From Hyphomicrobium sp. (lineage in GTDB: Bacteria > Pseudomonadota > Alphaproteobacteria > Rhizobiales > Hyphomicrobiaceae): 64,000 nucleotides of DNA. Below, in pieces: positions 1 to 64,000 of the stretch (positions are counted from its first letter, which is position 1; the number at the start of each line of letters is the position of its first letter). Both the position numbers and the translations under genes were made by a program. The stretch lies in the NCBI GenBank assembly GCA_035547255.1, contig DASZVX010000156.1:708-64707 (forward strand), given 5' to 3'. The notes under the pieces are model-generated. The model ran no database searches, was not told the origin of the DNA, and worked only from the letters and a program-made list of their open reading frames with translations.

Positions 1-50
1 GCGTAAGAAGCGCCGAAGGCTCAATATTGCGTCTTCGACGAGTCTTCCGT

Positions 51-90
51 TGGATCCCCGGTCGTCGCTTGCGCTCGACCGAGGATGACG
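51..90. repeat. REP-like palindrome, family A (GGATGAC-ended hairpin)
   Basis: tggatccccggtcgtcgcttgcgctcgaccgaggatgacg; near-identical to 3141-3181 and related to 5103-5140. Confidence 0.75.
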
Positions 91-93
91 GGA

Positions 94-510
94 TTACGCG
101 TCCTCCACTTCCGTCACAGCGCGGAAGCGGGCGATGCCGTGGAAAGTTTCGCCGTCGCTGTCGCGGCGGACGTCCGAATATTCGTGGCGAAGATTGGCCA
201 ACCGATGCCCCGATAGCGTCATGTCCTGATCGTGCAATGCCTCGCGCGCCGCCGCGATGACGGCTTCCGCTTCTTTCCTTCCGCGCGCTCGCGACCAGAC
301 GTGCAGCGTCACGAGATGCTCGTAACCTTCGTCCGTTCCGGTCGACCAATCGCGCTCCGTCGATTGTCCGAACGTCACGAACGGGAACTCGGCGCGCGCA
401 GGAGCATCGTCGTAGATGCGCGGTCCGCCGAGTGCGGCAAGCGTCGCCGCATCGCTCGTGAGCTTTTCGAAAATCGCCTTCTGAAGCGCAAAACCTGCAC
501 TGGACATCAT
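94..510 (-). CDS. GTA tail terminator/completion protein, DUF3168 family (RcGTA g8-like)
   Basis: ALQKAIFEKL...RIYDDAP...FPFVTFG...DWST...EHLVTLHVWSR...G+KEA motifs; ATG at 510 overlaps the stop of the upstream small ORF; position in cluster. Confidence 0.9.
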   Translation of the reverse strand: MMSSAGFALQKAIFEKLTSDAATLAALGGPRIYDDAPARAEFPFVTFGQSTERDWSTGTDEGYEHLVTLHVWSRARGRKEAEAVIAAAREALHDQDMTLSGHRLANLRHEYSDVRRDSDGETFHGIARFRAVTEVEDA

Positions 511-677
511 TTGCCTCGCGAGTCCTGATTGCGATTGGCGTCTTGAACCGCGCGCATTGGCGGCCGCTCGCCAGCAAGTCCTGCTTCGCGCCTCGCGACG
601 GCTGCTTGAATCAGGGTCAAAGCCCGTGCGCGTGACGCCGATGTCGCGACGCCGCCGATACTCACATCCACTTTCAT
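507..677 (-). CDS. Small 56-aa GTA-cluster protein (not in ORF track)
   Basis: MKVDVSIGGVATSASRARALTLIQAAVARREAGLAGERPPMRAVQDANRNQDSRGK; ATGA overlaps with the neighbours at both ends. Confidence 0.65.
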   Translation of the reverse strand: MKVDVSIGGVATSASRARALTLIQAAVARREAGLAGERPPMRAVQDANRNQDSRGK

Positions 678-1006
678 AGGTCACGCTCCTCAACTGGACA
701 CTTCAACCAGGCTCCACGATCTTCGACGTCGATGGCGCCGAGAATGTCGAAGATGCGGGTTCCGAACCGGATACGCATGTCGGGCTGGACATCGGCGCGG
801 TAGCGTATCCAGACATCGTGCGTCGCCGTTCCTGCCACGCGATCGAGCGTGAAATCTTCGTCAGCGCTTCGCGACCAGATCGCCGCCCAAACCTCGGCGA
901 CGGTCTTCCATTCCGTCGTCGAGCCTCCAGCGCCGTCGCTCGTGCACTCGGCCCGCTCGATGACGATGCGGTGACGCAAATCGCCTGCCTTGACCGGTGC
1001 CTTCAT
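674..1006 (-). CDS. GTA head closure / head-tail adaptor (SPP1 gp16-like, g7)
   Basis: GDLRHRIVIE...DGAGG...W..VAEVWAAI...THDVWIRYR.DV.PDMRI.FG.RIFDI; ATG at 1006 overlaps the upstream stop. Confidence 0.9.
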   Translation of the reverse strand: MKAPVKAGDLRHRIVIERAECTSDGAGGSTTEWKTVAEVWAAIWSRSADEDFTLDRVAGTATHDVWIRYRADVQPDMRIRFGTRIFDILGAIDVEDRGAWLKCPVEERDL

Positions 1007-1578
1007 AACCTGATCGTCCGAAAAGGGTTGATGAGATCGCTGACGGCATCGGGAATGCGCGCGCCATCGTGGCCGATTTCCTGCGGATCGCGATGCTCGT
1101 ACCAGTGCGCCGTCAGCATGAGGATCGCGTGCTTCAACGGCGCCGGAACGCTCGACGCATCGTCGCCAAATCCTGCCGTTAGATCTATTTCGATACCTGT
1201 CGCGGCGAGTCCCGGCAGCGGCGGCGCGCTGTTGTTCCAGACGAGCCGCGGCGGCCGCGATGCGAGATCGACGAGATAGCTCTGGTCTGAGACGATCGTC
1301 GGATTCCCTGATGCATCCTTGACGCGGACGCCGCCGACCGAGCGCAACGGTGCGATCGGCAAATCGATCTCGCGGCACTTCGGCCAGCGATCGAGCGTCA
1401 GCTTCCACGACTGCGTGATGAGGGCCAGCGACAACGCCGTCTCGATATGCAGCCGCGACGTCAGGATGAGGCTGCCGATCAGCACGTCTTCGGCATCGGT
1501 GTTGATGCGCATGTGCGCCTTGGCATCGGCGACCGTCACCGGCTCCACCGCCGGTGGGCTCGTCATCGCGAGAGACAT
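1003..1578 (-). CDS. GTA head-tail connector (gp6-like, g6)
   Basis: PPAVEPVTVADAKAHMRI...ED.LI..LI...R.HIE...VPAPLKHAILMLTAHWYEHR; AAGGA RBS before ATG 1578. Confidence 0.92.
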   Translation of the reverse strand: MSLAMTSPPAVEPVTVADAKAHMRINTDAEDVLIGSLILTSRLHIETALSLALITQSWKLTLDRWPKCREIDLPIAPLRSVGGVRVKDASGNPTIVSDQSYLVDLASRPPRLVWNNSAPPLPGLAATGIEIDLTAGFGDDASSVPAPLKHAILMLTAHWYEHRDPQEIGHDGARIPDAVSDLINPFRTIRL

Positions 1579-1592
1579 TGCGTGTCCTTGTT

Positions 1593-1638
1593 GATTGCGC
1601 TCGGCGACTCGCGTTCCGCGAGCCGGCCGCCGAGCGCG
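1593..1638. repeat. Palindromic repeat family B, copy 1
   Basis: GCGCTCGGCG-A-CTCGCG-ttc-CGCGAG-CCGGC-CGCCGAGCGC. Confidence 0.8.
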
Positions 1639-1670
1639 TTTGATGTTGCTCTGTTTCGTGCAACCAGTGC

Positions 1671-1738
1671 GCGCCTTGCGGCCGGCTCCGCGAAGCGGAG
1701 TCGCAAGGCGCAACCAAGAGGGTCGCCGAGCGCAAATA
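1671..1738. repeat. Palindromic repeat family B, copy 2 (inverted, full plus half unit)
   Basis: Reverse complement tatttgcgctcggcgac-cctcttggtt-gcgccttgcgactccgcttcgcggagccggccgcaaggcgc. Confidence 0.8.
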
Positions 1739-1821
1739 AGGAAGAATACGGGGCCACCGCGATGCGATGACCCCGCACGCTTTCCGCGCGGGCGGGAGGG
1801 GGAACCCGCGGGAAAGTTCTT

Positions 1822-1867
1822 GATTGCGCCCGGCGACTCCCCTGCGGGGAGCCGGCCGCCGAGCGCG
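1822..1867. repeat. Palindromic repeat family B, copy 3
   Basis: gattGCGCCCGGCG-A-CTCCCC-tgc-GGGGAG-CCGGC-CGCCGAGCGC. Confidence 0.8.
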
Positions 1868-1872
1868 GGTTG

Positions 1873-3114
1873 TTACTCCGCGAACTTCAGCAGCTTGATC
1901 GCGTCGAAGTCCTGGACGCCGCCGCCGACGCGCTTCGTCGTGTAGAAGAGCACGTAGGGCTTGGCGCTGTAAGGATCGCGCAGCACACGGATGCCGGCGC
2001 GGTCGACGATCAGATAGCCGCGCGAGAAGTCACCGAAGGCAATCGCCGTCGCATCTGCCGCGACGTCCGGCATGTCCTCGCTCTCGGCAACCGGATAGCC
2101 CATCAGCGACGGCCATTCGCCCGGCGCAGTCGCAGGCTGCCAGAGATAGTTGCCGTCACCGTCCTTCAGCTTACGCACGGCCGCGACCGTCGCGCGGCTC
2201 ATCATGAAGGTGCCGTTGGCGCGGTAGGGCGCCTTTGCGGCGTAGATGAGATCGAGCAGCTTGTCGCCCGGCGCCGTCGACGGGAACGCGCCTGCGGTGC
2301 CGGTCGCGAGGAAGCCGATCTTGCCCCAGGCCCACGACGCGTTGGCGACGGTGTCGTAAGCGAGAAAGCCCTTCGGCTTGTTCGATCCGTCACCGGAAAC
2401 GAACGCGGTACCTTCCTGCTCCGCGAACGCGATGCGGACTTCTTCGGCCAGCCATTCGTCGATGTTGACGATCGCGTCGTCGAGTAGAGACTGCGATGCG
2501 GCGGGCATCGCGTAGAGTTCCATCGTCGGGAACTGCAGGTTGGCGAGCGTCGGCGTCGCCGTTTGTGTGCGCGATGCGGTCTCTGCGACCCATCCGGTGC
2601 CGACGCCTGTCGTCGCGAACGGCCGGTTGTAGACCGAGCCCGAGACCTGGCGGATGCCGGAGATCGCGCGCATCGGCGAGATCGCCTTCAAAGCGCTGTT
2701 GACCGCAGCTTCGGTCTCGGCAGGCACGAGATAGCCGCCATCGGGAGCCGAGCCCGCCGACAGTGCTTTTTCCTCGATGCGTGCGAGGCGCGAAGCATCG
2801 CCGCGACGCACGTAACCGTCGAATGCTGCCTTGTGCGCGAGCTCGGATGCGGGCGATGCGCCGCCGCCTGAAAGGTTCGGGCGCGCGGATTTCAGCGCGA
2901 GATTGTCCGCGACACGTTTCGTCGAGTCGAGCGTCTCTTCGATGCGCGCCAACTTCTCCGCGACGAGCGTGTCGGAGGCCCCGCGCTGCTCGATCTCAGC
3001 CAGGCGCTGATCGTTCGTTTCCTTGAAGGCTTCGAACGCTTCGAGGAATTCTTCGAAGGCGCGCGCGGTTTCCCCGCCCGCCCCCTTCGTCTCGAGGGTG
3101 GTTGTGCCGGTCAT
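1873..3114 (-). CDS. GTA major capsid protein, HK97 fold (g5)
   Basis: DGGYLVP, TMELYAMPAASQ.LLDD, AFAEQEG.AF..GDG.NKPKGFL, LRDPYSAKPYVLFYTTKRVGGGVQDFDAIKLLKF are RcGTA-type capsid signatures; AGGA RBS. Confidence 0.97.
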   Translation of the reverse strand: MTGTTTLETKGAGGETARAFEEFLEAFEAFKETNDQRLAEIEQRGASDTLVAEKLARIEETLDSTKRVADNLALKSARPNLSGGGASPASELAHKAAFDGYVRRGDASRLARIEEKALSAGSAPDGGYLVPAETEAAVNSALKAISPMRAISGIRQVSGSVYNRPFATTGVGTGWVAETASRTQTATPTLANLQFPTMELYAMPAASQSLLDDAIVNIDEWLAEEVRIAFAEQEGTAFVSGDGSNKPKGFLAYDTVANASWAWGKIGFLATGTAGAFPSTAPGDKLLDLIYAAKAPYRANGTFMMSRATVAAVRKLKDGDGNYLWQPATAPGEWPSLMGYPVAESEDMPDVAADATAIAFGDFSRGYLIVDRAGIRVLRDPYSAKPYVLFYTTKRVGGGVQDFDAIKLLKFAE

Positions 3115-3140
3115 GTGTTGTCCTGTTGTTTAAAACCTAC

Positions 3141-3181
3141 CGTCATCCCCGGTCTTCGCGTGCGCTCGACCGAGGATGACG
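3141..3181. repeat. REP-like palindrome, family A
   Basis: cgtcatccccggtc...gaccgaggatgacg hairpin between protease and capsid genes. Confidence 0.75.
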
Positions 3182-3184
3182 AAA

Positions 3185-3883
3185 TCAAGTTGCCTGCATC
3201 ATCTGCGCGGCTTCGCGGAAACGGGAAGCGAGCACAGCATCGCCATCAAACCTCCGGCCCGCGTCCCGCAGAGCCTTCAGTCCATGAAAGCCCGAGCGGA
3301 GAACCGCGCGCGCTTCCATTCGCGTCAGCCCAGCATCCCGCGTGAGCCAGCGCTCGAATTCACGTTCGGTCGGCGAGCTGACCGCGAACGGCCGCGTCTT
3401 CACGCTTTCGACGCGCGCCCCTGGCAGCATCGGAAACGTGACGACCGAAATTTCCCAGAGATCGACTTTATCCAGGCGGCGCACACCGGTTGCCGCGTCG
3501 CGGCGCGCCTTCACCGTCTTGAAGCCGATCGAAAGTCCGTCGAGCGCACCGGCGCGCATCAGCGCCAGGACTTCGCGCGCTTTCGCGACCGCCGTCATCA
3601 GGCGACCGCGCACATAAAGCCCGCGCGTGTCCTCGCGGATCTCGTCCCAGACACCGATCGGCTCGGCCGGATCGTGCTGGAACAGCATCTTGATGCGTTG
3701 CGTGCCGCGGCTCGCTAAGCTCTCACGAAAAGCGCCCGGCGTGATGACGTCGTGACCCAAGTCCTCGCGATTGAAGAGGCTCGCGTAGCCTTCGAACACG
3801 CCGTCGTCGAGCGACTTCGCCTCAAGCGGCAAGGCCCGGCTCCGCTTGACGAGTGAGGCCGGCATCAGAAATTCTTCGATCAT
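3185..3883 (-). CDS. GTA prohead (HK97-family) maturation protease (g4)
   Basis: FEGYASLF..EDLG.D, MLFQHDP.EPIGVW, GLSIGF, LWEISVVTFPM. Confidence 0.95.
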   Translation of the reverse strand: MIEEFLMPASLVKRSRALPLEAKSLDDGVFEGYASLFNREDLGHDVITPGAFRESLASRGTQRIKMLFQHDPAEPIGVWDEIREDTRGLYVRGRLMTAVAKAREVLALMRAGALDGLSIGFKTVKARRDAATGVRRLDKVDLWEISVVTFPMLPGARVESVKTRPFAVSSPTEREFERWLTRDAGLTRMEARAVLRSGFHGLKALRDAGRRFDGDAVLASRFREAAQMMQAT

Positions 3884-5100
3884 ATAATATTTCCTGGCTT
3901 GCGCCCGTCGAGCGCGGATGAACTTCCGTATCCCGCCGCGGCGCGTTTCTCGTCGGTGGAGAGGAAGCTCGCGCCTTCGAGGCGTTTCCAGAGCGCGTCG
4001 CGTTCGGGCGCAAGGGCTTCGATCTGATCGAGGTCGGGTTTTAGCTCTATGTTTGCGCTCGGCGAGTTTTGGTTTGCGCCGGGCGACTCCGCTTCGCGGA
4101 GCCGGCCGCTCGGCGCGCTGGATGTTTCGAATGCCGGTGCTAGCCAGGATGAAAGTGCACGCGCAGTACGGTTCACCAGCGGCAGCACGGTCTGTCGCCA
4201 GAAGGCACGCTGCGCTTCCTGATAATTCGAATACGTGTTGTCGCCCGGAATGCCGAGCAGCATTGGCGGCACGCCGATCGCCAGCGCGATCTCACGCGCG
4301 GCGACGTTCTTCGCCTCGATGAAGTCCATGTCCTTCGGCGTCAGCGACAATGGCTTCCAGTCGAGACCGCCTTCGAGAAGCAGTGGACGTCCGGCCGCAC
4401 GCGCGCCCTGGAAGTTTGTTTCGAGCTCGCTCTTCAGACGCGTGAACTGCTCGTCCGTCATCTGGCCGTTCGCTGCGGCGTAGACGAGCGCGCCCGAGGG
4501 CCGTGCGGAATTGTCGAGCAGCGCCTTGTTCCAGCCCGACGCGGTGTTGTGAATGTCGATCGCGGTGGCAGCCGCCTCGATCGGGCTCATGCCATAGTGG
4601 TCGTTGACGGGATGAAAGAGCTTGAGGTGCAGGATCGGGCGCACGCCTTCGACGACATCGTCGATGAAACGCACGGATCGTCCGCAAACGGTGTACTCGT
4701 AACCCTCCGGCCAGCCATCGACGCCTGGGATCACCTTCATGCGGTCGGGGCGCAGGATGTGCAGCTCGCGCAGTTCGCCGTCGAGCGCGACGGCTTCGAC
4801 ATAAGCGTTGCCCGAGACGAGCAGGAAGCCGTACCAGGCTTCGAGAAAATCGGTGCCGGTGTGATCGAGGCTCGGGCGCCGGATGAGGGTCAGCAGCGGA
4901 TGATCCTCGATCTCGTTCGTGCCCTCGTAGAGAAGCAGCGGGATCGAAGCGGCGGCCTCCGCGATCATGCGCACCGAGCGATAGACGATGGCATTCTGCA
5001 TGAAGCCTTCGCGCGCGAAGGCCGTGTAATCGCGCGGCGCCCACACGGGCTCACCGAGGTTTTGGTAGGCGATCAAAGGGCCAACGACAGAGCCCTTGAA
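3880..5100 (-). CDS. GTA portal protein (HK97 family, g3); apparently 5'-truncated, true start unclear
   Basis: KGSVVGPLIA, REGF.QNAIVYRSVRMIAEAAA, LRPDRMKV, WNKALLDNSARPSGAL, LLEGGLDWK, GIPGDNTYSNYQEA; the TTG at 5175 used by the ORF track coincides with a -35 hexamer. Confidence 0.85.
   Translation of the reverse strand, partial: FKGSVVGPLIAYQNLGEPVWAPRDYTAFAREGFMQNAIVYRSVRMIAEAAASIPLLLYEGTNEIEDHPLLTLIRRPSLDHTGTDFLEAWYGFLLVSGNAYVEAVALDGELRELHILRPDRMKVIPGVDGWPEGYEYTVCGRSVRFIDDVVEGVRPILHLKLFHPVNDHYGMSPIEAAATAIDIHNTASGWNKALLDNSARPSGALVYAAANGQMTDEQFTRLKSELETNFQGARAAGRPLLLEGGLDWKPLSLTPKDMDFIEAKNVAAREIALAIGVPPMLLGIPGDNTYSNYQEAQRAFWRQTVLPLVNRTARALSSWLAPAFETSSAPSGRLREAESPGANQNSPSANIELKPDLDQIEALAPERDALWKRLEGASFLSTDEKRAAAGYGSSSALDGRKPGNII
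4048..4118. repeat. Palindromic repeat family B, copy 4 (half plus full unit), in-frame inside the portal gene
   Basis: tttgcgctcggcgag-ttttggttt-gcgccgggcgactccgcttcgcggagccggccgctcggcgcg encodes SAPSGRLREAESPGANQNSPSANI. Confidence 0.8.
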
Positions 5101-5102
5101 GG

Positions 5103-5140
5103 TGGGTCCCGGCTCTCCGCTATGCGTCGGCCGGGATGAC
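5103..5140. repeat. REP-like palindrome, family A, at the promoter/portal junction
   Basis: Minus strand GTCATCCCGGCCGACGCATAGCGGAGAGCCGGGACCCA. Confidence 0.75.
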
Positions 5141-5146
5141 AAGGAA

Positions 5147-5175
5147 ATGATGCCCGAGAAGCGTCGCGCTGTCAA
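5147..5175 (-). promoter_or_regulatory. Putative sigma70 promoter of the GTA operon
   Basis: TTGACA (5175-5170), 17-nt spacer, CATCAT (5152-5147). Confidence 0.6.
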
Positions 5176-5189
5176 TTGTGAAAGCGATG

Positions 5190-5222
5190 TAACGCGTTGA
5201 AAATTATAGCTATTATTGAATT
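5190..5222 (-). promoter_or_regulatory. Putative IHF site with upstream A/T tract
   Basis: TTTCAACGCGTTA (one mismatch to WATCAANNNNTTR) preceded by aataatagctataat. Confidence 0.5.
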
Positions 5223-5263
5223 TCTTCAGTCAAACCGTCCAAGTATAAATGAGCACGGACGGA

Positions 5264-5276
5264 CGGGGATAAGTTT
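5264..5276 (-). promoter_or_regulatory. DnaA-box-like 13-mer AAACTTATCCCCG (candidate GafY-like activator site)
   Basis: Identical to 13420-13432 and to the inverted copy at 13477-13489. Confidence 0.55.
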
Positions 5277-5277
5277 C

Positions 5278-5793
5278 TCACCGCTTGGCGGACACAGCGC
5301 GCTTCTTAGATTGACGCTGTTCCGGTTGGGCCGGATCCTCACCCTCTCCCAAATCCGGGATGATGTAGCGCCAGTAGTTTTCTTCCTTCACACGCCGTTC
5401 GCTCATAGCGAAGGAACTGACCGAGATGCCGGCCTGATGCACGGTCTCGGGTGAACCCGAAACGAGCGGGTGCCACCAGGGCAGATCGCGCCCCTCGCCG
5501 ACAATGCGATAGCCGCAGGTCGGCGGCAGCCATGTCAGCTCGCGCGCCCGTTTGACGTCGATCTCAAGGCAGTCGGGCATCTTGCTGAAACGATTCGCAT
5601 AATCGCGGCAGCGGCAGGTCCGGACGTTCAGCATGCTGCAGGCGAGCCGCGTCGTATAGACCTCGCTCGTGTCCTCGTCCTCAAGTTTTATCAGGCAGCA
5701 GCGGCCGCAGCCGTCGCAGAGCGATTCCCACTCGTCGGGCGACAACTCCTCAAGCGTTTTGGTCTTCCAGAACGGTTCGCTGTCGCCGCTCAA
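5278..5793 (-). CDS. ycgN: YcgN family cysteine-cluster protein (CxxCxxCC)
   Basis: [11 protein letters not shown]...[35 protein letters not shown]. Confidence 0.9.
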
Positions 5794-5983
5794 CGTCGGT
5801 CTCTCTTTCACTTGCCAGCGCGGCCGAATTGACCACAATTTGGTCGCCTTGAGACGCCTAACGTCCGGCGCCAAGGTTTGCGGTGCATCCAGCAGGGAAG
5901 CGCCGCAATTGGCGCTTGCAATGCGTCACGTGTTTTGGTGCTGAAGGGGCTTAAGCCCACGTGCCCGGCATGGCAAGCCTGAC

Positions 5984-8314
5984 TTGGCAGCCAGACGTGG
6001 TCGGGCGACGCGGCAAAGGGTGACGGTCTTGAACGACTGGTTCTTCAGGCAGGGCGGACGCGACCGTTTCATCAATTGGCTCGCCCTTGATTCGAAACTC
6101 AACTCGACGCTCGGCGAGAGCTGGTCTCGCATCAAGGATTACTGGAATGCGGGATCGAGCTATTTCGCGCGCTTCCAACTTGTCGGCTGGCGGCGGCTCC
6201 TGAATGAGTTCGCGTCCGAAAGCCTCACGATGCTGTTCGGCGGCTTCGTCGTACTCTACGGCCTCGCCCTTCCGGCGTTCCAGGAATTCGATGAGAGCAA
6301 GTTCCAGACGGGCAAGTACGCGGTCACGTTTCTCGACGTCAACGGCAACGAGATCGGCAAGCGTGGTATCCTGCACAACGACGCGGTGCCGCTCGACCAG
6401 ATTCCTGACGTCTTGATCAAGGCGACGCTCGCAACGGAAGACCGCCGCTTCTTCGAGCATTACGGCATCGACGTGTTCGGCACGCTGCGCGCGCTTCTGA
6501 CGAACGTCCAGGCGAACGAGGTCGTGCAGGGCGGCTCGACGCTGACGCAGCAGCTTGCGAAAAACCTGTTCCTCTCCTCCGAGCGCTCGCTGCAGCGAAA
6601 GATCAAGGAGCTGTTCCTCGCCTTCCTGCTCGAGAGCCGTTACTCGAAACGGCAGATCCTGAAGCTCTATTTCGATCGCGCCTACATGGGCGGCGGCACG
6701 TTCGGCGTCGAAGCGGCATCGCAGTATTATTTCGGCAAGTCGGTGCGCGACATCAACATGGCGGAAGCCGCGATGCTCGCCGGGCTCTTCAAGGCACCGA
6801 CGAAGTATTCGCCCCTCGTCGATCTTGCAGCGTCTCGCGCCCGCACGAACCAGGTGCTCGATAACCTCGTCGAAGCCGGATACTACACGGCGGGACAAGT
6901 TCATGCGGCGCGCATGAACCCGGCCAAGATCGCCGAGAACCGCACGTCGACAAGTCCGGATTGGTTCCTCGACTGGGCCTATGAAGAAGTGCAGCGCCTC
7001 GCAGAAGGCAAGGGCCAGTATGTGCTGACGGCGCGCACGACCGTCGATCTGACGCTGCAGCGGCAGGCGGAGGAAGCGCTCAGCGCCACACTGAAGCGCA
7101 ACGGCCGGGCCGACCACTTCAATTCCGGCGCCATCGTCGTGATGGAGCCCGACGGAAAGGTACGCGCCATCGTCGGCGGACCGGATTACGGCGAAAGCCA
7201 GTTCAATCGCGCAACGCACGCCAAACGCCAGCCCGGCTCGTCATTCAAGGTCTACGTCTACGCCACCGCGATGGAGAACGGCTATACGCCCGACACGATC
7301 GTGCGCGACGCCTCGCGCTCGTGCGGAAACTGGTCGCCGTCGAACTATGGCGGCGGCGGCGGTTCGGGAGCGCGAATGCCGTTATGGCAAGCGCTCGCAC
7401 GCTCGCTGAACACCGTTGCGACCGAACTTTCGTTTGCCGTCGGACGCGACAAGGTCATCGAGATGACGAAGCGGCTTGGCATCGAAGGTGTCAAGAAGAC
7501 GTGCTCTATGGCGCTCGGCGACGGCGGCATCACGGTCCTCGAGCATACCGGGGGATTTGCGACATTCGCCAACGGCGGCAAGCGCGCGATCCCCTACGGC
7601 ATTCTCGACATCACGACCTCGAAAGGCGACTTGCTCTATTCACGCGAGCGCGACGAGCCGCCACCGAAGCAGGTCGTCTCGCGGCACGTCGCCGAAGAGA
7701 TGAACCTCATGCTTTATCGCGTCGTCAACGAGGGCACCGGCGGAATGGCCAACCTCGACTTCACCAACGTCGCGGGCAAGACCGGCACATCGACGGGTCC
7801 CAAAGACGCGTGGTTCATGGGCTTCACGGGCAAGTACGTCGCCGGCGTCTGGATCGGCAACGATGACAACCATCCGATGCGCACCGGCGTCACCGGCGGC
7901 CATCAGGCGGCGCCCGTCTGGCACGATCTGATGACCGTCGCGCATACCGATATGAACATTCCAACCATTCCCGGCCTGCCGATGCATCCGCGACAGGTCG
8001 AGGAGCAGCAGCGGCTTGCAGCACTCAAAGCCGCGCAAGTTGCGGAGGGCCTCGAGCCGGCCGCGAAGGCTGCCGACACCGGCAAACCCGAAAGCATCAT
8101 GCCCGACAAGACACGCGCGGTGTTGAAGACGCTGACGGCAGCGTTGCGCAAAGCCGAAGGCGGGCCCGGAGAACCCGCCGCGTCGCCATCCTCGACAGGG
8201 ACCCCGCCGGACCCGGCGAAGGAGAAACCGGCAGCGCGGCCCGACCGGCGCGCGACACTCTTCGATACGTCCCCCGGCGAGCCGACGGCTTCGTCCGCCC
8301 AGAGCGCGCAATAG
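5984..8314 (+). CDS. Class A penicillin-binding protein (transglycosylase/transpeptidase, PBP1A family)
   Basis: EDRRFFEH.G.D, QGGSTLTQQLAKN, RQPGSSFK, S.N, KTGT. Confidence 0.93.
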   Translation: MAARRGRATRQRVTVLNDWFFRQGGRDRFINWLALDSKLNSTLGESWSRIKDYWNAGSSYFARFQLVGWRRLLNEFASESLTMLFGGFVVLYGLALPAFQEFDESKFQTGKYAVTFLDVNGNEIGKRGILHNDAVPLDQIPDVLIKATLATEDRRFFEHYGIDVFGTLRALLTNVQANEVVQGGSTLTQQLAKNLFLSSERSLQRKIKELFLAFLLESRYSKRQILKLYFDRAYMGGGTFGVEAASQYYFGKSVRDINMAEAAMLAGLFKAPTKYSPLVDLAASRARTNQVLDNLVEAGYYTAGQVHAARMNPAKIAENRTSTSPDWFLDWAYEEVQRLAEGKGQYVLTARTTVDLTLQRQAEEALSATLKRNGRADHFNSGAIVVMEPDGKVRAIVGGPDYGESQFNRATHAKRQPGSSFKVYVYATAMENGYTPDTIVRDASRSCGNWSPSNYGGGGGSGARMPLWQALARSLNTVATELSFAVGRDKVIEMTKRLGIEGVKKTCSMALGDGGITVLEHTGGFATFANGGKRAIPYGILDITTSKGDLLYSRERDEPPPKQVVSRHVAEEMNLMLYRVVNEGTGGMANLDFTNVAGKTGTSTGPKDAWFMGFTGKYVAGVWIGNDDNHPMRTGVTGGHQAAPVWHDLMTVAHTDMNIPTIPGLPMHPRQVEEQQRLAALKAAQVAEGLEPAAKAADTGKPESIMPDKTRAVLKTLTAALRKAEGGPGEPAASPSSTGTPPDPAKEKPAARPDRRATLFDTSPGEPTASSAQSAQ

Positions 8315-8327
8315 GAGGATCGCCCGA

Positions 8328-8984
8328 GTGGCGTCGATTGAGCTCAAATCCTACGATCCGCCATCGACCATGGGGCTCGTGCGCAGCATCGTCGCGATCA
8401 TCTTCCGCGCGATCAGCCTGATCCTGACCGTCGCGCTCGCAACGGGCGTCGGCGTCTGGTCCAGCCGCTATATGATATCGCGCGGATCGCCGCTCTCCGT
8501 CGACACGTACGGTCCCTGGCAGCACTGGCGTGACCTCGGTCGCGAAAGCGCCGATCCTTATACGAAAGCCCAACTCGTATCGACCGGCAAGCTCAGGATC
8601 TCGGCCGACAGCGCCGGTATTTTCGAGGCACGCACCGACTCGCAAGGCGCGCGGCTCCACTCATCGTGCAATTATAAAATCGAGGGTGCGAGCCTGCCGG
8701 GACTCTGGTGGAGCCTCGCGGTCTTCGATTCCCGCGGCCGTCTGATCCGCAACGACGCGGACCGTTACGATTTCACCGCCGATACGATCGCGCCCAATCC
8801 GAACGGGTCGTTCGTCGTCACACTCGGCCGCGATGCGCGTCCGGGCAACTGGATTCCGACGGGCGGCGCGGGGCGCCTCGTGCTCGTCTTCACGGTACTC
8901 GATCCGGCGAACGGTCTTTCGGATGAGCAGCGAGCCGAGCGCAACAAGCGTCTCCCCATCATCACGCGGGAGAGCTGCTCATGA
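8328..8984 (+). CDS. DUF1214-like protein
   Basis: ADPY, TDSQG.RL...C.Y.I.G, WWSL, ARPGNW.P; typical position after the PBP. Confidence 0.7.
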   Translation: MASIELKSYDPPSTMGLVRSIVAIIFRAISLILTVALATGVGVWSSRYMISRGSPLSVDTYGPWQHWRDLGRESADPYTKAQLVSTGKLRISADSAGIFEARTDSQGARLHSSCNYKIEGASLPGLWWSLAVFDSRGRLIRNDADRYDFTADTIAPNPNGSFVVTLGRDARPGNWIPTGGAGRLVLVFTVLDPANGLSDEQRAERNKRLPIITRESCS

Positions 8985-9538
8985 ACTTCTTCCGGCGCAT
9001 CGACTGGCGGCTGCTGTTGATCTTCGTCCTGGTGGCGGCGATCGTGCACATCGTCTCGACCTTCCTTGCGGTCAACGATCAGCGCGGATCGGCGTATGCC
9101 CGGCTGGCGCATATCCTGCCGCACAACACGATGACGATCCTCGGTCCGGTCGAACCGCAGCAAGCGCTTCTGCCGTACCTGTCGCCGGACGCGCGCTATG
9201 CCTTCTGTCCATTCGATACGGCCGACACGACGATGCGCGTTCATGCTCTGCTGCCCGATCTCGGATGGACGGTCGGCGTTTATGCTCCGGACGGCACCAG
9301 TCTCTATTTCGCGGCCGCCTCGTCCGAGCGCGAGACGACGATCAATCTGTCGATCATTCCCGCCGATGATCGCTTCCTCGGTTTGTCCGGCGAAGCCCAG
9401 CAGGCCGCCGATACCGACCAGACCATTGCCGCGCCAAAGGGCTTCATCGTCGTGCGCGCACCCGACAGGGGCGAGCCTTATCGCTCCGAGACGCAAACCA
9501 TTCTTGAAAAAGCATCGTGTGCTGCGCGGCGGACCTAG
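8981..9538 (+). CDS. DUF1254-like membrane-anchored protein
   Basis: N-terminal TM, LP...P...YAFC.FD, W.V.VY; coupled to upstream gene. Confidence 0.65.
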   Translation: MNFFRRIDWRLLLIFVLVAAIVHIVSTFLAVNDQRGSAYARLAHILPHNTMTILGPVEPQQALLPYLSPDARYAFCPFDTADTTMRVHALLPDLGWTVGVYAPDGTSLYFAAASSERETTINLSIIPADDRFLGLSGEAQQAADTDQTIAAPKGFIVVRAPDRGEPYRSETQTILEKASCAARRT

Positions 9539-9612
9539 AGCCTTCGTTCGGTCGTGCTTCTTATTGGAAAATTATTGGAAAACCGGTTTCCACTTTTCCG
9601 GAAGCACTCCAG
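9535..9612. repeat. Rhizobial intergenic mosaic (RIME/Bru-RS-like) palindromic element
   Basis: CTAGAG...GAAAACCGGTTTCCACTTTTCCGGAAGCACTCCAG core, with internal duplication of ttattggaaaa. Confidence 0.65.
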
Positions 9613-9630
9613 CGGCCGCGATCCAAACGG

Positions 9631-9813
9631 TCAGCTTTCGATCTCGAGCGTGTCGCGGTGAGGCTTGCCATTCTTCGGCTTTGGCGGTTCCGGTTCCGGA
9701 AGCCGTTCGTAGCGCACGCCTGGAAAGAAGACGATATCCGCCGTCCTGCTCGCGTTTATCGGCAAAGGCCCGGTTCTTCGCGGCGTGCCCCTGAATTCCA
9801 CGATTGTTGCCAT
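9631..9813 (-). CDS. Small hypothetical protein (60 aa)
   Basis: GGGGAG RBS; ADIVFFPGVRYER motif resembling small alphaproteobacterial proteins. Confidence 0.7.
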   Translation of the reverse strand: MATIVEFRGTPRRTGPLPINASRTADIVFFPGVRYERLPEPEPPKPKNGKPHRDTLEIES

Positions 9814-10019
9814 GCGTGGTCTCCCCAAGACACGGAGATCACTCCGTGCAAGCGGCTCCCCCGTCATGAGGCTCTCAACCACTCGGTTATGACGCCGTAC
9901 AAAAACGGTCGTGGCTCGAATGCGTTGTGGCCGCTCGAATCAGCGCATGATTCGATTAGGCTCGTGGAGCCATTAATGGAGTGTAAACCGGTCGAAGGCG
10001 CACGCAACGCACGTCGCGA

Positions 10020-10364
10020 CTATGGCAGCAATTCATCGCCGAGGAAGTGCCGCCCGTCGCGATCCTCGATCTCGATGATCCAGATGTCGCTGTCGAAGCT
10101 CGCCTCGCGCTTCAAAAGCGCCTCGGCCTCAGCCTCCGGAACGAAGCCCTTGTCGAAGCGCGACACCCAGCGCCGGTCGATATCGGCATCGTCGAGACCT
10201 GCAGGTGCTGGTGAGTAGACGGCGGCCGTCAGGTCCTGGCGAACGACCTTGATGAAGATCGCACCGGCATCGTCGTCACCGTGGCGCGCAACGACGCCGC
10301 TCGCACCATTGACCACGCAGCGGCGCAGATAAGCTTTGACCCAGATTTCGGATTTGAGACGCAT
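10020..10364 (-). CDS. DUF1491 family protein
   Basis: MRLKSEIWVKAYLRR...GD..AGAIFIKV...FD.D.WIIEIEDR.GRHFL. Confidence 0.88.
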   Translation of the reverse strand: MRLKSEIWVKAYLRRCVVNGASGVVARHGDDDAGAIFIKVVRQDLTAAVYSPAPAGLDDADIDRRWVSRFDKGFVPEAEAEALLKREASFDSDIWIIEIEDRDGRHFLGDELLP

Positions 10365-10396
10365 GGCTGTACTTAGCAGCAAGCTGAACGCTGAGC

Positions 10397-11125
10397 CTAG
10401 CGTGCGGCGGAGCGCGAAGGCGCGGCACGGTGCGCCTTGGCCTGGCCTTGCAGCCGGATCAGGCGGCTCATCATCGGGCCCGAGATGCGACCGCTCGGCT
10501 TGAGCTTCTGCTCGGCCTCGAAGTCGCGGATCGAACGCGCGAGTTCCGGCGTCAGCGCACCGCCCGCGGCTCCCGTCTGATAGCCGAGCGCGCTCAGCTT
10601 CTGCTTGACGTCGCGCACCAGTGCTTCGCCGTCGGGCGAAATGGTTTTTCCGGGACGCGCATTGTTCTGCTCAAGCGAGGAGGAGCCGAGCACGATCTGA
10701 CTGAGCAGCGGTTCGCTCGGCTTGCCGGTCAGCACAAGGCCGTTGTCGTACTCGTAGGCGAAAATCGCGGCGCGCGTGACGAGGCCCGCAACTCCGTCAG
10801 GCTGGCCGACCTCGTAACCGCGCGCATCAAGCTCGCGCTGAATACCGCGTGTCAGCTCGGCAGTATTGACGTCTTCCTTCGGTGCCGTCGCTGGCGGATC
10901 GGTCGGTCCGGGAAGCGGCGGCACTACGGCCGGCGGCGATACCGGACCGGTGCCAATGCCCGGCCCTTCGACCCATCCGGCGCGTGAGGGCAGACCGCCG
11001 GTCTCGATCGAATTTCCTTGGCCGGTCGCGGTCCCCTTACCCTGAAATGCGACCATGTTAACCGCAACGCTGAGCGTCATCAGCACGGAAGCGCCGATCG
11101 CGATCTTGCGGTCCAATCCGGTCAT
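10397..11125 (-). CDS. Peptidoglycan-binding domain protein (two PG_binding_1 repeats)
   Basis: IQRELDARGY...DGVAG..TRAAI..YE...GL..TG and KQKLSALGY...SIRDFE....L..SGRIS; N-terminal TM. Confidence 0.8.
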   Translation of the reverse strand: MTGLDRKIAIGASVLMTLSVAVNMVAFQGKGTATGQGNSIETGGLPSRAGWVEGPGIGTGPVSPPAVVPPLPGPTDPPATAPKEDVNTAELTRGIQRELDARGYEVGQPDGVAGLVTRAAIFAYEYDNGLVLTGKPSEPLLSQIVLGSSSLEQNNARPGKTISPDGEALVRDVKQKLSALGYQTGAAGGALTPELARSIRDFEAEQKLKPSGRISGPMMSRLIRLQGQAKAHRAAPSRSAAR

Positions 11126-11180
11126 GTCCAACGGCCCCGTTCGCATTCTACAGGTGTCGACACGACTATGGCGGCCAGCC

Positions 11181-11197
11181 GTTAAGGTCTTCTTAAC
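11181..11197. promoter_or_regulatory. CtrA box
   Basis: GTTAA-ggtcttc-TTAAC, full TTAA-N7-TTAAC consensus on both strands, between divergent genes. Confidence 0.7.
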
Positions 11198-11386
11198 TGT
11201 CGGATCAACTATCGAAACGGCGCTTTCGAGATACAAAGCATTTTATTGAAATTCGCCTCAAATTTGCGTCGAAGACGGTTCGAATTGTACCGCACACGCT
11301 AGCGTGGTCTTGAATTCGCCCTGGTATGACATCCGCATAGGTGAGCCTCGTCGTTCTCGCCCCCTAGATTTGCGAAGGTCGAAACC

Positions 11387-11764
11387 ATGGGTTTGTTGCG
11401 TATCGCCACAGTCGTCGCCATCGGGGTTGCCGTGCTGCCCTCCGATCACGACCAACAGCAGCGCCTCTACGAGCGCGCCGGCGCCACCGCCCAATGGGTT
11501 GTCACATTCTGCGACCGCAATCCGGGGACGTGCGCCAAGGGCTCGGAGTTGTGGTCACAATTCGTTGCCAAGGCCCAATTTGGCGCCAAACTTGCCTACG
11601 ACATGATGCGCGAAAGGCAGGTAGCCGGAAGCGAGACGGCTGCGGCTGATCATGACGATCGGCCGTACAAGCCGGCTGTCCTCCAGCGCGAGATGGGGAC
11701 GCTGACCCCGCTCGACAAAGAACCAGCGTGGCGCGGCAAAAAAGCAAGCAAAGGCAGCATCTGA
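11387..11764 (+). CDS. DUF5330-like protein
   Basis: FCDRNP.TC, GTLTP.D.EPAWRG; adjacent to sufE. Confidence 0.7.
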   Translation: MGLLRIATVVAIGVAVLPSDHDQQQRLYERAGATAQWVVTFCDRNPGTCAKGSELWSQFVAKAQFGAKLAYDMMRERQVAGSETAAADHDDRPYKPAVLQREMGTLTPLDKEPAWRGKKASKGSI

Positions 11765-11851
11765 GGCCAATTCGAGCCTTGCCCCGGCGGGGTCTGGCCA
11801 CCTATTTTTAGGTGGCACCCCGATGAACGGGGTTGCAGCTTGGATTTTCCG

Positions 11852-12280
11852 ATGACGATTGACGACATCCGCGCCGATTTCGCGGTCCTCGACGATTGGG
11901 AGGACCGCTACCGGTACGTGATCGAGCTGGGGCGGGGGCTGCCGGCATTTCCGGAAGAGCTGCGCACAGAGGTGAACAAAGTTCGCGGTTGCACCAGCCA
12001 GGTCTGGCTTGCCACCAAACCGGAGCGAAGCGCGAACTCTCCGAAAGCCGACCATATGGCGATGCAGGGCACAAGCGACGCCCTGATCGTCCAAGGATTG
12101 GTTGCCGTGCTCTTCGCCATCTACGACGGCAAGACGCTGGACGAGATCGTCAGGACCGACGCCCAAAGCATCTTCGCGGAACTTGGGCTCAGCGAGCACC
12201 TGACGCAGCAACGCTCGAACGGCTTGGCCTCGATGGTGAAGCGCATCCGCGCCGACGCCGAGATGATGCTCGCGGCCTGA
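11852..12280 (+). CDS. sufE: SufE family Fe-S/cysteine desulfurase activator
   Basis: DDWEDRYRYVIELG, VRGCTSQVW, SDALIV.GL, LT.QRSNGL. Confidence 0.93.
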   Translation: MTIDDIRADFAVLDDWEDRYRYVIELGRGLPAFPEELRTEVNKVRGCTSQVWLATKPERSANSPKADHMAMQGTSDALIVQGLVAVLFAIYDGKTLDEIVRTDAQSIFAELGLSEHLTQQRSNGLASMVKRIRADAEMMLAA

Positions 12281-12853
12281 TCACACCACGTCCGGTTCAA
12301 TTGCCGGACGGTAGTCGCCCGTTCCCCAGTGGCGAACGCGGACAGGCATCGCGCCGAGCGGCCTTTCCTCTCTCAGCAGCCCGTAGTGGCGGGCGAGCTG
12401 GCGCAATGCGATCTGCAGAATGATCTTGCCGGAGCGCTGCGGCCATCCGCTTGCCTTCTCGCTGGCTTCGAGCCCTTTCAGGTGACAGCAGACGTCGATG
12501 AGGACGCCGGCGAGGTCAGGTCCAACGCTCGAAAGTGCGCGGCGGACACGTTCGCGCGCAGCGATGATTGAATCCCGCATATCCGGTCCGATGTCCGGCG
12601 CACGCCTGCCGCCTCCACCGCCCGCGAGAAGCAGCGACCAGTTGGCGGTGACGCGCGGCGTCATCTCAGCGAACCAGAAATCGGCGCGGAGCCGCTCGCC
12701 CGCATCGACTTCTTCATCCGACAACATCGGCCGCCCGTCCTTGTCCTTGCGACGCGCGAGCCACGCCAGCGGGCTTTCCTTTAGGTCGCGTTCCGGAGCG
12801 TGATGTGGCTCGGCTTGCGCTGCCGAAGCCGCGCAGCATCGTCTCGTTCCCAT
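12281..12853 (-). CDS. gafZ: DUF6456 protein, GafZ-like (GafA C-terminal half) GTA activator/antiterminator
   Basis: ESPLAWLARRKD..G, AGERLR.DF, PR.TANW, DVCC.LKGLE..E...GWP.RSGK..L..AL..LARHYG; GAGGT RBS; sufE/mucR context. Confidence 0.75.
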   Translation of the reverse strand: MGTRRCCAASAAQAEPHHAPERDLKESPLAWLARRKDKDGRPMLSDEEVDAGERLRADFWFAEMTPRVTANWSLLLAGGGGGRRAPDIGPDMRDSIIAARERVRRALSSVGPDLAGVLIDVCCHLKGLEASEKASGWPQRSGKIILQIALRQLARHYGLLREERPLGAMPVRVRHWGTGDYRPAIEPDVV

Positions 12854-12892
12854 CGTGTTACCTCATGCATTAATTGGCGTTCGCCGCGAGTG

Positions 12893-13291
12893 TCAGTTCG
12901 GCCGCTTTTCAGCGCGCATGACGAGTGTCGGCAGCGCCCAGCCGAGAAGATCCAAGGTTCGGTCCAAGACCGGATCGTCGCGCCGATACTCGACCTTCAG
13001 GCATCCATAGGAGACGGTCGTGCGATCGCGTCCGAACATTGCGCCGACGTCCGTCAGGGTCATGCCGCAGGAAACGTGCGCAAGATACATCGCGATCTGG
13101 CGCGCAAATGCGATGTCCTTGGCACCGCGCGTCCCGTGCCACAACGCACCGGTCTCGAGACCGAAAACGCTCGACATCGCAAGATCGAGTGCGAGACGCT
13201 CCTGCCGATAGCGCTGCTGTTCCGCGACACCTGGAAACGCCGGACCACGCGGTCGCGTCTTCAATGCCAAGTTGCGAGAGACTTCAAGCAT
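12893..13291 (-). CDS. gafY: DnaA domain IV-like HTH protein, GafY-like (GafA N-terminal half)
   Basis: AFARQIAMYLAHV...TLTDVG..FGRDRTTV.Y.C..VE..RDD resembles the DnaA C-terminal HTH; directly upstream of the DUF6456 gene. Confidence 0.75.
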   Translation of the reverse strand: MLEVSRNLALKTRPRGPAFPGVAEQQRYRQERLALDLAMSSVFGLETGALWHGTRGAKDIAFARQIAMYLAHVSCGMTLTDVGAMFGRDRTTVSYGCLKVEYRRDDPVLDRTLDLLGWALPTLVMRAEKRPN

Positions 13292-13418
13292 GTATCTTTC
13301 TCATGGATTGAACGGTTCCTCGAAGCGCCATGCGCTTCGTCGCTGCCGGCGCCGACCCAGTGGAGTTTTATCGTCTGTCGCAACGGCAATGACGGAGAAG
13401 ATAGGGTCCGCACGAACA

Positions 13419-13490
13419 GCGGGGATAAGTTTTTTTGCGCACGCCCACGTTCACCTTACCGGCAAAACATCCCTGCAAACTTATCCCCGC
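13419..13490. promoter_or_regulatory. Inverted pair of DnaA-box-like 13-mers
   Basis: gCGGGGATAAGTTT (13419-13432) and AAACTTATCCCCGc (13477-13490). Confidence 0.6.
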
Positions 13491-13519
13491 GCCGGAGCGC
13501 TGCAGCACATTGCGGCGTC

Positions 13520-13843
13520 ATGCAACACAACGTCTCGATACGGAACATCACGATACGGACAAACGACTCCGCCACCGGTCGTTTCAATTCGAAGGCCAGA
13601 TATAACGATGACCTGCGGCGCGTATTGCCGCTATGGCCGCACGAGCTGGCCGACCGGAGTCTCGAGGGTCGAAAGACGCTTATCGCGGCGCTTGATCGCG
13701 CGCTGCGGAGAGAGCGGCGTCATGGTCAGGCGGGCCATCCCGCCTATGACATCGAACGCCACGCATTGCTTAGTCGGATGTTGAAGCAGGAACGCGCGGC
13801 ACTTACGGCGCTCCAATCCCGCGTTCGCCGTTCGCAGCGATGA
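13520..13843 (+). CDS. DUF6477-like protein (similar in position to the gafA-divergent GTA gene)
   Basis: DLRRVLPL...L.RALRRERR.G.AG..AYDI.RH..L...L..E; divergent from the gafY-like gene. Confidence 0.6.
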   Translation: MQHNVSIRNITIRTNDSATGRFNSKARYNDDLRRVLPLWPHELADRSLEGRKTLIAALDRALRRERRHGQAGHPAYDIERHALLSRMLKQERAALTALQSRVRRSQR

Positions 13844-13873
13844 TGCGCGTGATATCCCGGCGGGTGAGGACCG

Positions 13874-14275
13874 TCAGCGGCGCGTACCGAGGCCCATCTT
13901 CTTCGCGAGCTGCGAGCGGGCATTGGCGTAGTTTGGCGCGACCATCGGGTAGTCCGGCGGCAAACCCCACTTCTCGCGATATTCCTCGGGCGACAAGTTG
14001 TAGTGCGTCCGCAGATGCCGTTTCAGCGATTTGAACTTCTTTCCGTCCTCAAGACAGATGATGTAGTCCGGCATCACGGATTTCTTGACCGCGATCTTCG
14101 GTTTCGTTTCTTCACGCTCCTGCGGGACGCTGCGCCCGGCTGCGCGGCTCAGGGCGGCATGGGTCTCTGCAATCAGCCCCGGCAGGTCTGTCGATGAAAT
14201 CGAATTGTTACTGACATAGGCAGCAACGATCGTGGCAGTGATTGTCACGAGCTCAGGCTGGGCCGGGCTGTCCAT
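13874..14275 (-). CDS. mucR: MucR/Ros family transcriptional regulator
   Basis: [71 protein letters not shown]. Confidence 0.96.
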
Positions 14276-14647
14276 CGGTATGTCTTCCGCTTCTTCTTTC
14301 AGGCCGGTTTCCAAGGCAGGCATAGGAGACAGGTAGAGCGTCGCATTGAGGCATACAGCCGGCTTAGATCTTAGCCATATTCCGGTATTGTCTGCATCAG
14401 CACAGAAATGAACTCGCTTTCACTTATGAAAGCTTTGACTACAGGTAATCTCCATTGTCAATTGGTGGCCCGCACCACTTTACGCCATCACTAATTCTTG
14501 GCCCGAGGCGCGCTTAATTGTGACATTGCTTCCTCCAGCCCCTCGTTGACGCGGACGTCCGGGCGGTCAAGAAACCGTGCCAAGCCACGACCAGACTGCT
14601 TGGGCCAGACTGCTTGCTGGCTCCTGAATGAAAGGCTCCCTAATCCG

Positions 14648-16810
14648 ATGACCGCGCCGATCGTCTCCGCTTCCCCCGCTCAGGATACCGCGACCGCACA
14701 GGCCACGCCGCCAGTGGCACGGCGCGTCCCCGTGACGGCGACCCACCATGGCGTTGTGCTCACCGACGATTATGCGTGGCTGCGCGCCGAGAACTGGCAG
14801 GAGGTCATGCGCAAGCCCGCGACGCTCGCAGCCGACATCCGAGCGCATCTCGAAGCCGAGAACGCCTACACGGACGCGACGCTCGCAGATACGAAAGCGC
14901 TGCAGGAAACGCTGTTCCAAGAGATGAAGGCGCGGCTCAAGGAAGACGACCAGCAAGTGCCGCAGCCGGACGGGCCTTTCGAATACTTCCCGCGCTTCGT
15001 CAAAGGCGGACAGTATCCGCAGCTTTGCCGGATGCCGCGCGGAGGTTCGATAGACGACGCGCAGGTGCTCCTCGACGGCAACGCCGAAGCGGAAGGCAAG
15101 AGCTATTGGGATCTCGGCGGCACCGCGCATTCGAACGACCATACGCTGCTCGCCTACGCAACCGACGACAAGGGCTCGGAGCTTTATACGATCCGCATTC
15201 GCGATCTCGCGACCGGCAAAAACCTCTCCGACGAAATTCCCGACACGCGCGGCGGCGTTCAGTGGGCGAACGACGGCAAGACGCTATTCTACATCAAGGT
15301 CGACGAGCATCAGCGCCCGCTCTTCGTCTATCGCCACGTCATCGGGACGCCGGTCGGCGATGACGTCCTCGTCTATGAAGAGCAAGACTCCGGATTTTTC
15401 GTCGGGCTGTCGGCGACGCAATCGCAGAAATACATCCTGATCGACATTCACGACCATGAGACGAGCGAAGTCCGGCTGATCGATGCCGACGATCCGCTGG
15501 AGGCACCGCAGGTCGTCGCGCGCCGACGCGTCGGGCATCAGTACGACGTCGAGCATCATGGATCGCATCTCGTCATCACGACGAACTCGGACGGCGCGGA
15601 AGACTTCCGTATCGTGACGGCGCCCGTACATGCCCCAAACGAGGCCAACTGGCGCGAGATCGTTCCGCATAAGCCGGGCCGCCTGCTCATCGAGGTCAAC
15701 ATTCTTGCAAACCACATGGCGCGTCTGGAGCGCGAGGAAAGCCTGCCGCGCATCGTCGTGACGCCGCTCAAGACGGATGCCCAGGGCGACCTGCTCGATC
15801 GCTCGGGCGAGCACACGATCGCGTTCGACGAAGAAGCCTATGCACTCGGATTGAGCGCCGGGTACGAATTCGACACGACGCGTGTCCGCTTCACATACTC
15901 GTCGCTGACAACGCCCGCCGAAACCTACGACTACGACATGGCAACGCGCGAGCGGGTTCTGCGCAAGCGCCAGGAAGTGCCGAGCGGGCATAATCCGGCC
16001 GACTACGTGACGAGGCGGCTGCTCGCACCCGCCAAGGACGGCGCGCTCGTTCCCGTTACCCTGCTCTACAAGAAGACGACGCCACTCGACGGTTCAGCAC
16101 CCCTGTTCCTCTACGGCTACGGCGCCTACGGCATTTCGATGCCCGCATCGTTCTCGACGGCGCGGCTGTCGCTCGTCAATCGCGGCTTCATTTTTGCGAT
16201 CGCGCACATTCGCGGCGGCAAGGACAAGGGCTTCCGCTGGTACACCGACGGCAAGATGAAGAAGAAGAAAAACACCTTCACGGACTTCGTCGCGGCCGGC
16301 GAGTATCTCGTCGCGCAAGGCTTCACACAGCGCGGGCGCATCGTTGCGAACGGCGGTTCGGCGGGCGGCATGCTGATGGGCGCCATCGCAAACATAGCGC
16401 CGGATCTCTTTCTCAGCATCATCGCCGACGTGCCATTCGTCGACGTGCTGAACACGATGCTCGACAAGGATCTGCCGCTGACGCCGCCGGAATGGCCGGA
16501 GTGGGGAAATCCGCTGACGAGCAAAGACGACTTCGACAACATCAGAAGCTATTCGCCTTACGATAACGTCGAAGCGAAACGCTATCCGCACATCCTGGCC
16601 TTGGCCGGTCTGACCGATCCGCGCGTCACATATTGGGAACCGGCGAAGTGGATCGCGAAACTTCGCGCACTCAATACGAGCGACAATCTCGTGCTGCTCA
16701 AGACCAACATGGGTGCGGGCCACGGCGGCGCGTCGGGCCGTTTCGACGGTCTAAAGGACACCGCATTCAATTACGCGTTCGCGCTGAAAGTAGCCGGCAT
16801 TACGATGTGA
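14648..16810 (+). CDS. ptrB: Oligopeptidase B (S9A prolyl oligopeptidase family)
   Basis: DDYAWLR, LYGYGAYG, GGSAGG, VPFVDV, EW.EWGNP, DPRVTYWEPAKW, AGHGGASGRF. Confidence 0.93.
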   Translation: MTAPIVSASPAQDTATAQATPPVARRVPVTATHHGVVLTDDYAWLRAENWQEVMRKPATLAADIRAHLEAENAYTDATLADTKALQETLFQEMKARLKEDDQQVPQPDGPFEYFPRFVKGGQYPQLCRMPRGGSIDDAQVLLDGNAEAEGKSYWDLGGTAHSNDHTLLAYATDDKGSELYTIRIRDLATGKNLSDEIPDTRGGVQWANDGKTLFYIKVDEHQRPLFVYRHVIGTPVGDDVLVYEEQDSGFFVGLSATQSQKYILIDIHDHETSEVRLIDADDPLEAPQVVARRRVGHQYDVEHHGSHLVITTNSDGAEDFRIVTAPVHAPNEANWREIVPHKPGRLLIEVNILANHMARLEREESLPRIVVTPLKTDAQGDLLDRSGEHTIAFDEEAYALGLSAGYEFDTTRVRFTYSSLTTPAETYDYDMATRERVLRKRQEVPSGHNPADYVTRRLLAPAKDGALVPVTLLYKKTTPLDGSAPLFLYGYGAYGISMPASFSTARLSLVNRGFIFAIAHIRGGKDKGFRWYTDGKMKKKKNTFTDFVAAGEYLVAQGFTQRGRIVANGGSAGGMLMGAIANIAPDLFLSIIADVPFVDVLNTMLDKDLPLTPPEWPEWGNPLTSKDDFDNIRSYSPYDNVEAKRYPHILALAGLTDPRVTYWEPAKWIAKLRALNTSDNLVLLKTNMGAGHGGASGRFDGLKDTAFNYAFALKVAGITM

Positions 16811-17987
16811 TGCCGACGCGCGCAGGAGAGCCTCGACCGCCCAATCGCGTCCAGCGGCGCAATGGGCGCGAGAGTTTGTGCAAGCGCTTCGCGGCAATTC
16901 CGATTTTGCTTCGTTGCATCGCGATGCGGCCTGCCCATGCCAGATCCTTGCGTCCGTTGCTTTTTGCTGTTGCGATAATCTGACGGCCGCAAAGGCGCTC
17001 GTGAGGCGAGTAGAAACGGCAGCTCAGGTAGTGAGATGGAGCGTGCGCATGCGGGAATGTCTTGAACTCCTGCAGCACGCCGAGGCTTTCGAGGATCATC
17101 ATCGTGCTACGGCACTTTGCACAATGGCCGCAATTGTGCGCGGCGTCCGGCTTCTCGTAGCAAACGCGCACCAGCTCGTGCAGAACGTCCCAATCCTTCA
17201 TCAGGCGGAGTTTATCGACGCGCGTGTAATACGCCCCGTCGTGGATCATCTGGAGCTGATCCGTGGATAGGAGCGCATCGACCATCGGGTGCGAACCCCA
17301 TGGCCTTAACGTCATGTAGCTCATAGACGATGGTACCAGGAACCGGTTGAGGCCGCGCGCCAGAACGAGCGCTACGGCACACAAGGAGGCTCCGTGGCCG
17401 AGTTCCCAGGCCGGCACGAAGGCGCGGATATTGGATCTCATCGGAATAAATTCGATTCCGAGCGCGTCGAACATTGCTTCGTACCGCGCAGCCGCACGAT
17501 CGAAGACTTCCCCCTGGTTCAATGGGATGTCGAAGCCGTGTACGAAGATGGCGTACTTGCTTCGGAAGCTTGGCGATCGGCAGCCGTCCATGAACTGCGT
17601 AAAGAAGGAATCGACGCCGCCCGAGAACGCCGCCGCGGCATGGCCGGAAATCAGCTCGTCCGGCACGAGGTCTGCGCCGACGAGCCGAATGAGATGAAAT
17701 TTCTGCGGCGCCCAGGCACTGAACACGCGGGCATATTCGTCCAGCCCATGGCTAAGCCGTTCCGAAAAACGGCCCTGGATCTCGATGTCCTCGTCGAGGA
17801 TGGACGCCAATTGGCTGACCGCAACGACGAACGGCTCTGTGCCGCGAGCGATCATCGGCTCGTAACGCTCGGGCAGAGAAAACCACAGCGTTTCCGGAAA
17901 TCGCTTAGCCGAACTCTCAACACTGATGCGGGCGCTCAGCGTTATTGAACCGTTTTCCGTCGTGATGTCCGGCGCATGTATTCGCAT
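16800..17987 (-). CDS. Hypothetical PP-loop (adenine-nucleotide alpha-hydrolase-like) protein
   Basis: FSGGVDS motif, PWGSHP, VRVC...NCGHCAKC cysteine cluster. Confidence 0.65.
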   Translation of the reverse strand: MRIHAPDITTENGSITLSARISVESSAKRFPETLWFSLPERYEPMIARGTEPFVVAVSQLASILDEDIEIQGRFSERLSHGLDEYARVFSAWAPQKFHLIRLVGADLVPDELISGHAAAAFSGGVDSFFTQFMDGCRSPSFRSKYAIFVHGFDIPLNQGEVFDRAAARYEAMFDALGIEFIPMRSNIRAFVPAWELGHGASLCAVALVLARGLNRFLVPSSMSYMTLRPWGSHPMVDALLSTDQLQMIHDGAYYTRVDKLRLMKDWDVLHELVRVCYEKPDAAHNCGHCAKCRSTMMILESLGVLQEFKTFPHAHAPSHYLSCRFYSPHERLCGRQIIATAKSNGRKDLAWAGRIAMQRSKIGIAAKRLHKLSRPLRRWTRLGGRGSPARVGITS

Positions 17988-18234
17988 GCCGATATTTCAA
18001 TCCCATCGAAGCGCGCCGCGTATTGTATTTCAACGCCACGATACTCGGCGGCCGGCTTACGCTGCTCCGACGACTGGATCACCTGCCCGCCAGCGAGACT
18101 TATGACATCGTGAGTTAAATTGCATAGGCCAGGGATGGCGACGTCGTACCGGAAACTGTGGAACACGATGCGCCCGCCGCAATTGGACGCCGCGCCAAAT
18201 ATTGCAAGTGTGCACTTGTCCGCGTTTCGAACTG

Positions 18235-18271
18235 CCCCAAATACGAAAAGGCCCGCCGAAGCGGGTCTCTC
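18235..18271 (-). terminator. Intrinsic terminator, duplicated at 21274-21310
   Basis: cccgc-ttcg-gcgggcc-tttt on the minus strand, after the P450 stop. Confidence 0.7.
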
Positions 18272-19469
18272 ACTTGCTGATCACGGGCAGGCTGGCGATG
18301 GCCCGGATGCCGGGTCGCGCGCGCCATCGGATTTCGGTCTCGGGCACGGCCAGCTCGAGCTTGGGCCAGCGCGTCAACAGAGCCTCCAGCGCGCACTTGC
18401 CTTCGATCCGCGCGAGCTGATGACCGAGGCAGAAATGAATCCCCGTCCCAAAGGCGAGATGGCGGTTCGGGCGGCGATCGAGATCGAGCACCTCGGGGTG
18501 TTCGGATTCGGCCGGGTCCATGTTGGCGGCCACGATCATGGCCATGATTTTGTCGCCGGCCGGCAAGCGGACGCCCCCGAGTTCAATATCCTTCCGGATA
18601 TAACGTGGTTTTGAAAACTGTACCGGTGAGACGAAGCGCAAGAACTCCTCAATCGCGAGATTGATCCGGGACCAATCCTCTTCGAGCCAATCGCGCCGCT
18701 CGGGATTGCGGAGAAGCTCGAACACCGATCCGCTGATCAGGTGCGTCGTCGTCTCGGTGCCGGCGCCGAGCAGCAGGAACACCATCGAGACCATTTCATC
18801 GCCGCTGATCCTGCCGCCCTCTTTTTCGACGCGAACAAGCTCGGCGATCAGACTTTCGCCGCCGTTCTTGCGCGCGAGATCGAGCTGCCCTTCGAGATAG
18901 CGCTTCATGGACATCATGGCCGGGATCAAACCGAAAAACCCCATGAGATTGGTGAGCCGCGTGAAACTGTTGGTCCATGCCATGAAGCGCGGGCGATCCG
19001 CATCGGGCAGCCCCAGCACTTCGCAAATGACTGCGAGTGGGACGCGCCGCGAATAGCGATCCACGACATCGGCAGGGCTGCCGTCTGCGAAAAGCTCATT
19101 CGCCAGCGTATCCGTGATCGCGCGAATACGCGGCTCCATGTCGAGGATGGCGCGACGGCGAAAGGCTTCGTCGACGATCTCCCTGAGCCGCGTATGGTCG
19201 GGTTCGTCCATCGTCAGCATGTTGTTTGAGACGGAGCGCACGACGCTCGGCATCCACCAACGGAGGCCCGCGACCGGCCCGCCGTTCTTCCTGAGCGTGA
19301 ACGTCTCGCTGTCCTTCAGGACGCGCCCAGCAAGCTCATAAGTGGTCGTGATCCAGACTTTGCCGACGATGGGAAAATGTATCTCGACGACCGGGCCCAT
19401 GGCGCGCAGGCGAGCGACGGCCGCGGCGGGATCGCGAAAAAATTCCTGGCTTCTAATATCGATCTTCAT
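18270..19469 (-). CDS. Cytochrome P450
   Basis: LLGAGTETT I-helix, EEFLR (ExxR), HLAFGTGIHFCLG heme motif. Confidence 0.96.
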   Translation of the reverse strand: MKIDIRSQEFFRDPAAAVARLRAMGPVVEIHFPIVGKVWITTTYELAGRVLKDSETFTLRKNGGPVAGLRWWMPSVVRSVSNNMLTMDEPDHTRLREIVDEAFRRRAILDMEPRIRAITDTLANELFADGSPADVVDRYSRRVPLAVICEVLGLPDADRPRFMAWTNSFTRLTNLMGFFGLIPAMMSMKRYLEGQLDLARKNGGESLIAELVRVEKEGGRISGDEMVSMVFLLLGAGTETTTHLISGSVFELLRNPERRDWLEEDWSRINLAIEEFLRFVSPVQFSKPRYIRKDIELGGVRLPAGDKIMAMIVAANMDPAESEHPEVLDLDRRPNRHLAFGTGIHFCLGHQLARIEGKCALEALLTRWPKLELAVPETEIRWRARPGIRAIASLPVISK

Positions 19470-19598
19470 TTTCGCACTCCCCGAGCCCGCGTGACCTTCG
19501 AGCAGGTGGCTGAGGTATGCGCTTTCGATGCCGGAATAATGACATCCCACCGCGATGGAGTTGTGATGCGTAAAGACCGTCTTGACCGCAGGAGCGGA

Positions 19599-20816
19599 TC
19601 AACGCTCCACGCGCACACGAAGAGAACAGCTGACATCAATGGCGAAGGCTAGCGCCATGGCAATGGCTCCAATGACGAATAGGAGCTGATAGTTTCCTCC
19701 GGAGTGGGCGAAGACGAAGGAAAATCCATAGGCGGCGGCCGCCTGGAACGAAGCGAACGCAACCGTCGCCACACTCCACGCCGCCTTCTGCTCTGCCGGG
19801 CGATGTGGCAACAGCTCGTGAATTCGTCCGAGCACCAGCGTCACGGTGCCGGTAATAGACGCGCCGATGATGATACTGGAGAGCGCCAGCAACGGGGTGC
19901 TGACGAGATTGCACGCAGGAATAGCAAGCGCAGCAATCTGCAACAGGAAGGCAGCCCGCAGCGCCGGACCGAACCCAATGCGATCAGCGACGTATCCGGT
20001 AAGGATCGGTGCCAGCGTAGCACTCACGCCGAACGTAATCCAGAACTCAGCGCCGAGCGCGACGCCCCGGCCAAGCCCCCGCGCGACGAAATCGACGAGA
20101 AATATCATGTGCGGAACCCAGGCGACGGCGTTCAACCCGTATTCGATATAGCGCGCTCTCAGCGCTGATGTTTGCCGCGTGTGCGTGTGCTCTGCGGCAG
20201 GAACGAACGGCGGCGGGCCTGCTGGCCAACCGCTCCATGCGATAGCGGTCAGTAGGAGCGACAACGCACCGAGACTAAACCACGTCTCCTCCAGCCCGAT
20301 CTTCAAAAGAAACGGAATGAGCGTGCCCGACACCACGGTGCCGACGCCCACGCCCATGAAGATCAATCCACCTGCTAGCCCTCTTCGCAATGCCGGGACA
20401 TGGGAGAGGACTGTCGGTGCGGCAATCACCATCATCGCGCCACCGGCCAGACCGGCAGCGAAACGCCAACCGAAGAACCAGAGAAAGCTCAACGGAAAGC
20501 CACAAGCAAAAAAAGATACGGTGGCGAGCACCATCATCGCTCTCAGCACGCCCACGACCGAGAGACGCGCGGAGACCGGACGGCCGAGCAATGCGCCCGC
20601 AAGATAGCCAGCGAGGTTCGCCGCACCGAGATATGCGGCATCAGACGGCCGAAACCAATGGGCCTCGATGATGGCGGGCAAAAGCGGCGTGTACGCAAAG
20701 CGCGCCAAGCCTATTCCGATAAGCCCGGTGCAGAACGCGCCGGTAATGGCGCGGCCGAGGTTCGGCGCCTTTGTTTCGAAAGCCTCAGCGCGTGTCGTCG
20801 GAGAATCCTTACTCAT
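19599..20816 (-). CDS. YbfB/YjiJ-family MFS transporter
   Basis: GIGLARFAYTPLLP, ANLAGYLAGA; about 12 hydrophobic segments. Confidence 0.85.
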   Translation of the reverse strand: MSKDSPTTRAEAFETKAPNLGRAITGAFCTGLIGIGLARFAYTPLLPAIIEAHWFRPSDAAYLGAANLAGYLAGALLGRPVSARLSVVGVLRAMMVLATVSFFACGFPLSFLWFFGWRFAAGLAGGAMMVIAAPTVLSHVPALRRGLAGGLIFMGVGVGTVVSGTLIPFLLKIGLEETWFSLGALSLLLTAIAWSGWPAGPPPFVPAAEHTHTRQTSALRARYIEYGLNAVAWVPHMIFLVDFVARGLGRGVALGAEFWITFGVSATLAPILTGYVADRIGFGPALRAAFLLQIAALAIPACNLVSTPLLALSSIIIGASITGTVTLVLGRIHELLPHRPAEQKAAWSVATVAFASFQAAAAYGFSFVFAHSGGNYQLLFVIGAIAMALAFAIDVSCSLRVRVER

Positions 20817-21026
20817 TCAGCGGGACGATACGGCATATGAGACCGACGCCAGAATGCCGTGGCCCGAATAGCTCCTCTGCTTGCTGATGGGTTGACGGTG
20901 GCGACGTTGCCAAGCTGTCGCAGCTAAAAGGGCTTCTGACTTTCAGCGCGGCTGCATCAATCGTCGTTTCAAAAATAAAAAGGCCCGCAGATCGCGAGCC
21001 TTCGTCGTGGAGCCTGAGTTCGCCGG

Positions 21027-21161
21027 TTAGTGCTTGCCGCCGGCCTTCTGCGATTTCGCGAACGTCGCGGAAACCGAGCCTGACCCAGCCGCCGGCTTCG
21101 GCGCAGCGGCCTTCTTGGGTTTGCGAACTTCCTTCTTCGAATGTGTCTGGCCTCTGGCCAT
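21027..21161 (-). CDS. Small basic protein (44 aa, not in ORF track)
   Basis: MARGQTHSKKEVRKPKKAAAPKPAAGSGSVSATFAKSQKAGGKH; GAGG RBS; terminator hairpin at ~20971-21002. Confidence 0.7.
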   Translation of the reverse strand: MARGQTHSKKEVRKPKKAAAPKPAAGSGSVSATFAKSQKAGGKH

Positions 21162-21273
21162 TATAGACCTCTTCGGGTTATGGCGCGCTTCTCGCTAAGG
21201 CGCGCGCCTCGCCGCATTCTACATCGACTGCCCGGGTGGCTGCCAGCACCGTTCATCAGTCTGCCGACCAAAC

Positions 21274-21310
21274 CCCCAAAAACAAAAAGGCCCGCCGAAG
21301 CGGGCCTTTC
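21274..21310 (-). terminator. Intrinsic terminator
   Basis: aaaggcccgc-ttcg-gcgggccttttt on the minus strand. Confidence 0.8.
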
Positions 21311-21326
21311 GTTTCAAGGAGCAGCG

Positions 21327-22658
21327 CTAGGCTGCAACCGTGCCAAAGGTAGGCGGTTTCGTAGCCTCCTCGAGTGCCATGTCGGATTTGAGTGCGATAC
21401 CGATATACCGGACTCTGCCGGCCACTTTCTCCTTTTTCACGCCAAGCTCGGCGAATTCACGCGCAAAGCTCGGAAGTGCTGCGGGCTCCTTGTTCTTGGA
21501 ATCGCACCAAGAGCAATAGTCCTCGTAAAGTTCAGTGGCCGTTACACTTGATCCGTCGCGGACCTCGATGTTCTCCTTATAGAAACGTTCCGTGTTATTT
21601 TCAGGGGCGAGACGCGCAACCGGCGCCGCGATCCTGGCTTCGACAACCTTCGGCTCGACCTGATGCACTTCTGCGGGCCGGGCTTCGATTGCTGGCACCT
21701 TGGCGACCTCGGCTTCGAGAGGAATCTCGATCGACCTGTTGTCGTTGGCGCCTGAACGCGGCTTGCTCGTCTGAACGGCGATCGGTGTAAGCACCGGAGC
21801 CGCCACCGCTGCCGCAGCGGTGCTTCCTTCTGCCATCGCCAGTTTCGGCGCGGCAGGCATCTGACGGTCATAGAGCCGCCATTGACTGAATGCGACGTAC
21901 ATGCCGAACCCAGAACCAATTTCGAGCAGCAGCGCCACGAACAACGTCAAGGCCATCTGCACGTTCTCGATCTTGACGTTCGGGAAGAACGCCGCGGCAA
22001 GCTCGGTCAGAACCTTGGCTTGCGGATCGGCTTCCGACAGCGCAGGCGTACCTGCGGCCGCATCGATCTTCGATCTCAGCTCGGAAATACGGCTGTCGGC
22101 TGTCTTCGCTGCGCTCGCGGATGCAAGCTCAGCGTCAAGCGTCGTCAGCTTCTGACAGAACACCCGTTCCGTCTTCGAGTTGACGTCCTTGCAGCCATTC
22201 GACCATTTCCAGGCCTTCTGCAGTTTGAGGCCGTCGATCTCGCTTTGCACCGCCTCATAGGGCCGATGCTGCGGAATCCAGCCAGCTTGCTCTTCGGCAC
22301 GCTTCAGCTCGGTCCTCAGATCCTGATACGTCTGAGCTTCCTGCGCGCGGTGCCCAGTCGAGTCGAAGCGGTTCAATGCTGCGTGACCGAGCGCCGAGGT
22401 CATTGAGTAGGTCGTCACGACCACCCAGACCAGCGCCGACGCAGCCGCCTGCGACCAGACTTTGTTTCGAACAGCGGCGAAGAAGAAAAACGGTATCAGT
22501 GCTTTCAAGCAGTCGGCGGCAGCGGACGCTGCGCCATAGATTTGGCCGTCCAGCTCGGAGCGTCCGAGACTGAAGCCAAACCGCCAGTTCATTGCGGCCG
22601 ACACGGCTAATAGTACGCCGGCTGCTAGAACCCCCAACACGCCTAAAACGTGTCTCAT
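21327..22658 (-). CDS. Membrane/coiled-coil protein with C-terminal primase-type (D5/P4-like) winged-helix domain
   Basis: Three N-terminal TMs, coiled coil, a fourth TM, linker, then ERFYKENI...SVTATELYEDYCSWC...FAREFAELG..KEK..GRVRYIGIALK; AGGAGAGG RBS. Confidence 0.7.
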   Translation of the reverse strand: MRHVLGVLGVLAAGVLLAVSAAMNWRFGFSLGRSELDGQIYGAASAAADCLKALIPFFFFAAVRNKVWSQAAASALVWVVVTTYSMTSALGHAALNRFDSTGHRAQEAQTYQDLRTELKRAEEQAGWIPQHRPYEAVQSEIDGLKLQKAWKWSNGCKDVNSKTERVFCQKLTTLDAELASASAAKTADSRISELRSKIDAAAGTPALSEADPQAKVLTELAAAFFPNVKIENVQMALTLFVALLLEIGSGFGMYVAFSQWRLYDRQMPAAPKLAMAEGSTAAAAVAAPVLTPIAVQTSKPRSGANDNRSIEIPLEAEVAKVPAIEARPAEVHQVEPKVVEARIAAPVARLAPENNTERFYKENIEVRDGSSVTATELYEDYCSWCDSKNKEPAALPSFAREFAELGVKKEKVAGRVRYIGIALKSDMALEEATKPPTFGTVAA

Positions 22659-23474
22659 TTCGTGTGCCCTCTCCTGTGAGGGCCGGTTTCAGTGACGCGA
22701 TACAAGACCGGCCATTTCGGCTTGTGGCTGCGCGCCCGAGGGTGGCGGCGACCAATGCTCCGGAACGCACAACGGGCACGGCTGCGAGCGATATCCTGTT
22801 TGACCGACTGTGAGCTCCGCTGTCATCCCCATGACAGCGGCAGACGAGCAACTGGGATACTGCGCAACCACGCGAGCCAAGAGCCACCAGCCTCAGTCGA
22901 GTTGAAGATGCCACCGCCGGCTTCGCCGCTCGAATCCGGTGGACGACTTTTCCTCAAGGTCAACGCGAGGTTGGAAAACGTAACGCGAATTAAACTCCCC
23001 TCGCCCTCAGCCGTAACTGAGTCGACCCGGGATGTGAATCGTTTTGATAGGAGAATCAGAATTCTAGGATTTGCGGTGGCGGACGTTTCGGGCGCTGGAC
23101 ACCTCTGTGCACAAACGCCGGGGCGCGGTTGATAACAGAACAGTTTTCAAACGGTTTTGCACCGGCTGTTCCAGTTTCAAAATGGGAACTCGTCGCGCCG
23201 CGCACGCATCCCTGCGTTTGACACGACGCGAGCAAATCCTGCGTGTTTATGACGATCATGTGACCTGCTTGCAGATGCTAGTTTTCACTTACAACCGCGC
23301 GCGCTTTGGTGCATGCTCAACGGCGGCGCGGATGCTTGAGGCCGCGCGACGGCAAGTCTTTCAGACGGCATGTCCGAGGCCATCGCAGCCGCTGAAAATG
23401 ACAAGGTCGAAATCGTAGATTTCCCTTTGCCGACCTTGTGACTGCCCGTCGCCGAGTTGAGTGGAGTTTGAGCC

Positions 23475-24611
23475 ATGCAGCGGTTCGGCGGATTGCTGTT
23501 GATGCTCTCTGGCGTGGTGGCATTGGGCGGATATCTTACCTTGCCGCCTCCACCGGATGATGCCGCCAACCTTGCCGAAGTCACCCGCATTTCGATTGCG
23601 CCCTATCATCCCAAGCGCGCAGGCGACAGCGGCATTCGCACATTCTCGCCGACCTCCGCTGCGTTCCGCGACGTCGTCAATTCAGACGGCGCCAAGCTGG
23701 CACCGACGAGTCAACAACCTCCGCAGCCCTGGACCACGATTGTCAGCGCCGAACCGTCGCGAGGAGCGGTTCTGCGATCGGCAGAGCCGGGAGACGCCCG
23801 CACTCGCGTCGAACTTGCACGCGATCTGCAGCGCGACCTCAAACGCGCCGGATGCTACTGGGGTGAAATCACCGGCGTGTGGAGCCCCGCGACCAAGCGC
23901 GCGATGAGCGCATTCATGGATCGCGCCAATGCGACGCTGCCGGTCGACGCGCCCGACTACATTCTTCTGAGCCTCGTTGAAAGCCACAGCGAAATTTCCT
24001 GCTCGGCTGCGTGTCCGTCGGGGCAGATGATGGATCAATCGGGACGTTGCGTTCCGAACGCTGTCGTGGCGCAGGCTTCGAGGCGATCAAAGCGGCTTGA
24101 AGCGCGCAACGTGGCAGACGCGCGTGCAACGGGCGATCCGTCACGCATTGCCCCTGCCCAGCCGGAACAACTGCCGTGGCTCGACCGTAATGGCCGATCG
24201 ATCGTTGCACAGGCTGCGCCGCGTGCTGCGCCACCGGGCATGATGTCCATCGGTGGACCAAGCTTTGGAACGCCGCCGTCTCCAACAGGAGCACTTTCCC
24301 AGCAAGTCGTAATCGAGCATGACGACGGCACTCCGCTCGACAATGGGTCCAATGCAGCTATCGGATCGGCGAATTCCGACAAAGTCGCTGCGCTCACGAC
24401 GGAGGATGGTCAGGCAAACGGCGATGCGACGGCATCTGCGACAGAACCCGAATTAAATCCTCCTCTAAAGCCCGACAGACATCGGGCGAAGCGTTTGCGC
24501 GAAAGGTCACGATCTTACGGTTACGGTCAGGGTGGGCGAATGCGACGCGGCGATCCTCGCCCCGGAACCCCGCGCTATAATCTCGTGCAGGTCCTCGGCG
24601 GTATTTACTGA
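23475..24611 (+). CDS. Exported protein with peptidoglycan-binding-like domain
   Basis: N-terminal anchor; LQRDLKRAGCY.GEITGVW...TKRAM..F; CPSGQ...GRC. Confidence 0.65.
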   Translation: MQRFGGLLLMLSGVVALGGYLTLPPPPDDAANLAEVTRISIAPYHPKRAGDSGIRTFSPTSAAFRDVVNSDGAKLAPTSQQPPQPWTTIVSAEPSRGAVLRSAEPGDARTRVELARDLQRDLKRAGCYWGEITGVWSPATKRAMSAFMDRANATLPVDAPDYILLSLVESHSEISCSAACPSGQMMDQSGRCVPNAVVAQASRRSKRLEARNVADARATGDPSRIAPAQPEQLPWLDRNGRSIVAQAAPRAAPPGMMSIGGPSFGTPPSPTGALSQQVVIEHDDGTPLDNGSNAAIGSANSDKVAALTTEDGQANGDATASATEPELNPPLKPDRHRAKRLRERSRSYGYGQGGRMRRGDPRPGTPRYNLVQVLGGIY

Positions 24612-24638
24612 CGCAATAACGCTGGTAGCGGCCGCTGA

Positions 24639-24959
24639 TCAGGATTTCGTGCCGGCGCGAACCCAGGCGAGATAATCGGCGCTGCCGCCGGTGACCGGCA
24701 ATACCAACACCGCGGGCGTCTCATAAGGATGGTGGGCGAGGATGTGCTGCACGGCGCGCTCGGCGCCTTCGGCTGAGAGCTTGGCGATCAGGACGGCTTC
24801 GTCGGAGGTTTCGGTCGCACCCTTCCAGACATAGACCGAGGTCATGCCTGGAAGGACGTTGACGCAGCCTGCGATCCCCTGCTCCACCATATCCCTGCCG
24901 ACAGCCAGCGCCGTCTCCCGATCGGGGAACGTCGCATAAATCATGACGACAGCTGCCAC
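24639..24959 (-). CDS. cutA: Divalent-cation tolerance protein CutA
   Basis: YATFPD...A...VEQ.IAGCVN..PGMTSVY.WKG, HPYETP. Confidence 0.9.
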   Translation of the reverse strand: MAAVVMIYATFPDRETALAVGRDMVEQGIAGCVNVLPGMTSVYVWKGATETSDEAVLIAKLSAEGAERAVQHILAHHPYETPAVLVLPVTGGSADYLAWVRAGTKS

Positions 24960-25068
24960 TGGCGCGGCAATTCCCGCTCCGCTATCAGCCTTTAGGGGCT
25001 TGTCGTTTTCCGGCACTTGAGCGAGCCTCCCTGCCGCCGTAAGCCCTGCATCAGTTGCAAAGCCATCT

Positions 25069-25851
25069 ATGCCCAAAGAAAAAAACAAATTCGAACGCAT
25101 CGCCTTCGTCGCAAGCGATGTGCCCGAGGCGATCGAGGCGCGCAAGGCGCTGATCAAGCGCTACGGCAAAACCGATCCAGCCGAGGCCGACGCCATCGTC
25201 GCGCTCGGCGGCGACGGGCTGATGTTGCAGACGTTGCATCGGTTTATCAATGACAAGATCCCAACCTATGGGATGAATCGCGGTTCCGTCGGCTTTCTGA
25301 TGAACGACTACAGCGAGGACGATCTCAGGGAACGGCTCGCGGCCGCCGAGGTCAGCCGTATTCATCCGCTGTCGATGATCGCGACCGACAGCGCGGGAAA
25401 AGCGCACAAGAGTCTTGCGATCAATGAAGTCTCGCTTTTCCGGCAGCGCTATCAGGCCGCGAAACTGCAGGTCGCGATCGACGGCAAGGTCCGCCTCGAA
25501 GAGCTGATCTGTGACGGCATTCTCGTTGCAACGCCCGCCGGCTCAACGGCCTACAATCTTTCGGTGCACGGTCCGATTTTGCCGATCAAAGCGGCGCTTC
25601 TCGCCGTGACGCCGATCAGTCCTTTCCGGCCTCGCCGCTGGCGTGGCGCGCTCGTGCCCAACAAGGCGCACATCGCGATCACTGTGCTCGAAGCGGAGAA
25701 GCGGCCGGTTAGCGCCGCCGCCGACCATTTCGAGACCCGGAACGTCGTGAAGGTCGAGATCGAGCAGGCCCGCGCCATCGAGCTCTACATGATGTTCGAC
25801 CGCAACCACGGTCTCGAGGAGCGTCTGCTTGCCGAGCAATTTAGTTTCTAG
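25069..25851 (+). CDS. nadK: NAD kinase
   Basis: [36 protein letters not shown]. Confidence 0.95.
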
Positions 25852-25868
25852 TGGCGGCTTTATAGTTG

Positions 25869-25909
25869 GCGCTTTGCGACTCCCCTACGGGGAGCCGGCC
25901 GCAAAGCGC
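25869..25909. repeat. Palindromic repeat family B, copy 5
   Basis: GCGCTTTGCG-A-CTCCCC-tac-GGGGAG-CCGGC-CGCAAAGCGC. Confidence 0.8.
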
Positions 25910-25911
25910 GC

Positions 25912-26050
25912 TAAAAACCGACTGGCCTTCTCAGCCTCACGGAGGAACGTGGGCGGAGAAGGCCATGACATGGTGAGTATGCTTCGCTGCCTCTGCCTGT
26001 GGCGGAGCGGTGCTGATCCCGCCGCAACGAACGACAACCGAAGCACGCAT
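25912..26050 (-). ncRNA. Candidate small RNA (two stem-loops, UUCCUC loop, U-tract)
   Basis: 5' stem gtgcttcg/cgaagcat; 3' hairpin tggccttctc..cacg-TTCCTC-cgtg..gagaaggcca followed by ttttt. Confidence 0.5.
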
Positions 26051-26073
26051 TTTTCTAGAATGCCGCGAATCCC

Positions 26074-26089
26074 GTTAACAGCCGGTTAA
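26074..26089 (-). promoter_or_regulatory. CtrA box
   Basis: TTAA-ccggctg-TTAAC on the minus strand. Confidence 0.7.
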
Positions 26090-26121
26090 GATTTTGCGAC
26101 CGTCAGAACCAACGGCCTACG

Positions 26122-26697
26122 TCATGCCGGCCACTCAGTGATCAGCGCATCGACGACCGGGCGTTCGCGCTCGTCCGGCTTTTCCATCGGCTGGCCCATA
26201 TAGATGAAGCCCGCGATCCGCTCGGACTCCTTGAGGCCAAGGGCTTCGCGCACTGTCTTGCTATAGGCAATCCATTCGGTGATCCACGACGTGCCGAAGC
26301 CCAGCGCATTGGCGGCGAGGCAGGTGTTGAAGCAGACGGCCGCGGCGGACAGGATCTGCTCCCATTCGGGGGCGCCGGGACGCGGTCTGATCGACGATAC
26401 GACGGCGACGACCAGAGGCGCGCGCAGGAATCGACCGCGCTCGAGCTCCAGTCTGACGTGCGAGGGCGGCTGGCTTTCTTCCTGCTCGCAGGCTTTGGCG
26501 AAAACTTCCCCCATGTTTTTCCGGGCGTCGCCCTCGAAAACGATAAACCGCCACGGCGTCAGCTTTTTATGGTCGGGAACGCGCGTGCCGACGGTCAAAA
26601 TCTGGCGGAGTTGCTCAGGCGTCGGACCGGGCGCGGCGAGACGGTCCGGCTTCACCGAGCGCCTTGCCGCAAGAAATTCAAAAATCGAGGTATTCAT
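26122..26697 (-). CDS. Nitroreductase (YdjA-like)
   Basis: RRSV, PGP, RVPDH.KL.PWRFIV, RAPLVV.VV, WEQILS, GF...WITEW. Confidence 0.9.
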   Translation of the reverse strand: MNTSIFEFLAARRSVKPDRLAAPGPTPEQLRQILTVGTRVPDHKKLTPWRFIVFEGDARKNMGEVFAKACEQEESQPPSHVRLELERGRFLRAPLVVAVVSSIRPRPGAPEWEQILSAAAVCFNTCLAANALGFGTSWITEWIAYSKTVREALGLKESERIAGFIYMGQPMEKPDERERPVVDALITEWPA

Positions 26698-26790
26698 GTC
26701 TCGTTCCGTTTCGTTCTTGTTGGCGTCTCGCTATCGCAGGCCGCCGCCTGTTACAATTGGAATCGGAACAAGAATGGCGTGAGGGGAACG

Positions 26791-28713
26791 ATGCGCCTTA
26801 GGCTTTTGCACTTTGTCGCGGTTCTGGCGGCCGTGTTTGCCGTTGTCGGCGCGTTCCCCGCTGCGCATGCGGGCGACGCACCGACCGCGATGCTGATCGT
26901 CGACGGGTCCGGGTCGATGTGGGCGCGGCTGCCGCCCGACGGCAGACCGAAGATCGACGTTGTGCGCCAAAAACTCGCGACCATTCTGCAAATGCCATCA
27001 TCGACGCGCGTCGGGCTCGTGTCGTTCGGCCATCGCCGTCGCGGCGATTGCAACGACGTAGAGCTGATCGCGCCGCCGGATAGCCCGCGCGACGCTCTCC
27101 TCGGCCCGCTTGCGAAGCTCAACCCAAGAGGGCCGGGTCCAGTCACTGCCGCCTTGAAGGTCGCGGCGCAAGCGCTCGGCTCCTCGCGCCCTGCGCAGAT
27201 CGTCATCGTCGGTGACGGCGCCGACAATTGTCAGCAGGACACCTGTGCCGCCGCGACCGATTTTGCGAAGTCGACGCCCGGCGTCGCGGTGCAGGTGATC
27301 GGCATCGGCATTCCCGCATCCGACCAGCCGCGCATCGCGTGCGTCGCTCAGGCGACGGGCGGCCATTACTACGACGTCGCAGACGCGACCGGACTCGACG
27401 CGGCGCTCGATGAAGCGACAAAGCTTGCGATCCTTGCGCCCGGAACACCGAGCGTTGCCGCGAAAAGCAAAGAGCCGACCGCGCCGCCGCCTCCGAAGGG
27501 CGCAACGCTACGCGCCTCGGCCAGCCTCGCAAAAGGAAGCCCCCTTCTCACCGTGCCCATGCACTGGCGCATTTTCAAAGCGGGCGACAAAGCCGTCGCC
27601 GGCCAAACCACGGCTCCGGAAGTCAGCGCCAAGCTCGTGGCGGGAAGCTACGACATCGAGGTTGAACTCGGCTCCGTCGTCGCGCGGCAGAAAATAACGG
27701 TTACAGACGGCACGGCCGAAAGCATCATCATTCCGCTCGACGCCGCGCATCTCAAGGTCCGCGCTTCTGCGGCCAAAGGCGGCGCACCGTCGGAGACAGC
27801 GACGATGACGGTCGCATCCGGAGACAAACCCATCGCCATCGGCCGCAACGGCGTGATCGATCTCTATCTGCCGCCCGCCGACTACACCGTAGCGATTGCA
27901 GACGGCACCGCGCACACAAGCCAGACCCTTTCGCTCAGCGCAGGCGACGACAAATTGGACGATGTGGCGCTCGGCACGGGACGTGTCGATCTCTCCGCGA
28001 CGACGGGAACGCAAGGCGCGGCAATCGACGATCTCGTCTACACGATTTTCGAAGATGACCCCGAAAGTCCGAACGGGCGGCGCGAGGTCGCTCGCTCGCA
28101 CGCCAGCGAAGCGAGCTTCATTCTACCGGCCGGAACCTACTACGTGAGCGCGCGTTCGGGTGCAGCCGACGTTCGGCAACGGATCGCAGTCGGTATCGGG
28201 GAAACCGTAAAGCAAGCGCTTTCCCTCAACCTTGCACCCTTGAAACTTTCGGCCATCGTCGCGGGGGCACCGGCAACGGCCGCGCAAGGCGTCGTCTATA
28301 GGATCGACAGAGCTGACGGCGACAACGCTCGCATCGCCCGCGCGGTCGGACCAGACGCCGCCTTCACCCTGCCACCTGGGCGCTATACCGTCAGCGCTTC
28401 ACTTGCGGCGTACCCGCTGTCGGCCGTGCAAGAGATTACCCTCGAAGCCGGAAAACCGACGGAAGCGACGCTGACGATCGAAGGCGGAATGGTGAGTTTC
28501 AAACCGCCTGCCGGAATCGTCACCAGCGACGTCTATTGGGAAGTCGTGAACGACAAAGGATCGGCGGTCTGGCGCAAGACGGGCCTCGACGCGAAGACAT
28601 TGCTGGCGCCAGGACACTACAAAGTCCGTTTCGAAGCCCAAAGCACACGCCGTGAAGCCGACTTCGACGTTCGGGCCGGCGAAACGAAAGACGTCGAGAT
28701 CGGCCGAGGATGA
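26791..28713 (+). CDS. Exported vWA-domain protein with repeated beta-sandwich modules
   Basis: Signal peptide; DGSGSMW MIDAS, GHRRRGDC.D.E, DG.DNC; repeated L.PG.Y.V motifs. Confidence 0.85.
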   Translation: MRLRLLHFVAVLAAVFAVVGAFPAAHAGDAPTAMLIVDGSGSMWARLPPDGRPKIDVVRQKLATILQMPSSTRVGLVSFGHRRRGDCNDVELIAPPDSPRDALLGPLAKLNPRGPGPVTAALKVAAQALGSSRPAQIVIVGDGADNCQQDTCAAATDFAKSTPGVAVQVIGIGIPASDQPRIACVAQATGGHYYDVADATGLDAALDEATKLAILAPGTPSVAAKSKEPTAPPPPKGATLRASASLAKGSPLLTVPMHWRIFKAGDKAVAGQTTAPEVSAKLVAGSYDIEVELGSVVARQKITVTDGTAESIIIPLDAAHLKVRASAAKGGAPSETATMTVASGDKPIAIGRNGVIDLYLPPADYTVAIADGTAHTSQTLSLSAGDDKLDDVALGTGRVDLSATTGTQGAAIDDLVYTIFEDDPESPNGRREVARSHASEASFILPAGTYYVSARSGAADVRQRIAVGIGETVKQALSLNLAPLKLSAIVAGAPATAAQGVVYRIDRADGDNARIARAVGPDAAFTLPPGRYTVSASLAAYPLSAVQEITLEAGKPTEATLTIEGGMVSFKPPAGIVTSDVYWEVVNDKGSAVWRKTGLDAKTLLAPGHYKVRFEAQSTRREADFDVRAGETKDVEIGRG

Positions 28714-29849
28714 TGCAGGCTCCGAACCAGTCAAACCTTGCTAACGACAGCGCCCCCATGCTGCGATCGCCGTCACGATTTTTCGCGCGCGGGGTTTGCG
28801 AATTCGCGTCCGCACTCATGGCGCTTGCAGCGATTTTCCTGCTCGCTTTCTCTCAGCCGTCGCTCGCAATCGAGCCCATCCCGGACGGGCCGCCGAGCGG
28901 TCCGCTCAATCTTCACATCCCGCCACACAAACCGACAAGCAAAGCTCCGAACAACACCACCGTTATCGAGCGGGGTGGAAAGGCCGACCTTCCGTCGGTC
29001 AGACTCGTCGCCTTGCTGACGGGCGATGGACAGCAGATCGACGAAGGGCTTGTCTGGCGCGTTTTTCAAACCGCGGGGCCGACCGGAAAGGCGAAGCTCG
29101 TTCTCGAATCCCACGAGGCGACGCCGCTCGTGAAACTTCAGCCGGGCGACTATACCGTCAACGCCGCGTTCGGACGGGCCAACCTCACGCGCAAGATCGC
29201 CGTCAAACGCGACGGTCCGCCGTATGAAGCCTTCGTCCTCAATGCGGGCGGGCTCAGGCTCGCAGCGATGATCGGCGGCAAACCGGCTCCGCCGGGGGCC
29301 GTCACCTATTCCATTTATGCCGACGACCACGATCAGTTCGACAACCGCTCGATGGTGATCAGCGGCGCCAAGCCGAACCTCATCATCCGGCTCAATTCGG
29401 GCATCTACCGGATCGTATCGCAGTACGGCGACGCCAACGCCAAGATCGAGGCGGACGTCACGGTCGAAGCGGGCAAGCTCACGGAAACGACCGTTACGCA
29501 TACGGGCGGCAAGGCGACGTTCAAGCTCGTCACGCGCTCGGGCGGCGAAGCGATGCCCGATACCCGCTGGACGATCCAGACGGACGACGGCGAGATCGTG
29601 AAGGAAAGCGTCGGCGCTTTGCCGACGCACGTGCTGGCGCCGGGGAAGTATGTCGCCATCGCATCGTCCGGGGGACGCCTCTACAAAAGCCGCTTCGAGA
29701 TCGCCGATGGCGATATCAAGAGCGTCGAAGTGCTGATGGCGGCTGCAGCCGCAGGTTCCGATACGGCAGGTGCGACGGACATCGCTCCGACGAGCGAGTC
29801 TGGACTCGGCGGCATCGGCAAACCGTCCTTCGATTTCAAAACTCCGTAA
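28710..29849 (+). CDS. Exported hypothetical protein with repeated beta-sandwich modules
   Basis: GLVWRVF, L.PGDY.V.A.FGRA, LNAGGL, YGDANA, L.PG.Y.A; coupled to the vWA gene. Confidence 0.75.
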   Translation: MMQAPNQSNLANDSAPMLRSPSRFFARGVCEFASALMALAAIFLLAFSQPSLAIEPIPDGPPSGPLNLHIPPHKPTSKAPNNTTVIERGGKADLPSVRLVALLTGDGQQIDEGLVWRVFQTAGPTGKAKLVLESHEATPLVKLQPGDYTVNAAFGRANLTRKIAVKRDGPPYEAFVLNAGGLRLAAMIGGKPAPPGAVTYSIYADDHDQFDNRSMVISGAKPNLIIRLNSGIYRIVSQYGDANAKIEADVTVEAGKLTETTVTHTGGKATFKLVTRSGGEAMPDTRWTIQTDDGEIVKESVGALPTHVLAPGKYVAIASSGGRLYKSRFEIADGDIKSVEVLMAAAAAGSDTAGATDIAPTSESGLGGIGKPSFDFKTP

Positions 29850-30378
29850 GCACCCAGTCGGTCGGGCAGCCGTGGTCACGCATGAGCTTCTCGACCCGCG
29901 CGTACTCTTCGGTCTGGCCACTCGCCTGGAAAGCTCCGCGCGCCAGATGCCAATGCTCGCAGGCGCTCGTCAGGTCGCCTGCGTTGTAGGCGACTTCCGC
30001 GAGCTGCATCCGTGCTGACGCATGAGATGCCTCGGGTCCATAAAGTGATGCGCAGGCGGCCGCCGATGTCAGCGCCGACATTCGAGCTTTTTCATCGCCG
30101 AGCTTTTGACATGCGCGTGCTTGCGCGAGGTAGAGATCCGCGAGCGCCGCTTTGTTGTCCGCGGTTTTCGCTGCATCGATACGACGGCCGATGGTCACGG
30201 CGTCTTCGTCTAGGACGGCCGCGGAATAGGCCTGCTCGACGGAACCACGGCGCTGCTGCGCGGCCCGTTTGGTCGCGATGCCGCGCACGAGCAGAAACAC
30301 GAGCGTAAGGATGACCGCGACCGGAATCGCGAAGATCAATTCGCGCGGAAGCATCTCGAATATTGCTTGGCCCGTCAC
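29836..30378 (-). CDS. Membrane-anchored TPR-like helical protein
   Basis: N-terminal TM, Ala/Leu helical repeats, ACEHW..AR..F...CPTDWVL. Confidence 0.6.
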   Translation of the reverse strand: MTGQAIFEMLPRELIFAIPVAVILTLVFLLVRGIATKRAAQQRRGSVEQAYSAAVLDEDAVTIGRRIDAAKTADNKAALADLYLAQARACQKLGDEKARMSALTSAAACASLYGPEASHASARMQLAEVAYNAGDLTSACEHWHLARGAFQASGQTEEYARVEKLMRDHGCPTDWVLTEF

Positions 30379-30439
30379 CGCCCTGCCCTGTCGATAGGTT
30401 CCGGCCTTGCGCTCGCGGCACGAGGAGCCGCAATCCCAT

Positions 30440-31480
30440 TTAGCGCATCGGCGCGGAGTACATCAGACCGCCTTTGGTCCACAGATTGTTGAGCCCGCGA
30501 TCGAGTTTCAACGCCGATCCCTGGCCAAGCGTGCGGTCGAAAATTTCGCCGTAGTTGCCGACCTGCCTGACGACCTGATAGGCCCAGTCGCGCGACAGCC
30601 CGAGTGGAGCGCCGACATCCGCCTCAAGACCCAGGAAGCGGCGAATATCGTGGACGGGCGAGGCCTTCATCGTGTCGACATTGCTGCTATTGATACCGAG
30701 CTCCTCGGCAGCGACCAGAGCCATGAATGTCCAGCGCACGACCGCGAACCAGGCGTCGTGGCCAATTTTTACGGCAGGGCCTAGCGGCTCCTTGCTGATA
30801 TATTCCGGCAGCAGCATGTGATCGGCGCCGTTCGCAAGACGGCTGCGCTCGTAAGCGAGTAGCGACATGTCGCCCGTCAGAACCGTACAGCCGCCGGCGG
30901 CGTAAGTTTTGACGAGATTGTCCCAGCGATCCGATGTGATGAGCTGGTAGCGCATTTTCCGCGCGCCGAAATAATCGGCAATCGCGATTTCATCCGCCGA
31001 TCCCGGCAGCACGCAAATCGACGCGCCGGACAGCTCGAGCACGCTTGAGATCGAATGATTGCGCGGCACGATGAAGCCTTGCCCATCGTAGTAGAGCGCC
31101 GCAGCGAAGCGCGCCCCGAGCTCGGTATCGCGCGTCAGCGTCCAAGCCGTCGCGCCCATCAGAACGTCGATTTCATTGTCGCGCAGCGCATTGAATTTGT
31201 CGCTCGGCATCAAGCTCAGGAACTTGACCGAGTCCTTGTTGCCCAAGACCGCGGCTGCCAAGGCAGAGCAGAATTCGACGTCGAGGCCGCTCCAGGTTCC
31301 GCTGCCACTCACCTCGCTGAACCCCGGTGCATGATCGCTGACGCCACAGACGACTTGGCCACGCTTGCGAATGGCATCGAGGACGCTGGTTTCGCTCCAG
31401 GCCGGAGCACAAAATCCGGCAACCATCGACCCGATGGCCAAGGCCAGCGCCATGCACCTTAATCCAATTTTCATCTGCAC
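30440..31480 (-). CDS. Amino-acid ABC transporter substrate-binding protein (AapJ/BztA family)
   Basis: GLDVEFC.ALAAAV, WTL.RD, YYDGQGF, ISKEPLGP.V, VGNYGEIF.R, RGLN.LW.KGG..YS.P.R. Confidence 0.9.
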   Translation of the reverse strand: MQMKIGLRCMALALAIGSMVAGFCAPAWSETSVLDAIRKRGQVVCGVSDHAPGFSEVSGSGTWSGLDVEFCSALAAAVLGNKDSVKFLSLMPSDKFNALRDNEIDVLMGATAWTLTRDTELGARFAAALYYDGQGFIVPRNHSISSVLELSGASICVLPGSADEIAIADYFGARKMRYQLITSDRWDNLVKTYAAGGCTVLTGDMSLLAYERSRLANGADHMLLPEYISKEPLGPAVKIGHDAWFAVVRWTFMALVAAEELGINSSNVDTMKASPVHDIRRFLGLEADVGAPLGLSRDWAYQVVRQVGNYGEIFDRTLGQGSALKLDRGLNNLWTKGGLMYSAPMR

Positions 31481-31679
31481 TTTCCGGCGGACCGTTCACC
31501 GAGCGTTCAATCAATAGGATCGTCGTGAAGCAACAAATGCGGCCGCCGATTCACGGCTGCCTTAATCATCCCGATCGCTGGGAACCCACACATCCCGCGC
31601 CAGAGCGTGACGGTCAAGGCCTTGACCGCGCTCGAAACTTGCGCCACGAGGTCCAAACGTGCCCCCGGAGACGCAAGAC

Positions 31680-32864
31680 ATGACTGACAAGGACGATCGT
31701 TCCCACGGGGCGGCACGGCCGGAAACAAAGGTCGTTCACCTCGGAAGAGACCCCTTCGAGCACCACGGCTTCGTCAATCCGCCAGTTTATCGGGGCTCGA
31801 CGGTTCTTTACAAAACCCTCGACGCCATCAAGTCCCGGCAGCAGCCCTACACATACGGGCGGCGTGCCACGCCGACGACCCGGGCTCTCGAAGACGCCAT
31901 CACCGATCTCGAAGGCGGCGCCGTCACAATCCTAACCTCATCGGGCCTCGGCGCAGTTTCGACAGCCATTCTGGCGTTCGTCTCTGCAGGCGATCACATC
32001 CTACTCACCGACAGCGCCTACCAGCCGGGACGCGCCTTTGCCGATCGCATGCTGAAAAGGCTTGGCGTCGAGACGACCTATTACGATCCGCTTGCCGGCG
32101 CCGGCATCGCCAAGCTCTTCCGCCCGAACACGCGCCTCGTCCTGGTCGAAAGCCCGGGATCGCAGACGTTCGAGATGCAGGACATTCCGGCGATCGCTGC
32201 GGCGGCGCACGCTCGCGACATCTGGGTTCTTGCCGACAACACCTGGGCGACGCCGCTCTTTTCCAAACCGCTGGCGCTTGGCGCCGACGTCTCGATCCAG
32301 GCGGCGACGAAATATATCGTCGGTCACGCGGACGCCATGCTCGGCGCGGTGACGGCGAACGCGCGCGCGGCGCGCTTGCTCGATCACGCCAAAGAAGCGC
32401 TCGGAACCTGCCCCGGCTCGGAAGAAACCTATCTCGGCCTGCGCGGGCTTCGGACGCTCGACGTTCGTCTCGAACGGCATCAGAAATCGGCGCTCGCAGT
32501 TGCCGAATGGCTTTCTTCGCGGCCCGAGGTCGATCGCGTTCTCTATCCCGCTTTGCCAAGCGATCCGGGACACGCAATCTGGAAGCGCGACTACTCGGGC
32601 GCGAGCGGATTGTTCACGGCGGTTCTGAAGCCCGTTTCCGAAGATGCGCTGGCCGCATTTCTCGATGGGCTGACGCTGTTCGGGATGGGTTATTCATGGG
32701 GCGGTTATGAAAGCCTCGTCATCCCGTTCGATCCGACGAGCTATCGCACGGCGACGAAATGGACGGGGCCTGGACCTGCGCTACGCTTTCACATCGGGCT
32801 CGAAGCGGTCGAAGATCTCATCCGCGATCTCGACGCCGGATTTGCGCGACTCAAAACCTCATAA
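31680..32864 (+). CDS. metC: Cystathionine beta-lyase
   Basis: VNPPVYRGST, YGRR.TPT, ESPGSQTFE.QD, DNTWATP, TKYIVGH, GYSWGGYESL. Confidence 0.94.
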   Translation: MTDKDDRSHGAARPETKVVHLGRDPFEHHGFVNPPVYRGSTVLYKTLDAIKSRQQPYTYGRRATPTTRALEDAITDLEGGAVTILTSSGLGAVSTAILAFVSAGDHILLTDSAYQPGRAFADRMLKRLGVETTYYDPLAGAGIAKLFRPNTRLVLVESPGSQTFEMQDIPAIAAAAHARDIWVLADNTWATPLFSKPLALGADVSIQAATKYIVGHADAMLGAVTANARAARLLDHAKEALGTCPGSEETYLGLRGLRTLDVRLERHQKSALAVAEWLSSRPEVDRVLYPALPSDPGHAIWKRDYSGASGLFTAVLKPVSEDALAAFLDGLTLFGMGYSWGGYESLVIPFDPTSYRTATKWTGPGPALRFHIGLEAVEDLIRDLDAGFARLKTS

Positions 32865-32880
32865 TTCAATACGCAGCAGG

Positions 32881-34725
32881 TCAGAAGCCGAGCGCTTTGC
32901 GGATCATGTCGCCGACGGTGTTGTTGTAACGCTCGTACCCGGCTGATCCGAAATTGCTCGTGACGCCCATTGGCGGATCGAAGTCGTCACGGCTTTTTTT
33001 CGAGCGCGCGCCGCCGCGCAAACGAACCTCTTTCAACATCGACGTGTCGACCGCTGCCAAGTGGTCCTTGCCGACGTCGATCTGTTTCCACTTGCCTGCC
33101 AGCGCCAGCGTGATGCGCTTCTGGTGACCATAGTAGTCTTTGAAATATTGCGGCTTGCCATCGTCGCCGACCCACACCGTAAAGTAGCCGACATGCACCG
33201 GGATCGGCGTATCGAGCGTGACGTTGTTGTCCTTTGGGCCCTTGCGAACGAGCCATTTGACATCGAGCGCGCCCTGACCGCGATCGATATCGAGAATGTC
33301 CTGGGCGAAAACCTGAGGATTGCGCACGCGCATGCAGCCGTGACTGAACAGACGCACGCGTTCATCGAAGAGATACCGCGACGGCGTATCGTGCAGATAG
33401 ACCGAGTGCTTGTTCGGGAAAAGGAACTTGACGAGACCCAAGGCGTTGTCGTCGCCTGACGGCTGATAGAATGTATATTCGCTCAATTTGGCTTTCGCCC
33501 AATTCACACGGGTGCTGTCGACCGTGTGACCATTGCGCATGACGATGTAGCCCTGCTGCTCGATCGACCGTCCCGACAGCAGTGCTGTCAGCTTGATCGA
33601 GTCCGGAAGGTTCCATTCGGGCCTCAAGACGATCGTCTTCATGTTTTTCGAGAAGATCGGTGTCTGTTTTGCCGCCGTGCCGACCACGACACGATCTTCG
33701 AAAATGCTCTTCCCGTCTTTCGTCAGCCGAATTGAAAATGCGGGAACGTTGACGAAGACGTGTGTCGCGCCGAGAGACCGCGGCATCCATCGCCATTCTT
33801 CCATATTGGCAATGACGGCAGTGATCTTGTCAGCGTTGTTTTCCGAGCCGTCCCCCGCAAGTGCAGCGCGCGTCGCCGGACCGACAAATCCGTCGGCCTC
33901 TAAGGAAGCGGAAGCCTGGAATTTTTTCACGGCAGCAACGAGCGCTGCGTCGAACGAGGTTTCTTCACCCGGAGCCGACGCAATACCGAAGCGCTTTTTC
34001 AGAGTTGCAACCTCGGGACTCTTGGTATCGCGCTGCAGAGTCGGCCCGCGTTTTGCGATCTGGATATCTTGCGGCGCACCGGCCTCTTTGCCGCGCAGGG
34101 TCGCGAGCAGCGCCTTCAATTTCAGGAATTGATCTGCGGACGGCTGGAACGCGCGCAATACGGCGTCTGGATTCGGCGTCCGCGAAATTTGATCCAGAAT
34201 ATCCTGGGCGCTCGACAGCAACGGCCGCCGGTCGAGATAGGACGAGAGTTGGCTCTCCGGATCAGGAATGCGCCCGCCTTGCGCCTGATGCGCGTAACGC
34301 AGGACGGATGCCGTGATCTCGAACTCGGCATCGGCCGTCTGCTCGCCTGACCATTGCCCATCGTTTCTCGGCTGATCGAGCGCGACAAACGGAAAATCGG
34401 CAGACTTCATTCCCCAGTCGTCGGCGCGGCGCATCTCGGCGATCGCGAGTTCGGCGGCGCGCGTGGTTCCTCTTTCGTCGACCCAGAGCGGCCTGCAGTC
34501 GCGTCGGGAATAGAAATCGACGATTGCCTGGCGGTCTTCGCTGTCGAAATCCTCGAGTGCGTCCGACGCGAGCCTCGTGCATATCGCCGCCTGGGGTCCG
34601 CTTATGTCGTCCGCGGCAGCCGGAGGCGCCAACGGAGCCAACTCCGGTAGCATCGCCACCAGCAGCCAAAGCCAAGCTCGACAGGTTGCGCGGGCGAGTT
34701 GGACGGGCACCATCATGATGCACAC
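32881..34725 (-). CDS. L,D-transpeptidase (YcbB/LdtD-like) with PG-binding domain
   Basis: NMEEWRW.P, VNVPAF, NALG.VKFLFPN.H.VYLHDTP, SHGCMRV, DYYGH. Confidence 0.92.
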   Translation of the reverse strand: MCIMMVPVQLARATCRAWLWLLVAMLPELAPLAPPAAADDISGPQAAICTRLASDALEDFDSEDRQAIVDFYSRRDCRPLWVDERGTTRAAELAIAEMRRADDWGMKSADFPFVALDQPRNDGQWSGEQTADAEFEITASVLRYAHQAQGGRIPDPESQLSSYLDRRPLLSSAQDILDQISRTPNPDAVLRAFQPSADQFLKLKALLATLRGKEAGAPQDIQIAKRGPTLQRDTKSPEVATLKKRFGIASAPGEETSFDAALVAAVKKFQASASLEADGFVGPATRAALAGDGSENNADKITAVIANMEEWRWMPRSLGATHVFVNVPAFSIRLTKDGKSIFEDRVVVGTAAKQTPIFSKNMKTIVLRPEWNLPDSIKLTALLSGRSIEQQGYIVMRNGHTVDSTRVNWAKAKLSEYTFYQPSGDDNALGLVKFLFPNKHSVYLHDTPSRYLFDERVRLFSHGCMRVRNPQVFAQDILDIDRGQGALDVKWLVRKGPKDNNVTLDTPIPVHVGYFTVWVGDDGKPQYFKDYYGHQKRITLALAGKWKQIDVGKDHLAAVDTSMLKEVRLRGGARSKKSRDDFDPPMGVTSNFGSAGYERYNNTVGDMIRKALGF

Positions 34726-34877
34726 TCGTTACAAAACGCATGTAATGTGCCGATCGGCGCGCCGACTATAACTCGTATTCACGACGCGGCTATAACGAGC
34801 ACCTCGAAATACGACCGCTGGTTAAGCATTCATGAGGCTTTGCCCGGTGATGGGGGCACGCCGAAATATGCTTTTGA

Positions 34878-34953
34878 TGGCGATCCCGGCAGGGCTCGAA
34901 CCTGCAACCTTCGGAGTCGAATTCCGACGCTCTATCCATTGAACTACGGGACC
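34878..34953 (-). tRNA. tRNA-Arg, anticodon UCG
   Basis: GGTCCCG-TA-GTTC-AATGGATA-GAGC-G-TCGGA-ATTCGAC-TCCGA-AGGTT-GCAGG-TTCGAGC-CCTGC-CGGGATC-G-CCA; 76 nt, A20, G73. Confidence 0.9.
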
Positions 34954-35077
34954 GCGACGCGAGTCGCGCACGACTCCTTATCTCCCGGCTTCCGGCTTGT
35001 CGATCCCAATCCACGCCTCATATCGGCGCCAAAGAATCAGGCGAGCCTAATTTTCTGAAAATTCTCTCCAACACCGG

Positions 35078-35102
35078 GGAACTCGAAGGACGCGGACGCG
35101 TT
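35078..35102 (+). promoter_or_regulatory. Sigma-EcfG (general stress) promoter
   Basis: GGAAC-N16-CGTT. Confidence 0.7.
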
Positions 35103-35159
35103 CCGGCTGTTGGGGAAGAGCGTGCGAGTATTCTGCTCAGGGGGGAGAATTCGAACTCG

Positions 35160-35582
35160 ATGACTTACGTCGATCATCGCCTCGGAAACGCCGACATCGC
35201 GCAGATCCGAGGCTACTTTCCGCGCGTCCGTTCCTGCATCGCGCGGTCCCGGGATTGGGGTGCCGAGGCATTTACCGCCTTGTCCTCATTCCTGGCCTAC
35301 CACGCAACAGAGCGCGGCCCGACGCCTTCAGCCTCTGCCTTGGTCTACGGTGGAATTGCCGCTGCGGGGGCCGTCCTTTATGAGGCATGGAACGCTGATA
35401 CTGCCGATTTCGGGCGCCCAACTCAGGGGCTTTTGTGCGAGCGCGGATGCCTGCGCCGTCTGACAAACGACCTCCACGTCAAGGCGACCGATGAAATCCG
35501 GTTGCATCAGGACCTATTCGACCAACGCTTGAGATACGGGCGTACCGTAAGGAGACCCGCGACCATATCTCCGACGTTCTGA
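35160..35582 (+). CDS. Hypothetical protein
   Basis: ORF with GGGGGAG RBS downstream of an EcfG-type promoter; no recognised motif. Confidence 0.45.
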   Translation: MTYVDHRLGNADIAQIRGYFPRVRSCIARSRDWGAEAFTALSSFLAYHATERGPTPSASALVYGGIAAAGAVLYEAWNADTADFGRPTQGLLCERGCLRRLTNDLHVKATDEIRLHQDLFDQRLRYGRTVRRPATISPTF

Positions 35583-35683
35583 CTGACCGGGACACCGTCC
35601 CGAACCACGTTAACACCCAAGACGACCCTGTCTGCGACTTGAGCGCCGAACCCTCCAGGTTCGGCGCTTTTTTGCGCCGCCTC

Positions 35684-36667
35684 TCAGGCTCCGTATCCCC
35701 CAATGACGGGAAGGATTTCGCCTGTGATGTAGCTCGAACAACAGGGCGCGGCCATGAACACAAACGCCGGCGCGATCTCTTCGGGCTGTGCCGCACGCCG
35801 CATCGCCGACGTCGTGCCGAACTTCGTCACGGCCTCCGCCGGGCGATCCGCCGGATTGAGCGGTGTCCACACGGGCCCAGGCGCAACCGCGTTGACTCGA
35901 ATGCCCTTGTCGATGAGCTGCGACGAGAGCGAGCGTGTAAATGCATGGATGCCGCCCTTGGTCATCGAATAGTCGAGAAGTTCCTTGCTGCCCTCGATGC
36001 CCGTGACCGATCCCGTCATCACAATCGAAGAGCCGGGCTTCATATGCGGGACGGCGGCACGCACCATATAGAAGTAGCCATAGAGGTTGGTCTTCAGCGT
36101 GCGATCGAAGTGCTCGGCCGTCAACTCAAGAATGTCAGATGTGTGCTGCTGGAAGGCAGCGTTGTTGACAAGGATGTCGAGCTTGCCGAGTTCCTCGACG
36201 GTCTTCTCGACTGCCGATGTGCAGAATTCCGAATTTGAAACGTCGCCTCGTATGAGAATGCAGCGCCTGCCTTCCTTCTCGACTGCCGCTTTCGTTACGA
36301 ATGCATCGTCCCGCTCTTCCAGGTAGCAGATCGCGACATCCGCGCCTTCGCGCGCAAAGAGCACCGCCACGGCGCGGCCTATCCCGGAATCGCCGCCGGT
36401 GATCAAGGCCACCATGTCCTTAAGTTTTGCCGAACCTTCATAGCCTGGAGCTTCGAACATCGGCTTCGGCTCAAGTACCTCTTCGCTGCCAGATTTTCTC
36501 TGATGCTGCGCCGGAAACTTTGAAGGATACTTGCGCTCGCCGGCCTGCATCGGCGCTTTCGTCGATTTCGATTCAGACTTAGCGCGCTTGTCGACGAGAT
36601 CGACTTCAGCCTGAATACGCCGCCCCGTTTCTGCCGTCTCCTTTGCATGTTTTTCTTCGCGTGCCAT
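35684..36667 (-). CDS. SDR oxidoreductase (general stress protein 39/YghA-like)
   Basis: TGGDSGIGRAVA, LVNNAA, YSMTK, VNAVAPGPVWTPL. Confidence 0.92.
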   Translation of the reverse strand: MAREEKHAKETAETGRRIQAEVDLVDKRAKSESKSTKAPMQAGERKYPSKFPAQHQRKSGSEEVLEPKPMFEAPGYEGSAKLKDMVALITGGDSGIGRAVAVLFAREGADVAICYLEERDDAFVTKAAVEKEGRRCILIRGDVSNSEFCTSAVEKTVEELGKLDILVNNAAFQQHTSDILELTAEHFDRTLKTNLYGYFYMVRAAVPHMKPGSSIVMTGSVTGIEGSKELLDYSMTKGGIHAFTRSLSSQLIDKGIRVNAVAPGPVWTPLNPADRPAEAVTKFGTTSAMRRAAQPEEIAPAFVFMAAPCCSSYITGEILPVIGGYGA

Positions 36668-36744
36668 GTCCGTATGTCCACTGTTGCCAACCGCAACGCA
36701 CACGCGCTTGAACGCACCTCAACGCGATAGCGAAGTGCTTGTTA

Positions 36745-36807
36745 AACCGGACGAACCGACCGCCAGTTCCTTCTCTTTTCCGGGAACCCTCAGTGCAGCG
36801 AGGAGTT
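36745..36807. promoter_or_regulatory. Back-to-back sigma-EcfG promoters
   Basis: Minus GGAAC-N17-GGTT (36770-36745); plus GGAAC-N16-AGTT (36783-36807). Confidence 0.65.
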
Positions 36808-36894
36808 TGACCGCCAGACATGAAGGCCTTCCCACGAGCGAATGCGGTGTTCGTTCGGCGATGTAAGCCTTCACTCACAAGGAGAGGACACCGA

Positions 36895-37356
36895 ATGAAT
36901 CTCAAAGGTCTTTTGACGGTCGCAGCCGTGCCTGCGTTGGCAACGGTTGCGTATGCGCAAACCATAACGAACCCTTCCCCGTCGGGCACTCCGAATACTC
37001 CGAACGCGACGACTTCCGAACCGAAAGCGACAACGCCGAACGATGCGATGGCTCCGCAGTGGTACTCGCATCAACAGGGTGAATGGCGCACCAGCAAGCT
37101 CGTCGGATCGAAGGTGCGCAATAAAGCCGGCGACTCGATTGGCGACATCAACGAAATCATTCTCACGAATGATGGATCGGCTTCCGCGGCGGTGATCGGC
37201 GTCGGCGGCTTCCTCGGCATGGGCGAGCATCAGGTCGCGGTGCAATTCAAGTCCTTGAAGATCGATCGCGACTCCAACGGCAATGATGTCATTACGCTCG
37301 ACACCACGAAAGAAGCTCTGAAAAAAGCTCCTGAGTGGACGTGGCAGAGCACCTGA
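36895..37356 (+). CDS. Exported PRC-barrel protein
   Basis: Signal peptide; SKLVG..V.N..GD.IGDI.EI...AVIGVGGFLGMGE..VAV. Confidence 0.88.
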   Translation: MNLKGLLTVAAVPALATVAYAQTITNPSPSGTPNTPNATTSEPKATTPNDAMAPQWYSHQQGEWRTSKLVGSKVRNKAGDSIGDINEIILTNDGSASAAVIGVGGFLGMGEHQVAVQFKSLKIDRDSNGNDVITLDTTKEALKKAPEWTWQST

Positions 37357-37478
37357 CGCTCGCGATCGCAATTGATGTTGGCGGTCGCGCGTAACTTTCC
37401 AGAGGCGCGACCGCAGCACTGATTTTCTGCCGTACCAAAACGGCAGCTCGCAAGAATTGAACACTAGCGGAGGCGACA

Positions 37479-37844
37479 ATGCATCCTGAAACAACAATGC
37501 TGGAGACGAGCAAGGTGCCCGGAACGTCCGTCTACGGGCTATCGCATCAAGAGATCGGCGAGGTGGACGACTTGATCGTCGATACGACGACAGGGAAAGT
37601 TCGCTACGCCATTCTGAGCTTCGGCGGTTTTCTCGGCCTCGGTAAAAGCAGCTACGTCATCCCGTGGACGTCGCTGAAGTGGGACCCGGAACTCAATGGA
37701 TACATAACGGGCGTGACCGAGCAGCAATTGAAGATGTCTCCGGATCTCGATCCCCTGTCGCTCAGAGACCGGGAAATCGAGCAACAACTCCACGCCAACT
37801 ATGGCGCGCCGAGCTACTGGGATCTTGAAGCGCGCCACAACTGA
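37479..37844 (+). CDS. PRC-barrel protein
   Basis: V.GT.VY....IG.VDDL.VD...GKVRYA.LSFGGFLGLG...IPW..L. Confidence 0.88.
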   Translation: MHPETTMLETSKVPGTSVYGLSHQEIGEVDDLIVDTTTGKVRYAILSFGGFLGLGKSSYVIPWTSLKWDPELNGYITGVTEQQLKMSPDLDPLSLRDREIEQQLHANYGAPSYWDLEARHN

Positions 37845-37868
37845 GCGACGCGAAGAGCAGGCAATTCA

Positions 37869-37905
37869 GACATCCGCGAGCCATGGCTCGCGGATGCCCT
37901 TTTTC
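37869..37905 (+). terminator. Terminator hairpin
   Basis: catccgcgagcc-at-ggctcgcggatg followed by cccttttt. Confidence 0.6.
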
Positions 37906-37925
37906 TCATTCGAAGAAGAGCTTTC

Positions 37926-38222
37926 TCAAATCTTGGTCGGCGCAGATCCGAAGCTGTCTGGCACAGCGTTCTGCGGATCGAGCATCATCAAGGCTCTGTT
38001 GACCTCATCCAAGAGCGGCGGCTCGCCGCCGCCCATGTTCTCATCCGTTGCCCGTTGAAGGGCGCGCGCATCAAGCTCCCAGCGCTTCAGGATCTCGATC
38101 TTCTGTTCTCGTGAGAGTCCAGGGCATGCCACGACCTCGAGCGGAAAATCAAACACCGATACCGGACTGGTGATGGCTTCTGCGAGTTCTTGTTTTGTAA
38201 GGGTTACCGATTCCGTCTTCAT
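37926..38222 (-). CDS. Small hypothetical stress protein
   Basis: P.SVFD.P.EVV....LSREQK..IL.RWELDA..L.RATDENM.GGE; EcfG promoter upstream. Confidence 0.75.
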   Translation of the reverse strand: MKTESVTLTKQELAEAITSPVSVFDFPLEVVACPGLSREQKIEILKRWELDARALQRATDENMGGGEPPLLDEVNRALMMLDPQNAVPDSFGSAPTKI

Positions 38223-38252
38223 GCTGAACATCCTCGGGCGTCACTCTTCGAA

Positions 38253-38377
38253 AACGCCATACGGCACAGCGGGTTCCTCGGATGAACGATGTCTATCGAC
38301 CGATGCTGGAGTCAGAGAGCGGAACACTGAACGGCGAGAGGGACTTTCTCCGGAACCAAGACTTCGAACGCTGGGTT
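38253..38377. promoter_or_regulatory. Divergent sigma-EcfG promoters
   Basis: Minus GGAAC-N16-CGTT (38277-38253); plus GGAAC-N17-GGTT (38352-38377). Confidence 0.7.
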
Positions 38378-38412
38378 TTGATGACTGGAGCATCCAAACA
38401 AGGAGACCACGT

Positions 38413-38745
38413 ATGAAGATTTTGAAAGCCGCGGCTGCAGCGGCAGCATTGGCGGCAATCGGATCCGTCGGTGCAATGGCGCAGACGACCAATGAAAATC
38501 CCGAGACGATGCAGAATCCTCCAGCCGTGGCGCCGTCTACAACAGCTCCAGCCGACGAAGGCGCGAGCACGGGTGAAACGGGCGTGAACTCGCCGGCGGG
38601 AATTCCTGCTGATCCGAACACCAATCAGAATGTTCAGCCGGGCCCCTCAACTGGAACTCCGAACGATCCGGCGACCGGTGGCAATCCTGGTGCAAGAGCT
38701 CCGACCTCGCCGCCAGGAACAGGAACCGGTACGTCCGGTGAGTAA
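38413..38745 (+). CDS. Secreted low-complexity (Pro/Thr/Gly-rich) protein
   Basis: AGGAG RBS, signal peptide ending AMA-Q, disordered body. Confidence 0.7.
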   Translation: MKILKAAAAAAALAAIGSVGAMAQTTNENPETMQNPPAVAPSTTAPADEGASTGETGVNSPAGIPADPNTNQNVQPGPSTGTPNDPATGGNPGARAPTSPPGTGTGTSGE

Positions 38746-38767
38746 CCGAGGTGGATAGAATAAGTGG

Positions 38768-38799
38768 AAAGGTTCCGGGCCATCGCCCGGAACCTTTTT
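38768..38799. terminator. Bidirectional intrinsic terminator
   Basis: aaaggttccgggc-catc-gcccggaaccttttt. Confidence 0.8.
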
Positions 38800-38847
38800 A
38801 TTTGCTGTCTCTATCGGCGATCGGATACGTGCGATCTTCACACGTTC

Positions 38848-39375
38848 TCAGTCCGCACATAGGGTGTAACGGCGCCACCAATATGGGCTGCCGGTGCTAA
38901 CCGCTCTGCGATAGAGCCACCCGCAATCGTCACCGTAGTAGCCGTAATCATAATATCCATAATCGTCGAAATATGGCGCGCCGATAAAGATGCCCCTGCC
39001 GCGATGATGGTGGCGCCCACCGTGGCGCCAGCCGCCGTTCCATCTGTTGCCGGGACCCCGAAACGCGAAATTGCGAGATCCGCGCATTCCGCGTCCGGCG
39101 CCGAAGTTTCGTCCTGGGCTGAATGAAGGCCCGCTGCGGAACGAACGGCCGCCGAAGTTACCGCCGTGGAAGCCGCTCGAGCGTCCACCTCCACCACCGA
39201 AGTGCGGGCCACCTCCACCGCCTCCCCCAAAGTGGGGTCCGCCTCCGCCGCCAAAATGCCCTCCACCAAAATTTCCTCCTCCGCCGCCGCCGCCCATGGG
39301 TCTTGCGTCGGCGATCGCACCGCCAAGTGCCAGGAGCAAGGCTGCCCCTGACGCGATGATGATCTTCCTGTTCAT
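38848..39375 (-). CDS. Secreted Gly-rich protein with Tyr-rich/Cys C-terminus
   Basis: Signal peptide, GGGGGPHF repeats, C-terminal C.WLYRRA..TGSPYWW.RY..C. Confidence 0.75.
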   Translation of the reverse strand: MNRKIIIASGAALLLALGGAIADARPMGGGGGGGNFGGGHFGGGGGPHFGGGGGGGPHFGGGGGRSSGFHGGNFGGRSFRSGPSFSPGRNFGAGRGMRGSRNFAFRGPGNRWNGGWRHGGRHHHRGRGIFIGAPYFDDYGYYDYGYYGDDCGWLYRRAVSTGSPYWWRRYTLCAD

Positions 39376-39422
39376 TGATCGGCTCCTAGCTGTATTGGCG
39401 TGTTTCAACGCCTTGATTGATT

Positions 39423-39507
39423 AACCGCAAAGTTCAGCGGCCAGTTCCGGCAACGCCCGCTGCTTCGCGATGTGCGAACCCGGAACAAGGCGCAATCACG
39501 GGGCGTT
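39423..39507. promoter_or_regulatory. Divergent sigma-EcfG promoters
   Basis: Minus GGAAC-N17-GGTT (39448-39423); plus GGAAC-N17-CGTT (39482-39507). Confidence 0.7.
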
Positions 39508-39545
39508 TCATTGTCCGTCCTCCATAAGTCACAAGCGGTGGTTCC

Positions 39546-40838
39546 ATGCCCGTCTCCGACGCGGAACGAAATCCAGCCGTCGGCCCAAGCAAACCGCGCC
39601 TGTTCAAGATTCTCGGCCCGGGACTGATAACGGGCGCTTCCGACGATGATCCAAGCGGCATTGCAACGTACTCACAAGCCGGAGCGCTTTTCGGGTTCGG
39701 ATTGCTCTGGACGATGGTGCTTGCCTATCCGTTGATGGCGGCCGTGCAAGAGATCAGCGCCCGGATCGGGCGCACGACCGGCAAAGGCCTCGCAGGGAAC
39801 ATCATCCCCCACTATCCGCCTCCGGTTGTCTATGGGCTCGTGGGCCTGCTGTTCATGGCGAACATCGTCAACATCGGTGCAAACCTCGGCGCCATGGGCG
39901 ACGCCGTTGCGCTTCTCATCGGCGGGCCGAGGCTTCTCTATGTCGTCGCGTTCGGGATCGTCTGCACGTTGATGGAAATCTTCATGCGCTATACCCGCTA
40001 CGTCGCCGTTCTGAAGTGGCTGACGATTGCACTGTTCTCCTATATCGCAACGATGTTCGTCGTCGACATACCATGGGGCGATGTCGCGAAAGGCCTGCTC
40101 GTCCCGAATTTCTCCTCCAGTCCGAACTACTGGGAAACCATCGTCGCGATATTCGGAACGACGATCAGCCCCTACCTCTTCTTCTGGCAGGCGTCGCAAG
40201 AGGTCGAAGACATTCACGAGATCCCGCGGCGGGAGCCGCTTCTGAAAAGCCCGCGGCAAGCGCCGTCGGCCGAGGAGCGCATCCGTCTCGACACACTCGT
40301 CGGGATGGCGTTTTCGAATATCGTCGCGATGTCGATCATCATCACCGTCGGCGCGACGCTGCATCCGGCCGGTGTCACCGACATCGAAAGCTCGGCTCAG
40401 GCCGCCGAAGCGTTGAAGCCGATCGGCGGTTCGCTTGCCTTCGGCCTCTTTGCGCTCGGGATCATCGGCACGGGGCTTTTGTCCATCCCGGTGCTGGCGG
40501 GCTCAGCCGCTTATGCGTTCGGCGAAGCGCTCAAATGGAAAGTCGGATTGTCGCTCGACCCAACGGAAGGCCGTGCATTCTACGGCATGATCGCGCTTTC
40601 GACTCTCGTCGGCATTGCGATCAACTTTTCGGGAATGAACCCGATCAAGGCCCTCTATTATAGCGCCGTGATCAATGGGCTTGTCGCAGTTCCGATCATC
40701 GTTATCATGATGCTGATTGCGGCCGACAGCAGGGTCATGGGACAATTCAAGGTCGGAGGCTGGCTCAGCTACCTCGGTTGGGCGACCGCCGTCGTGATGG
40801 CGTTAGCGAGCGTCGCAATGGTCATTCAGGCCCTGTGA
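39546..40838 (+). CDS. NRAMP-family divalent metal transporter
   Basis: LGPGLITGASDDDPSGIATYSQAGA, GTTISPYLFFWQ. Confidence 0.9.
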   Translation: MPVSDAERNPAVGPSKPRLFKILGPGLITGASDDDPSGIATYSQAGALFGFGLLWTMVLAYPLMAAVQEISARIGRTTGKGLAGNIIPHYPPPVVYGLVGLLFMANIVNIGANLGAMGDAVALLIGGPRLLYVVAFGIVCTLMEIFMRYTRYVAVLKWLTIALFSYIATMFVVDIPWGDVAKGLLVPNFSSSPNYWETIVAIFGTTISPYLFFWQASQEVEDIHEIPRREPLLKSPRQAPSAEERIRLDTLVGMAFSNIVAMSIIITVGATLHPAGVTDIESSAQAAEALKPIGGSLAFGLFALGIIGTGLLSIPVLAGSAAYAFGEALKWKVGLSLDPTEGRAFYGMIALSTLVGIAINFSGMNPIKALYYSAVINGLVAVPIIVIMMLIAADSRVMGQFKVGGWLSYLGWATAVVMALASVAMVIQAL

Positions 40839-40854
40839 ATGCTCGCAATTCCGC

Positions 40855-41070
40855 TTATTCTTCTTCAGAACCCAGCAGCCCATAATCCTGCGATCTCATA
40901 GGCTTCACCGCGCCTTCCTCCTGTTTCACACGAAGGCCTACATTCAGGAGCTGGCGTATCGCGGCAGCGCGGCTGGGCATGCGTTGCTGAAAGCGCCAAT
41001 TGTCGATTGCTGCGAGTTCTTCGTCACTCAGCATAATCTGGAGCCGCGTCTCGCGGGACAATCCGTTCAT
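40855..41070 (-). CDS. Small ribbon-helix-helix-like protein
   Basis: RLQIMLS.EEL.AID.WRF..RMPSRAAAIR.LL. Confidence 0.7.
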   Translation of the reverse strand: MNGLSRETRLQIMLSDEELAAIDNWRFQQRMPSRAAAIRQLLNVGLRVKQEEGAVKPMRSQDYGLLGSEEE

Positions 41071-41127
41071 GGGCTCACTCCCCTACCCTTATGACTAAAA
41101 CATCACCAATTACTCATTCGACAGCCA

Positions 41128-41152
41128 AACTCCCATTGATGTAATATGTTCC
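41128..41152 (-). promoter_or_regulatory. Sigma-EcfG promoter
   Basis: GGAAC-N16-AGTT. Confidence 0.55.
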
Positions 41153-41241
41153 CACTCCCCGTTGATCTCGTAGTTGGGACTTCGCGGATTTCTAATCCCA
41201 CGCGTCCGTGCATTATGACTCATGCGATTATTGCGCGAGTA

Positions 41242-41481
41242 ATGACAATGTCCTCAGGGTTTAATGTCTTTGGGCCGGAAGATCTCGAACGCGCCGAAAG
41301 TGTCCTCAATGAAGTCTGGACTTTGCTGCCGGGCGATGTGCGCAACGGTCCAAGTGCCGTTATCCTGCGCGAGCGCTTGGCCCGGCACGTTCTCGCGGCC
41401 ATGACCAACACCCGCGCCGGTCATGACGAACTCAAAGCCTCGGTGATGAGAGCTGGCGCGGCAGATTTGTCCCATACCTGA
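41242..41481 (+). CDS. Small hypothetical protein
   Basis: VFGPEDL......L.EVW..L......RERLAR.VL pattern resembling small alphaproteobacterial proteins. Confidence 0.5.
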   Translation: MTMSSGFNVFGPEDLERAESVLNEVWTLLPGDVRNGPSAVILRERLARHVLAAMTNTRAGHDELKASVMRAGAADLSHT

Positions 41482-41491
41482 ACGGCGGCAA

Positions 41492-41517
41492 GGAACCATC
41501 CGACGCGCCAAGCCGTT
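41492..41517 (+). promoter_or_regulatory. Sigma-EcfG promoter of the ligD genes
   Basis: GGAAC-N17-CGTT. Confidence 0.7.
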
Positions 41518-41679
41518 CATAAATCAGACGCATGTACCAACGTGTGTTAGGCGCCGAGAGGTGCTGGGCCGTCCGGGAGCCTTTACGACTCCCCGGCGGC
41601 TTCTTCATTTTCGGGGATGCGCTGGCGAATAGGGCAGCGCGCGTCTAAGCTCCTCAAGATCTTTGCGGAGACGACACGG

Positions 41680-43353
41680 ATGGCCACCAAACAGCTTTCC
41701 GAATATCGCGCCAAGCGTGATTTCACGAAGACGGCGGAGCCGAGTGGGTCGGCGGCGGTTCGTCCGGCCAAGCATCGCCGCTTTGTCATCCAGAAACACG
41801 ACGCGACGCGATTGCACTACGATCTGCGCCTGGAACTCGACGGCGTCTTCAAATCATGGGCCGTCACGAAGGGGCCGTCGCTAGATCCCAAAGTCAAGCG
41901 CCTCGCCGTTGAGGTCGAGGATCATCCGCTCGATTACGGCGACTTCGAAGGCACGATCCCGAAAGGCCAGTACGGCGGCGGCACCGTGATGGTCTGGGAT
42001 CGCGGATATTGGGCACCGCTCGGCGAGGAGAGTCCCGAGCAGCAATTGCGTAAAGGCGATCTGAAATTCGTTCTCGTCGGAGATAAGCTCGAGGGAAGCT
42101 GGGTGCTCGTGCGCATGAAGAACGATCGCGCCGGGAACAGGCGCACGAACTGGCTTTTGATCAAGCACCGCGATCAAACTGCGAAGCCCGGTGAAGGCGA
42201 CAGCATTCTTTCGGAGGACCGTTCGGTTGCTTCAAACCGAACGATGAATGACATCGCGGCTGGACGCGGCAAAGGCCCGGAGCCCTTCATTCTGAAGCGC
42301 CGTGCGGCTGCGAAGCCCGATGCCGTCTGGAATTCGAACCGCGCCGATGGGCGCGCCGAAGAAGACGACAAGGAGCCTCCCCCACTGCGCCGCACGCCTC
42401 TGCGCAAGGCCGCAAAATCGACGAAGCGGGCCGCCAACAAAGGCAATCATGGGCCGAACATCGTTCGCGGGATCACGATCTCAAGCCCCGACAAAGAGAT
42501 GTGGCCCGCCGCAGATGGCGCCGCTATTTCGAAGCTCGATCTCGCGCACTATCTCGAAACGATCGGGCCTTGGATGCTCGGCCACATCAAGGGCCGGCCC
42601 TGTTCCGTCATCCGCGCGCCGGACGGCATAGAAGGCGAGATGTTCTTTCAGCGCCGCGCCATGCGCGGCATGTCGGCTGAAATCGATCTCGTTCGTGTCT
42701 CCGGCGATCGCGAGCCCTACATCGAAGTCAACAGTGTCGATGGCCTCGTAGCACTCGGGCAGATTGCGGCGCTGGAATTTCATCCGTGGAATTGCGAACC
42801 GTTCGAGCCCGATGTGCCGGGTCGTCTGGTGTTCGATCTCGATCCGGGGCCGGATGTCGAATTCTCGCGCGTCGTCGATACCGCCAACGAACTGCGCGAG
42901 CGATTGGAGAACGTCGGCCTTATCGCCTTCTGCAAAACGACCGGAGGCAAAGGCCTGCACGTCGTGACGCCGTTGAAACCGCGTCGCGGCGACGGCGTCG
43001 GCTGGAAGGAAGCGAAGATGTTCGCGGCCGCAATCTGTCAGCAGATGGCCGAGGATGATCCGCGCGCCTACGTGATCAAGATGACGAAGAAGCTGCGCAA
43101 GGGGCGCATTTTTCTCGACTACCTCCGCAACGATCGCATGGCGACCGCCGTTGCGCCGCTGTCGCCACGCGCCCGGCCTGGAGCGACCGTCTCGATGCCG
43201 TTGACATGGAGCCAGGTTCGCAAGGGCCTCGATCCGAAGCGCTTTACCGTTCACACGGTTCCCGATCTCATCGCGAAGTCCAAGGCTTGGGAAGACTATT
43301 GCTCGTCCGAGCGACCGCTCCGGGCCGCGATCAAGTCGCTGCTCGGCCAGTGA
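41680..43353 (+). CDS. ligD: LigD 3'-phosphoesterase plus primase-polymerase domains (no ligase domain)
   Basis: PE: FVIQKHDATRLHYDLRLE, KSWAV.KGPS, EDHPLDY..FEG.IP; POL: R.PDGI.GE.FFQ, FDLDP, KTTGGKGLHV, IFLDYLRN. Confidence 0.9.
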   Translation: MATKQLSEYRAKRDFTKTAEPSGSAAVRPAKHRRFVIQKHDATRLHYDLRLELDGVFKSWAVTKGPSLDPKVKRLAVEVEDHPLDYGDFEGTIPKGQYGGGTVMVWDRGYWAPLGEESPEQQLRKGDLKFVLVGDKLEGSWVLVRMKNDRAGNRRTNWLLIKHRDQTAKPGEGDSILSEDRSVASNRTMNDIAAGRGKGPEPFILKRRAAAKPDAVWNSNRADGRAEEDDKEPPPLRRTPLRKAAKSTKRAANKGNHGPNIVRGITISSPDKEMWPAADGAAISKLDLAHYLETIGPWMLGHIKGRPCSVIRAPDGIEGEMFFQRRAMRGMSAEIDLVRVSGDREPYIEVNSVDGLVALGQIAALEFHPWNCEPFEPDVPGRLVFDLDPGPDVEFSRVVDTANELRERLENVGLIAFCKTTGGKGLHVVTPLKPRRGDGVGWKEAKMFAAAICQQMAEDDPRAYVIKMTKKLRKGRIFLDYLRNDRMATAVAPLSPRARPGATVSMPLTWSQVRKGLDPKRFTVHTVPDLIAKSKAWEDYCSSERPLRAAIKSLLGQ

Positions 43354-43373
43354 CGCAGCGCGGAGGATCGGTC

Positions 43374-44423
43374 ATGAAGTCGCGAGCGCGAACAACGGCA
43401 GCGCGGACGACAACGAAGCCGCGAGATCGCACACTTTCTCCAAGTTCCATTGCGGATGCCGTCAAGAGCGCGCTTCCGGACTTCGTCAAGCCATGCCTTG
43501 CGACGCTCGTCGCGGCGCCGCCAGAGGGCGACGACTGGGTGCATGAGATCAAGTTCGACGGCTATCGCATTCAGGCCCGCATCGATGGCAGCGATGTCAA
43601 GCTCATCACGCGGAGCGGGCTCGACTGGACCCAGCGCTTCGGCACGATCCCCGCATCGTTGCGGAAGCTGCATCATGGCAAGGCGCTGATCGACGGAGAG
43701 CTGGTCGTCGAGGACAGTTCCGGGCATTCGAGCTTTACGGAGCTGGCGGCGGCGCTGAAGGGGGCGCATTCGGAACGCTTCGTCTTTCAGTGCTTCGATC
43801 TTCTGCATCTCGACGGCTTCAATCTGATGCCCGCTACGCTCCTCGACCGCAAAGACCTGCTTCGCCAATTGCTCGCGGATCAGACAACCCACCAAATCCG
43901 CTACAGCGATCATCTTGCGGGAGACGGTGCGCGCATGCTGACGGAAGCCTGTCGGCTCGGGCTCGAAGGCATCGTCACGAAACGCGCCGACAGGCCCTAT
44001 CGCTCGGGCCGTCATGATGAATGGCTGAAGAGCAAATGCTTCCAGGTCGATGAGTTTGTGATCCTCGGCTACGTCGTCTCCAATGTAGCAGAGAATGCGG
44101 TCGGTGCGCTCGTCGTCGGGTATTTCGAGCGGAAACACCTGGTGTATGCCGGGCGTGTCGGGACGGGCTTCACGCAGCAGACGGCGGTGGCGCTCATGCG
44201 CAAATTGAAGCCGCTACAGAGCGCCCCGCCACCGTTCGCATCGCAACTGACGGGCGTGCAGAGAAAGGGCGTCATCTGGGTCGAGCCGATCGTCGTCGCG
44301 CAAATCGAATATCGAGCATGGACGGCAGATAACCTATTGCGGCACGCGGCGTTCAAGGGGCTGCGCGAAGACAAGCCCGCGACGGAGGTCCGACGCCCTG
44401 TTATCAAATCCCCAAAGATCTGA
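43374..44423 (+). CDS. ATP-dependent DNA ligase (stand-alone LigD ligase domain)
   Basis: HEIKFDGYR, DGE, FDLL, EGIV.KR...Y.SGR, G.VGTGF, LRH..FKGLREDK; GGAGG RBS. Confidence 0.9.
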   Translation: MKSRARTTAARTTTKPRDRTLSPSSIADAVKSALPDFVKPCLATLVAAPPEGDDWVHEIKFDGYRIQARIDGSDVKLITRSGLDWTQRFGTIPASLRKLHHGKALIDGELVVEDSSGHSSFTELAAALKGAHSERFVFQCFDLLHLDGFNLMPATLLDRKDLLRQLLADQTTHQIRYSDHLAGDGARMLTEACRLGLEGIVTKRADRPYRSGRHDEWLKSKCFQVDEFVILGYVVSNVAENAVGALVVGYFERKHLVYAGRVGTGFTQQTAVALMRKLKPLQSAPPPFASQLTGVQRKGVIWVEPIVVAQIEYRAWTADNLLRHAAFKGLREDKPATEVRRPVIKSPKI

Positions 44424-44443
44424 CGTAAGATAACGGGCCGTGC

Positions 44444-45343
44444 TTAGCCGCGCGCCCGGCTTTTCGGTTTTGACCGCGGCTTGCTGCGCTTCGCCGGTTC
44501 GCGCTTCTGGTGAGACGCCGCCGTCTTCGTGGATGAGCGCCCGCTCTTTGCTGGCGCTTTTCCTGTCGAGCGGCGGAGGGCGTCCATGAAATCGATGACC
44601 GTGCCGCCTGCCGGGCGCTCGTCGCCGCCGCCGACTTCCGTCGATTCTCCGCCCTCGACCTTGTCCTTGACGAGTTTGCGAAGCGCTTCGGCGTAATGGT
44701 TCTTGAAATCGCCGGGCTCGAATTTACGCGTGCGCTCGTCGATGAGTTGCTTCGCCATTTCGATCAGCTCGGGCCTCAGCTTACCCTTCCCGATATCGGA
44801 GAAGACCTCGTCGGCATCCCTCACCTCGTTGGCGTAACGCAGTGTTTCAACCATCAGGCCTTCGCCGCTCGGCTTCATCGCGATCAGATTTTCGCGGCCA
44901 CGCATCGTCAATTGTCCGACACCGTATTTCTTTGCCGATTTCAGCGCATCGCGAATGATGCGATAGCCTTCTTCCGCGACGTCGCCATCCGGAAGCACGT
45001 AATAGGGGTTATCGAAATAGAGCGGATCGATCGAGCACGCGTCGACGAATTCGGTCAGCTCGATGGTGTGGCGCGTCGACAGTTTGAGCTTATCGAGTTC
45101 GCCGGATTCAAACAGCACGTAGCTGCCGTCGTCGAGTTCATAGCCCTGCACGATGTCGGATTGCGGTACCACCTTGCCGGTCTCGCCTGCCACTTTCTGG
45201 TAGCGGATGCGTTGCTTCGATTTGCGATCGACCTGGTGCAGCGCGATCTTATCTTCGGATGCCGTCGCGCTGACGAGCCGGATCGGGATGGTGACAAGCG
45301 CCAGGCGAAGATGCCCCTTCCAGAAGGACCGCGCGGTGGCCAT
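44444..45343 (-). CDS. ku: NHEJ DNA end-binding protein Ku
   Basis: WKGHLRLALVTIP, RIRYQKV, IDPLYFD.PYY..P, GRE, F...Y..AL..L, V.DFMDALR.S, basic tail. Confidence 0.95.
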   Translation of the reverse strand: MATARSFWKGHLRLALVTIPIRLVSATASEDKIALHQVDRKSKQRIRYQKVAGETGKVVPQSDIVQGYELDDGSYVLFESGELDKLKLSTRHTIELTEFVDACSIDPLYFDNPYYVLPDGDVAEEGYRIIRDALKSAKKYGVGQLTMRGRENLIAMKPSGEGLMVETLRYANEVRDADEVFSDIGKGKLRPELIEMAKQLIDERTRKFEPGDFKNHYAEALRKLVKDKVEGGESTEVGGGDERPAGGTVIDFMDALRRSTGKAPAKSGRSSTKTAASHQKREPAKRSKPRSKPKSRARG

Positions 45344-45416
45344 GACTTACTCCCTGGAACGCAATACACTAGGGGAACTATAGCACGGGAATGCCGTAAA
45401 AACTTCCTCGGATCAC

Positions 45417-45441
45417 AACACGACACCTCGTCTTCGGTTCC
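45417..45441 (-). promoter_or_regulatory. Sigma-EcfG promoter of ku
   Basis: GGAAC-N16-TGTT. Confidence 0.6.
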
Positions 45442-45468
45442 GCTTAACGGTGTTCCGGATGCGTATTG

Positions 45469-45663
45469 TTATTTCGGAACGGTGATCGCGACCCAATGAT
45501 AGCGGTGTTTCAGCGTACGCCGGTGCGCCTCCGCCTCCTGCCTCGTCGCAAACGTCATCGCCTGGTCGACGTCCGAGACCGAGTTATCGGCGGTACCCAG
45601 ATAGACTTCCTGACCTCCGGAATAAACGACGTCCGGCTTGCGCTCAATCAGCATCCATTTCAT
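45469..45663 (-). CDS. Small hypothetical protein
   Basis: 64-aa ORF with an A.TFATRQEA motif; GAG upstream. Confidence 0.45.
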   Translation of the reverse strand: MKWMLIERKPDVVYSGGQEVYLGTADNSVSDVDQAMTFATRQEAEAHRRTLKHRYHWVAITVPK

Positions 45664-45832
45664 CGGCTCTACTCATCGGTCCCGGGGCCGGCACAATGAT
45701 CGGCCAGGATTTGAAATGGATTTTACCCGTTCGATCCGGCAGAGAAATTAGAAATCGTCCGGGCAGCACAAAATTGACTGCAGCAGCATCCACGTCGCGA
45801 GCAAAGCTTCTTATAGGCGCGGTCTCAACGCG

Positions 45833-48112
45833 TTAGCCAAGAACGTGCGCTGCGGATCGGCGCGCCGCAAAATCGCCAACCGCCAAATTCGAGATTTCCT
45901 CAGCCGAGCGCGGGGGCGAGAAATAGAAGCCCTGGAAACTGCCGCAACCCATGCTTTGCAGAAGAACGAACTGGTCTTGGTTCTCGACGCCTTCGGCAGT
46001 GACACGCAGACCCAGGCTCAGCCCGAGCTGAACGATGGCCTGCACGATTGACAAGCTGTCGTTGTTTTCATGCATGTCCTGGACGAAGGATCGATCGATC
46101 TTCAAGCGGTCGATCGGGAACGCCTTGAGATGCGTCAGCGATGCATAACCCGTCCCGAAATCGTCAAGGGCGACCTCGACACCTAGGTCGTTGATGCAGT
46201 GCATTGCCTCCGCGATGTTCGTCACGCCGGCCCCGAGGAAAACCCGCTCGGTCACCTCGATGCAGAGTTTGCTTGCAGGCACATTATAGTGAGCAAGGGT
46301 TGTCTGCAGGCGCTTCGCGAGACAGCCCAAGGAAAAGTCTGCAGACAGCACGTTGATCGCCACGCGCCCGAAGTCCCTGCCTTCCGCTATCCATGCCGCG
46401 GCCTGCCGGATCGCCATCTCGATGACGTAGCTTCCGACCGACGCCGCGAGCCTTGGATCTTCCAGCACCTCTTCGAAGCTGCCTGGGGCAAGCAGACCAT
46501 GCACCGGGTGTTTCCAACGTAACAATGCCTCGAACGACAGCGGCTGCTTCGGATCGACCGGAACAACGGGCTGGAAGTAGAGGATGAATTGGCCGGTCTC
46601 CAGCGCCTGGCGCGCTTCCTGCTGCAATTCGACTCTTCGGCGGAGAGCACTACGCATGCTGGGATCAAAGTGGATGATGCGATCACGCCCCTCCGATTTG
46701 GCGCGATAAAGCGCGAGATCCGCGTTTTTCAGGAGGTCGCCAGCGTTTGTGGCATCTGCCGGGAATTTGGTGACGCCGATGCTGATCGTGCAGGTGCGAC
46801 GCGTGTCGCCGATTGCCAATGGTTCTTTCAATGCCCCCTGTACTGCATCCAAAGCGGCCACGATTTGCGGATTGTCGCCGCGGATCAGGACGGCGAATTC
46901 ATCGCCCCCCAAACGCGCGATAGTGCCCAAGCCGGCCAAGACATCCTTCAGACGCGACGCCAGCTGCTTCAGCATCTGGTCACCGACATCGTGGCCGAGC
47001 GTATCGTTGATTTCTTTCAGCCGATCGATGTCAAGGAGTGCGACGGCAAACTGAGCTTCGGTCGATTGCGAGAACTGGATCTCGTTATGAATGAGTTCGT
47101 TAAACGATAGCCGGTTCGGCACCGACGTCAGGACGTCGAGGTTCGCGAGCCGCCAGAGCTTGTCGCGGATCTTATTCTGCTCGGAGATCTCTTCGGTCAT
47201 CATCATCATGCCGCCGATGCTCTGATCCGGGAGGTACCAGGGCCGGACCTCCCAGCGGATGATGTTTTCGCGGCCGTCGGCACGGACGAATTTCTCTTCT
47301 TCGCAGTGTTCCGTTGCGCCGGCCAGAATGCGTTGATGCTTGCGCTTCCAATGCTGGGGAATTTCGGGAAATACGTCGTAGTGGCAACGTCCCGTAAGAT
47401 CCTTAGTCCCGAGATTGTAGTCTGCCAGCCATCGGTCCGTGTGGGCGACGTAGCGCATCTCGTTGTCGAACATCGCAACCGCTGCCGGAGCGTGCTTGAC
47501 GAAGGCTTTCAGCTGATAGTTCGCCTCTCTCAGCGCTTGCTCCCCACGGCGTTTGTCGGTGACGTCGACGCCGACGGTCGTTAGCGATTGAAGGTTGCCC
47601 TGCGCATCCCAACACGGCACCACTGTCGCGCTCATCCATACCAGCGATCCGTCCTTTGCCTGATCGCAGAATTCGCCGCGCCAGGATTTGCCGGTGCGGA
47701 CCGAGGCCCACATTTCGGAAACCGCCGAGGTTTCATAATGACCGGCGCGGCGGCGAGACGTCGGAAGCTCGGAAAGCTCCTGAAGTGTGTAGCCGATCCG
47801 CGCAAGGTATTTATCGTTTGCGTCGATGAACCGGCCGTGCTGGTCCGACTTCAAAACGTAGAAGAACTGCTCGATGGTTTCGTCGTAAGACTTCTGCTGC
47901 AGCCTGCGGCGGGGCGTACCGGTCTGCCTCGCAACCGAAATGATGGCAATCAGGCCCGAAAGACACGCTGCTGCTACCCCAGCGGGAGCAGCCCAAATTG
48001 ATCCACTCGTTAAGCCATAGACCAGAAGGCCCTGCGCCGCACACAAGCCGATTATCAGCCATTTTCTCGAATTTTCGAGCGATTTAGCGACGGGCGGAGC
48101 AATCATTCGCAA
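45833..48112 (-). CDS. Membrane PAS-PAS-GGDEF-EAL diguanylate cyclase/phosphodiesterase
   Basis: Two TMs, PAS/PAC motifs, RLGGDEF, EALLRW, DDFGTGYASL, LKIDRSF. Confidence 0.93.
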   Translation of the reverse strand: MRMIAPPVAKSLENSRKWLIIGLCAAQGLLVYGLTSGSIWAAPAGVAAACLSGLIAIISVARQTGTPRRRLQQKSYDETIEQFFYVLKSDQHGRFIDANDKYLARIGYTLQELSELPTSRRRAGHYETSAVSEMWASVRTGKSWRGEFCDQAKDGSLVWMSATVVPCWDAQGNLQSLTTVGVDVTDKRRGEQALREANYQLKAFVKHAPAAVAMFDNEMRYVAHTDRWLADYNLGTKDLTGRCHYDVFPEIPQHWKRKHQRILAGATEHCEEEKFVRADGRENIIRWEVRPWYLPDQSIGGMMMMTEEISEQNKIRDKLWRLANLDVLTSVPNRLSFNELIHNEIQFSQSTEAQFAVALLDIDRLKEINDTLGHDVGDQMLKQLASRLKDVLAGLGTIARLGGDEFAVLIRGDNPQIVAALDAVQGALKEPLAIGDTRRTCTISIGVTKFPADATNAGDLLKNADLALYRAKSEGRDRIIHFDPSMRSALRRRVELQQEARQALETGQFILYFQPVVPVDPKQPLSFEALLRWKHPVHGLLAPGSFEEVLEDPRLAASVGSYVIEMAIRQAAAWIAEGRDFGRVAINVLSADFSLGCLAKRLQTTLAHYNVPASKLCIEVTERVFLGAGVTNIAEAMHCINDLGVEVALDDFGTGYASLTHLKAFPIDRLKIDRSFVQDMHENNDSLSIVQAIVQLGLSLGLRVTAEGVENQDQFVLLQSMGCGSFQGFYFSPPRSAEEISNLAVGDFAARRSAAHVLG

Positions 48113-48213
48113 TGACGCTTCTTAACGCTGGATACGATTGCGTGCATTCTAGAACAAAATACTAAATGGTCCCCGAATGAGATGGACTAACGTCGCTTGG
48201 GCGCCCGCCCGCA

Positions 48214-49410
48214 TCACCTATTCATCGGAGGGATGGCCTGCGCATAGGTATGCGGCGCCAATCGGACGGTCAGCGCGATCACGACAACGACGCTTGCGAG
48301 ATGCAGCAGCCAGCCAGCGAGGAAGCCTCCGGTCAAATCGTGCAGAACCGCAACAATCCATGGCGGAATCGCAGCAAGCAGGAATCCCCCGCCCTGCATG
48401 AGCGCCGACAGCGCGCCCGCTTCTGCCGGATCGGAAAGATGGTCGAGCGCCACGATCATCGACAGGGCAAAACATCCACCCAGTCCGGCGCCGACGATAG
48501 CCGCCCACGCAAGGGGCGCGGTCTCGGGCAAGAACGCAAGCCCGGCAAACCCCACTACCTGCATGGCGAGCGTGAGCCATAGCCATGGCCGTCTGTCGTC
48601 ACTCCTGCTTGCGAGGGCCGGCATGATCAAAGCGGAAACCGCCTGGCATACTGCCATGACGGCGAGCAGACTGCCGCTCGCAGCGCTGCTCCAGCCATGT
48701 CCCTGATAAGATGGCGCGAGCCAAGCTACGATGCTCGAGTAGCCGCCGTTGACGAGTCCAAAGCACGCCATCAACAACCAGGCGCGCGGTCTCTTGAGCA
48801 AAGTCCTAACGACATTTCTGCTGCGCACGTGTCGGCCATCGCACGGCAGGTGGAAGAAGGCCAAGGCCACGGTGACGAGCGCCGGAATCGCCAGCCACGC
48901 AAGCCCGAAGTGCCAACCGCCGAAGGCATCTGCGATCATCGGTGAGGTTTGCGCGCCAAGCGCGCCGCCTCCCATCAGCGTCGCGGAATAGAGCCCCATC
49001 ACGATGCCGACGTTGCGAGGAAAGTGCCGCTTGATGATGCCGGGAAAGACGGCCTGGATAATCGCTGCCCCGAACCCCAGGAGTGCCGCCGTGCCCACCA
49101 TTTCCCAACCTGTCGTCACGATCAGGCGCAGCAGAGATCCAAGCGCCAGGATGGCGAGCGCCGCGATGATCGCCGAACGCGCTCCCACTCTCACCTGCAA
49201 GGATGGACCTGCGAAAGCGAAGCCGCCCATCAGCAGCATCGGCACCAGCGTCAGAAGCGCCATGCCTTGCAGACCAAGTCCGGTTTCCGCGCTCACACCG
49301 TCAGCGAGCGGGCCGACACCGGTTATGAACGGCCTTAGATTGAGGCCGACCAACGCGACGATCATAAGCAGAAGCAGACGCGTGGATGATGATTGATCGT
49401 TCGGTTCCAT
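48214..49410 (-). CDS. CynX-family MFS transporter
   Basis: GLNLRP..T.VGPL, P.IIKR.F, MGLYS, AWL.P, L.A.MQG.GF. Confidence 0.85.
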   Translation of the reverse strand: MEPNDQSSSTRLLLLMIVALVGLNLRPFITGVGPLADGVSAETGLGLQGMALLTLVPMLLMGGFAFAGPSLQVRVGARSAIIAALAILALGSLLRLIVTTGWEMVGTAALLGFGAAIIQAVFPGIIKRHFPRNVGIVMGLYSATLMGGGALGAQTSPMIADAFGGWHFGLAWLAIPALVTVALAFFHLPCDGRHVRSRNVVRTLLKRPRAWLLMACFGLVNGGYSSIVAWLAPSYQGHGWSSAASGSLLAVMAVCQAVSALIMPALASRSDDRRPWLWLTLAMQVVGFAGLAFLPETAPLAWAAIVGAGLGGCFALSMIVALDHLSDPAEAGALSALMQGGGFLLAAIPPWIVAVLHDLTGGFLAGWLLHLASVVVVIALTVRLAPHTYAQAIPPMNR

Positions 49411-49411
49411 C

Positions 49412-49885
49412 CTACGCGCGCTCGTCCTGTCTCCGCTTCCAGTCGGCGTAAAGGTCGGGACACGACTCCAGACGAACCGGAACATGGCGAATGTTCATTG
49501 ACTGCTCGGAAAACGGCCTGGACATTTCCGCGTAGATCGCCGCAGTCGAGAGACCGAATGGCGCGCCGTCGTCGTTGGAATAGGCGTATGCGACCTCGCT
49601 CACACCGGCGAGACGCATCGCCGCCATGCACATCGGACACGGATGGCCGCTGGCGTAGACGGTACAGCCTGCGAGATCGGCCGAGACGAGCTTCTGACTT
49701 GCCGCGCGGATCGCCATCAGCTCTGCATGCGCGGTCGGATCGTTGGTGCTGAGGATTTCGTTCACGCCCGTGGCGATCACCTCGCCGTTCCTGACGACCA
49801 CGGCGCCAAACGGGCGGCCGCCTTTCTCGACATTGGCGTGAGCAAGTTCGATGGCCTCGGTGAGGAAGTGCGTTTCGTTTTTCAT
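49412..49885 (-). CDS. Nucleoside/guanine deaminase (cytidine deaminase fold)
   Basis: PFGAVVV, DPTAHAE, PCPMC. Confidence 0.9.
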   Translation of the reverse strand: MKNETHFLTEAIELAHANVEKGGRPFGAVVVRNGEVIATGVNEILSTNDPTAHAELMAIRAASQKLVSADLAGCTVYASGHPCPMCMAAMRLAGVSEVAYAYSNDDGAPFGLSTAAIYAEMSRPFSEQSMNIRHVPVRLESCPDLYADWKRRQDERA

Positions 49886-50002
49886 GGTGCCGTCAGTCCT
49901 TACCAAGCGCCGCCACGACCCGTCGCCGTCGGTAACCCGTGATTGCTCCATTTACAAATGGAATATATGAATGGTTTTCATTCATGTTTGTAATGGTTCT
50001 CC

Positions 50003-50860
50003 ATGATCGACCCTCGACTGCTTCGCGCGTTTGTCACCATCGCCGACACCGGCAGTTTCACGACGGCCGCCGAGCGGCTGCATATGACCCAGTCTACGAT
50101 CAGCCAGCAGCTCGGGCGTCTGGAAGAAGCTCTCGGCCATGATCTGATCGATCGCACGGCGCGGCCCGCCCGTCCGACAGAAACGGGCGAGCGGCTGCTG
50201 GGTTATGCGCGGCGCATCCTCTCGCTTCAGCACGAAGCCGAAACGCTGCTATCCGATCCGCGGGGTACCGCTTCCATTCGGATCGGCGTCCCCGACGACA
50301 TCGTCACCTTGCCGATGAGTCAGGTCTTTGCGGCTTTCTCTGCACGGCATCGAGAAATCCGGCTCGATGTTACGACCGGCCTCAGCCGCGATCTGAGCAA
50401 GCGCTACAGATCGGGCGAGTTCGACATCATCATCGTCAAGGAGCCGACCGCGAGCGCGGATCACCGCGCAACTTTTCCCGAGGCCATCGCCTGGTTCGAA
50501 AGCAGGAGCGCGCCTCGTGAGTGGCGAGACCCGATACCGCTTGTCGCGTTTCCGGTAGGCGGGCTCTATCGTGAAGCCATGTTCGAACGTCTCGAGCGCG
50601 AGCGCCGCCGTTGGTACATCGCTTTTACGGGTAGCAGCCTCAACAGCGTGCTTGTTGCCATCGAATCTGGATTGGGCCTGTCGGTGGTGCCAACCGCGAC
50701 GGCTGCGGGCTACAAGGTGCGCCCACACAAAGGGTTCGGAATGGAACCGGCGATGGTCGTGTCTCTCTATTCGTGGGAGAAAGGGGGAGACATCGGCGAG
50801 CTCGTCGAACTCATGTCGCGCGTACTTTCGAAGCGCTACACATCGCCGAGGTCTGCGTGA
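50003..50860 (+). CDS. LysR-family regulator
   Basis: LRAFV...DTGSFT.AA..L..TQS.ISQQ..RLE; divergent from the deaminase. Confidence 0.93.
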   Translation: MIDPRLLRAFVTIADTGSFTTAAERLHMTQSTISQQLGRLEEALGHDLIDRTARPARPTETGERLLGYARRILSLQHEAETLLSDPRGTASIRIGVPDDIVTLPMSQVFAAFSARHREIRLDVTTGLSRDLSKRYRSGEFDIIIVKEPTASADHRATFPEAIAWFESRSAPREWRDPIPLVAFPVGGLYREAMFERLERERRRWYIAFTGSSLNSVLVAIESGLGLSVVPTATAAGYKVRPHKGFGMEPAMVVSLYSWEKGGDIGELVELMSRVLSKRYTSPRSA

Positions 50861-50928
50861 GCCATGGATCAATTTCCAGTCGGGTCATTGGTACCGGTCG
50901 AGTTGCAATAATCTCGCCGCCGCCTGTC

Positions 50929-50946
50929 TTTATACGATCTTTATAC
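50929..50946 (+). promoter_or_regulatory. Putative KdpE-binding direct repeat
   Basis: TTTATAC-gatc-TTTATAC (11-bp period) upstream of the kdp operon. Confidence 0.65.
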
Positions 50947-51028
50947 CCGCATCCCGATTTTCCAATCGAGACTTGATGCCCTTCGCATCATGTTCCGGTC
51001 GTTCGTCAATCTGAGCGGAGCAGAGCGC

Positions 51029-51112
51029 ATGCTCGATATTGCCTATCTCCTCCTCGGCCTTGGTTGCTTCGGCCTGATGGTCGGCTACGCCAAGCTTTGC
51101 AGCTGGCTGTGA
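51029..51112 (+). CDS. Kdp-associated small membrane peptide (27 aa)
   Basis: MLDIAYLLLGLGCFGLMVGYAKLCSWL; GGAG RBS; directly before kdpF. Confidence 0.7.
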   Translation: MLDIAYLLLGLGCFGLMVGYAKLCSWL

Positions 51113-51119
51113 GGCGACC

Positions 51120-51206
51120 ATGAGCGATCCAGTCATCGGGCTTCTCGTCGCCATCTGCCTCGGCGTCTATCTCGTCTACACGCTCGTCAGGCCCGAAAAA
51201 TTCTAA
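51120..51206 (+). CDS. kdpF: K+-transporting ATPase subunit F
   Basis: [28 protein letters not shown] with YL.Y.L.RPE.F motif. Confidence 0.9.
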
Positions 51207-51226
51207 TGGCCCTGGAGGGCTTATCC

Positions 51227-52936
51227 ATGACGTTGGTTGGCTGGTTTGAGATTGCGCTGGTGCTGGGCGCCGTTCTCGCAGCGGCTTGGCCGCTCGGTCT
51301 CTATATGGCGCGTGTGTTCGCCGGAGAGCGCACTGCGCTTTCAACTGTTATGCGGCCTGTGGAGCGAGCGCTTTATGCCTTTGCACGTATCCACCCCGGC
51401 TCCGAGCAGAACTGGCTCTCCTACACGTTGTCCATGCTCGTCTTCAATGGCGCGGGATTCCTTTTCCTCTATGCGTTGATGCGGCTCCAGCATGTGCTCC
51501 CGCTCGACCCGCAGAATTTCGCCGCTATCGAACCCGGCCTCGCCTTCAACACGGCGATGAGCTTCGTCACCAACACCAACTGGCAGTCTTATGCCGGCGA
51601 GACGACGATGAGCCATCTCGTCCAGATGGCTGGCCTTACTGTTCAGAATTTTCTTTCCGCCGCAACCGGCATCGCACTTGCGATTGCGGTGACGCGCGCC
51701 TTCGCACGCAGCGGCATCCGTGAAATCGGCAATTTCTGGGTCGATGTTACGCGCGCGACGCTCTACGTTCTGCTGCCGCTGGCGATCTTCGTCGCGATCC
51801 TCTATGCCGCTTCGGGCGTTCCGCAAACTCTTGCCGCCAGTGTTTCCGCGACCACTCTCGAAGGTGCGAAGCAGACAATTGCACTCGGCCCCGTCGCAAG
51901 CCAGGAGGCGATCAAACAGCTCGGAACCAACGGCGGCGGCTTCTTCAACGCCAACGCCGCGCATCCCTTCGAAAATCCGAACGTCTGGTCGAACGTCCTG
52001 TCGATCTGGAGCATGCTGCTCATCCCGACGGCAATTACGTTCACGTTCGGACGCATGGTCGGCGACCGGCGACAAGGCTACACGTTGCTCGCCGTCATGG
52101 GTGTGCTGCTGATCGTCGGGACGGCTGTGGTCTACGCATCCGAAACTGCGGGCAATCCGCTGCTCACGGCAGCAGGCGTCGATCCTTCGTCCGGCAATCT
52201 CGAAGGCAAGGAAATCCGCTTCGGACAAGCTCTGACCGCGCTCTATGTCGCCGCTACGACCGGGCTATCGTGCGGCGCCGTCAACGCCATGCACGACTCG
52301 CTGACCCCGCTCGGCGGCATCGTTCCTCTATTCATGATGCAGCTTGGCGAGATCCTGCCCGGCGGCGTCGGCTCCGGTCTCTACGGCATGATCGTGATGG
52401 CGCTGCTGACCGTGTTCGTCGCCGGTCTCATGGTCGGGCGAACGCCTGAATACCTCGGCAAGAAGGTCGAGGCACGCGAGATGAAGCTTGCGATGCTGGC
52501 GTTGCTCGTGCTGCCGTTCTGCATTCTTGGGTTCACCGCTATTGCGGCCGTGCTCCCGACGGCGCTCGCAAGCCTTGCCAACAGCGGGCCGCATGGACTG
52601 ACTGAGATTCTCTACGCCTACTCGTCCGCAACCGGAAACAACGGCTCGGCCTTCGCCGGTCTCAACGCCAATACGCCCTGGTTCAATACGACACTCGGCC
52701 TCGCCATGATGTTCGGACGCTTTGCCTACGTCGTCCCGGTGATGGCGATTGCGGGCTCGATCGCGACCAAAACGAATACGGCTGCCTCTGCCGGTACGTT
52801 TCCGACCGACGGCACGCTGTTCTGCGGCTTGCTCATCGGCGTGATCCTGATCCTTGGCGGCCTGCTCTATTTCCCGGCCCTCGCGCTCGGTCCCATCGTC
52901 GAGCACTTCCTGATGCTGGCCGGCAAGACGTTTTGA
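51227..52936 (+). CDS. kdpA: K+-transporting ATPase subunit A
   Basis: [42 protein letters not shown]. Confidence 0.97.
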
Positions 52937-52946
52937 GGAGACGACA

Positions 52947-54998
52947 ATGAGCAAGCGCGTAATTCACGGATTGCTGGACCGATCCATTCTCCGCCGTGCA
53001 GCCGTCGATGCTGTTCGCAAGCTCGCGCCGCGGAAGCTCGTCCGCAACCCCGTCATGTTCGTGACAGGAGTCGTGGCGGCACTCGTCACGCTGATCTTCA
53101 TTCGCGATGTCGCGATGGGCCGAGGTGGCCTTCTCTTCACCGGACAGATCGCGGCTTGGCTGTGGTTCACCGTTCTATTCGCCAACTTCGCCGAAGCGGT
53201 CGCAGAGGGACGTGGCCGTGCCCAAGCTGACGCGCTCAGGCGCACGCGCAGCGATACGATGGCCAAACTTCTGCTTCATCCCGACGACACGAAAGACGAT
53301 CCGTGGGAGTCGAAGCCCGCGCAAGATCTTGTCGCCGGTGACGTCGTACTGGTGGAGGCTGGAGATACGATTCCCGCCGATGGCGAGGTCATCCAGGGAA
53401 TCGCCTCGGTCAACGAGTCCGCCATCACGGGTGAATCCGCGCCTGTTATCCGAGAGTCGGGCGGCGACCGCTCAGCGGTGACCGGCGGCACGGTCGTGTT
53501 GTCCGACTGGATCATCGTGCGCATCACGGCGGTCGCAGGTTCCTCATTTCTCGACCGCATGATCGCCCTCGTGGAAGGCGCCGAACGGCAGAAGACGCCG
53601 AACGAATTGGCGTTGTCGATCCTGCTATCCGGCATGACCTTGATCCTGCTGATTACGGTGACGACACTCTGGGGCATCGCCGATTATTCTTCGACGGAAG
53701 TCTCGGTGACGGTGCTCGTCGCCCTGCTCGTCACACTCATCCCGACGACCATCGGTGGTCTCCTCTCAGCAATCGGCATCGCAGGCATGGATCGACTGGT
53801 TCGCTTCAACGTGGTCGCCACCTCCGGTCGCGCCGTTGAGGCGGCAGGCGACGTCGACACGCTGCTTCTCGACAAGACGGGCACGATTACCTACGGCAAC
53901 CGTCTCGCAAGCGCCTTCATCCCTGTCCCTGGCCGCTCGGAGCACGACGTTGCGGAATCATCGCTCCTCGCCTCGCTCGCGGACGAAACGCCGGAAGGGC
54001 GTTCGATCGTGGCGCTGGCGCGCGGTCACTACGGACTTCCAGACATGGGCAACAAAGTCCCGACGAAGGTCATTCCGTTTTCCGCTCAAACCCGCGTCTC
54101 GGGTGTCGACATCGACGGCCGCTGCATACGCAAGGGAGCAGTCGATGCGATGCTGGCGCAGGTCGGCCAGTCGATCGAACATGCTCCGGCGGCATTTCGG
54201 CAAGCCGTGGATTCGATCGCGCGAACGGGAGGCACGCCGCTCGCCGTTGCTGTAGGCTCGGATCTTGTCGGCGTCATCCACCTCAAGGACGTCGTCAAGC
54301 CAGAGATCAAGACGCGCTTTGCGGCGCTGCGCCAGATGGGCATCAAGACCGTGATGGTCACGGGCGACAATCCCGTCACAGCCGCAGCCATCGCGTCCGA
54401 AGCTGGCGTCGATGACTACATCGCCGAGGCCACACCGCAGGACAAGCTCGCCTATATCCGCTCCGAGCAGCGTAAGGGCCGCCTGATCGCCATGTGCGGC
54501 GATGGCACGAACGATGCGCCCGCACTGGCGCAGGCCGACGTCGGCGTCGCCATGCAGACCGGCACCCAGGCCGCACGAGAAGCGGGCAACATGGTGGACC
54601 TCGACAGCGATCCGACTAAGCTGATCGAGATCACCGAAATCGGCAAGCAACTGCTGATGACGCGCGGCTCGCTGACGACGTTCTCGATCGCGAACGACGT
54701 GGCGAAGTACTTTGCGATTATCCCGGCGCTGTTCATTGCCACCTATCCCGAGCTTGGCAAACTGAACGTGATGGCTCTTGCGACGCCGCAGAGCGCCATC
54801 CTTTCCGCCGTTATCTTCAATGCGCTCATCATCGTCGCCCTAATCCCGCTGGCGCTGACAGGCGTCGCTTATCGACCGATCGGCGCGGCGGCGCTTCTGA
54901 GGCGCAACCTTCTCGTCTACGGCCTCGGCGGCATCATCGTCCCGTTCATCGGAATCAAGATCGTCGACTTAGCCGTCTCGGCTCTCGGTCTCGCTTAA
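52947..54998 (+). CDS. kdpB: K+-transporting ATPase subunit B
   Basis: NPVMF, TGES, IPTTIG, DKTGT, GDGTND. Confidence 0.97.
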
Positions 54999-55010
54999 GG
55001 AGTGCTGCGC

Positions 55011-55589
55011 ATGCTGTCGTATTTCCGCCCGGCGATCACCCTGTTCATCGTTTTTACAGCCTTGACCGGCCTTGCCTATCCGCTCGCACTGACCGGTATC
55101 ACACAAGTGATTTTTCCGACGCGAGCCGACGGCAGCCAGATCAGCCGCGATAGAAAAATCGTCGGGTCTCGACTGATCGGCCAGACGTTTACGTCGGACA
55201 GATATTTCCATGGGCGTCCCTCGGCAGCGGGCCAATCCGGCTACGACGCCTCATCCTCCTCCGGATCGAACCTCGGACCGCTTTCGCGACAGCTTTTGGA
55301 GCGCGTCAAAAACGACGTCGCCAAGTTGCACAAAGAAGGAGCAACCGACATTCCAGCCGACGCCGTAACAGCCTCGGGCAGCGGCCTTGATCCACACATC
55401 AGCCCAGCCTATGCCGAGCTTCAGGTCGGACGCGTGGCCACGGCACGCGGCGTCTCGCCAGATCGCGTCCGCGCACTTATCGCCCAAGACACCAGGCAAC
55501 CGACCTTGGGCGTCATGGGCGAGCCGCGCATTAACGTTCTGCTGCTCAATTTGGCTCTTGACCGTACCTTCGGGGCGGGCTCCGGATAG
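55011..55589 (+). CDS. kdpC: K+-transporting ATPase subunit C
   Basis: GL.YPL, GSRLIGQ.F, YFHGRPS, SGSNLGP, TASGSGLDPHIS. Confidence 0.96.
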   Translation: MLSYFRPAITLFIVFTALTGLAYPLALTGITQVIFPTRADGSQISRDRKIVGSRLIGQTFTSDRYFHGRPSAAGQSGYDASSSSGSNLGPLSRQLLERVKNDVAKLHKEGATDIPADAVTASGSGLDPHISPAYAELQVGRVATARGVSPDRVRALIAQDTRQPTLGVMGEPRINVLLLNLALDRTFGAGSG

Positions 55590-55592
55590 GAC

Positions 55593-58313
55593 ATGGCCAA
55601 CACCTCACGGCCGGAAGATACGCGCCGCCCCTCTGCCAAGGCACTGCTGGAGCTTGCCGCCAATGAACGGCGTGGCAAGCTCAAGGTGTTTCTTGGAATG
55701 GCGCCGGGCGTCGGCAAGACATACGCCATGCTGTCGGCGGCGCGCGCCCTGAAGAACGAAGGGCTCGATGTCGTCGTCGGCGTGGTCGAGACACACGGGC
55801 GTTCCGAGACCGCCGCGTTGCTCGAGGGACTCGAGGTGCTGCCGCGCCGGACGGTCCCCTATCGCAATCGCACGCTCATGGAATTCGATATCGACGCTGC
55901 AATCGCGCGCCGCCCAGCGCTGCTGCTCGTCGACGAGTTCGCGCACTCGAATGCGCCAGGCCTCGTGCATCCCAAGCGCTATCAGGATGTCGAGGGCGTG
56001 CTGCAAGCCGGCATCGACGTCTGGACGACACTCAATATCCAGCATCTCGAAAGCCTGACCGACGTGGTCGAGCGTATCGCCGGAATTACGGTGCGCGAGA
56101 CCATCCCCGACAAAGTTCTGGAGCGGGCCGACGAGATCGTCGTCGTCGACCTGCCGCCCGAAGAGCTGATCCAGCGCCTCAAGGAAGGCAAGGTTTACCT
56201 GCCCGATAATGCGCGACGGGCGATGGATCAATTCTTCCAGATGGGCAATCTCACGGCGCTGCGCGAACTGGCGCTCCGCCGCACGGCCGACCGCGTCGAC
56301 GAACAGATGCTGTCTCAGCTCCGCCGGCAAGGCATCGAAGGACCGTGGCCGACAGCCGAACGTCTCCTGGTCTGCGTCGGCAACAATGAGTTGGCAGAGA
56401 CTGTGGTGCGCGCTGCGGCGCGCATGGCGGCGGCACTCAAGTCCGACTGGATCGCGATCCACGTCGTGCAGAGCGAACGCGAACAGACGGATCGCGCCTC
56501 CATCCGAAAAATGGAAAAAGCCATGCGCCTCGCGGACCGGCTTGGCGCAACGACGGTCCGTCTTCACGCCAAGGACCTGACGTCGGAGGTTTTGGCCTAC
56601 GCCAAGCGCAACAACATCACGCAGATTATTGTCGGCCGCTCGCGGCCACGTTTCTTCGATCGTTGGCTGGGAAGATCGTTCTCAACCTCTCTGGTCGCCG
56701 AAGCCGCAGGGCCGTCCGTCACCGTCGTAGCGCCCGATACGCCGGCCGCACCTCTACATTTGCCGTCCATCCTTCCCGAGATCAACGAACTCTGGTCCGG
56801 AGGCTTGGCTGCCGTCGTTGCCGTCGCGGGCGGCGTCATCGCGGGGAAGATGCTGGAGCAAATAACACGGCTCCCCAATCTCTCGATGGTCTTCCTGCTC
56901 GCCGTTCTCATCTGCGCGCTACGGTTCGGAATTTTCTCCGCTGTCGCCGCAGCCGTTCTGTCTTTTCTTTCGTTCAACTTCTTCTTTATCGAACCGCGCT
57001 ACACGCTGACGATCGCCTCGCCGTACGAACTATTCGGCCTCCTGATTTTTCTCGTTGTCGCCGCCGCGACCGGCAGTCTGGCCGGCCGCCTTCGCGAGCA
57101 GGCAAACGCCACGCGCGAGCGCGCGGAAGCCACGCAGGCGCTTTACGAATTTTCGGGGAAACTCTCCGCAGCGACGAAGATCGATGATGTGCTTTGGCTG
57201 CTCGCCGCGCAGTCGGCCGCGGTCGTCAAAGGCAAGTCGATCATTCTTCTGGAGCAATCCCACGAACTCACCGTCGCGGGCAGCTGGCCGCCGGAAGACA
57301 CGCTCGGGACAGCCGACTGGGCCGCGGCCCGGTGGGCGCATCGCAACGGTGAACCTGCGGGACACCTGACAGAGACGATGCCTTCGGCAGTCTATCAATT
57401 CCGCCCGTTGGTTGCATCGACGGGTTCCGTCGGCGTTCTCGGAGTCGCGCCCGGAGATGAAGAGGACGCGCTGCCCTCCGCCACGGCCAGCGCGCTTCAG
57501 TCGTTCGCCGACCAAGCCGCCATCGCAATCGAACGCACGCGGCTCGTCGAGCAGGCCGCCAAGGCTGCGACCGCTGCCGAAAGCGAGAGATTGCGCGGCG
57601 CACTTTTATCGTCGATCTCGCATGACCTCCGCACACCGCTCGCTTCCATTCTCGGTTCGGCGACAAGTCTGCGCCAGCTTGGCGATCGCATGCGTAAGCA
57701 AGACCGCGCTGATCTTCTGGCGACCATCGAAGAGGAATCGACGCGGCTTTCGACCTTCGTTTCCAACCTCCTCGACATGACGAGGCTCGAAACCGGCGTA
57801 CTTGACATCCGACGCGACTGGGTGGACGTGGCTGACGCCGTTCGTGGCGCCGTCGCCCGAGCCAAGAAGACTTTTCCGACACGACGAGTAGAAACGTTTA
57901 TTCCTGCAAAGCTACCACTCATTCGCGGCGATGCGGCTTTGCTCGAGCAGGTCATGTTCAATCTGCTCGACAACGCGCACAAATACAGTCCCCCGGAGTC
58001 GGTGACCCGCGTCAGCATAACCTTAGCCACCGGCGGCGCGATCCACGTCGTCGTCGCCGATGAAGGTATCGGTATTCCATCCGAGGCGTTGAACAAGATC
58101 TTCGACAAGTTCTATCGTGCGCATGTCGGAGACGGTCGCCAACCCGGCACGGGTCTCGGGCTTTCGATCTGCGCAGGAATAATTGCGGCCATGGGCGGCA
58201 CGATAACGGCGCAAAGTCCGATAGCTAATGGAAAGGGCACCGAGATTTCGATCCTGCTTCCGGCCGGTGACGACAGCGCCACTGAACAAAACACATCCAA
58301 GGACGTGACATGA
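55593..58313 (+). CDS. kdpD: Sensor histidine kinase KdpD
   Basis: GKLK.FLG.APGVGKTY, VDE.AH, USP domain, four TMs, SHDLRTPL, GTGLGL. Confidence 0.96.
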   Translation: MANTSRPEDTRRPSAKALLELAANERRGKLKVFLGMAPGVGKTYAMLSAARALKNEGLDVVVGVVETHGRSETAALLEGLEVLPRRTVPYRNRTLMEFDIDAAIARRPALLLVDEFAHSNAPGLVHPKRYQDVEGVLQAGIDVWTTLNIQHLESLTDVVERIAGITVRETIPDKVLERADEIVVVDLPPEELIQRLKEGKVYLPDNARRAMDQFFQMGNLTALRELALRRTADRVDEQMLSQLRRQGIEGPWPTAERLLVCVGNNELAETVVRAAARMAAALKSDWIAIHVVQSEREQTDRASIRKMEKAMRLADRLGATTVRLHAKDLTSEVLAYAKRNNITQIIVGRSRPRFFDRWLGRSFSTSLVAEAAGPSVTVVAPDTPAAPLHLPSILPEINELWSGGLAAVVAVAGGVIAGKMLEQITRLPNLSMVFLLAVLICALRFGIFSAVAAAVLSFLSFNFFFIEPRYTLTIASPYELFGLLIFLVVAAATGSLAGRLREQANATRERAEATQALYEFSGKLSAATKIDDVLWLLAAQSAAVVKGKSIILLEQSHELTVAGSWPPEDTLGTADWAAARWAHRNGEPAGHLTETMPSAVYQFRPLVASTGSVGVLGVAPGDEEDALPSATASALQSFADQAAIAIERTRLVEQAAKAATAAESERLRGALLSSISHDLRTPLASILGSATSLRQLGDRMRKQDRADLLATIEEESTRLSTFVSNLLDMTRLETGVLDIRRDWVDVADAVRGAVARAKKTFPTRRVETFIPAKLPLIRGDAALLEQVMFNLLDNAHKYSPPESVTRVSITLATGGAIHVVVADEGIGIPSEALNKIFDKFYRAHVGDGRQPGTGLGLSICAGIIAAMGGTITAQSPIANGKGTEISILLPAGDDSATEQNTSKDVT

Positions 58314-59002
58314 CTGGCGCGCGCATCCTTGTCGTCGATGACGAACCGCAAATCCTGCGATTTTTGAAGCCGAGCCTGACGGCCGCGGGATACGACGTCA
58401 TCGCAGCGACAACCGGCAAGGACGCATTGAAGGCCGCCGCCACGCAATCGCCGGACGTCATCCTGCTCGACCTCGGGCTTCCCGATATGGATGGCAAGGA
58501 CGTCATCAGCGACCTCAGGGGCTGGTCCAAGACGCCGATACTGGTGCTTTCGGCGCGCGACCGGGAGACTGAGAAGATCGCCGCTTTGGATCTCGGAGCC
58601 GACGACTATATCAACAAGCCATTCGGAATCGGCGAACTCACCGCGCGCCTGAGAACGGCCCTCCGCCATGCCGCACAGCAAGCTTCGGAACAGACACAGC
58701 TGAAATCCGGTGCTCTCGAAGTAGATGTCCTGGCGCACACGGTGACGCTCAATGGTGCGCCCGTAAAGTTGACCCCAAAGGAATTCGATCTACTCGCCAT
58801 CCTGGTTCGCAACGCCGGGCGTCTGCTGACCCACCGCCAGATCCTCGCGGCCGTCTGGGGTTCCGCGCATACCGAGGATCTCCAATACCTGCGCGTGTTC
58901 ATCGGTCAATTGCGCCAGAAACTGAGAGCCTCGCCTGATGCTCCGGAACTCATCCTGACCGAACCCGGAATCGGCTACCGCCTCAACGTCGAGACGGGCT
59001 GA
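58310..59002 (+). CDS. kdpE: Response regulator KdpE
   Basis: VVDDE, LDLGLPD, GADDY..KPF, YLRV...QLRQK, TEPGIGY. Confidence 0.95.
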   Translation: MTGARILVVDDEPQILRFLKPSLTAAGYDVIAATTGKDALKAAATQSPDVILLDLGLPDMDGKDVISDLRGWSKTPILVLSARDRETEKIAALDLGADDYINKPFGIGELTARLRTALRHAAQQASEQTQLKSGALEVDVLAHTVTLNGAPVKLTPKEFDLLAILVRNAGRLLTHRQILAAVWGSAHTEDLQYLRVFIGQLRQKLRASPDAPELILTEPGIGYRLNVETG

Positions 59003-59126
59003 TCACTCACGCTGGTCGAGCGGGCAACGCGGCTGCACTGTTTTGCTCCGCACAGGTCCACGTTTGGTCTAAAGCGGCGCCTGAAGATCAGTCAGAACGT
59101 GTTCAGGAGAAAAGGCGTTACCAGTC

Positions 59127-59519
59127 CTAAAAGCGACTGGCGCTCCAAACTCCCGAACAGAGACCCGATGGCCCGCTACCGGCCCAGGTGCCACGACCGC
59201 TCAGGTAACTGAACCGTCCAGTTCCGCGGGCAATGCGCGGGCCGGCCACTGCTCTCATGCTGACCCGCCCGGAGCCGGAAACGCGGCCGCCCAAGCGAAT
59301 TGGGTAAAATGCAAACGATCCACCGGTCGAGTAAATCCGGCCGCGATTTATCGCGAGGCCGACCTCGATAATTCCACAGTGGCCGCGGGTCGTCTCGGCG
59401 ACCATGCTCCAGTTTCCATCGAGCCGGCCCGCCGTGGCGGGAAGAGCGGAACCGATAATTGCGGAGGCGGCCGACAGAGCGATGATGCACAAGCGATTGC
59501 CAAACATGGGAATCCTCAT
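59127..59519 (-). CDS. Secreted hypothetical protein
   Basis: Signal peptide; DGNWS....T.RG.C ... G.W......CSGVW.A.R pattern. Confidence 0.7.
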   Translation of the reverse strand: MRIPMFGNRLCIIALSAASAIIGSALPATAGRLDGNWSMVAETTRGHCGIIEVGLAINRGRIYSTGGSFAFYPIRLGGRVSGSGRVSMRAVAGPRIARGTGRFSYLSGRGTWAGSGPSGLCSGVWSASRF

Positions 59520-60031
59520 ACGTAGCGTTGCTCGTCAATTCGGGCTGCCAATGGTCGGGACCTAAGGCACGAACACGGCAGTCTTCTCAGATCACCACAG
59601 TCGTCCCCCGTCTATTCGGGCCATTGATAACTCGGCCCGCAATCCCAACTTGCACTTCAGTGACCAGTTCCTGCCGCCTGTACGAAATGGCGGCGAAGGC
59701 TCGGCATTAGTAATGGGCGGCACAAAACGAGAGTTCGGCGAAGCGGCAAGCAAGTACGCGCGTATCGCACCCGCCCGCCTGCAAGAAGCTTGGGGTTTCG
59801 GCCGTGGCGCTCTATAGGGAGATTCCAAAGATGCGAAACGTCTGTCCTTGAACCGTCAGATCGCTTCGTTCTCCTCGTCGAAGCTGGCGTAATGGAAGCC
59901 TTTGCAGGAGTCGGCGCTCCGCGAGGGCCATGCCGCGAGACGGTGAGAAGTTGCGCTGCACCGCACTCAATTGACGCGCCGCGATAGGACCTTGAAGGCC
60001 TGCTTCCGCGTTGCGTATTCGGGAGGTGGCC

Positions 60032-60253
60032 ATGTCGCATATTACTGTCACATCGTGCCGAACTTGCAATGGCAGCGGCTTCATCTGGCGTGGCCGTGTC
60101 ATGCAGCATGAAACCCTAAACGTCCAGCACGGCAGGCCCACAGTGCATGTCCACGTTTCCCGCATCAGGGATCTTTGCCCTGAGTGTCACGGCACCGGGG
60201 CTACGGTGCCGCGCGAAATACAGCGCACGCCGTGGGCATTGGCATTGCAGTAG
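60032..60253 (+). CDS. Stand-alone DnaJ-type zinc-finger mini-protein (73 aa)
   Basis: CRTCNGSG and CPECHGTG; GGAGGT RBS. Confidence 0.65.
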   Translation: MSHITVTSCRTCNGSGFIWRGRVMQHETLNVQHGRPTVHVHVSRIRDLCPECHGTGATVPREIQRTPWALALQ

Positions 60254-60282
60254 TGAAAGAGGCGACGTCGCGGGCCTGTGGC

Positions 60283-60888
60283 CTAAGCTTTCGCCTGCGC
60301 TGCAAGACCTTCGTGCTGCAGCGCAACTTGCACCGTCGGACGCGCTCTCATACTGGCCATCAGCCGCTTCAATGACTCGGGGATGCTCAAGCCGCTCTTC
60401 TCAGCCCAGAGAAGCATGACGAACAGGTAGGCATCGGCGACCGTCATCTCTTCGCCGAACAGATACGGCCCTTTGACCTGCGGTGCGAGGAACTCGAGCC
60501 GCTTTGAAATAGCTTCCCGCGTCTTCTGCTTGTCGTCATGGCTCACGCCGGGAGTGAAGAGAGGCTTGAACGATTTGTGCACCTCTGTTGAAATGTAAGC
60601 CAGCATTTCCAACAGACGGTAGCGCCCGTGTTCTCCGGGTGCCATCAGCGTCGGATGCCGATCGGCAATCTTCGTCAAGATAGCGATGTTCTCGGTCAGC
60701 ACGTCGCCATTGTCGAATTGCAAGGCGGGAACGTAATCCTTGGGATTGATCTCCCTGAACGCCCGGCCGTCCTCCAGCTTGTGCGTTTTCAAATCGACTT
60801 TCACGAGATCGAATTTCTCCCCCGCCTCATGCAAGGCGATGTGGTCCGCGAGGCTGCAGGCACCAGGCGAATAGTAGAGGGTCATCAT
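60283..60888 (-). CDS. Glutathione S-transferase (beta class)
   Basis: LYYSPGACSLA.HIAL.E, INPK.YVP.L, TEN.AIL, TVADAYL. Confidence 0.93.
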   Translation of the reverse strand: MMTLYYSPGACSLADHIALHEAGEKFDLVKVDLKTHKLEDGRAFREINPKDYVPALQFDNGDVLTENIAILTKIADRHPTLMAPGEHGRYRLLEMLAYISTEVHKSFKPLFTPGVSHDDKQKTREAISKRLEFLAPQVKGPYLFGEEMTVADAYLFVMLLWAEKSGLSIPESLKRLMASMRARPTVQVALQHEGLAAQAKA

Positions 60889-60974
60889 GATGGGTGGCTC
60901 CTTGGTTCGAGCAGTGAAACGGCCAGAGCGTGACGGGAGTTTCGTTCGCCCCACTCGACGTTCGCTTCAGAAAG

Positions 60975-61070
60975 GCCAGAGAAAGGCCCGCGTCGCTGGG
61001 GGGAGCGGCGCGGGCCCGCTATACGACGCCCTGTTTGCCGTGGGCGGGAGGTTGGGAACCGCCCGCGACC
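60975..61070 (-). ncRNA. Candidate small RNA or leader with C-rich loop hairpins
   Basis: gggcgg-TTCCCAACCTC-ccgccc and ggcccgcg..gct-CCCCCC-agc..cgcgggcc-tttct. Confidence 0.45.
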
Positions 61071-61255
61071 GCCGCACGCCTCAATGGGCAAAGGGCGCTG
61101 CGCTACCCTTAAAGCGCTAAACGCCCGAACGCGGCGTGGGATCCTGCGACGGCGCGTAATTCAGCATCGGGCTGAACAAAGTTTGGTTGTTTTCTCACCT
61201 GAACGCCGAAGAACTCAAACGATCAGCTTGATACGGACGCCGACGGGCGGCAACG

Positions 61256-61288
61256 AAAAAACCCCCGGCGAAAAAATCCGAGGGTTCA
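61256..61288 (-). terminator. Intrinsic terminator
   Basis: aaccctcgg-attttttcg-ccgggggtt-tttt. Confidence 0.65.
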
Positions 61289-61315
61289 ATCTGACTTAGT
61301 TAGGCGAAAATGATC

Positions 61316-61435
61316 TCATGGCTGGTAGTGGCGATCTTTCCACCAGCATGCGCTAGCCGGGTTAGGCGCCATCACCGATAGCGAGACACCACAAATGAAA
61401 CTCAACGCGACAAGTGACATAATCGCTTTTTTCAT
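61316..61435 (-). CDS. Tiny secreted peptide (39 aa, not in ORF track)
   Basis: MKKAIMSLVALSFICGVSLSVMAPNPASA-CWWKDRHYQP; GGAGG RBS, EcfG-type promoter, terminator. Confidence 0.55.
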   Translation of the reverse strand: MKKAIMSLVALSFICGVSLSVMAPNPASACWWKDRHYQP

Positions 61436-61464
61436 GAGTATTTCCTCCGCTACAAAACGACAAT

Positions 61465-61491
61465 GGAACACCTTGAACAATTGATGGTTCC
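61465..61491. promoter_or_regulatory. Overlapping opposite sigma-EcfG motifs
   Basis: Minus GGAAC-N16-TGTT (61491-61467); plus GGAAC-N16-GGTT (61465-61489). Confidence 0.55.
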
Positions 61492-61609
61492 CTCGCCTCT
61501 CCCGCGTATTCCGGGCGCAATTGGTTAACGTGCGCCGCGAGACAGGACGCGAGCTGTGCCTCGAATACAGTTCGAAATTGGTGATCGGGAGTGCGTTGGC
61601 TGTTTGCCA

Positions 61610-63067
61610 TCACTCTGCTGAAGCCAAGGGTTTGGCGACGGCTTCCAGCGGCTTTCTTTCGGCTGCGGCGGCCCAAAACGCAGCGACGATCGCAGCGCCG
61701 ATCATCAGGCTCGCCCCGATGAGATATCCGACAAATACGCTGGATCGCGAACCGGTGTCGATGAGATATCCGAGAAGGAACGGTCCGATAACGCCGCCAA
61801 TGCCAGTCCCTATTGCATAGAACAGAGCAATCGCGAGGGCGCGGATTTCCAGCGGAAATGATTCACTTACCGTCAGATATGCGGAACTCGCGGCCGCAGA
61901 ACCGACAAAAAACACAACGGCCCAAGCAAGGGTCAACTGCCAGACCGACACGAAATCAGTTGCGAAAAGATAACCGGTGATTGCGAGAAGCAACCCCGAG
62001 ACGCCGTATGTCAACGCCAACATCGGACGACGCCCCCACGTATCGAAGAGGCGCCCAATCAAGAGCGGTCCCAAAAAGTTGGCCAGTGCGAACGGCAGAA
62101 TATACCAACCGACCTTATCGGAGGGCACACGATAGAACGTCGTCAGAATAAGTGCGTAGGTGAAGAAGACCGTGTTGTAGAAGTACGCTTGTGACGCCAT
62201 CAAACTCAATCCTACGAGCGCGCGTTGGCGATGGGTTTTCGGGATCGTCGTGACAACCTCCCAAATCGGCGTGTGAGTCCGCGGCTTCAATCGCGCAGGC
62301 GGCCCTGCGGGGCTCTGAATTTCGTGCCCCTCCTCGCGAAGCCTATGCTCGATACCGTCTACGATTTCTTCGGCTTCTGCGGCGCGACCGTGGGTCACGA
62401 GCCAGCGGGGGCTTTCGGGAATCCAGAGCCGCATGAAGAAAATGATCACGCTCAATGCACCGCCGATTGCGAAGGCGGCCCGCCAGCCGAGATCCGCCGG
62501 CAGCAAGCGGGCATCGAGTAAAACCAGCGAGCCCACGGCGCCGATCGCTGTGCCAAGCCAAAAACTTCCGTTGATGACGAGATCCGTCCAACCGCGCACA
62601 CGGGCCGGGATCAGTTCCTGAATCGTCGAGTTTACCGCCGTATATTCGCCGCCGATGCCCGCACCGGTCATAAAGCGGAACACGACGAAACTCCAAAAAT
62701 TCCAGGAAAAAGCCGTCGCGACTGTCGCCAGCATATAAATTGTAAGCGTCATGAAGAACAGTTTCTTGCGCCCGAGCCGATCCGTCAGCCAACCAAAGAA
62801 TATTGCACCGAGAACCGCGCCGAGAAGGTAAGCACTGGTCGCGAGACCAACATCTGTATTTGTGAAGCGCAGGGCTGGACTTTCCATCAAGGCGCCCGCG
62901 AGAGCGCCGACAAGCGTCACCTCGAGCCCATCCAAAATCCAAGTGATGCCCAACGCGGCAATAACCAAAACATGGAAACGTCCCCATGGCAGCCGGTCGA
63001 GGCGAGCGGGAACGGTGGTCTCGACCACCGAAGCGAAAACCGCATTGTCGCGTGCGAAGCGCTGCAT
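61610..63067 (-). CDS. MFS transporter (sugar-porter-like)
   Basis: RLDRLPW, WILDGLEV, DRLGRKK, GIGGEY..., ELIPAR.RG, PESPRWL, SE.FPLE.RA. Confidence 0.9.
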   Translation of the reverse strand: MQRFARDNAVFASVVETTVPARLDRLPWGRFHVLVIAALGITWILDGLEVTLVGALAGALMESPALRFTNTDVGLATSAYLLGAVLGAIFFGWLTDRLGRKKLFFMTLTIYMLATVATAFSWNFWSFVVFRFMTGAGIGGEYTAVNSTIQELIPARVRGWTDLVINGSFWLGTAIGAVGSLVLLDARLLPADLGWRAAFAIGGALSVIIFFMRLWIPESPRWLVTHGRAAEAEEIVDGIEHRLREEGHEIQSPAGPPARLKPRTHTPIWEVVTTIPKTHRQRALVGLSLMASQAYFYNTVFFTYALILTTFYRVPSDKVGWYILPFALANFLGPLLIGRLFDTWGRRPMLALTYGVSGLLLAITGYLFATDFVSVWQLTLAWAVVFFVGSAAASSAYLTVSESFPLEIRALAIALFYAIGTGIGGVIGPFLLGYLIDTGSRSSVFVGYLIGASLMIGAAIVAAFWAAAAERKPLEAVAKPLASAE

Positions 63068-63615
63068 GCGCGTGTCAGTCCGAGCCGTTCAGAGTTTCTC
63101 TCAACGAAAACACTGAGAGCGGACTAACAGTTCATCACGATCGTGCAATACCGAAATGGATCGCGTTGCACAGGACGACAAGGGCAGAATAAATCCATGC
63201 GTTGTCGATCTTGAGCATCTAGCGCTCGCGGCGATCAGCGAATGTGCCTGCTCTAACTCTTAGGTCGTTAATCCTACCTCGCGCCTCCAGTATTCGTAGA
63301 TACAGTGCGGGAGTCGGCGACTAGACCGCTCTATAACCAGCCATCGGCAAAGCTAATGCCAGCGGCGTGCCAACAGACGACTGGCACAACAGAGTTCGAA
63401 ATTCATAAGCTACTCATAATGCATATCATCAACATGCGATGCGATGGTCAAATTGCGAACAAAGTGCGCGGTTCTAAGCTCAGAAACTGGAATAAACATA
63501 AAAGCAAGTTCATCCCCCCACGAAAAAAAATGCGTGCTGCCCAGCGTACGAGAAGCATTTTTCCTGTTCATTGATGATACCTGCATTTTCGAAAGACCGG
63601 AGGTGTCCGTTGGCG

Positions 63616-64000
63616 ATGACCAGGGCATTTTTCATTGATCCCGCATTGAAAGGCGAATCGGGACATCATTTGGGTTTCTCCCGCGAACTCTCGAAAGCGG
63701 CAAATGCGGCGGGCCATGAAGTGGTTTGGCTTGCTCACAAAGATCTCGACGTTCGCCTTGTTCCCAAATTCGTACACTTCATTCCGGCATTCTCATCGAC
63801 GATTTATGAGCATCAAATAGGGATGTTCGGCAGAGCTCTTAGACCGCTTGTCGGCAATCGCCGATTTCTTCGCTCCGCATTGGCCGAATGCTCATGGGAA
63901 AGGCGTCTGCGCCAAAAATTTCCGCTGGCCTGGCTCAACGGCGACAGGAGCACGGAGCTAATGCGCGTTTTGCAGGTTGTTCGGCCGGGCAAAGATGATC
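63616..64000 (+). CDS. Probable glycosyltransferase (GT-B), N-terminal part; runs off the window
   Basis: Open frame MTRAFFIDPALKGESGHHLGFSRELSKAANAAGHEVVWLAH... to the window end; GGAGG upstream. Confidence 0.6.
   Translation, partial: MTRAFFIDPALKGESGHHLGFSRELSKAANAAGHEVVWLAHKDLDVRLVPKFVHFIPAFSSTIYEHQIGMFGRALRPLVGNRRFLRSALAECSWERRLRQKFPLAWLNGDRSTELMRVLQVVRPGKDD

Follow-up and report, generated by a model that had tools for sequence, protein, structure and literature searches.

A recent, probably inactivating deletion of the terminase genes and portal start in the RcGTA-type cluster of a soil Hyphomicrobium

The GTA cluster of a soil Hyphomicrobium (genome G000; assembly 88% complete, 162 contigs) is devoid of terminase genes and of the beginning of its portal gene, and we consider it likely that this reflects a real and recent deletion of about 2.4 kb that probably inactivated an otherwise RcGTA-type cluster. 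The deletion and its two breakpoints are present in independent assemblies, and a near-identical strain has an undeleted left junction. The deletion begins 3 nt past the -10 element of a conserved, putative GafY/IHF/GafZ-type promoter and ends about 25-45 codons into the portal gene. Lost with it are the conserved 5' leader and both terminase genes (g1, small; g2, TerL), along with the portal's RBS, start codon and N-terminal segment. Transcripts from the retained promoter would then start in or at a REP hairpin and lead into a portal frame without a good start and, because no cognate terminase is left, the cluster should be unable to package DNA and thus be non-functional as a GTA. Presumably too little time has passed for decay of gafYZ and the remaining structural genes, all of which are intact.

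The window, by which we mean the whole stretch of 64,000 nt that was analyzed, holds the 5' part of the cluster, its upstream neighbor and a pair of activator-like genes:

5278 to 5874, minus strand: ycgN-like CxxCxxCC gene (Pfam PF03692), the conserved upstream neighbor of the GTA cluster, also in relatives
3880 to 5098, minus strand: portal gene (Pfam Phage_portal), about 25-45 codons short, with native start, N-terminal helix and linker gone
3185 to 3883, minus strand: prohead protease, intact (Pfam Peptidase_S78; 97% aa identity versus L148)
1873 to 3114, minus strand: major capsid protein, intact (Pfam Phage_capsid; 96.6% aa identity versus L148)
677 to 1006, minus strand: head completion protein (g7), intact (Pfam Phage_HCP; full-length match)
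97 to 507, minus strand: tail completion protein (g8), intact (Pfam PF11367)
12281 to 12853, minus strand: gafZ-like gene (DUF6456), intact (Pfam PF20057, 8e-53)
12893 to 13291, minus strand: gafY-like gene (DnaA C-terminal HTH), intact (Pfam PF08299, 2e-14)

The rest of the cluster lies outside the window, with g9 on C156:104-517 and g10-g15 on C124, as located by tblastn of the cluster of the outgroup G015 against the genome. In these tblastn comparisons portal through g15 each gave a single full-length match, with no stops or frameshifts over about 13 kb of GTA genes, which, together with the Pfam matches of the activators, bears out the view of the initial annotation that protease, capsid, neck genes and gafYZ-like activators had stayed intact. 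As in RcGTA-type clusters, an HK97-type portal, protease and capsid are followed here by g6-g15, the head-tail and tail genes, in the conserved order, and judged from sequence a GafA/GafYZ-type activator and a candidate responsive promoter accompany them; g1 and g2, which mark the 5' end of such clusters, are missing here. Only 180 bp separate the ycgN stop from the start of portal homology, and the protease start lies about 1.4 kb from the ycgN stop in the assembly. Two minus-strand ORFs (5951-7219 and 7640-8347) were set aside as shadows of a plus-strand class A PBP gene (5984-8314).

The gap between ycgN and portal contains the following elements:

5264 to 5276, minus strand: 13-mer box AAACTTATCCCCG, which may bind GafY and is conserved ahead of the GTA promoter genus-wide
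5190 to 5205, minus strand: IHF-like site TTTCAA-N4-TTA in an AT-rich stretch, conserved in all aligned relatives
5147 to 5175, minus strand: core GTA promoter TTGACA-N17-CATCAT (10 of 12 in a consensus scan)
5143/5144, no strand: left deletion breakpoint, 3 nt past the -10 and about at the predicted TSS
5103 to 5143, minus strand: lone REP palindrome marking the deletion scar (hairpin dG -19.8 kcal/mol, z -3.1, without U tract)

The 13-mer occurs exactly three times in the window versus 0.03 copies expected, the remaining two copies being located upstream of gafY at 13420-13432 (minus strand) and 13477-13489 (plus strand). By analogy with Caulobacter, where the GTA promoter has a YBE-IBE-ZBE layout (PMC11150451), the box would be bound by GafY and the TTTCAA-N4-TTA site may serve IHF. 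Alignment revealed that the core promoter (TTGACA at 5170-5175 and CATCAT at 5147-5152, minus strand), including its 17-nt spacer, is nearly identical in 9 relatives; the GTA promoter is conserved genus-wide and is retained here intact up to the -10. The box, the IHF-like site, TTGACA-N17-CATCAT, the palindrome, the startless portal and the lack of a terminase had all been described in the initial annotation, and each was found again in its place.

In the nearest relatives, L148 and L151 (nt identity 95% over the flank and 91-92% over the GTA genes), the gene order is DUF1214, PBP, ycgN, promoter, leader, g1, TerL and portal, and positions 3699-6126 of L148 are missing from G000. This synteny supports the earlier proposal that the terminases and the portal 5' end were deleted. 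TerL precedes portal in every metagenome locus whose upstream flank reaches 2.5 kb or more (47 of 47), and a protein search returned a GTA TerL match at E<=0.001 in 55 of 60 genus genomes (about 50 of them strong). Conversely, the junction was seen in none of 63 other genus genomes. Genome G024 was ruled out as a precedent for a split cluster, its TerL lying about 2 kb upstream of portal. The whole cluster appears to be absent from some members of the genus: the Terminase_6N family had no match in G071, G013 and G039, portal had none in G013, and in G071 and G039 a junction probe found nothing beyond its ycgN end. Other members gave partial matches. Erosion of the GTA cluster is frequent within the genus. 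No same-species contig with the ancestral allele was found in a scan of metagenome contigs (nothing above 90% aa identity), a protein search reached 92% at best, and cluster look-ups placed the exact portal protein on its own contig only; the candidate P0128 proved to be from a different species (85%).

Promoter homology stops at query position 277 (5144) in the matching relatives G057, G034, G068, G038, G003, L148 and L151, where the conserved leader TGTATAACGCGGAAAGTGTGAG comes next that is absent here. A contig from a soil sample (X1) spans 5144-5605, the side of ycgN and the promoter, with 98.9% identity and then continues into the native leader, where it matches L148 from 3699 on with 2 mismatches; it reaches only 36 nt into the leader, and the X1 strain presumably carries TerL as well. 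Portal homology picks up again at about 5098, 25-45 codons inside the gene, and one REP occupies the gap between both breakpoints exactly. Having a stable hairpin, conserved ends and many copies, as expected of REP-type repeats, it matches dozens of sites at 90-95% in other genus genomes, and it is the only copy of its subfamily in the assembly; a sister family numbers about 14 copies there. In 14 aligned relatives, and likewise in L148 and L151, the -10 is not followed by a REP; REPs are present in the TerL-portal spacers of relatives. The initial annotation had tentatively ascribed the loss to recombination between two family-A repeats, and of this idea the single REP filling the gap stands, but the left breakpoint bears a REP in none of the relatives, X1 has the native leader there and the subfamily is a singleton, such that the expected pair of REPs at both breakpoints of an undeleted relative was not encountered. 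The deletion mechanism is probably REP-associated in some manner, and recombination of two REP copies is possible; repeat-rich spacers coincide with the breakpoints of this deletion. A 901-nt contig from run X15 covers 4975-5144 and then runs into 731 unlike bases, and the other loose ends flanking the REP in contigs from X1, X5 and X6 had no match in the genome or the metagenome loci. Palindromic repeats of related families also interrupt portal, neck genes and IleRS without breaking the frame.

Portals of relatives open with MSLISEALTRWLP and a variable linker after an AAGGA-type SD, and their homology to the open frame studied here sets in at its aa 22-27 (about 5098). The native start, RBS and N-terminal segment are thus missing, and neither an ATG nor an SD-preceded start was found between 5278 and 5098 or anywhere before residue 59. 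The portal domain itself is complete (Phage_portal PF04860, 1.7e-86, profile 2-320 of 321, aa 63-414, no stops), and the protein matches the RcGTA portal 6TBA (Rcc01684) from 6TBA residue 11 (1e-127). In-frame start candidates are TTG 5175 (inside the -35), TTG 5142 (at the predicted TSS), TTG 5076, GTG 5046 and ATG 5001, the last with GAAGG 4 nt upstream and the Pfam portal domain wholly downstream. From TTG 5175 or TTG 5142 the REP reads through in frame with portal, non-SD starts are common in alphaproteobacteria, and some portal could still be made by these routes. The NCBI record gives a portal of 431 aa from TTG 5175, and an apparently intact protein starting within the -35 box hides the truncation in the public record. 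Portal dN/dS was 0.135 on both the G000 and the L148 branches, and SNPs in portal among metagenome contigs, whose source strains may be without the deletion, comprised 18 synonymous and 4 other changes and were given no weight.

Logan contigs from two other studies (4993-5451 in X5 and 4977-5620 in X6) bridge the junction with 0 differences and at the depth of the flanking contigs, this sequencing-run evidence being contigs, not raw reads. The fragmented assembly, the REPs at contig ends (e.g. C156:93, 662 and 796) and the breaks of X1 and X15 contigs at 5103 and 5141-5144 might have pointed to an assembly or binning artefact, in which two REP copies were collapsed and the g1-TerL segment went to a lost contig. 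We nevertheless regard such a collapsed-repeat misassembly, a concern already voiced in the initial annotation, as rejected with very little residual probability: unbranched contigs from two independent studies cross the junction, the assembly holds no second copy of the REP subfamily, and a collapse would have to place one REP precisely at +1 and a second within the portal frame. Turning to the terminase itself, no GTA-type TerL was detected in the 88%-complete assembly by tblastn, a genus-wide protein search or Pfam searches; g1 was likewise not found in the assembly, and the ycgN-portal interval has no terminase ORF. A TerL tblastn match at C144:542-655 was spurious, representing an in-frame palindromic repeat inside IleRS on the opposite strand. 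Two unrelated prophage-type TerL genes (phrog_38) reside on C15 (a full 485 aa) and C29. It could be argued that the GTA still functions with a terminase supplied in trans and a non-canonical portal start, either because a GTA-type g1-TerL pair moved to the 12% of the genome that is unassembled or because one of the C15/C29 enzymes steps in, and the intact downstream genes and gafYZ under purifying selection and the promoter kept up to the -10 would fit this scenario. We consider it unlikely, though somewhat less so than an artefact, on the basis that the phrog_38 TerLs have no BLAST similarity to GTA TerL and are not a G000-specific replacement (they are patchy, in 17 of 64 genomes of the genus, and co-occur with GTA TerL in G054 and G033), that no relative examined has a split layout, that the conserved leader is lost and portal is startless, and that a near-identical strain keeps the native left junction. 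A relocated GTA terminase, as floated earlier, is unsupported by the searches of the assembled 88%.

The third explanation concerns selection on what is left. Terminal-branch dN/dS was 0.103 for G000 (bootstrap 0.090-0.120) versus 0.070-0.103 for 11 ingroup branches and 0.19 for the outgroup G015; with L148 as sister the values were 0.098 (G000) and 0.092 (L148), in a test that by our estimate detects neutral drift only above roughly 0.5% synonymous divergence. The G000 lineage thus shows no relaxation of selection. Equal dN/dS would also be expected if selection still acted on the genes that are left and some function were therefore retained, and the remaining cluster might be under selection for a packaging-free role (empty or tail-only particles, gafYZ-driven lysis), with the deletion being stable and adaptive. 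The absence of stops and frameshifts in about 13 kb of GTA genes is compatible with such a role, as is the occurrence of half or more of the sampled words of the stretch in 17 of 24 listed runs, with the junction itself in both runs examined for it. On the other hand, a very recent loss, to which the test is blind below the above divergence, fits the same data, portal, which is required for any head-tail particle, has no start, and a strain whose left junction is intact lives alongside in soils, so that we hold this role to be improbable, a little more so than a terminase in trans. Just as improbable is the broader proposition of a terminase-less GTA, driven by a GafYZ-type promoter, that selection keeps in a widespread soil Hyphomicrobium for empty or tail-like particles or regulated lysis, or that borrows a prophage terminase and uses a REP-encoded portal N-terminus. 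On the basis that dN/dS equals that of relatives and that a near-identical strain keeps the leader, we favor a recent loss, and among the options listed in the initial annotation a recent non-packaging mutant fits best.

The recent deletion looks like ordinary gene loss rather than a new kind of particle, and it leaves knowledge of how GTAs work unchanged. It represents a natural knockout of the terminase and portal start caught before secondary decay, a clean example of how erosion of a GTA cluster begins and a natural control strain for the cost and benefit of GTA production to the cell. Akin to RcGTA (Rhodobacter capsulatus) and CcGTA (Caulobacter), the cluster has the portal-g15 gene order and a split GafA-type activator (DnaA-like HTH plus DUF6456), and, akin to the YBE-IBE-ZBE arrangement of Caulobacter, its promoter combines a far-upstream box with an IHF-like site and a conserved spacer between -35 and -10 (PMC11150451). 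It departs from both systems in lacking g1, TerL, the 5' leader and the start of portal, in the 7 kb that separate its activator genes from the cluster and in the short palindromic repeats that several of its structural genes carry in frame. Partial or eroded GTA clusters have reportedly been encountered in other alphaproteobacteria in surveys by Lang and Beatty and by Zhaxybayeva's group. The present case shares with them the lineage-specific partial loss of a vertically inherited cluster, whereas here the loss is very early, consisting of one clean deletion with all else intact, and both breakpoints are defined, with the undeleted left junction at hand in a near-identical strain. Palindromic repeats of the REP/MITE type are known from bacteria, and Rickettsia palindromic elements insert in frame into genes. 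The element described here resembles these in being a GC-rich hairpin, about 41 nt long, that has conserved ends, many copies in the genus and in-frame relatives; unlike them, it marks a deletion scar and not a simple insertion.

The 180-bp gap between the ycgN-like gene and the portal gene is built as the initial annotation described it: a 13-mer box, TTGACA-N17-CATCAT and a palindrome follow one another, and neither an ATG nor a Shine-Dalgarno-preceded start lies between 5278 and 5098. Pfam assigns the minus-strand genes of the gene transfer agent (GTA) to tail completion, head completion, capsid, prohead protease and portal, with the CxxCxxCC (ycgN-like) gene upstream. The palindrome is ruled out as an intrinsic terminator because it has no U tract. 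The features are:

5984-8314, plus: class A penicillin-binding protein (PBP) gene, upstream of the ycgN-like gene
5278-5874, minus: ycgN-like CxxCxxCC gene (Pfam)
5264-5276, minus: 13-mer AAACTTATCCCCG, three exact copies in the window versus 0.03 expected
5175-5147, minus: core promoter TTGACA-N17-CATCAT
5143-5103, minus: palindrome (short palindromic repeat, REP), folding at -19.8 kcal/mol (z -3.1)
5175-3880, minus: longest portal frame, TTG start
5175, minus: TTG, in-frame portal start candidate within the -35
5142, minus: TTG, in-frame candidate at the predicted transcription start
5076 and 5046, minus: TTG and GTG, in-frame candidates
5001, minus: ATG, in-frame candidate with GAAGG 4 nt upstream
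12281-12853: gafZ-like gene (DUF6456), intact
12893-13291: gafY-like gene (DnaA C-terminal HTH), intact

The remaining two 13-mers (13420-13432, minus; 13477-13489, plus) form a back-to-back pair upstream of the gafY-like gene, an arrangement that would fit autoregulation by a GafY-type activator. After ycgN, relatives carry a strongly conserved promoter. Its 13-mer box is followed by an AT-rich stretch that contains an IHF-like site (TTTCAA-N4-TTA), and its TTGACA and CATCAT are separated by a 17-nt spacer that hardly varies. Downstream come a conserved leader starting TGTATAACGCGGAAAGTGTGAG, the small terminase gene g1 and the large terminase gene (TerL). The promoter in the window is organised like the Caulobacter GTA promoter, in which a GafY element lies far upstream, an IHF element comes next, a GafZ element lies in the -35/-10 spacer and a long untranslated leader follows (PMC11150451); in the window the elements may by analogy serve the same functions.

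In DNA comparisons with 64 genus genomes, promoter homology ended at 5144 and portal homology resumed at 5098 at the earliest. The window follows the relatives' promoter as far as CATCATTTC and is palindrome from there on; since 5143-5103 matches dozens of unrelated sites at 90-95%, it belongs to a mobile REP family. In the nearest relatives, the ENA contigs L148 and L151 (95% nucleotide identity in the PBP-ycgN flank, 91-92% across the GTA genes), the order is DUF1214, PBP, ycgN, small ORF, promoter, leader, g1, TerL, portal, protease, capsid and onward, and in the window 46 nt of REP replace L148 positions 3699-6126 (about 2.43 kb). TerL immediately precedes the portal gene in all 47 metagenome loci (80 in total) that have at least 2.5 kb upstream. 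This synteny bears out the proposed loss of the terminase genes and the portal 5' end, and the idea that relatives might share the layout fails, as the promoter-REP-portal junction occurs in no other genus genome searched. A further indel separates the relatives in the interval from the core of ycgN to the GTA promoter (window 5279-5344 versus L148:3109-3563): L148 and L151 carry an extra 155-aa ORF, in place of which the window ycgN has a 22-codon tail, and two other genus genomes (G002 and G012) have a different small gene.

Same-genus portals start MSLISEALTRWLP and continue with a variable linker and a conserved K-G/A-S/T..G.LIAY segment, at which homology of the window portal begins. By inference, none of the candidate portal starts upstream of residue 59 is credible; initiation at ATG 5001 would keep the Pfam portal domain (aa 63-414) and lose the conserved segment before it. 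The public record gives the truncated portal (3880-5175) as an intact 431-aa protein, whose TTG start coincides with the first three bases of the -35 hexamer. At 570-705 aa, many GTA portals of Hyphomicrobium are longer, and several of these end in a bacterial CdiA-CT RNase A domain (PF18431; in the 652-aa portal P0010 from genome G067, residues 522-644), a toxin-like nuclease fused to a GTA portal, which the window portal lacks.

The initial annotation had raised a collapsed-repeat misassembly, which we rejected on the evidence of independent assemblies. The stretch or part of it is present in 20 of 24 listed sequencing runs from 10 studies (17 contain at least half of its sampled words), and contigs from four studies were aligned to the window. 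A 459-nt contig from run X5 (4993-5451) and a 644-nt contig from run X6 (4977-5620) each span portal, REP, promoter and ycgN with 0 differences and at the depth of their flanking contigs, and neither assembly shows the branch at the REP that is expected of a collapsed repeat. Minor alleles are invisible in such contigs, which are not raw reads; either run could be the source sample, and at least one of the two is independent.

As for how the deletion arose, a lone REP takes up precisely the interval from one breakpoint to the other, the outcome expected from recombination between two REP copies, and REPs of the same superfamily occur in relatives' TerL-portal spacers. This much is consistent with the proposed two-repeat recombination; against it, no relative compared, including L148, L151 and the strain in run X1, has a REP after the -10, and the subfamily of the scar REP is a singleton in the assembly. 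The data agree just as well with a one-sided deletion beside a REP that was already there, or with a REP inserted into a fresh scar. A contig from run X15 covers portal and REP to 5144 and then continues with 731 unlike bases. The portal linker is a hotspot of in-frame palindromic inserts. Such repeats, encoding peptides such as PGGRLAERESPG and ALGDSPSSSRPPSE, also lie in the portal C-terminus, neck genes and isoleucyl-tRNA synthetase (IleRS) and, in many relatives, in the N-terminal linker of the portal; they resemble Rickettsia palindromic elements:

4048-4118 and 1593-1874 of the window: in-frame palindromic inserts
~600-670 of contig C144 of the same genome: in-frame palindromic insert
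portal 5' ends of relatives L040, L045 and L046: in-frame palindromic inserts

No GTA-type terminase was found elsewhere in the assembly (3.47 Mb, 162 contigs, 88% complete), of which the window is C156:708-64707. TerL and g1 from two relatives gave no genuine tblastn match, the only one, on C144, being an in-frame repeat inside IleRS, and the Pfam profiles TerL_nuclease, TerL_ATPase and Terminase_3 detected nothing. The Terminase_6N and 6C profiles recovered two genes, both phrog_38 and both on short contigs with no adjacent portal or capsid gene:

C15:2773-4230: phrog_38 large terminase
C29:519-1730: phrog_38 large terminase, TAG-interrupted

We rejected these as a relocated GTA terminase because they are prophage-type, have a patchy distribution (17 of 64 genus genomes) and co-occur with GTA TerL (in G054 and G033). 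Their orthologues at 86-89% identity are confined to a few genus genomes. It is possible that a GTA terminase is encoded in the unassembled 12%. With the cluster of genome G015 as reference, all remaining genes each have one full-length match, portal to g9 on the window's contig and g10 to g15 and beyond on contig C124, with g10 within 200 bp of its end; REPs are located at the start of the window's contig. Three REP copies and two family-B repeats surround the major tail gene g9 (C156:1-800, just beyond the start of the window, and window 89), where this contig ends; the contig of G002 stops close to the same position, so within the GTA cluster these repeats interrupt assemblies.

To estimate the age of the deletion, we codon-aligned eight GTA genes from 13 taxa (3159 codons) and fitted Nei-Gojobori distances to the tree by non-negative least squares. 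The terminal branch of the window's genome has a dN/dS of 0.103 (bootstrap 0.090-0.120), compared to 0.070-0.103 over the eleven other ingroup terminal branches and 0.19 for the outgroup G015. A closer test over 1410 codons, in which L148 was the sister and G068, the sister genome among species representatives, served as outgroup, gave 0.098 for the window's genome and 0.092 for L148, and 0.135 on both branches for the portal only. Relaxed selection on these GTA genes is thus not detectable by dN/dS, which by our rough estimate would reveal neutral drift over more than ~0.5% synonymous divergence. Moreover, an X1 contig with 5 differences in 462 positions (5144-5605) runs past 5144 into 30 nt of native leader (reverse-complemented; 2 mismatches to L148 from 3699 onward) and ends 36 nt into the leader. 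A strain with about 99% identity across the left flank thus retains the undeleted junction and presumably has TerL. Together, the dN/dS values and this junction speak for a recent deletion for which very closely related strains are polymorphic.

As the -10 ends at 5147, the transcription start is predicted near 5140, where the REP stem region begins, and the transcript would lose the conserved leader. With g1 and TerL missing, the packaging motor would be absent as well, and judging from gene content the GTA of this genome is most likely unable to transfer DNA. In some genus species (G071, G013 and G039) ycgN is kept and no cluster was detected, and other genus genomes have partial matches to the cluster; GTA erosion thus seems common in the genus. 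The deletion is a real and neatly resolved early-stage example of this known process, not a new kind of system.

Follow-up and report, generated by a model that had tools for sequence, protein, structure and literature searches.

Does a 13-mer that recurs identically in front of a GTA head operon and around the gafY-gafZ genes of a Hyphomicrobium genome mark a shared set of promoters, and if so, which protein reads it and in what manner? In the window (that is, the whole 64,000-nt stretch of DNA that was analysed), three exact copies of AAACTTATCCCCG were found, as the preliminary description had reported: box 1 at 5264-5276 (minus strand), box 2 at 13420-13432 (minus strand) and box 3 at 13477-13489 (plus strand), versus a mean and a maximum of 0 in 100 dinucleotide-preserving shuffles of the window. 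The orientations are also as described, with box 1 facing the portal operon, box 2 the gafY-like gene and box 3 a gene divergent from it, each downstream of its box. The proposed resemblance of the core TTATCCCCG to the DnaA box TTATCCACA (TTWTNCACA) extends over 7 of 9 positions; as a canonical DnaA box, the element was rejected, with C and G at positions 7 and 9. The 13-mer is here named Y-box, with the consensus aaAsTTATCCCCg.

Genome-wide, five exact plus eight one-mismatch copies (13 in total) were located in the 3.47 Mb, versus no forward and one reverse match for the reversed control pattern with one mismatch allowed. A weight-matrix scan returned 13 sites of at least 22.8 bits, below which the scores dropped sharply to noise. 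The box is thus neither common nor randomly placed, and the earlier suggestion that it marks a dispersed regulon is borne out, as it joins the GTA operon, the gafYZ operon and scattered promoters. As its targets, the GTA portal/capsid operon and gafY-gafZ are joined by the DUF6477-like gene divergent from gafY, a tail-fibre-like DUF2793 gene, alpha-2-macroglobulin genes at two loci and several genes of unknown function; cysS and an M16 peptidase gene also belong to the set, with weaker boxes and no apparent relation to GTA, which counts against a GTA-specific element. The boxes do not cluster at the origin or the dnaA promoter; they are spread over separate contigs, singly apart from one divergent pair, in front of GTA-related genes and of others.

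An xAxxxT hexamer was found 3′ of the box in 11 of the 13 copies, at a distance of exactly N16 in ten and N17 in one. Because this spacing recurs in 11 of 13 copies, the box is assigned to the −35 position of promoters that have no sigma-70 −35 hexamer. Such an arrangement, with a box at fixed distance from a −10-like hexamer and the spacing kept in relatives, has class II-type geometry. Copies of the 9-mer without the A-rich prefix mostly have no hexamer and are located inside long ORFs.

The gafY-gafZ locus harbours two such promoters. The gafY-like gene (12893..13291, minus strand) encodes a 132-aa protein whose HTH, of the DnaA domain IV type, has the recognition helix GRDRTTVSYGC, and the gafZ-like gene that adjoins it downstream (12281..12853, minus strand) encodes a 190-aa DUF6456 protein (PF20057, E 8.1e-53), whose family is also present in Caulobacter, among the control genomes. 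Nearby are sufE (11840-12280, plus strand) and a mucR/ros gene (13874..14323, minus strand; ROS_MUCR), which together represent the Hyphomicrobiales gafA-locus synteny (PMC9638019); the HTH protein, the adjacent DUF6456 gene and the synteny that distinguish a split GafA module are all present. In the gafY-gafZ promoter, box 2 takes the −35 position, 16 nt before the −10-like hexamer TATCTT (13398..13403, minus strand), which is kept as TATCTT, TATCCT or TATTCT in relatives. No sigma-70 −35/−10 pair was found in a scan of the gafY intergenic region, and the aligned relatives revealed no other conserved promoter block before the gafY ATG. Box 3 takes the same position for the divergent 107-aa gene (13520..13843, plus strand; conserved in 88 of 109 loci), 16 nt before CACATT (13506..13511, plus strand). 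Only 8 nt separate this hexamer from the ATG at 13520 (7-8 nt in ~18 relatives), and the gene is apparently leaderless or nearly so; at the DUF2793 gene, the ATG is 37 nt past the hexamer. The label ‘DUF6477-like' holds in part: the window protein has no Pfam match, but 5 of 25 orthologues match PF20083 (best E 7.6e-5), suggesting a distant relative. Between the two divergent boxes, a conserved block GTTCACCTTA (on the gafY strand, TAAGGTGAAC) is positioned at 13449..13458 (plus strand).

The GTA operon is more elaborate. Box 1 has its own −10-like hexamer 16 nt downstream (5242..5247, minus strand), which is TATACT here and TATACT or TATAAT in nine of nine aligned genomes. In addition, it lies 89 bp before a sigma-70-type promoter-like sequence, TTGACA-N17-CATCAT (5175..5147, minus strand), in agreement with the distance of ~90 bp from the GTA −35 that had been described. 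This core, found at the GTA operon only, matches sigma-70 at 10 of 12 positions, with a perfect rather than degenerate −35, and contains a palindromic spacer AGCGCGACGCT that is kept in eight genomes and whose 20-mer occurs once in the genome. A putative IHF-like site, TTTCAA-N4-TTA (5190..5204, minus strand), is located between box 1 and the core; it matches eight of the nine specified positions of WATCAANNNNTTR and is kept in six of the nine aligned genomes. The first gene after the promoter encodes the portal protein (3880..5175, minus strand; PF04860), N-terminally truncated compared with relatives, and is followed by genes for the protease (3185-3883; PF04586), capsid (1873-3114; PF05065) and head completion (674-1735; PF05521). 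g1, terL and the portal N-terminus were not found in the 88%-complete assembly, and the cluster follows the GTA promoter without them. The structural cluster may be under the control of the gafY/gafZ module. The combination of a box with an IHF-like site and a core promoter is absent from the gafY, DUF6477-like and DUF2793 promoters. Thus, of the preliminary description of the box as an activator site, one part stands, namely a real and strongly conserved cis-element with a DnaA-domain-IV-type HTH as its obvious reader, whereas the far-upstream placement fails outside the GTA operon: at these three promoters the box is at the −35 position, and 11 of 13 copies agree by spacing.

Phylogenetic footprinting gave strong support, with both box and spacing kept at the gafY and GTA-operon loci. 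Upstream of gafY they were found in about 28 of 30 relatives and in 76 of 80 named Hyphomicrobiaceae and neighbouring loci, remaining constant while the spacer sequence diverges. The copy at the terminase/portal operon is kept in nine Hyphomicrobium genomes and in one other family (f7, at the portal gene of G030). Under a stringent pattern, from 1 to 7 sites were detected in 22 of 24 Hyphomicrobium relatives; under a looser box-plus-hexamer pattern, all 24 harboured 2 to 13 sites per genome, versus 0 or 1 for the reversed controls. In same-order genomes without a gafY-type gene, box counts were at background. Moreover, three further alphaproteobacterial families with the GafY helix RDRTT carry a box followed at N16-17 by TATnnT upstream of gafY, whereas two families with divergent GafY helices have no box upstream of gafY, a three-versus-two contrast drawn from a tiny sample of related genomes. 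Across 142 distinct sites, position 7 of the box is nearly always C and position 9 nearly always G; with helix and box both nearly invariant, there is little variation for a co-variation comparison.

The candidate reader carries the DnaA domain IV-like HTH that had been ascribed to it, as evidenced by Bac_DnaA_C/PF08299 (E 2.3e-14) and by matches to 1J1V and 3PVP. In the 1J1V alignment, D89-R90-T91-T92-V93 falls on DnaA D433-H434-T435-T436-V437, and the RDRTT motif, invariant in the protein's family, represents a His434-to-Arg change relative to DnaA. In DnaA, helix 434-451 reads TnCACA and Arg399 reads TTA (PMC5742627); the residue aligned with the minor-groove Arg399 is Gly56, with a conserved Arg55 one position off, which counts against GafY as the reader. 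The mapped GafY element of Caulobacter, ACTATGGGGA (other strand, CCAATCCCCAT), contains ATCCCC (PMC11150451 supplement). This hexamer is also present in the Y-box, an overlap of 6 nt only, and the Caulobacter gafYZ promoter contains CTATCCACA. Caulobacter GafY contacts sigma-70 domains 3-4 and occupies ~20 promoters, including its own, while GafZ occupies the main GTA promoter only. The box is probably the hitherto undefined DNA site of the GafY activator, and the GafY-like protein is most likely its binder, with GafZ as the main rival.

The reading that we consider rather probable is that the Y-box is a specific GTA-regulon promoter element, which replaces the −35 and is read by the GafY-like protein as a class II-type activator. 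The box would stand in for the sigma-70 −35 hexamer, fixed 16 nt before a TAnnnT −10, and would be bound by the stand-alone DnaA domain IV HTH of GafY, with its TTA part read as in a DnaA box and its altered 3′ part (CCG for ACA) read by the helix with Arg at the DnaA His434 position. From the −35, GafY could recruit or stabilise sigma-70 RNA polymerase in the class II manner, which fits the contact of Caulobacter GafY with sigma-70 domains 3-4. Regulation would be positive: the box on gafY's own promoter fits autoregulation (a bistable switch, as once proposed, is speculation), and the same box would turn on the DUF6477-like gene, the GTA packaging/head operon, the DUF2793 gene, the alpha-2-macroglobulin loci and several genes of unknown function. 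At the GTA operon alone, the IHF-like site and the TTGACA-N17-CATCAT core with its palindromic spacer would add a second layer 89 bp downstream, which resembles Caulobacter PgtaT and may be the place of action of the GafZ-like protein.

The same position would also suit GafZ. It is conceivable, although unlikely, that recognition of the box falls to the GafZ-like DUF6456 protein, with its sigma region 4-like HTH, or requires GafY and GafZ in complex. GafZ would then take the role of sigma region 4 at the −35, as a surrogate, and GafY would bind at other sites or without sequence specificity. The box is placed exactly where sigma region 4 would bind, and in Rhodobacter capsulatus the C-terminal (GafZ-equivalent) domain of GafA binds an RcGTA −35/−10 fragment and a gafA −35 fragment, with the DnaA-like N-terminus being dispensable for autoregulation (PMC9638019). 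However, the element is near to a DnaA box and a DnaA-type helix is found in GafY and not in GafZ; the 13 sites here are at odds with the single promoter occupied by Caulobacter GafZ, compared with ~20 for GafY; and the palindrome unique to the GTA core is a better candidate for a GafZ site. For the GTA operon only, there is a possible but doubtful alternative, which could coexist with GafY action at the −35 of the other sites: box 1 may be a far-upstream activator site, centred ~130 bp before a putative start from TTGACA-N17-CATCAT and bent into place by IHF as in Caulobacter, leaving TATACT as an unused −10. The order of box, IHF-like site, −35, palindrome and −10 is kept in Hyphomicrobium, the distance resembles that of the Caulobacter YBE (−123..−113, with IBE1 between), and the core scores 10 of 12 for sigma-70. 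Yet TATACT is at N16 in all nine genomes, like the other sites, a perfect TTGACA would be expected to render the core activator-independent (compare the Caulobacter −35 swap), and gafY, the DUF6477-like gene and DUF2793 have no room or conserved block for a second promoter.

Two further candidates bring proteins other than GafY and GafZ to the box. Silencing of the regulon by −35 occlusion, with the box as operator for a RogA/CdxB-type repressor or the neighbouring MucR, is improbable. Repressors do hold off the GTA regulons of Caulobacter, the box overlaps the −35 position and mucR adjoins, but a lone asymmetric box at fixed distance and orientation to a −10, in promoters that themselves lack a −35, is characteristic of an activator or a sigma-like reader. 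Moreover, known RogA sites are GGAA-N4-TTCC inverted repeats, MucR prefers AT-rich DNA, and the conserved blocks GTTCAC and TAAGGTGAAC are better operator candidates. Less probable still is recognition of the box, as a variant DnaA box, by DnaA itself, which would link GTA expression to replication status. DnaA is a transcription factor in alphaproteobacteria and the 7 of 9 match is in its favour, but the C and G at positions 7 and 9 lie where the DnaA helix reads CACA, the eight separate canonical TTATCCACA copies of the genome include none at the box promoters, and the locus encodes a dedicated paralogous HTH, which regulates this locus in the model species.

Among known systems, the DnaA box and domain IV (1J1V) share with the Y-box and GafY the first six bases TTATCC and the HTH fold family (DRTTV versus DHTTV in DnaA), and differ in the last three bases (CCG versus ACA), in the single promoter sites found here and in the absence of an AAA+ domain from the GafY-like protein. 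The geometry, with a box at fixed distance from a sigma-70 −10 and no −35 consensus, parallels the pho box of PhoB and the MotA box of phage T4, where contact between the activator and sigma region 4 is to be expected; the proteins are unrelated and the analogy would be one of mechanism only. R. capsulatus GafA (Fogg 2019; Sherlock and Fogg 2022, PMC9638019) is likewise a direct, autoregulated GTA activator, with N-terminal DnaA-like and C-terminal sigma-like DNA-binding domains, and the Hyphomicrobiales synteny of that paper (sufE - gafZ - dnaA-like gene - mucR) is present here. In contrast, GafA is one fused protein that contacts the RNA polymerase omega subunit, its C-terminal rather than DnaA-like domain binds the −35-bearing fragments, and no motif was reported. 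The closest parallel, Caulobacter crescentus GafY/GafZ-IHF (Gozzi 2022, PMC9632790; Tran and Le 2024, PMC11150451), shares the split GafA (DnaA-domain-IV-like GafY plus DUF6456 GafZ) and, to judge from the box common to them here, a probable range of targets in which the promoter of the activator itself and the main GTA promoter are accompanied by dispersed accessory ones. The architecture of PgtaT (activator site ~115-125 bp before the start, an IHF site between, and a core whose −35 and −10 flank a GC-rich palindrome) may recur, judged by sequence geometry, at the GTA operon only, where a perfect TTGACA takes the place of the degenerate AATCAT. In Caulobacter, GafY needs IHF and has its binding site far upstream, at about −120, so that the −35 placement at all examined promoters except that of the GTA operon is not the documented mode of GafY; and whereas two published studies arrived at no GafY consensus, a high-information 13-mer is found here.

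The 13-mer AAACTTATCCCCG occurs exactly at 5264-5276 (minus strand), 13420-13432 (minus) and 13477-13489 (plus) in the window and not once in 100 dinucleotide-preserving shuffles, which bears out the preliminary description's account of three exact copies, each oriented towards its downstream gene. The genes concerned are: (i) the portal gene (3880-5175, minus), followed by S78 protease, capsid and head-completion genes; (ii) a gene for a 132-aa protein with a DnaA C-terminal helix-turn-helix (12893-13291, minus; PF08299, E 2.3e-14), followed by a DUF6456 gene (12281-12853, minus); (iii) a divergent 107-aa ORF (13520-13843, plus). The latter two lie between sufE (11840-12280, plus) and mucR (13874-14323, minus). 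The gene transfer agents (GTAs) of alphaproteobacteria are switched directly by GafA or GafYZ, and the module is assigned by its gene content and synteny to the split GafA (GafY/GafZ) family. An Rfam search of window positions 1-16000 returned no RNA family.

Across the assembly around the window (3.47 Mb, 88% complete; strain GJ21 is the closest relative by GafY among the named ones, at 89% GafY identity), five exact plus eight one-mismatch copies of the box were found, versus zero forward and one reverse for the reversed control pattern. Alignment of the 13 copies revealed a feature absent from the preliminary description, an xAxxxT hexamer (TATCTT, TATACT, TAAAAT, TAGACT, CATAAT or CACATT) exactly 16 nt past the box in 10 of them and 17 nt past it in another. 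Given this fixed spacing, the unit is aaAsTTATCCCCg-N16-TAnnnT, that is, a promoter with the box at the −35 position. A weight matrix of box plus hexamer recovered 13 sites genome-wide at 22.8 bits or more, below which a gap extends down to noise; the motif is thus not randomly placed in the genome. Where the 9-mer occurs with no A-rich prefix before it, the hexamer is mostly missing and the copy is inside a long ORF.

The box is likewise conserved in orthologous regions. On the gafY side, the box is found ~130-140 nt ahead of the start in almost all of 30 relatives, other families of the order included, followed by N16 and then TATCTT, TATTCT or TAGGAT, and most Hyphomicrobium genomes carry a second, divergent copy there. 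Among 80 named gafY loci (Hyphomicrobium, Methyloceanibacter, Filomicrobium, Methyloligella and others), 76 have a TTATCCCC-type box with the hexamer at N16, and over 142 distinct sites the information is concentrated in aaAcTTATCCCCgc. Ahead of the terminase/portal operon, box-N16-TATACT is kept in nine Hyphomicrobium genomes, and in G030, a genome of a different family, the box immediately precedes the portal gene. A stringent pattern gave 1-7 sites in 22 of 24 Hyphomicrobium relatives and a looser one 2-13 sites in all 24 (reversed controls, 0-1). Genomes of the order that carry DnaA but no GafY-type gene do not rise above background. In a class-wide draw (a small sample of related genomes, mostly yielding DnaA itself, with only six GafY-type loci readable), three further families with an RDRTT-helix GafY have the box, N16-17 and TATnnT before gafY; two families with divergent GafY helices have no box there. 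None of these conclusions relies on the unpublished genome G072. We are highly confident that the box is genuine and a conserved element of GTA-regulon promoters.

The intergenic alignment at gafY retains the box, the −10 and one more block, TAAGGTGAAC, while the spacers drift. In Hyphomicrobium this block (window 13449-13458) precedes the gafY-side box by 17 nt, and most other genera have a conserved GTTCAC within the spacer, 2-3 nt past the box (L079-L143); either may possibly be an operator for a second gafY regulator. No sigma-70 −35/−10 pair was found in the gafY intergenic region, nor did the upstream alignment show a further conserved promoter block before gafY.

A separate expansion was observed in G030 (loci L049-L063), where TTATCCCCG-N16-TAnnnT was counted no fewer than 32 times. 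A near-identical ~100-nt leader (starting cacggacccgcttttgatgggcgcagg) follows 12 or more of these copies, and behind it lie unrelated genes (circularly permuted ATP-grasp, YkuD, GNAT and unknowns). Box and leader look like a multi-copy promoter-plus-leader cassette spread through that genome; an Rfam search of the leader cassettes returned no family.

The predicted targets include the GTA head operon, gafY-gafZ, the divergent 107-aa gene and a DUF2793 tail-fibre-like gene, whose ATG lies 37 nt past the hexamer and so leaves no space for another promoter. At 88 of 109 loci, the 107-aa ORF is conserved and runs divergently to gafY. Its description as DUF6477-like holds for the family in part, as 5 of 25 orthologues reach PF20083, but the window copy has no PF20083 match. 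In ~18 species its ATG follows the −10-like hexamer by 7-8 nt (8 nt in the window, 13506-13522) with no Shine-Dalgarno sequence. This distance would fix the box at −35 for the promoter of this gene, the mRNA of which appears to be leaderless.

Further box promoters precede an alpha-2-macroglobulin gene of 1816 aa (C43:13339; L010:2786-8233, minus), a gene for a putative membrane protein (222 aa) that lies ahead of an OprB porin, and 145-aa and 198-aa proteins without assigned function, while weaker boxes lie upstream of cysS and an M16 peptidase gene. A second alpha-2-macroglobulin-type site (C76:213) has orthologues that precede an alpha-2-macroglobulin gene in two complete genomes, G021 and G001 (L155, L157). 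These sites would tie a periplasmic protease inhibitor to GTA production or lysis. On contig C118 (positions 3873 and 4596; L012), two box promoters stand in tandem, separated by 723 bp, ahead of small ORFs. Both have CATAATCCCCTC after the spacer, and the ORFs share the N-terminus L[IT]ALRMPTRIRAFA; they may encode proteins or RNAs. Searches of Pfam, PHROGs and NCBIfam gave no match for the 222-, 198-, 145- and 70-72-aa target proteins.

The GTA operon in this assembly lacks a g1-like gene, the large terminase gene (terL) and ~90 N-terminal portal codons (~2.35 kb; window 3880-5290), and tblastn of the whole 88%-complete assembly found no terL. In two complete relatives, G021 (L159) and G022 (L160), g1, terL and the portal N-terminus are found downstream of the corresponding promoter, ahead of the portal gene.

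As to the reader of the box, the GafY-like protein aligns with DnaA domain IV structures, GRDRTTVSYGC lying over DnaA GRDHTTVLHAC, and the Arg that replaces His434 is invariant across the GafY-like family. In DnaA, the helix 434-451 reads TnCACA, and minor-groove reading of TTA falls to Arg399 (review PMC5742627). Compared with the DnaA box, TTATCC is retained here and CCG stands in place of ACA; the changed bases would be the part read by the altered GafY helix. A near-invariant Arg55 of GafY is one residue off the position aligned to Arg399, a mapping that is uncertain. Comparison of the box variants CCCCG, CCCCC, CCTCG and CCCCT with the helix was uninformative as to co-variation, since the variants track clades and the helix is invariant. 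Experiments in Caulobacter show that GafY binds its own promoter, the GTA promoter PgtaT and 18 more promoters (PMC9632790, PMC11150451), and also sigma-70 domains 3-4. The probable reader of the box is the GafY-like protein, which would act from −35 and activate its own gene.

The main rival is that the box is read by the GafZ-like protein or a GafYZ complex, because it is the GafZ-equivalent domain that binds the −35-bearing fragments in R. capsulatus (PMC9638019). DnaA itself is an unlikely reader: in almost all of the 142 distinct sites, positions 7 and 9 of the box are C and G, within the part that the DnaA helix reads as CACA; the eight canonical DnaA boxes of the genome lie elsewhere than at these promoters, and the locus encodes a dedicated paralogous helix-turn-helix protein. 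A repressor, for which the conserved site would be an operator, is also unlikely as reader, since one asymmetric box, fixed in distance and orientation relative to the −10 at promoters that lack their own −35, points to an activator or sigma-like reader. An ECF sigma factor, considered for the AAC in the −35, is unlikely too, and that reading was ruled out by the 23-nt spacing from AAACTT to the hexamer.

The fuller model, which we consider evenly balanced between true and false, takes the box as the operator of GafY/HdaB-type activators: a DnaA box would have been re-tuned from ACA to CCG as Arg replaced His434 in an exapted DnaA domain IV, and GafY at −35 would replace the DNA contact of sigma-70 region 4. 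The GTA regulon so defined would be conserved in three or more alphaproteobacterial families besides Hyphomicrobiaceae. The model would also account for the mapped Caulobacter element with its ATCCCC core and connect alpha-2-macroglobulins and several genes of unknown function with GTA biology.

The split GafA module was already known; the new points are a defined, high-information box and its location at −35. The literature searched holds no recognition motif for GafA/GafYZ, and a 2026 GTA-release paper adds none; both Caulobacter papers reported that no GafY motif could be predicted (PMC9632790, PMC11150451). For the 9-mer, only unrelated enterobacterial CRISPR repeats were retrieved, and searches on DUF6477 and on Hyphomicrobium with GTA gave nothing relevant. 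With a clear box of this kind, members of the GTA regulon can be predicted from sequence across a large group of environmental bacteria, and new GTA-associated candidates emerge (the DUF6477-like gene, the alpha-2-macroglobulins and the membrane protein adjoining the OprB porin).

Caulobacter GafY is not among the best 120 homologues retrieved, and the comparison with Caulobacter uses supplementary primer sequences from PMC11150451. The mapped GafY element ACTATGGGGA reads, in primer context, CCAATCCCCAT on the other strand, which has ATCCCC in common with the box, and the gafYZ promoter primer holds CTATCCACA with GTTC/GAAC flanks. In the same primers, the 10-mer CCCGCCAATC occurs twice in PgtaT, inverted: in the GafY element (other strand) and over the annotated −35 AATCAT.

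At the GTA operon of the window, box-N16-TATACT is followed by an IHF-like site, TTTCAA-N4-TTA, and, 89 bp past the box, by TTGACA-N17-CATCAT (10 of 12 matches; 5147-5175, minus). The spacer of the latter carries a conserved palindrome, AGCGYGACGCT; the element is conserved in eight Hyphomicrobium genomes, and a 20-mer of it occurs once in the genome. The operon may start from either of the two promoters. In Caulobacter PgtaT, the order is the GafY element YBE (−123 to −113), the IHF element IBE1, the −35, a GafZ element between −35 and −10, and the −10 (PMC9632790, PMC11150451). Here the box, IHF-like site, −35, palindrome and −10 follow in matching order, and the palindrome is a candidate counterpart of the GafZ element, likewise between −35 and −10. 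The far-upstream activator layout proposed in the preliminary description is thus defensible for the GTA promoter alone, while at the other promoters examined the spacing puts the box at −35. The box suggests that activation from −35 may be a simpler, perhaps older mode, from which the IHF loop of Caulobacter may be derived.
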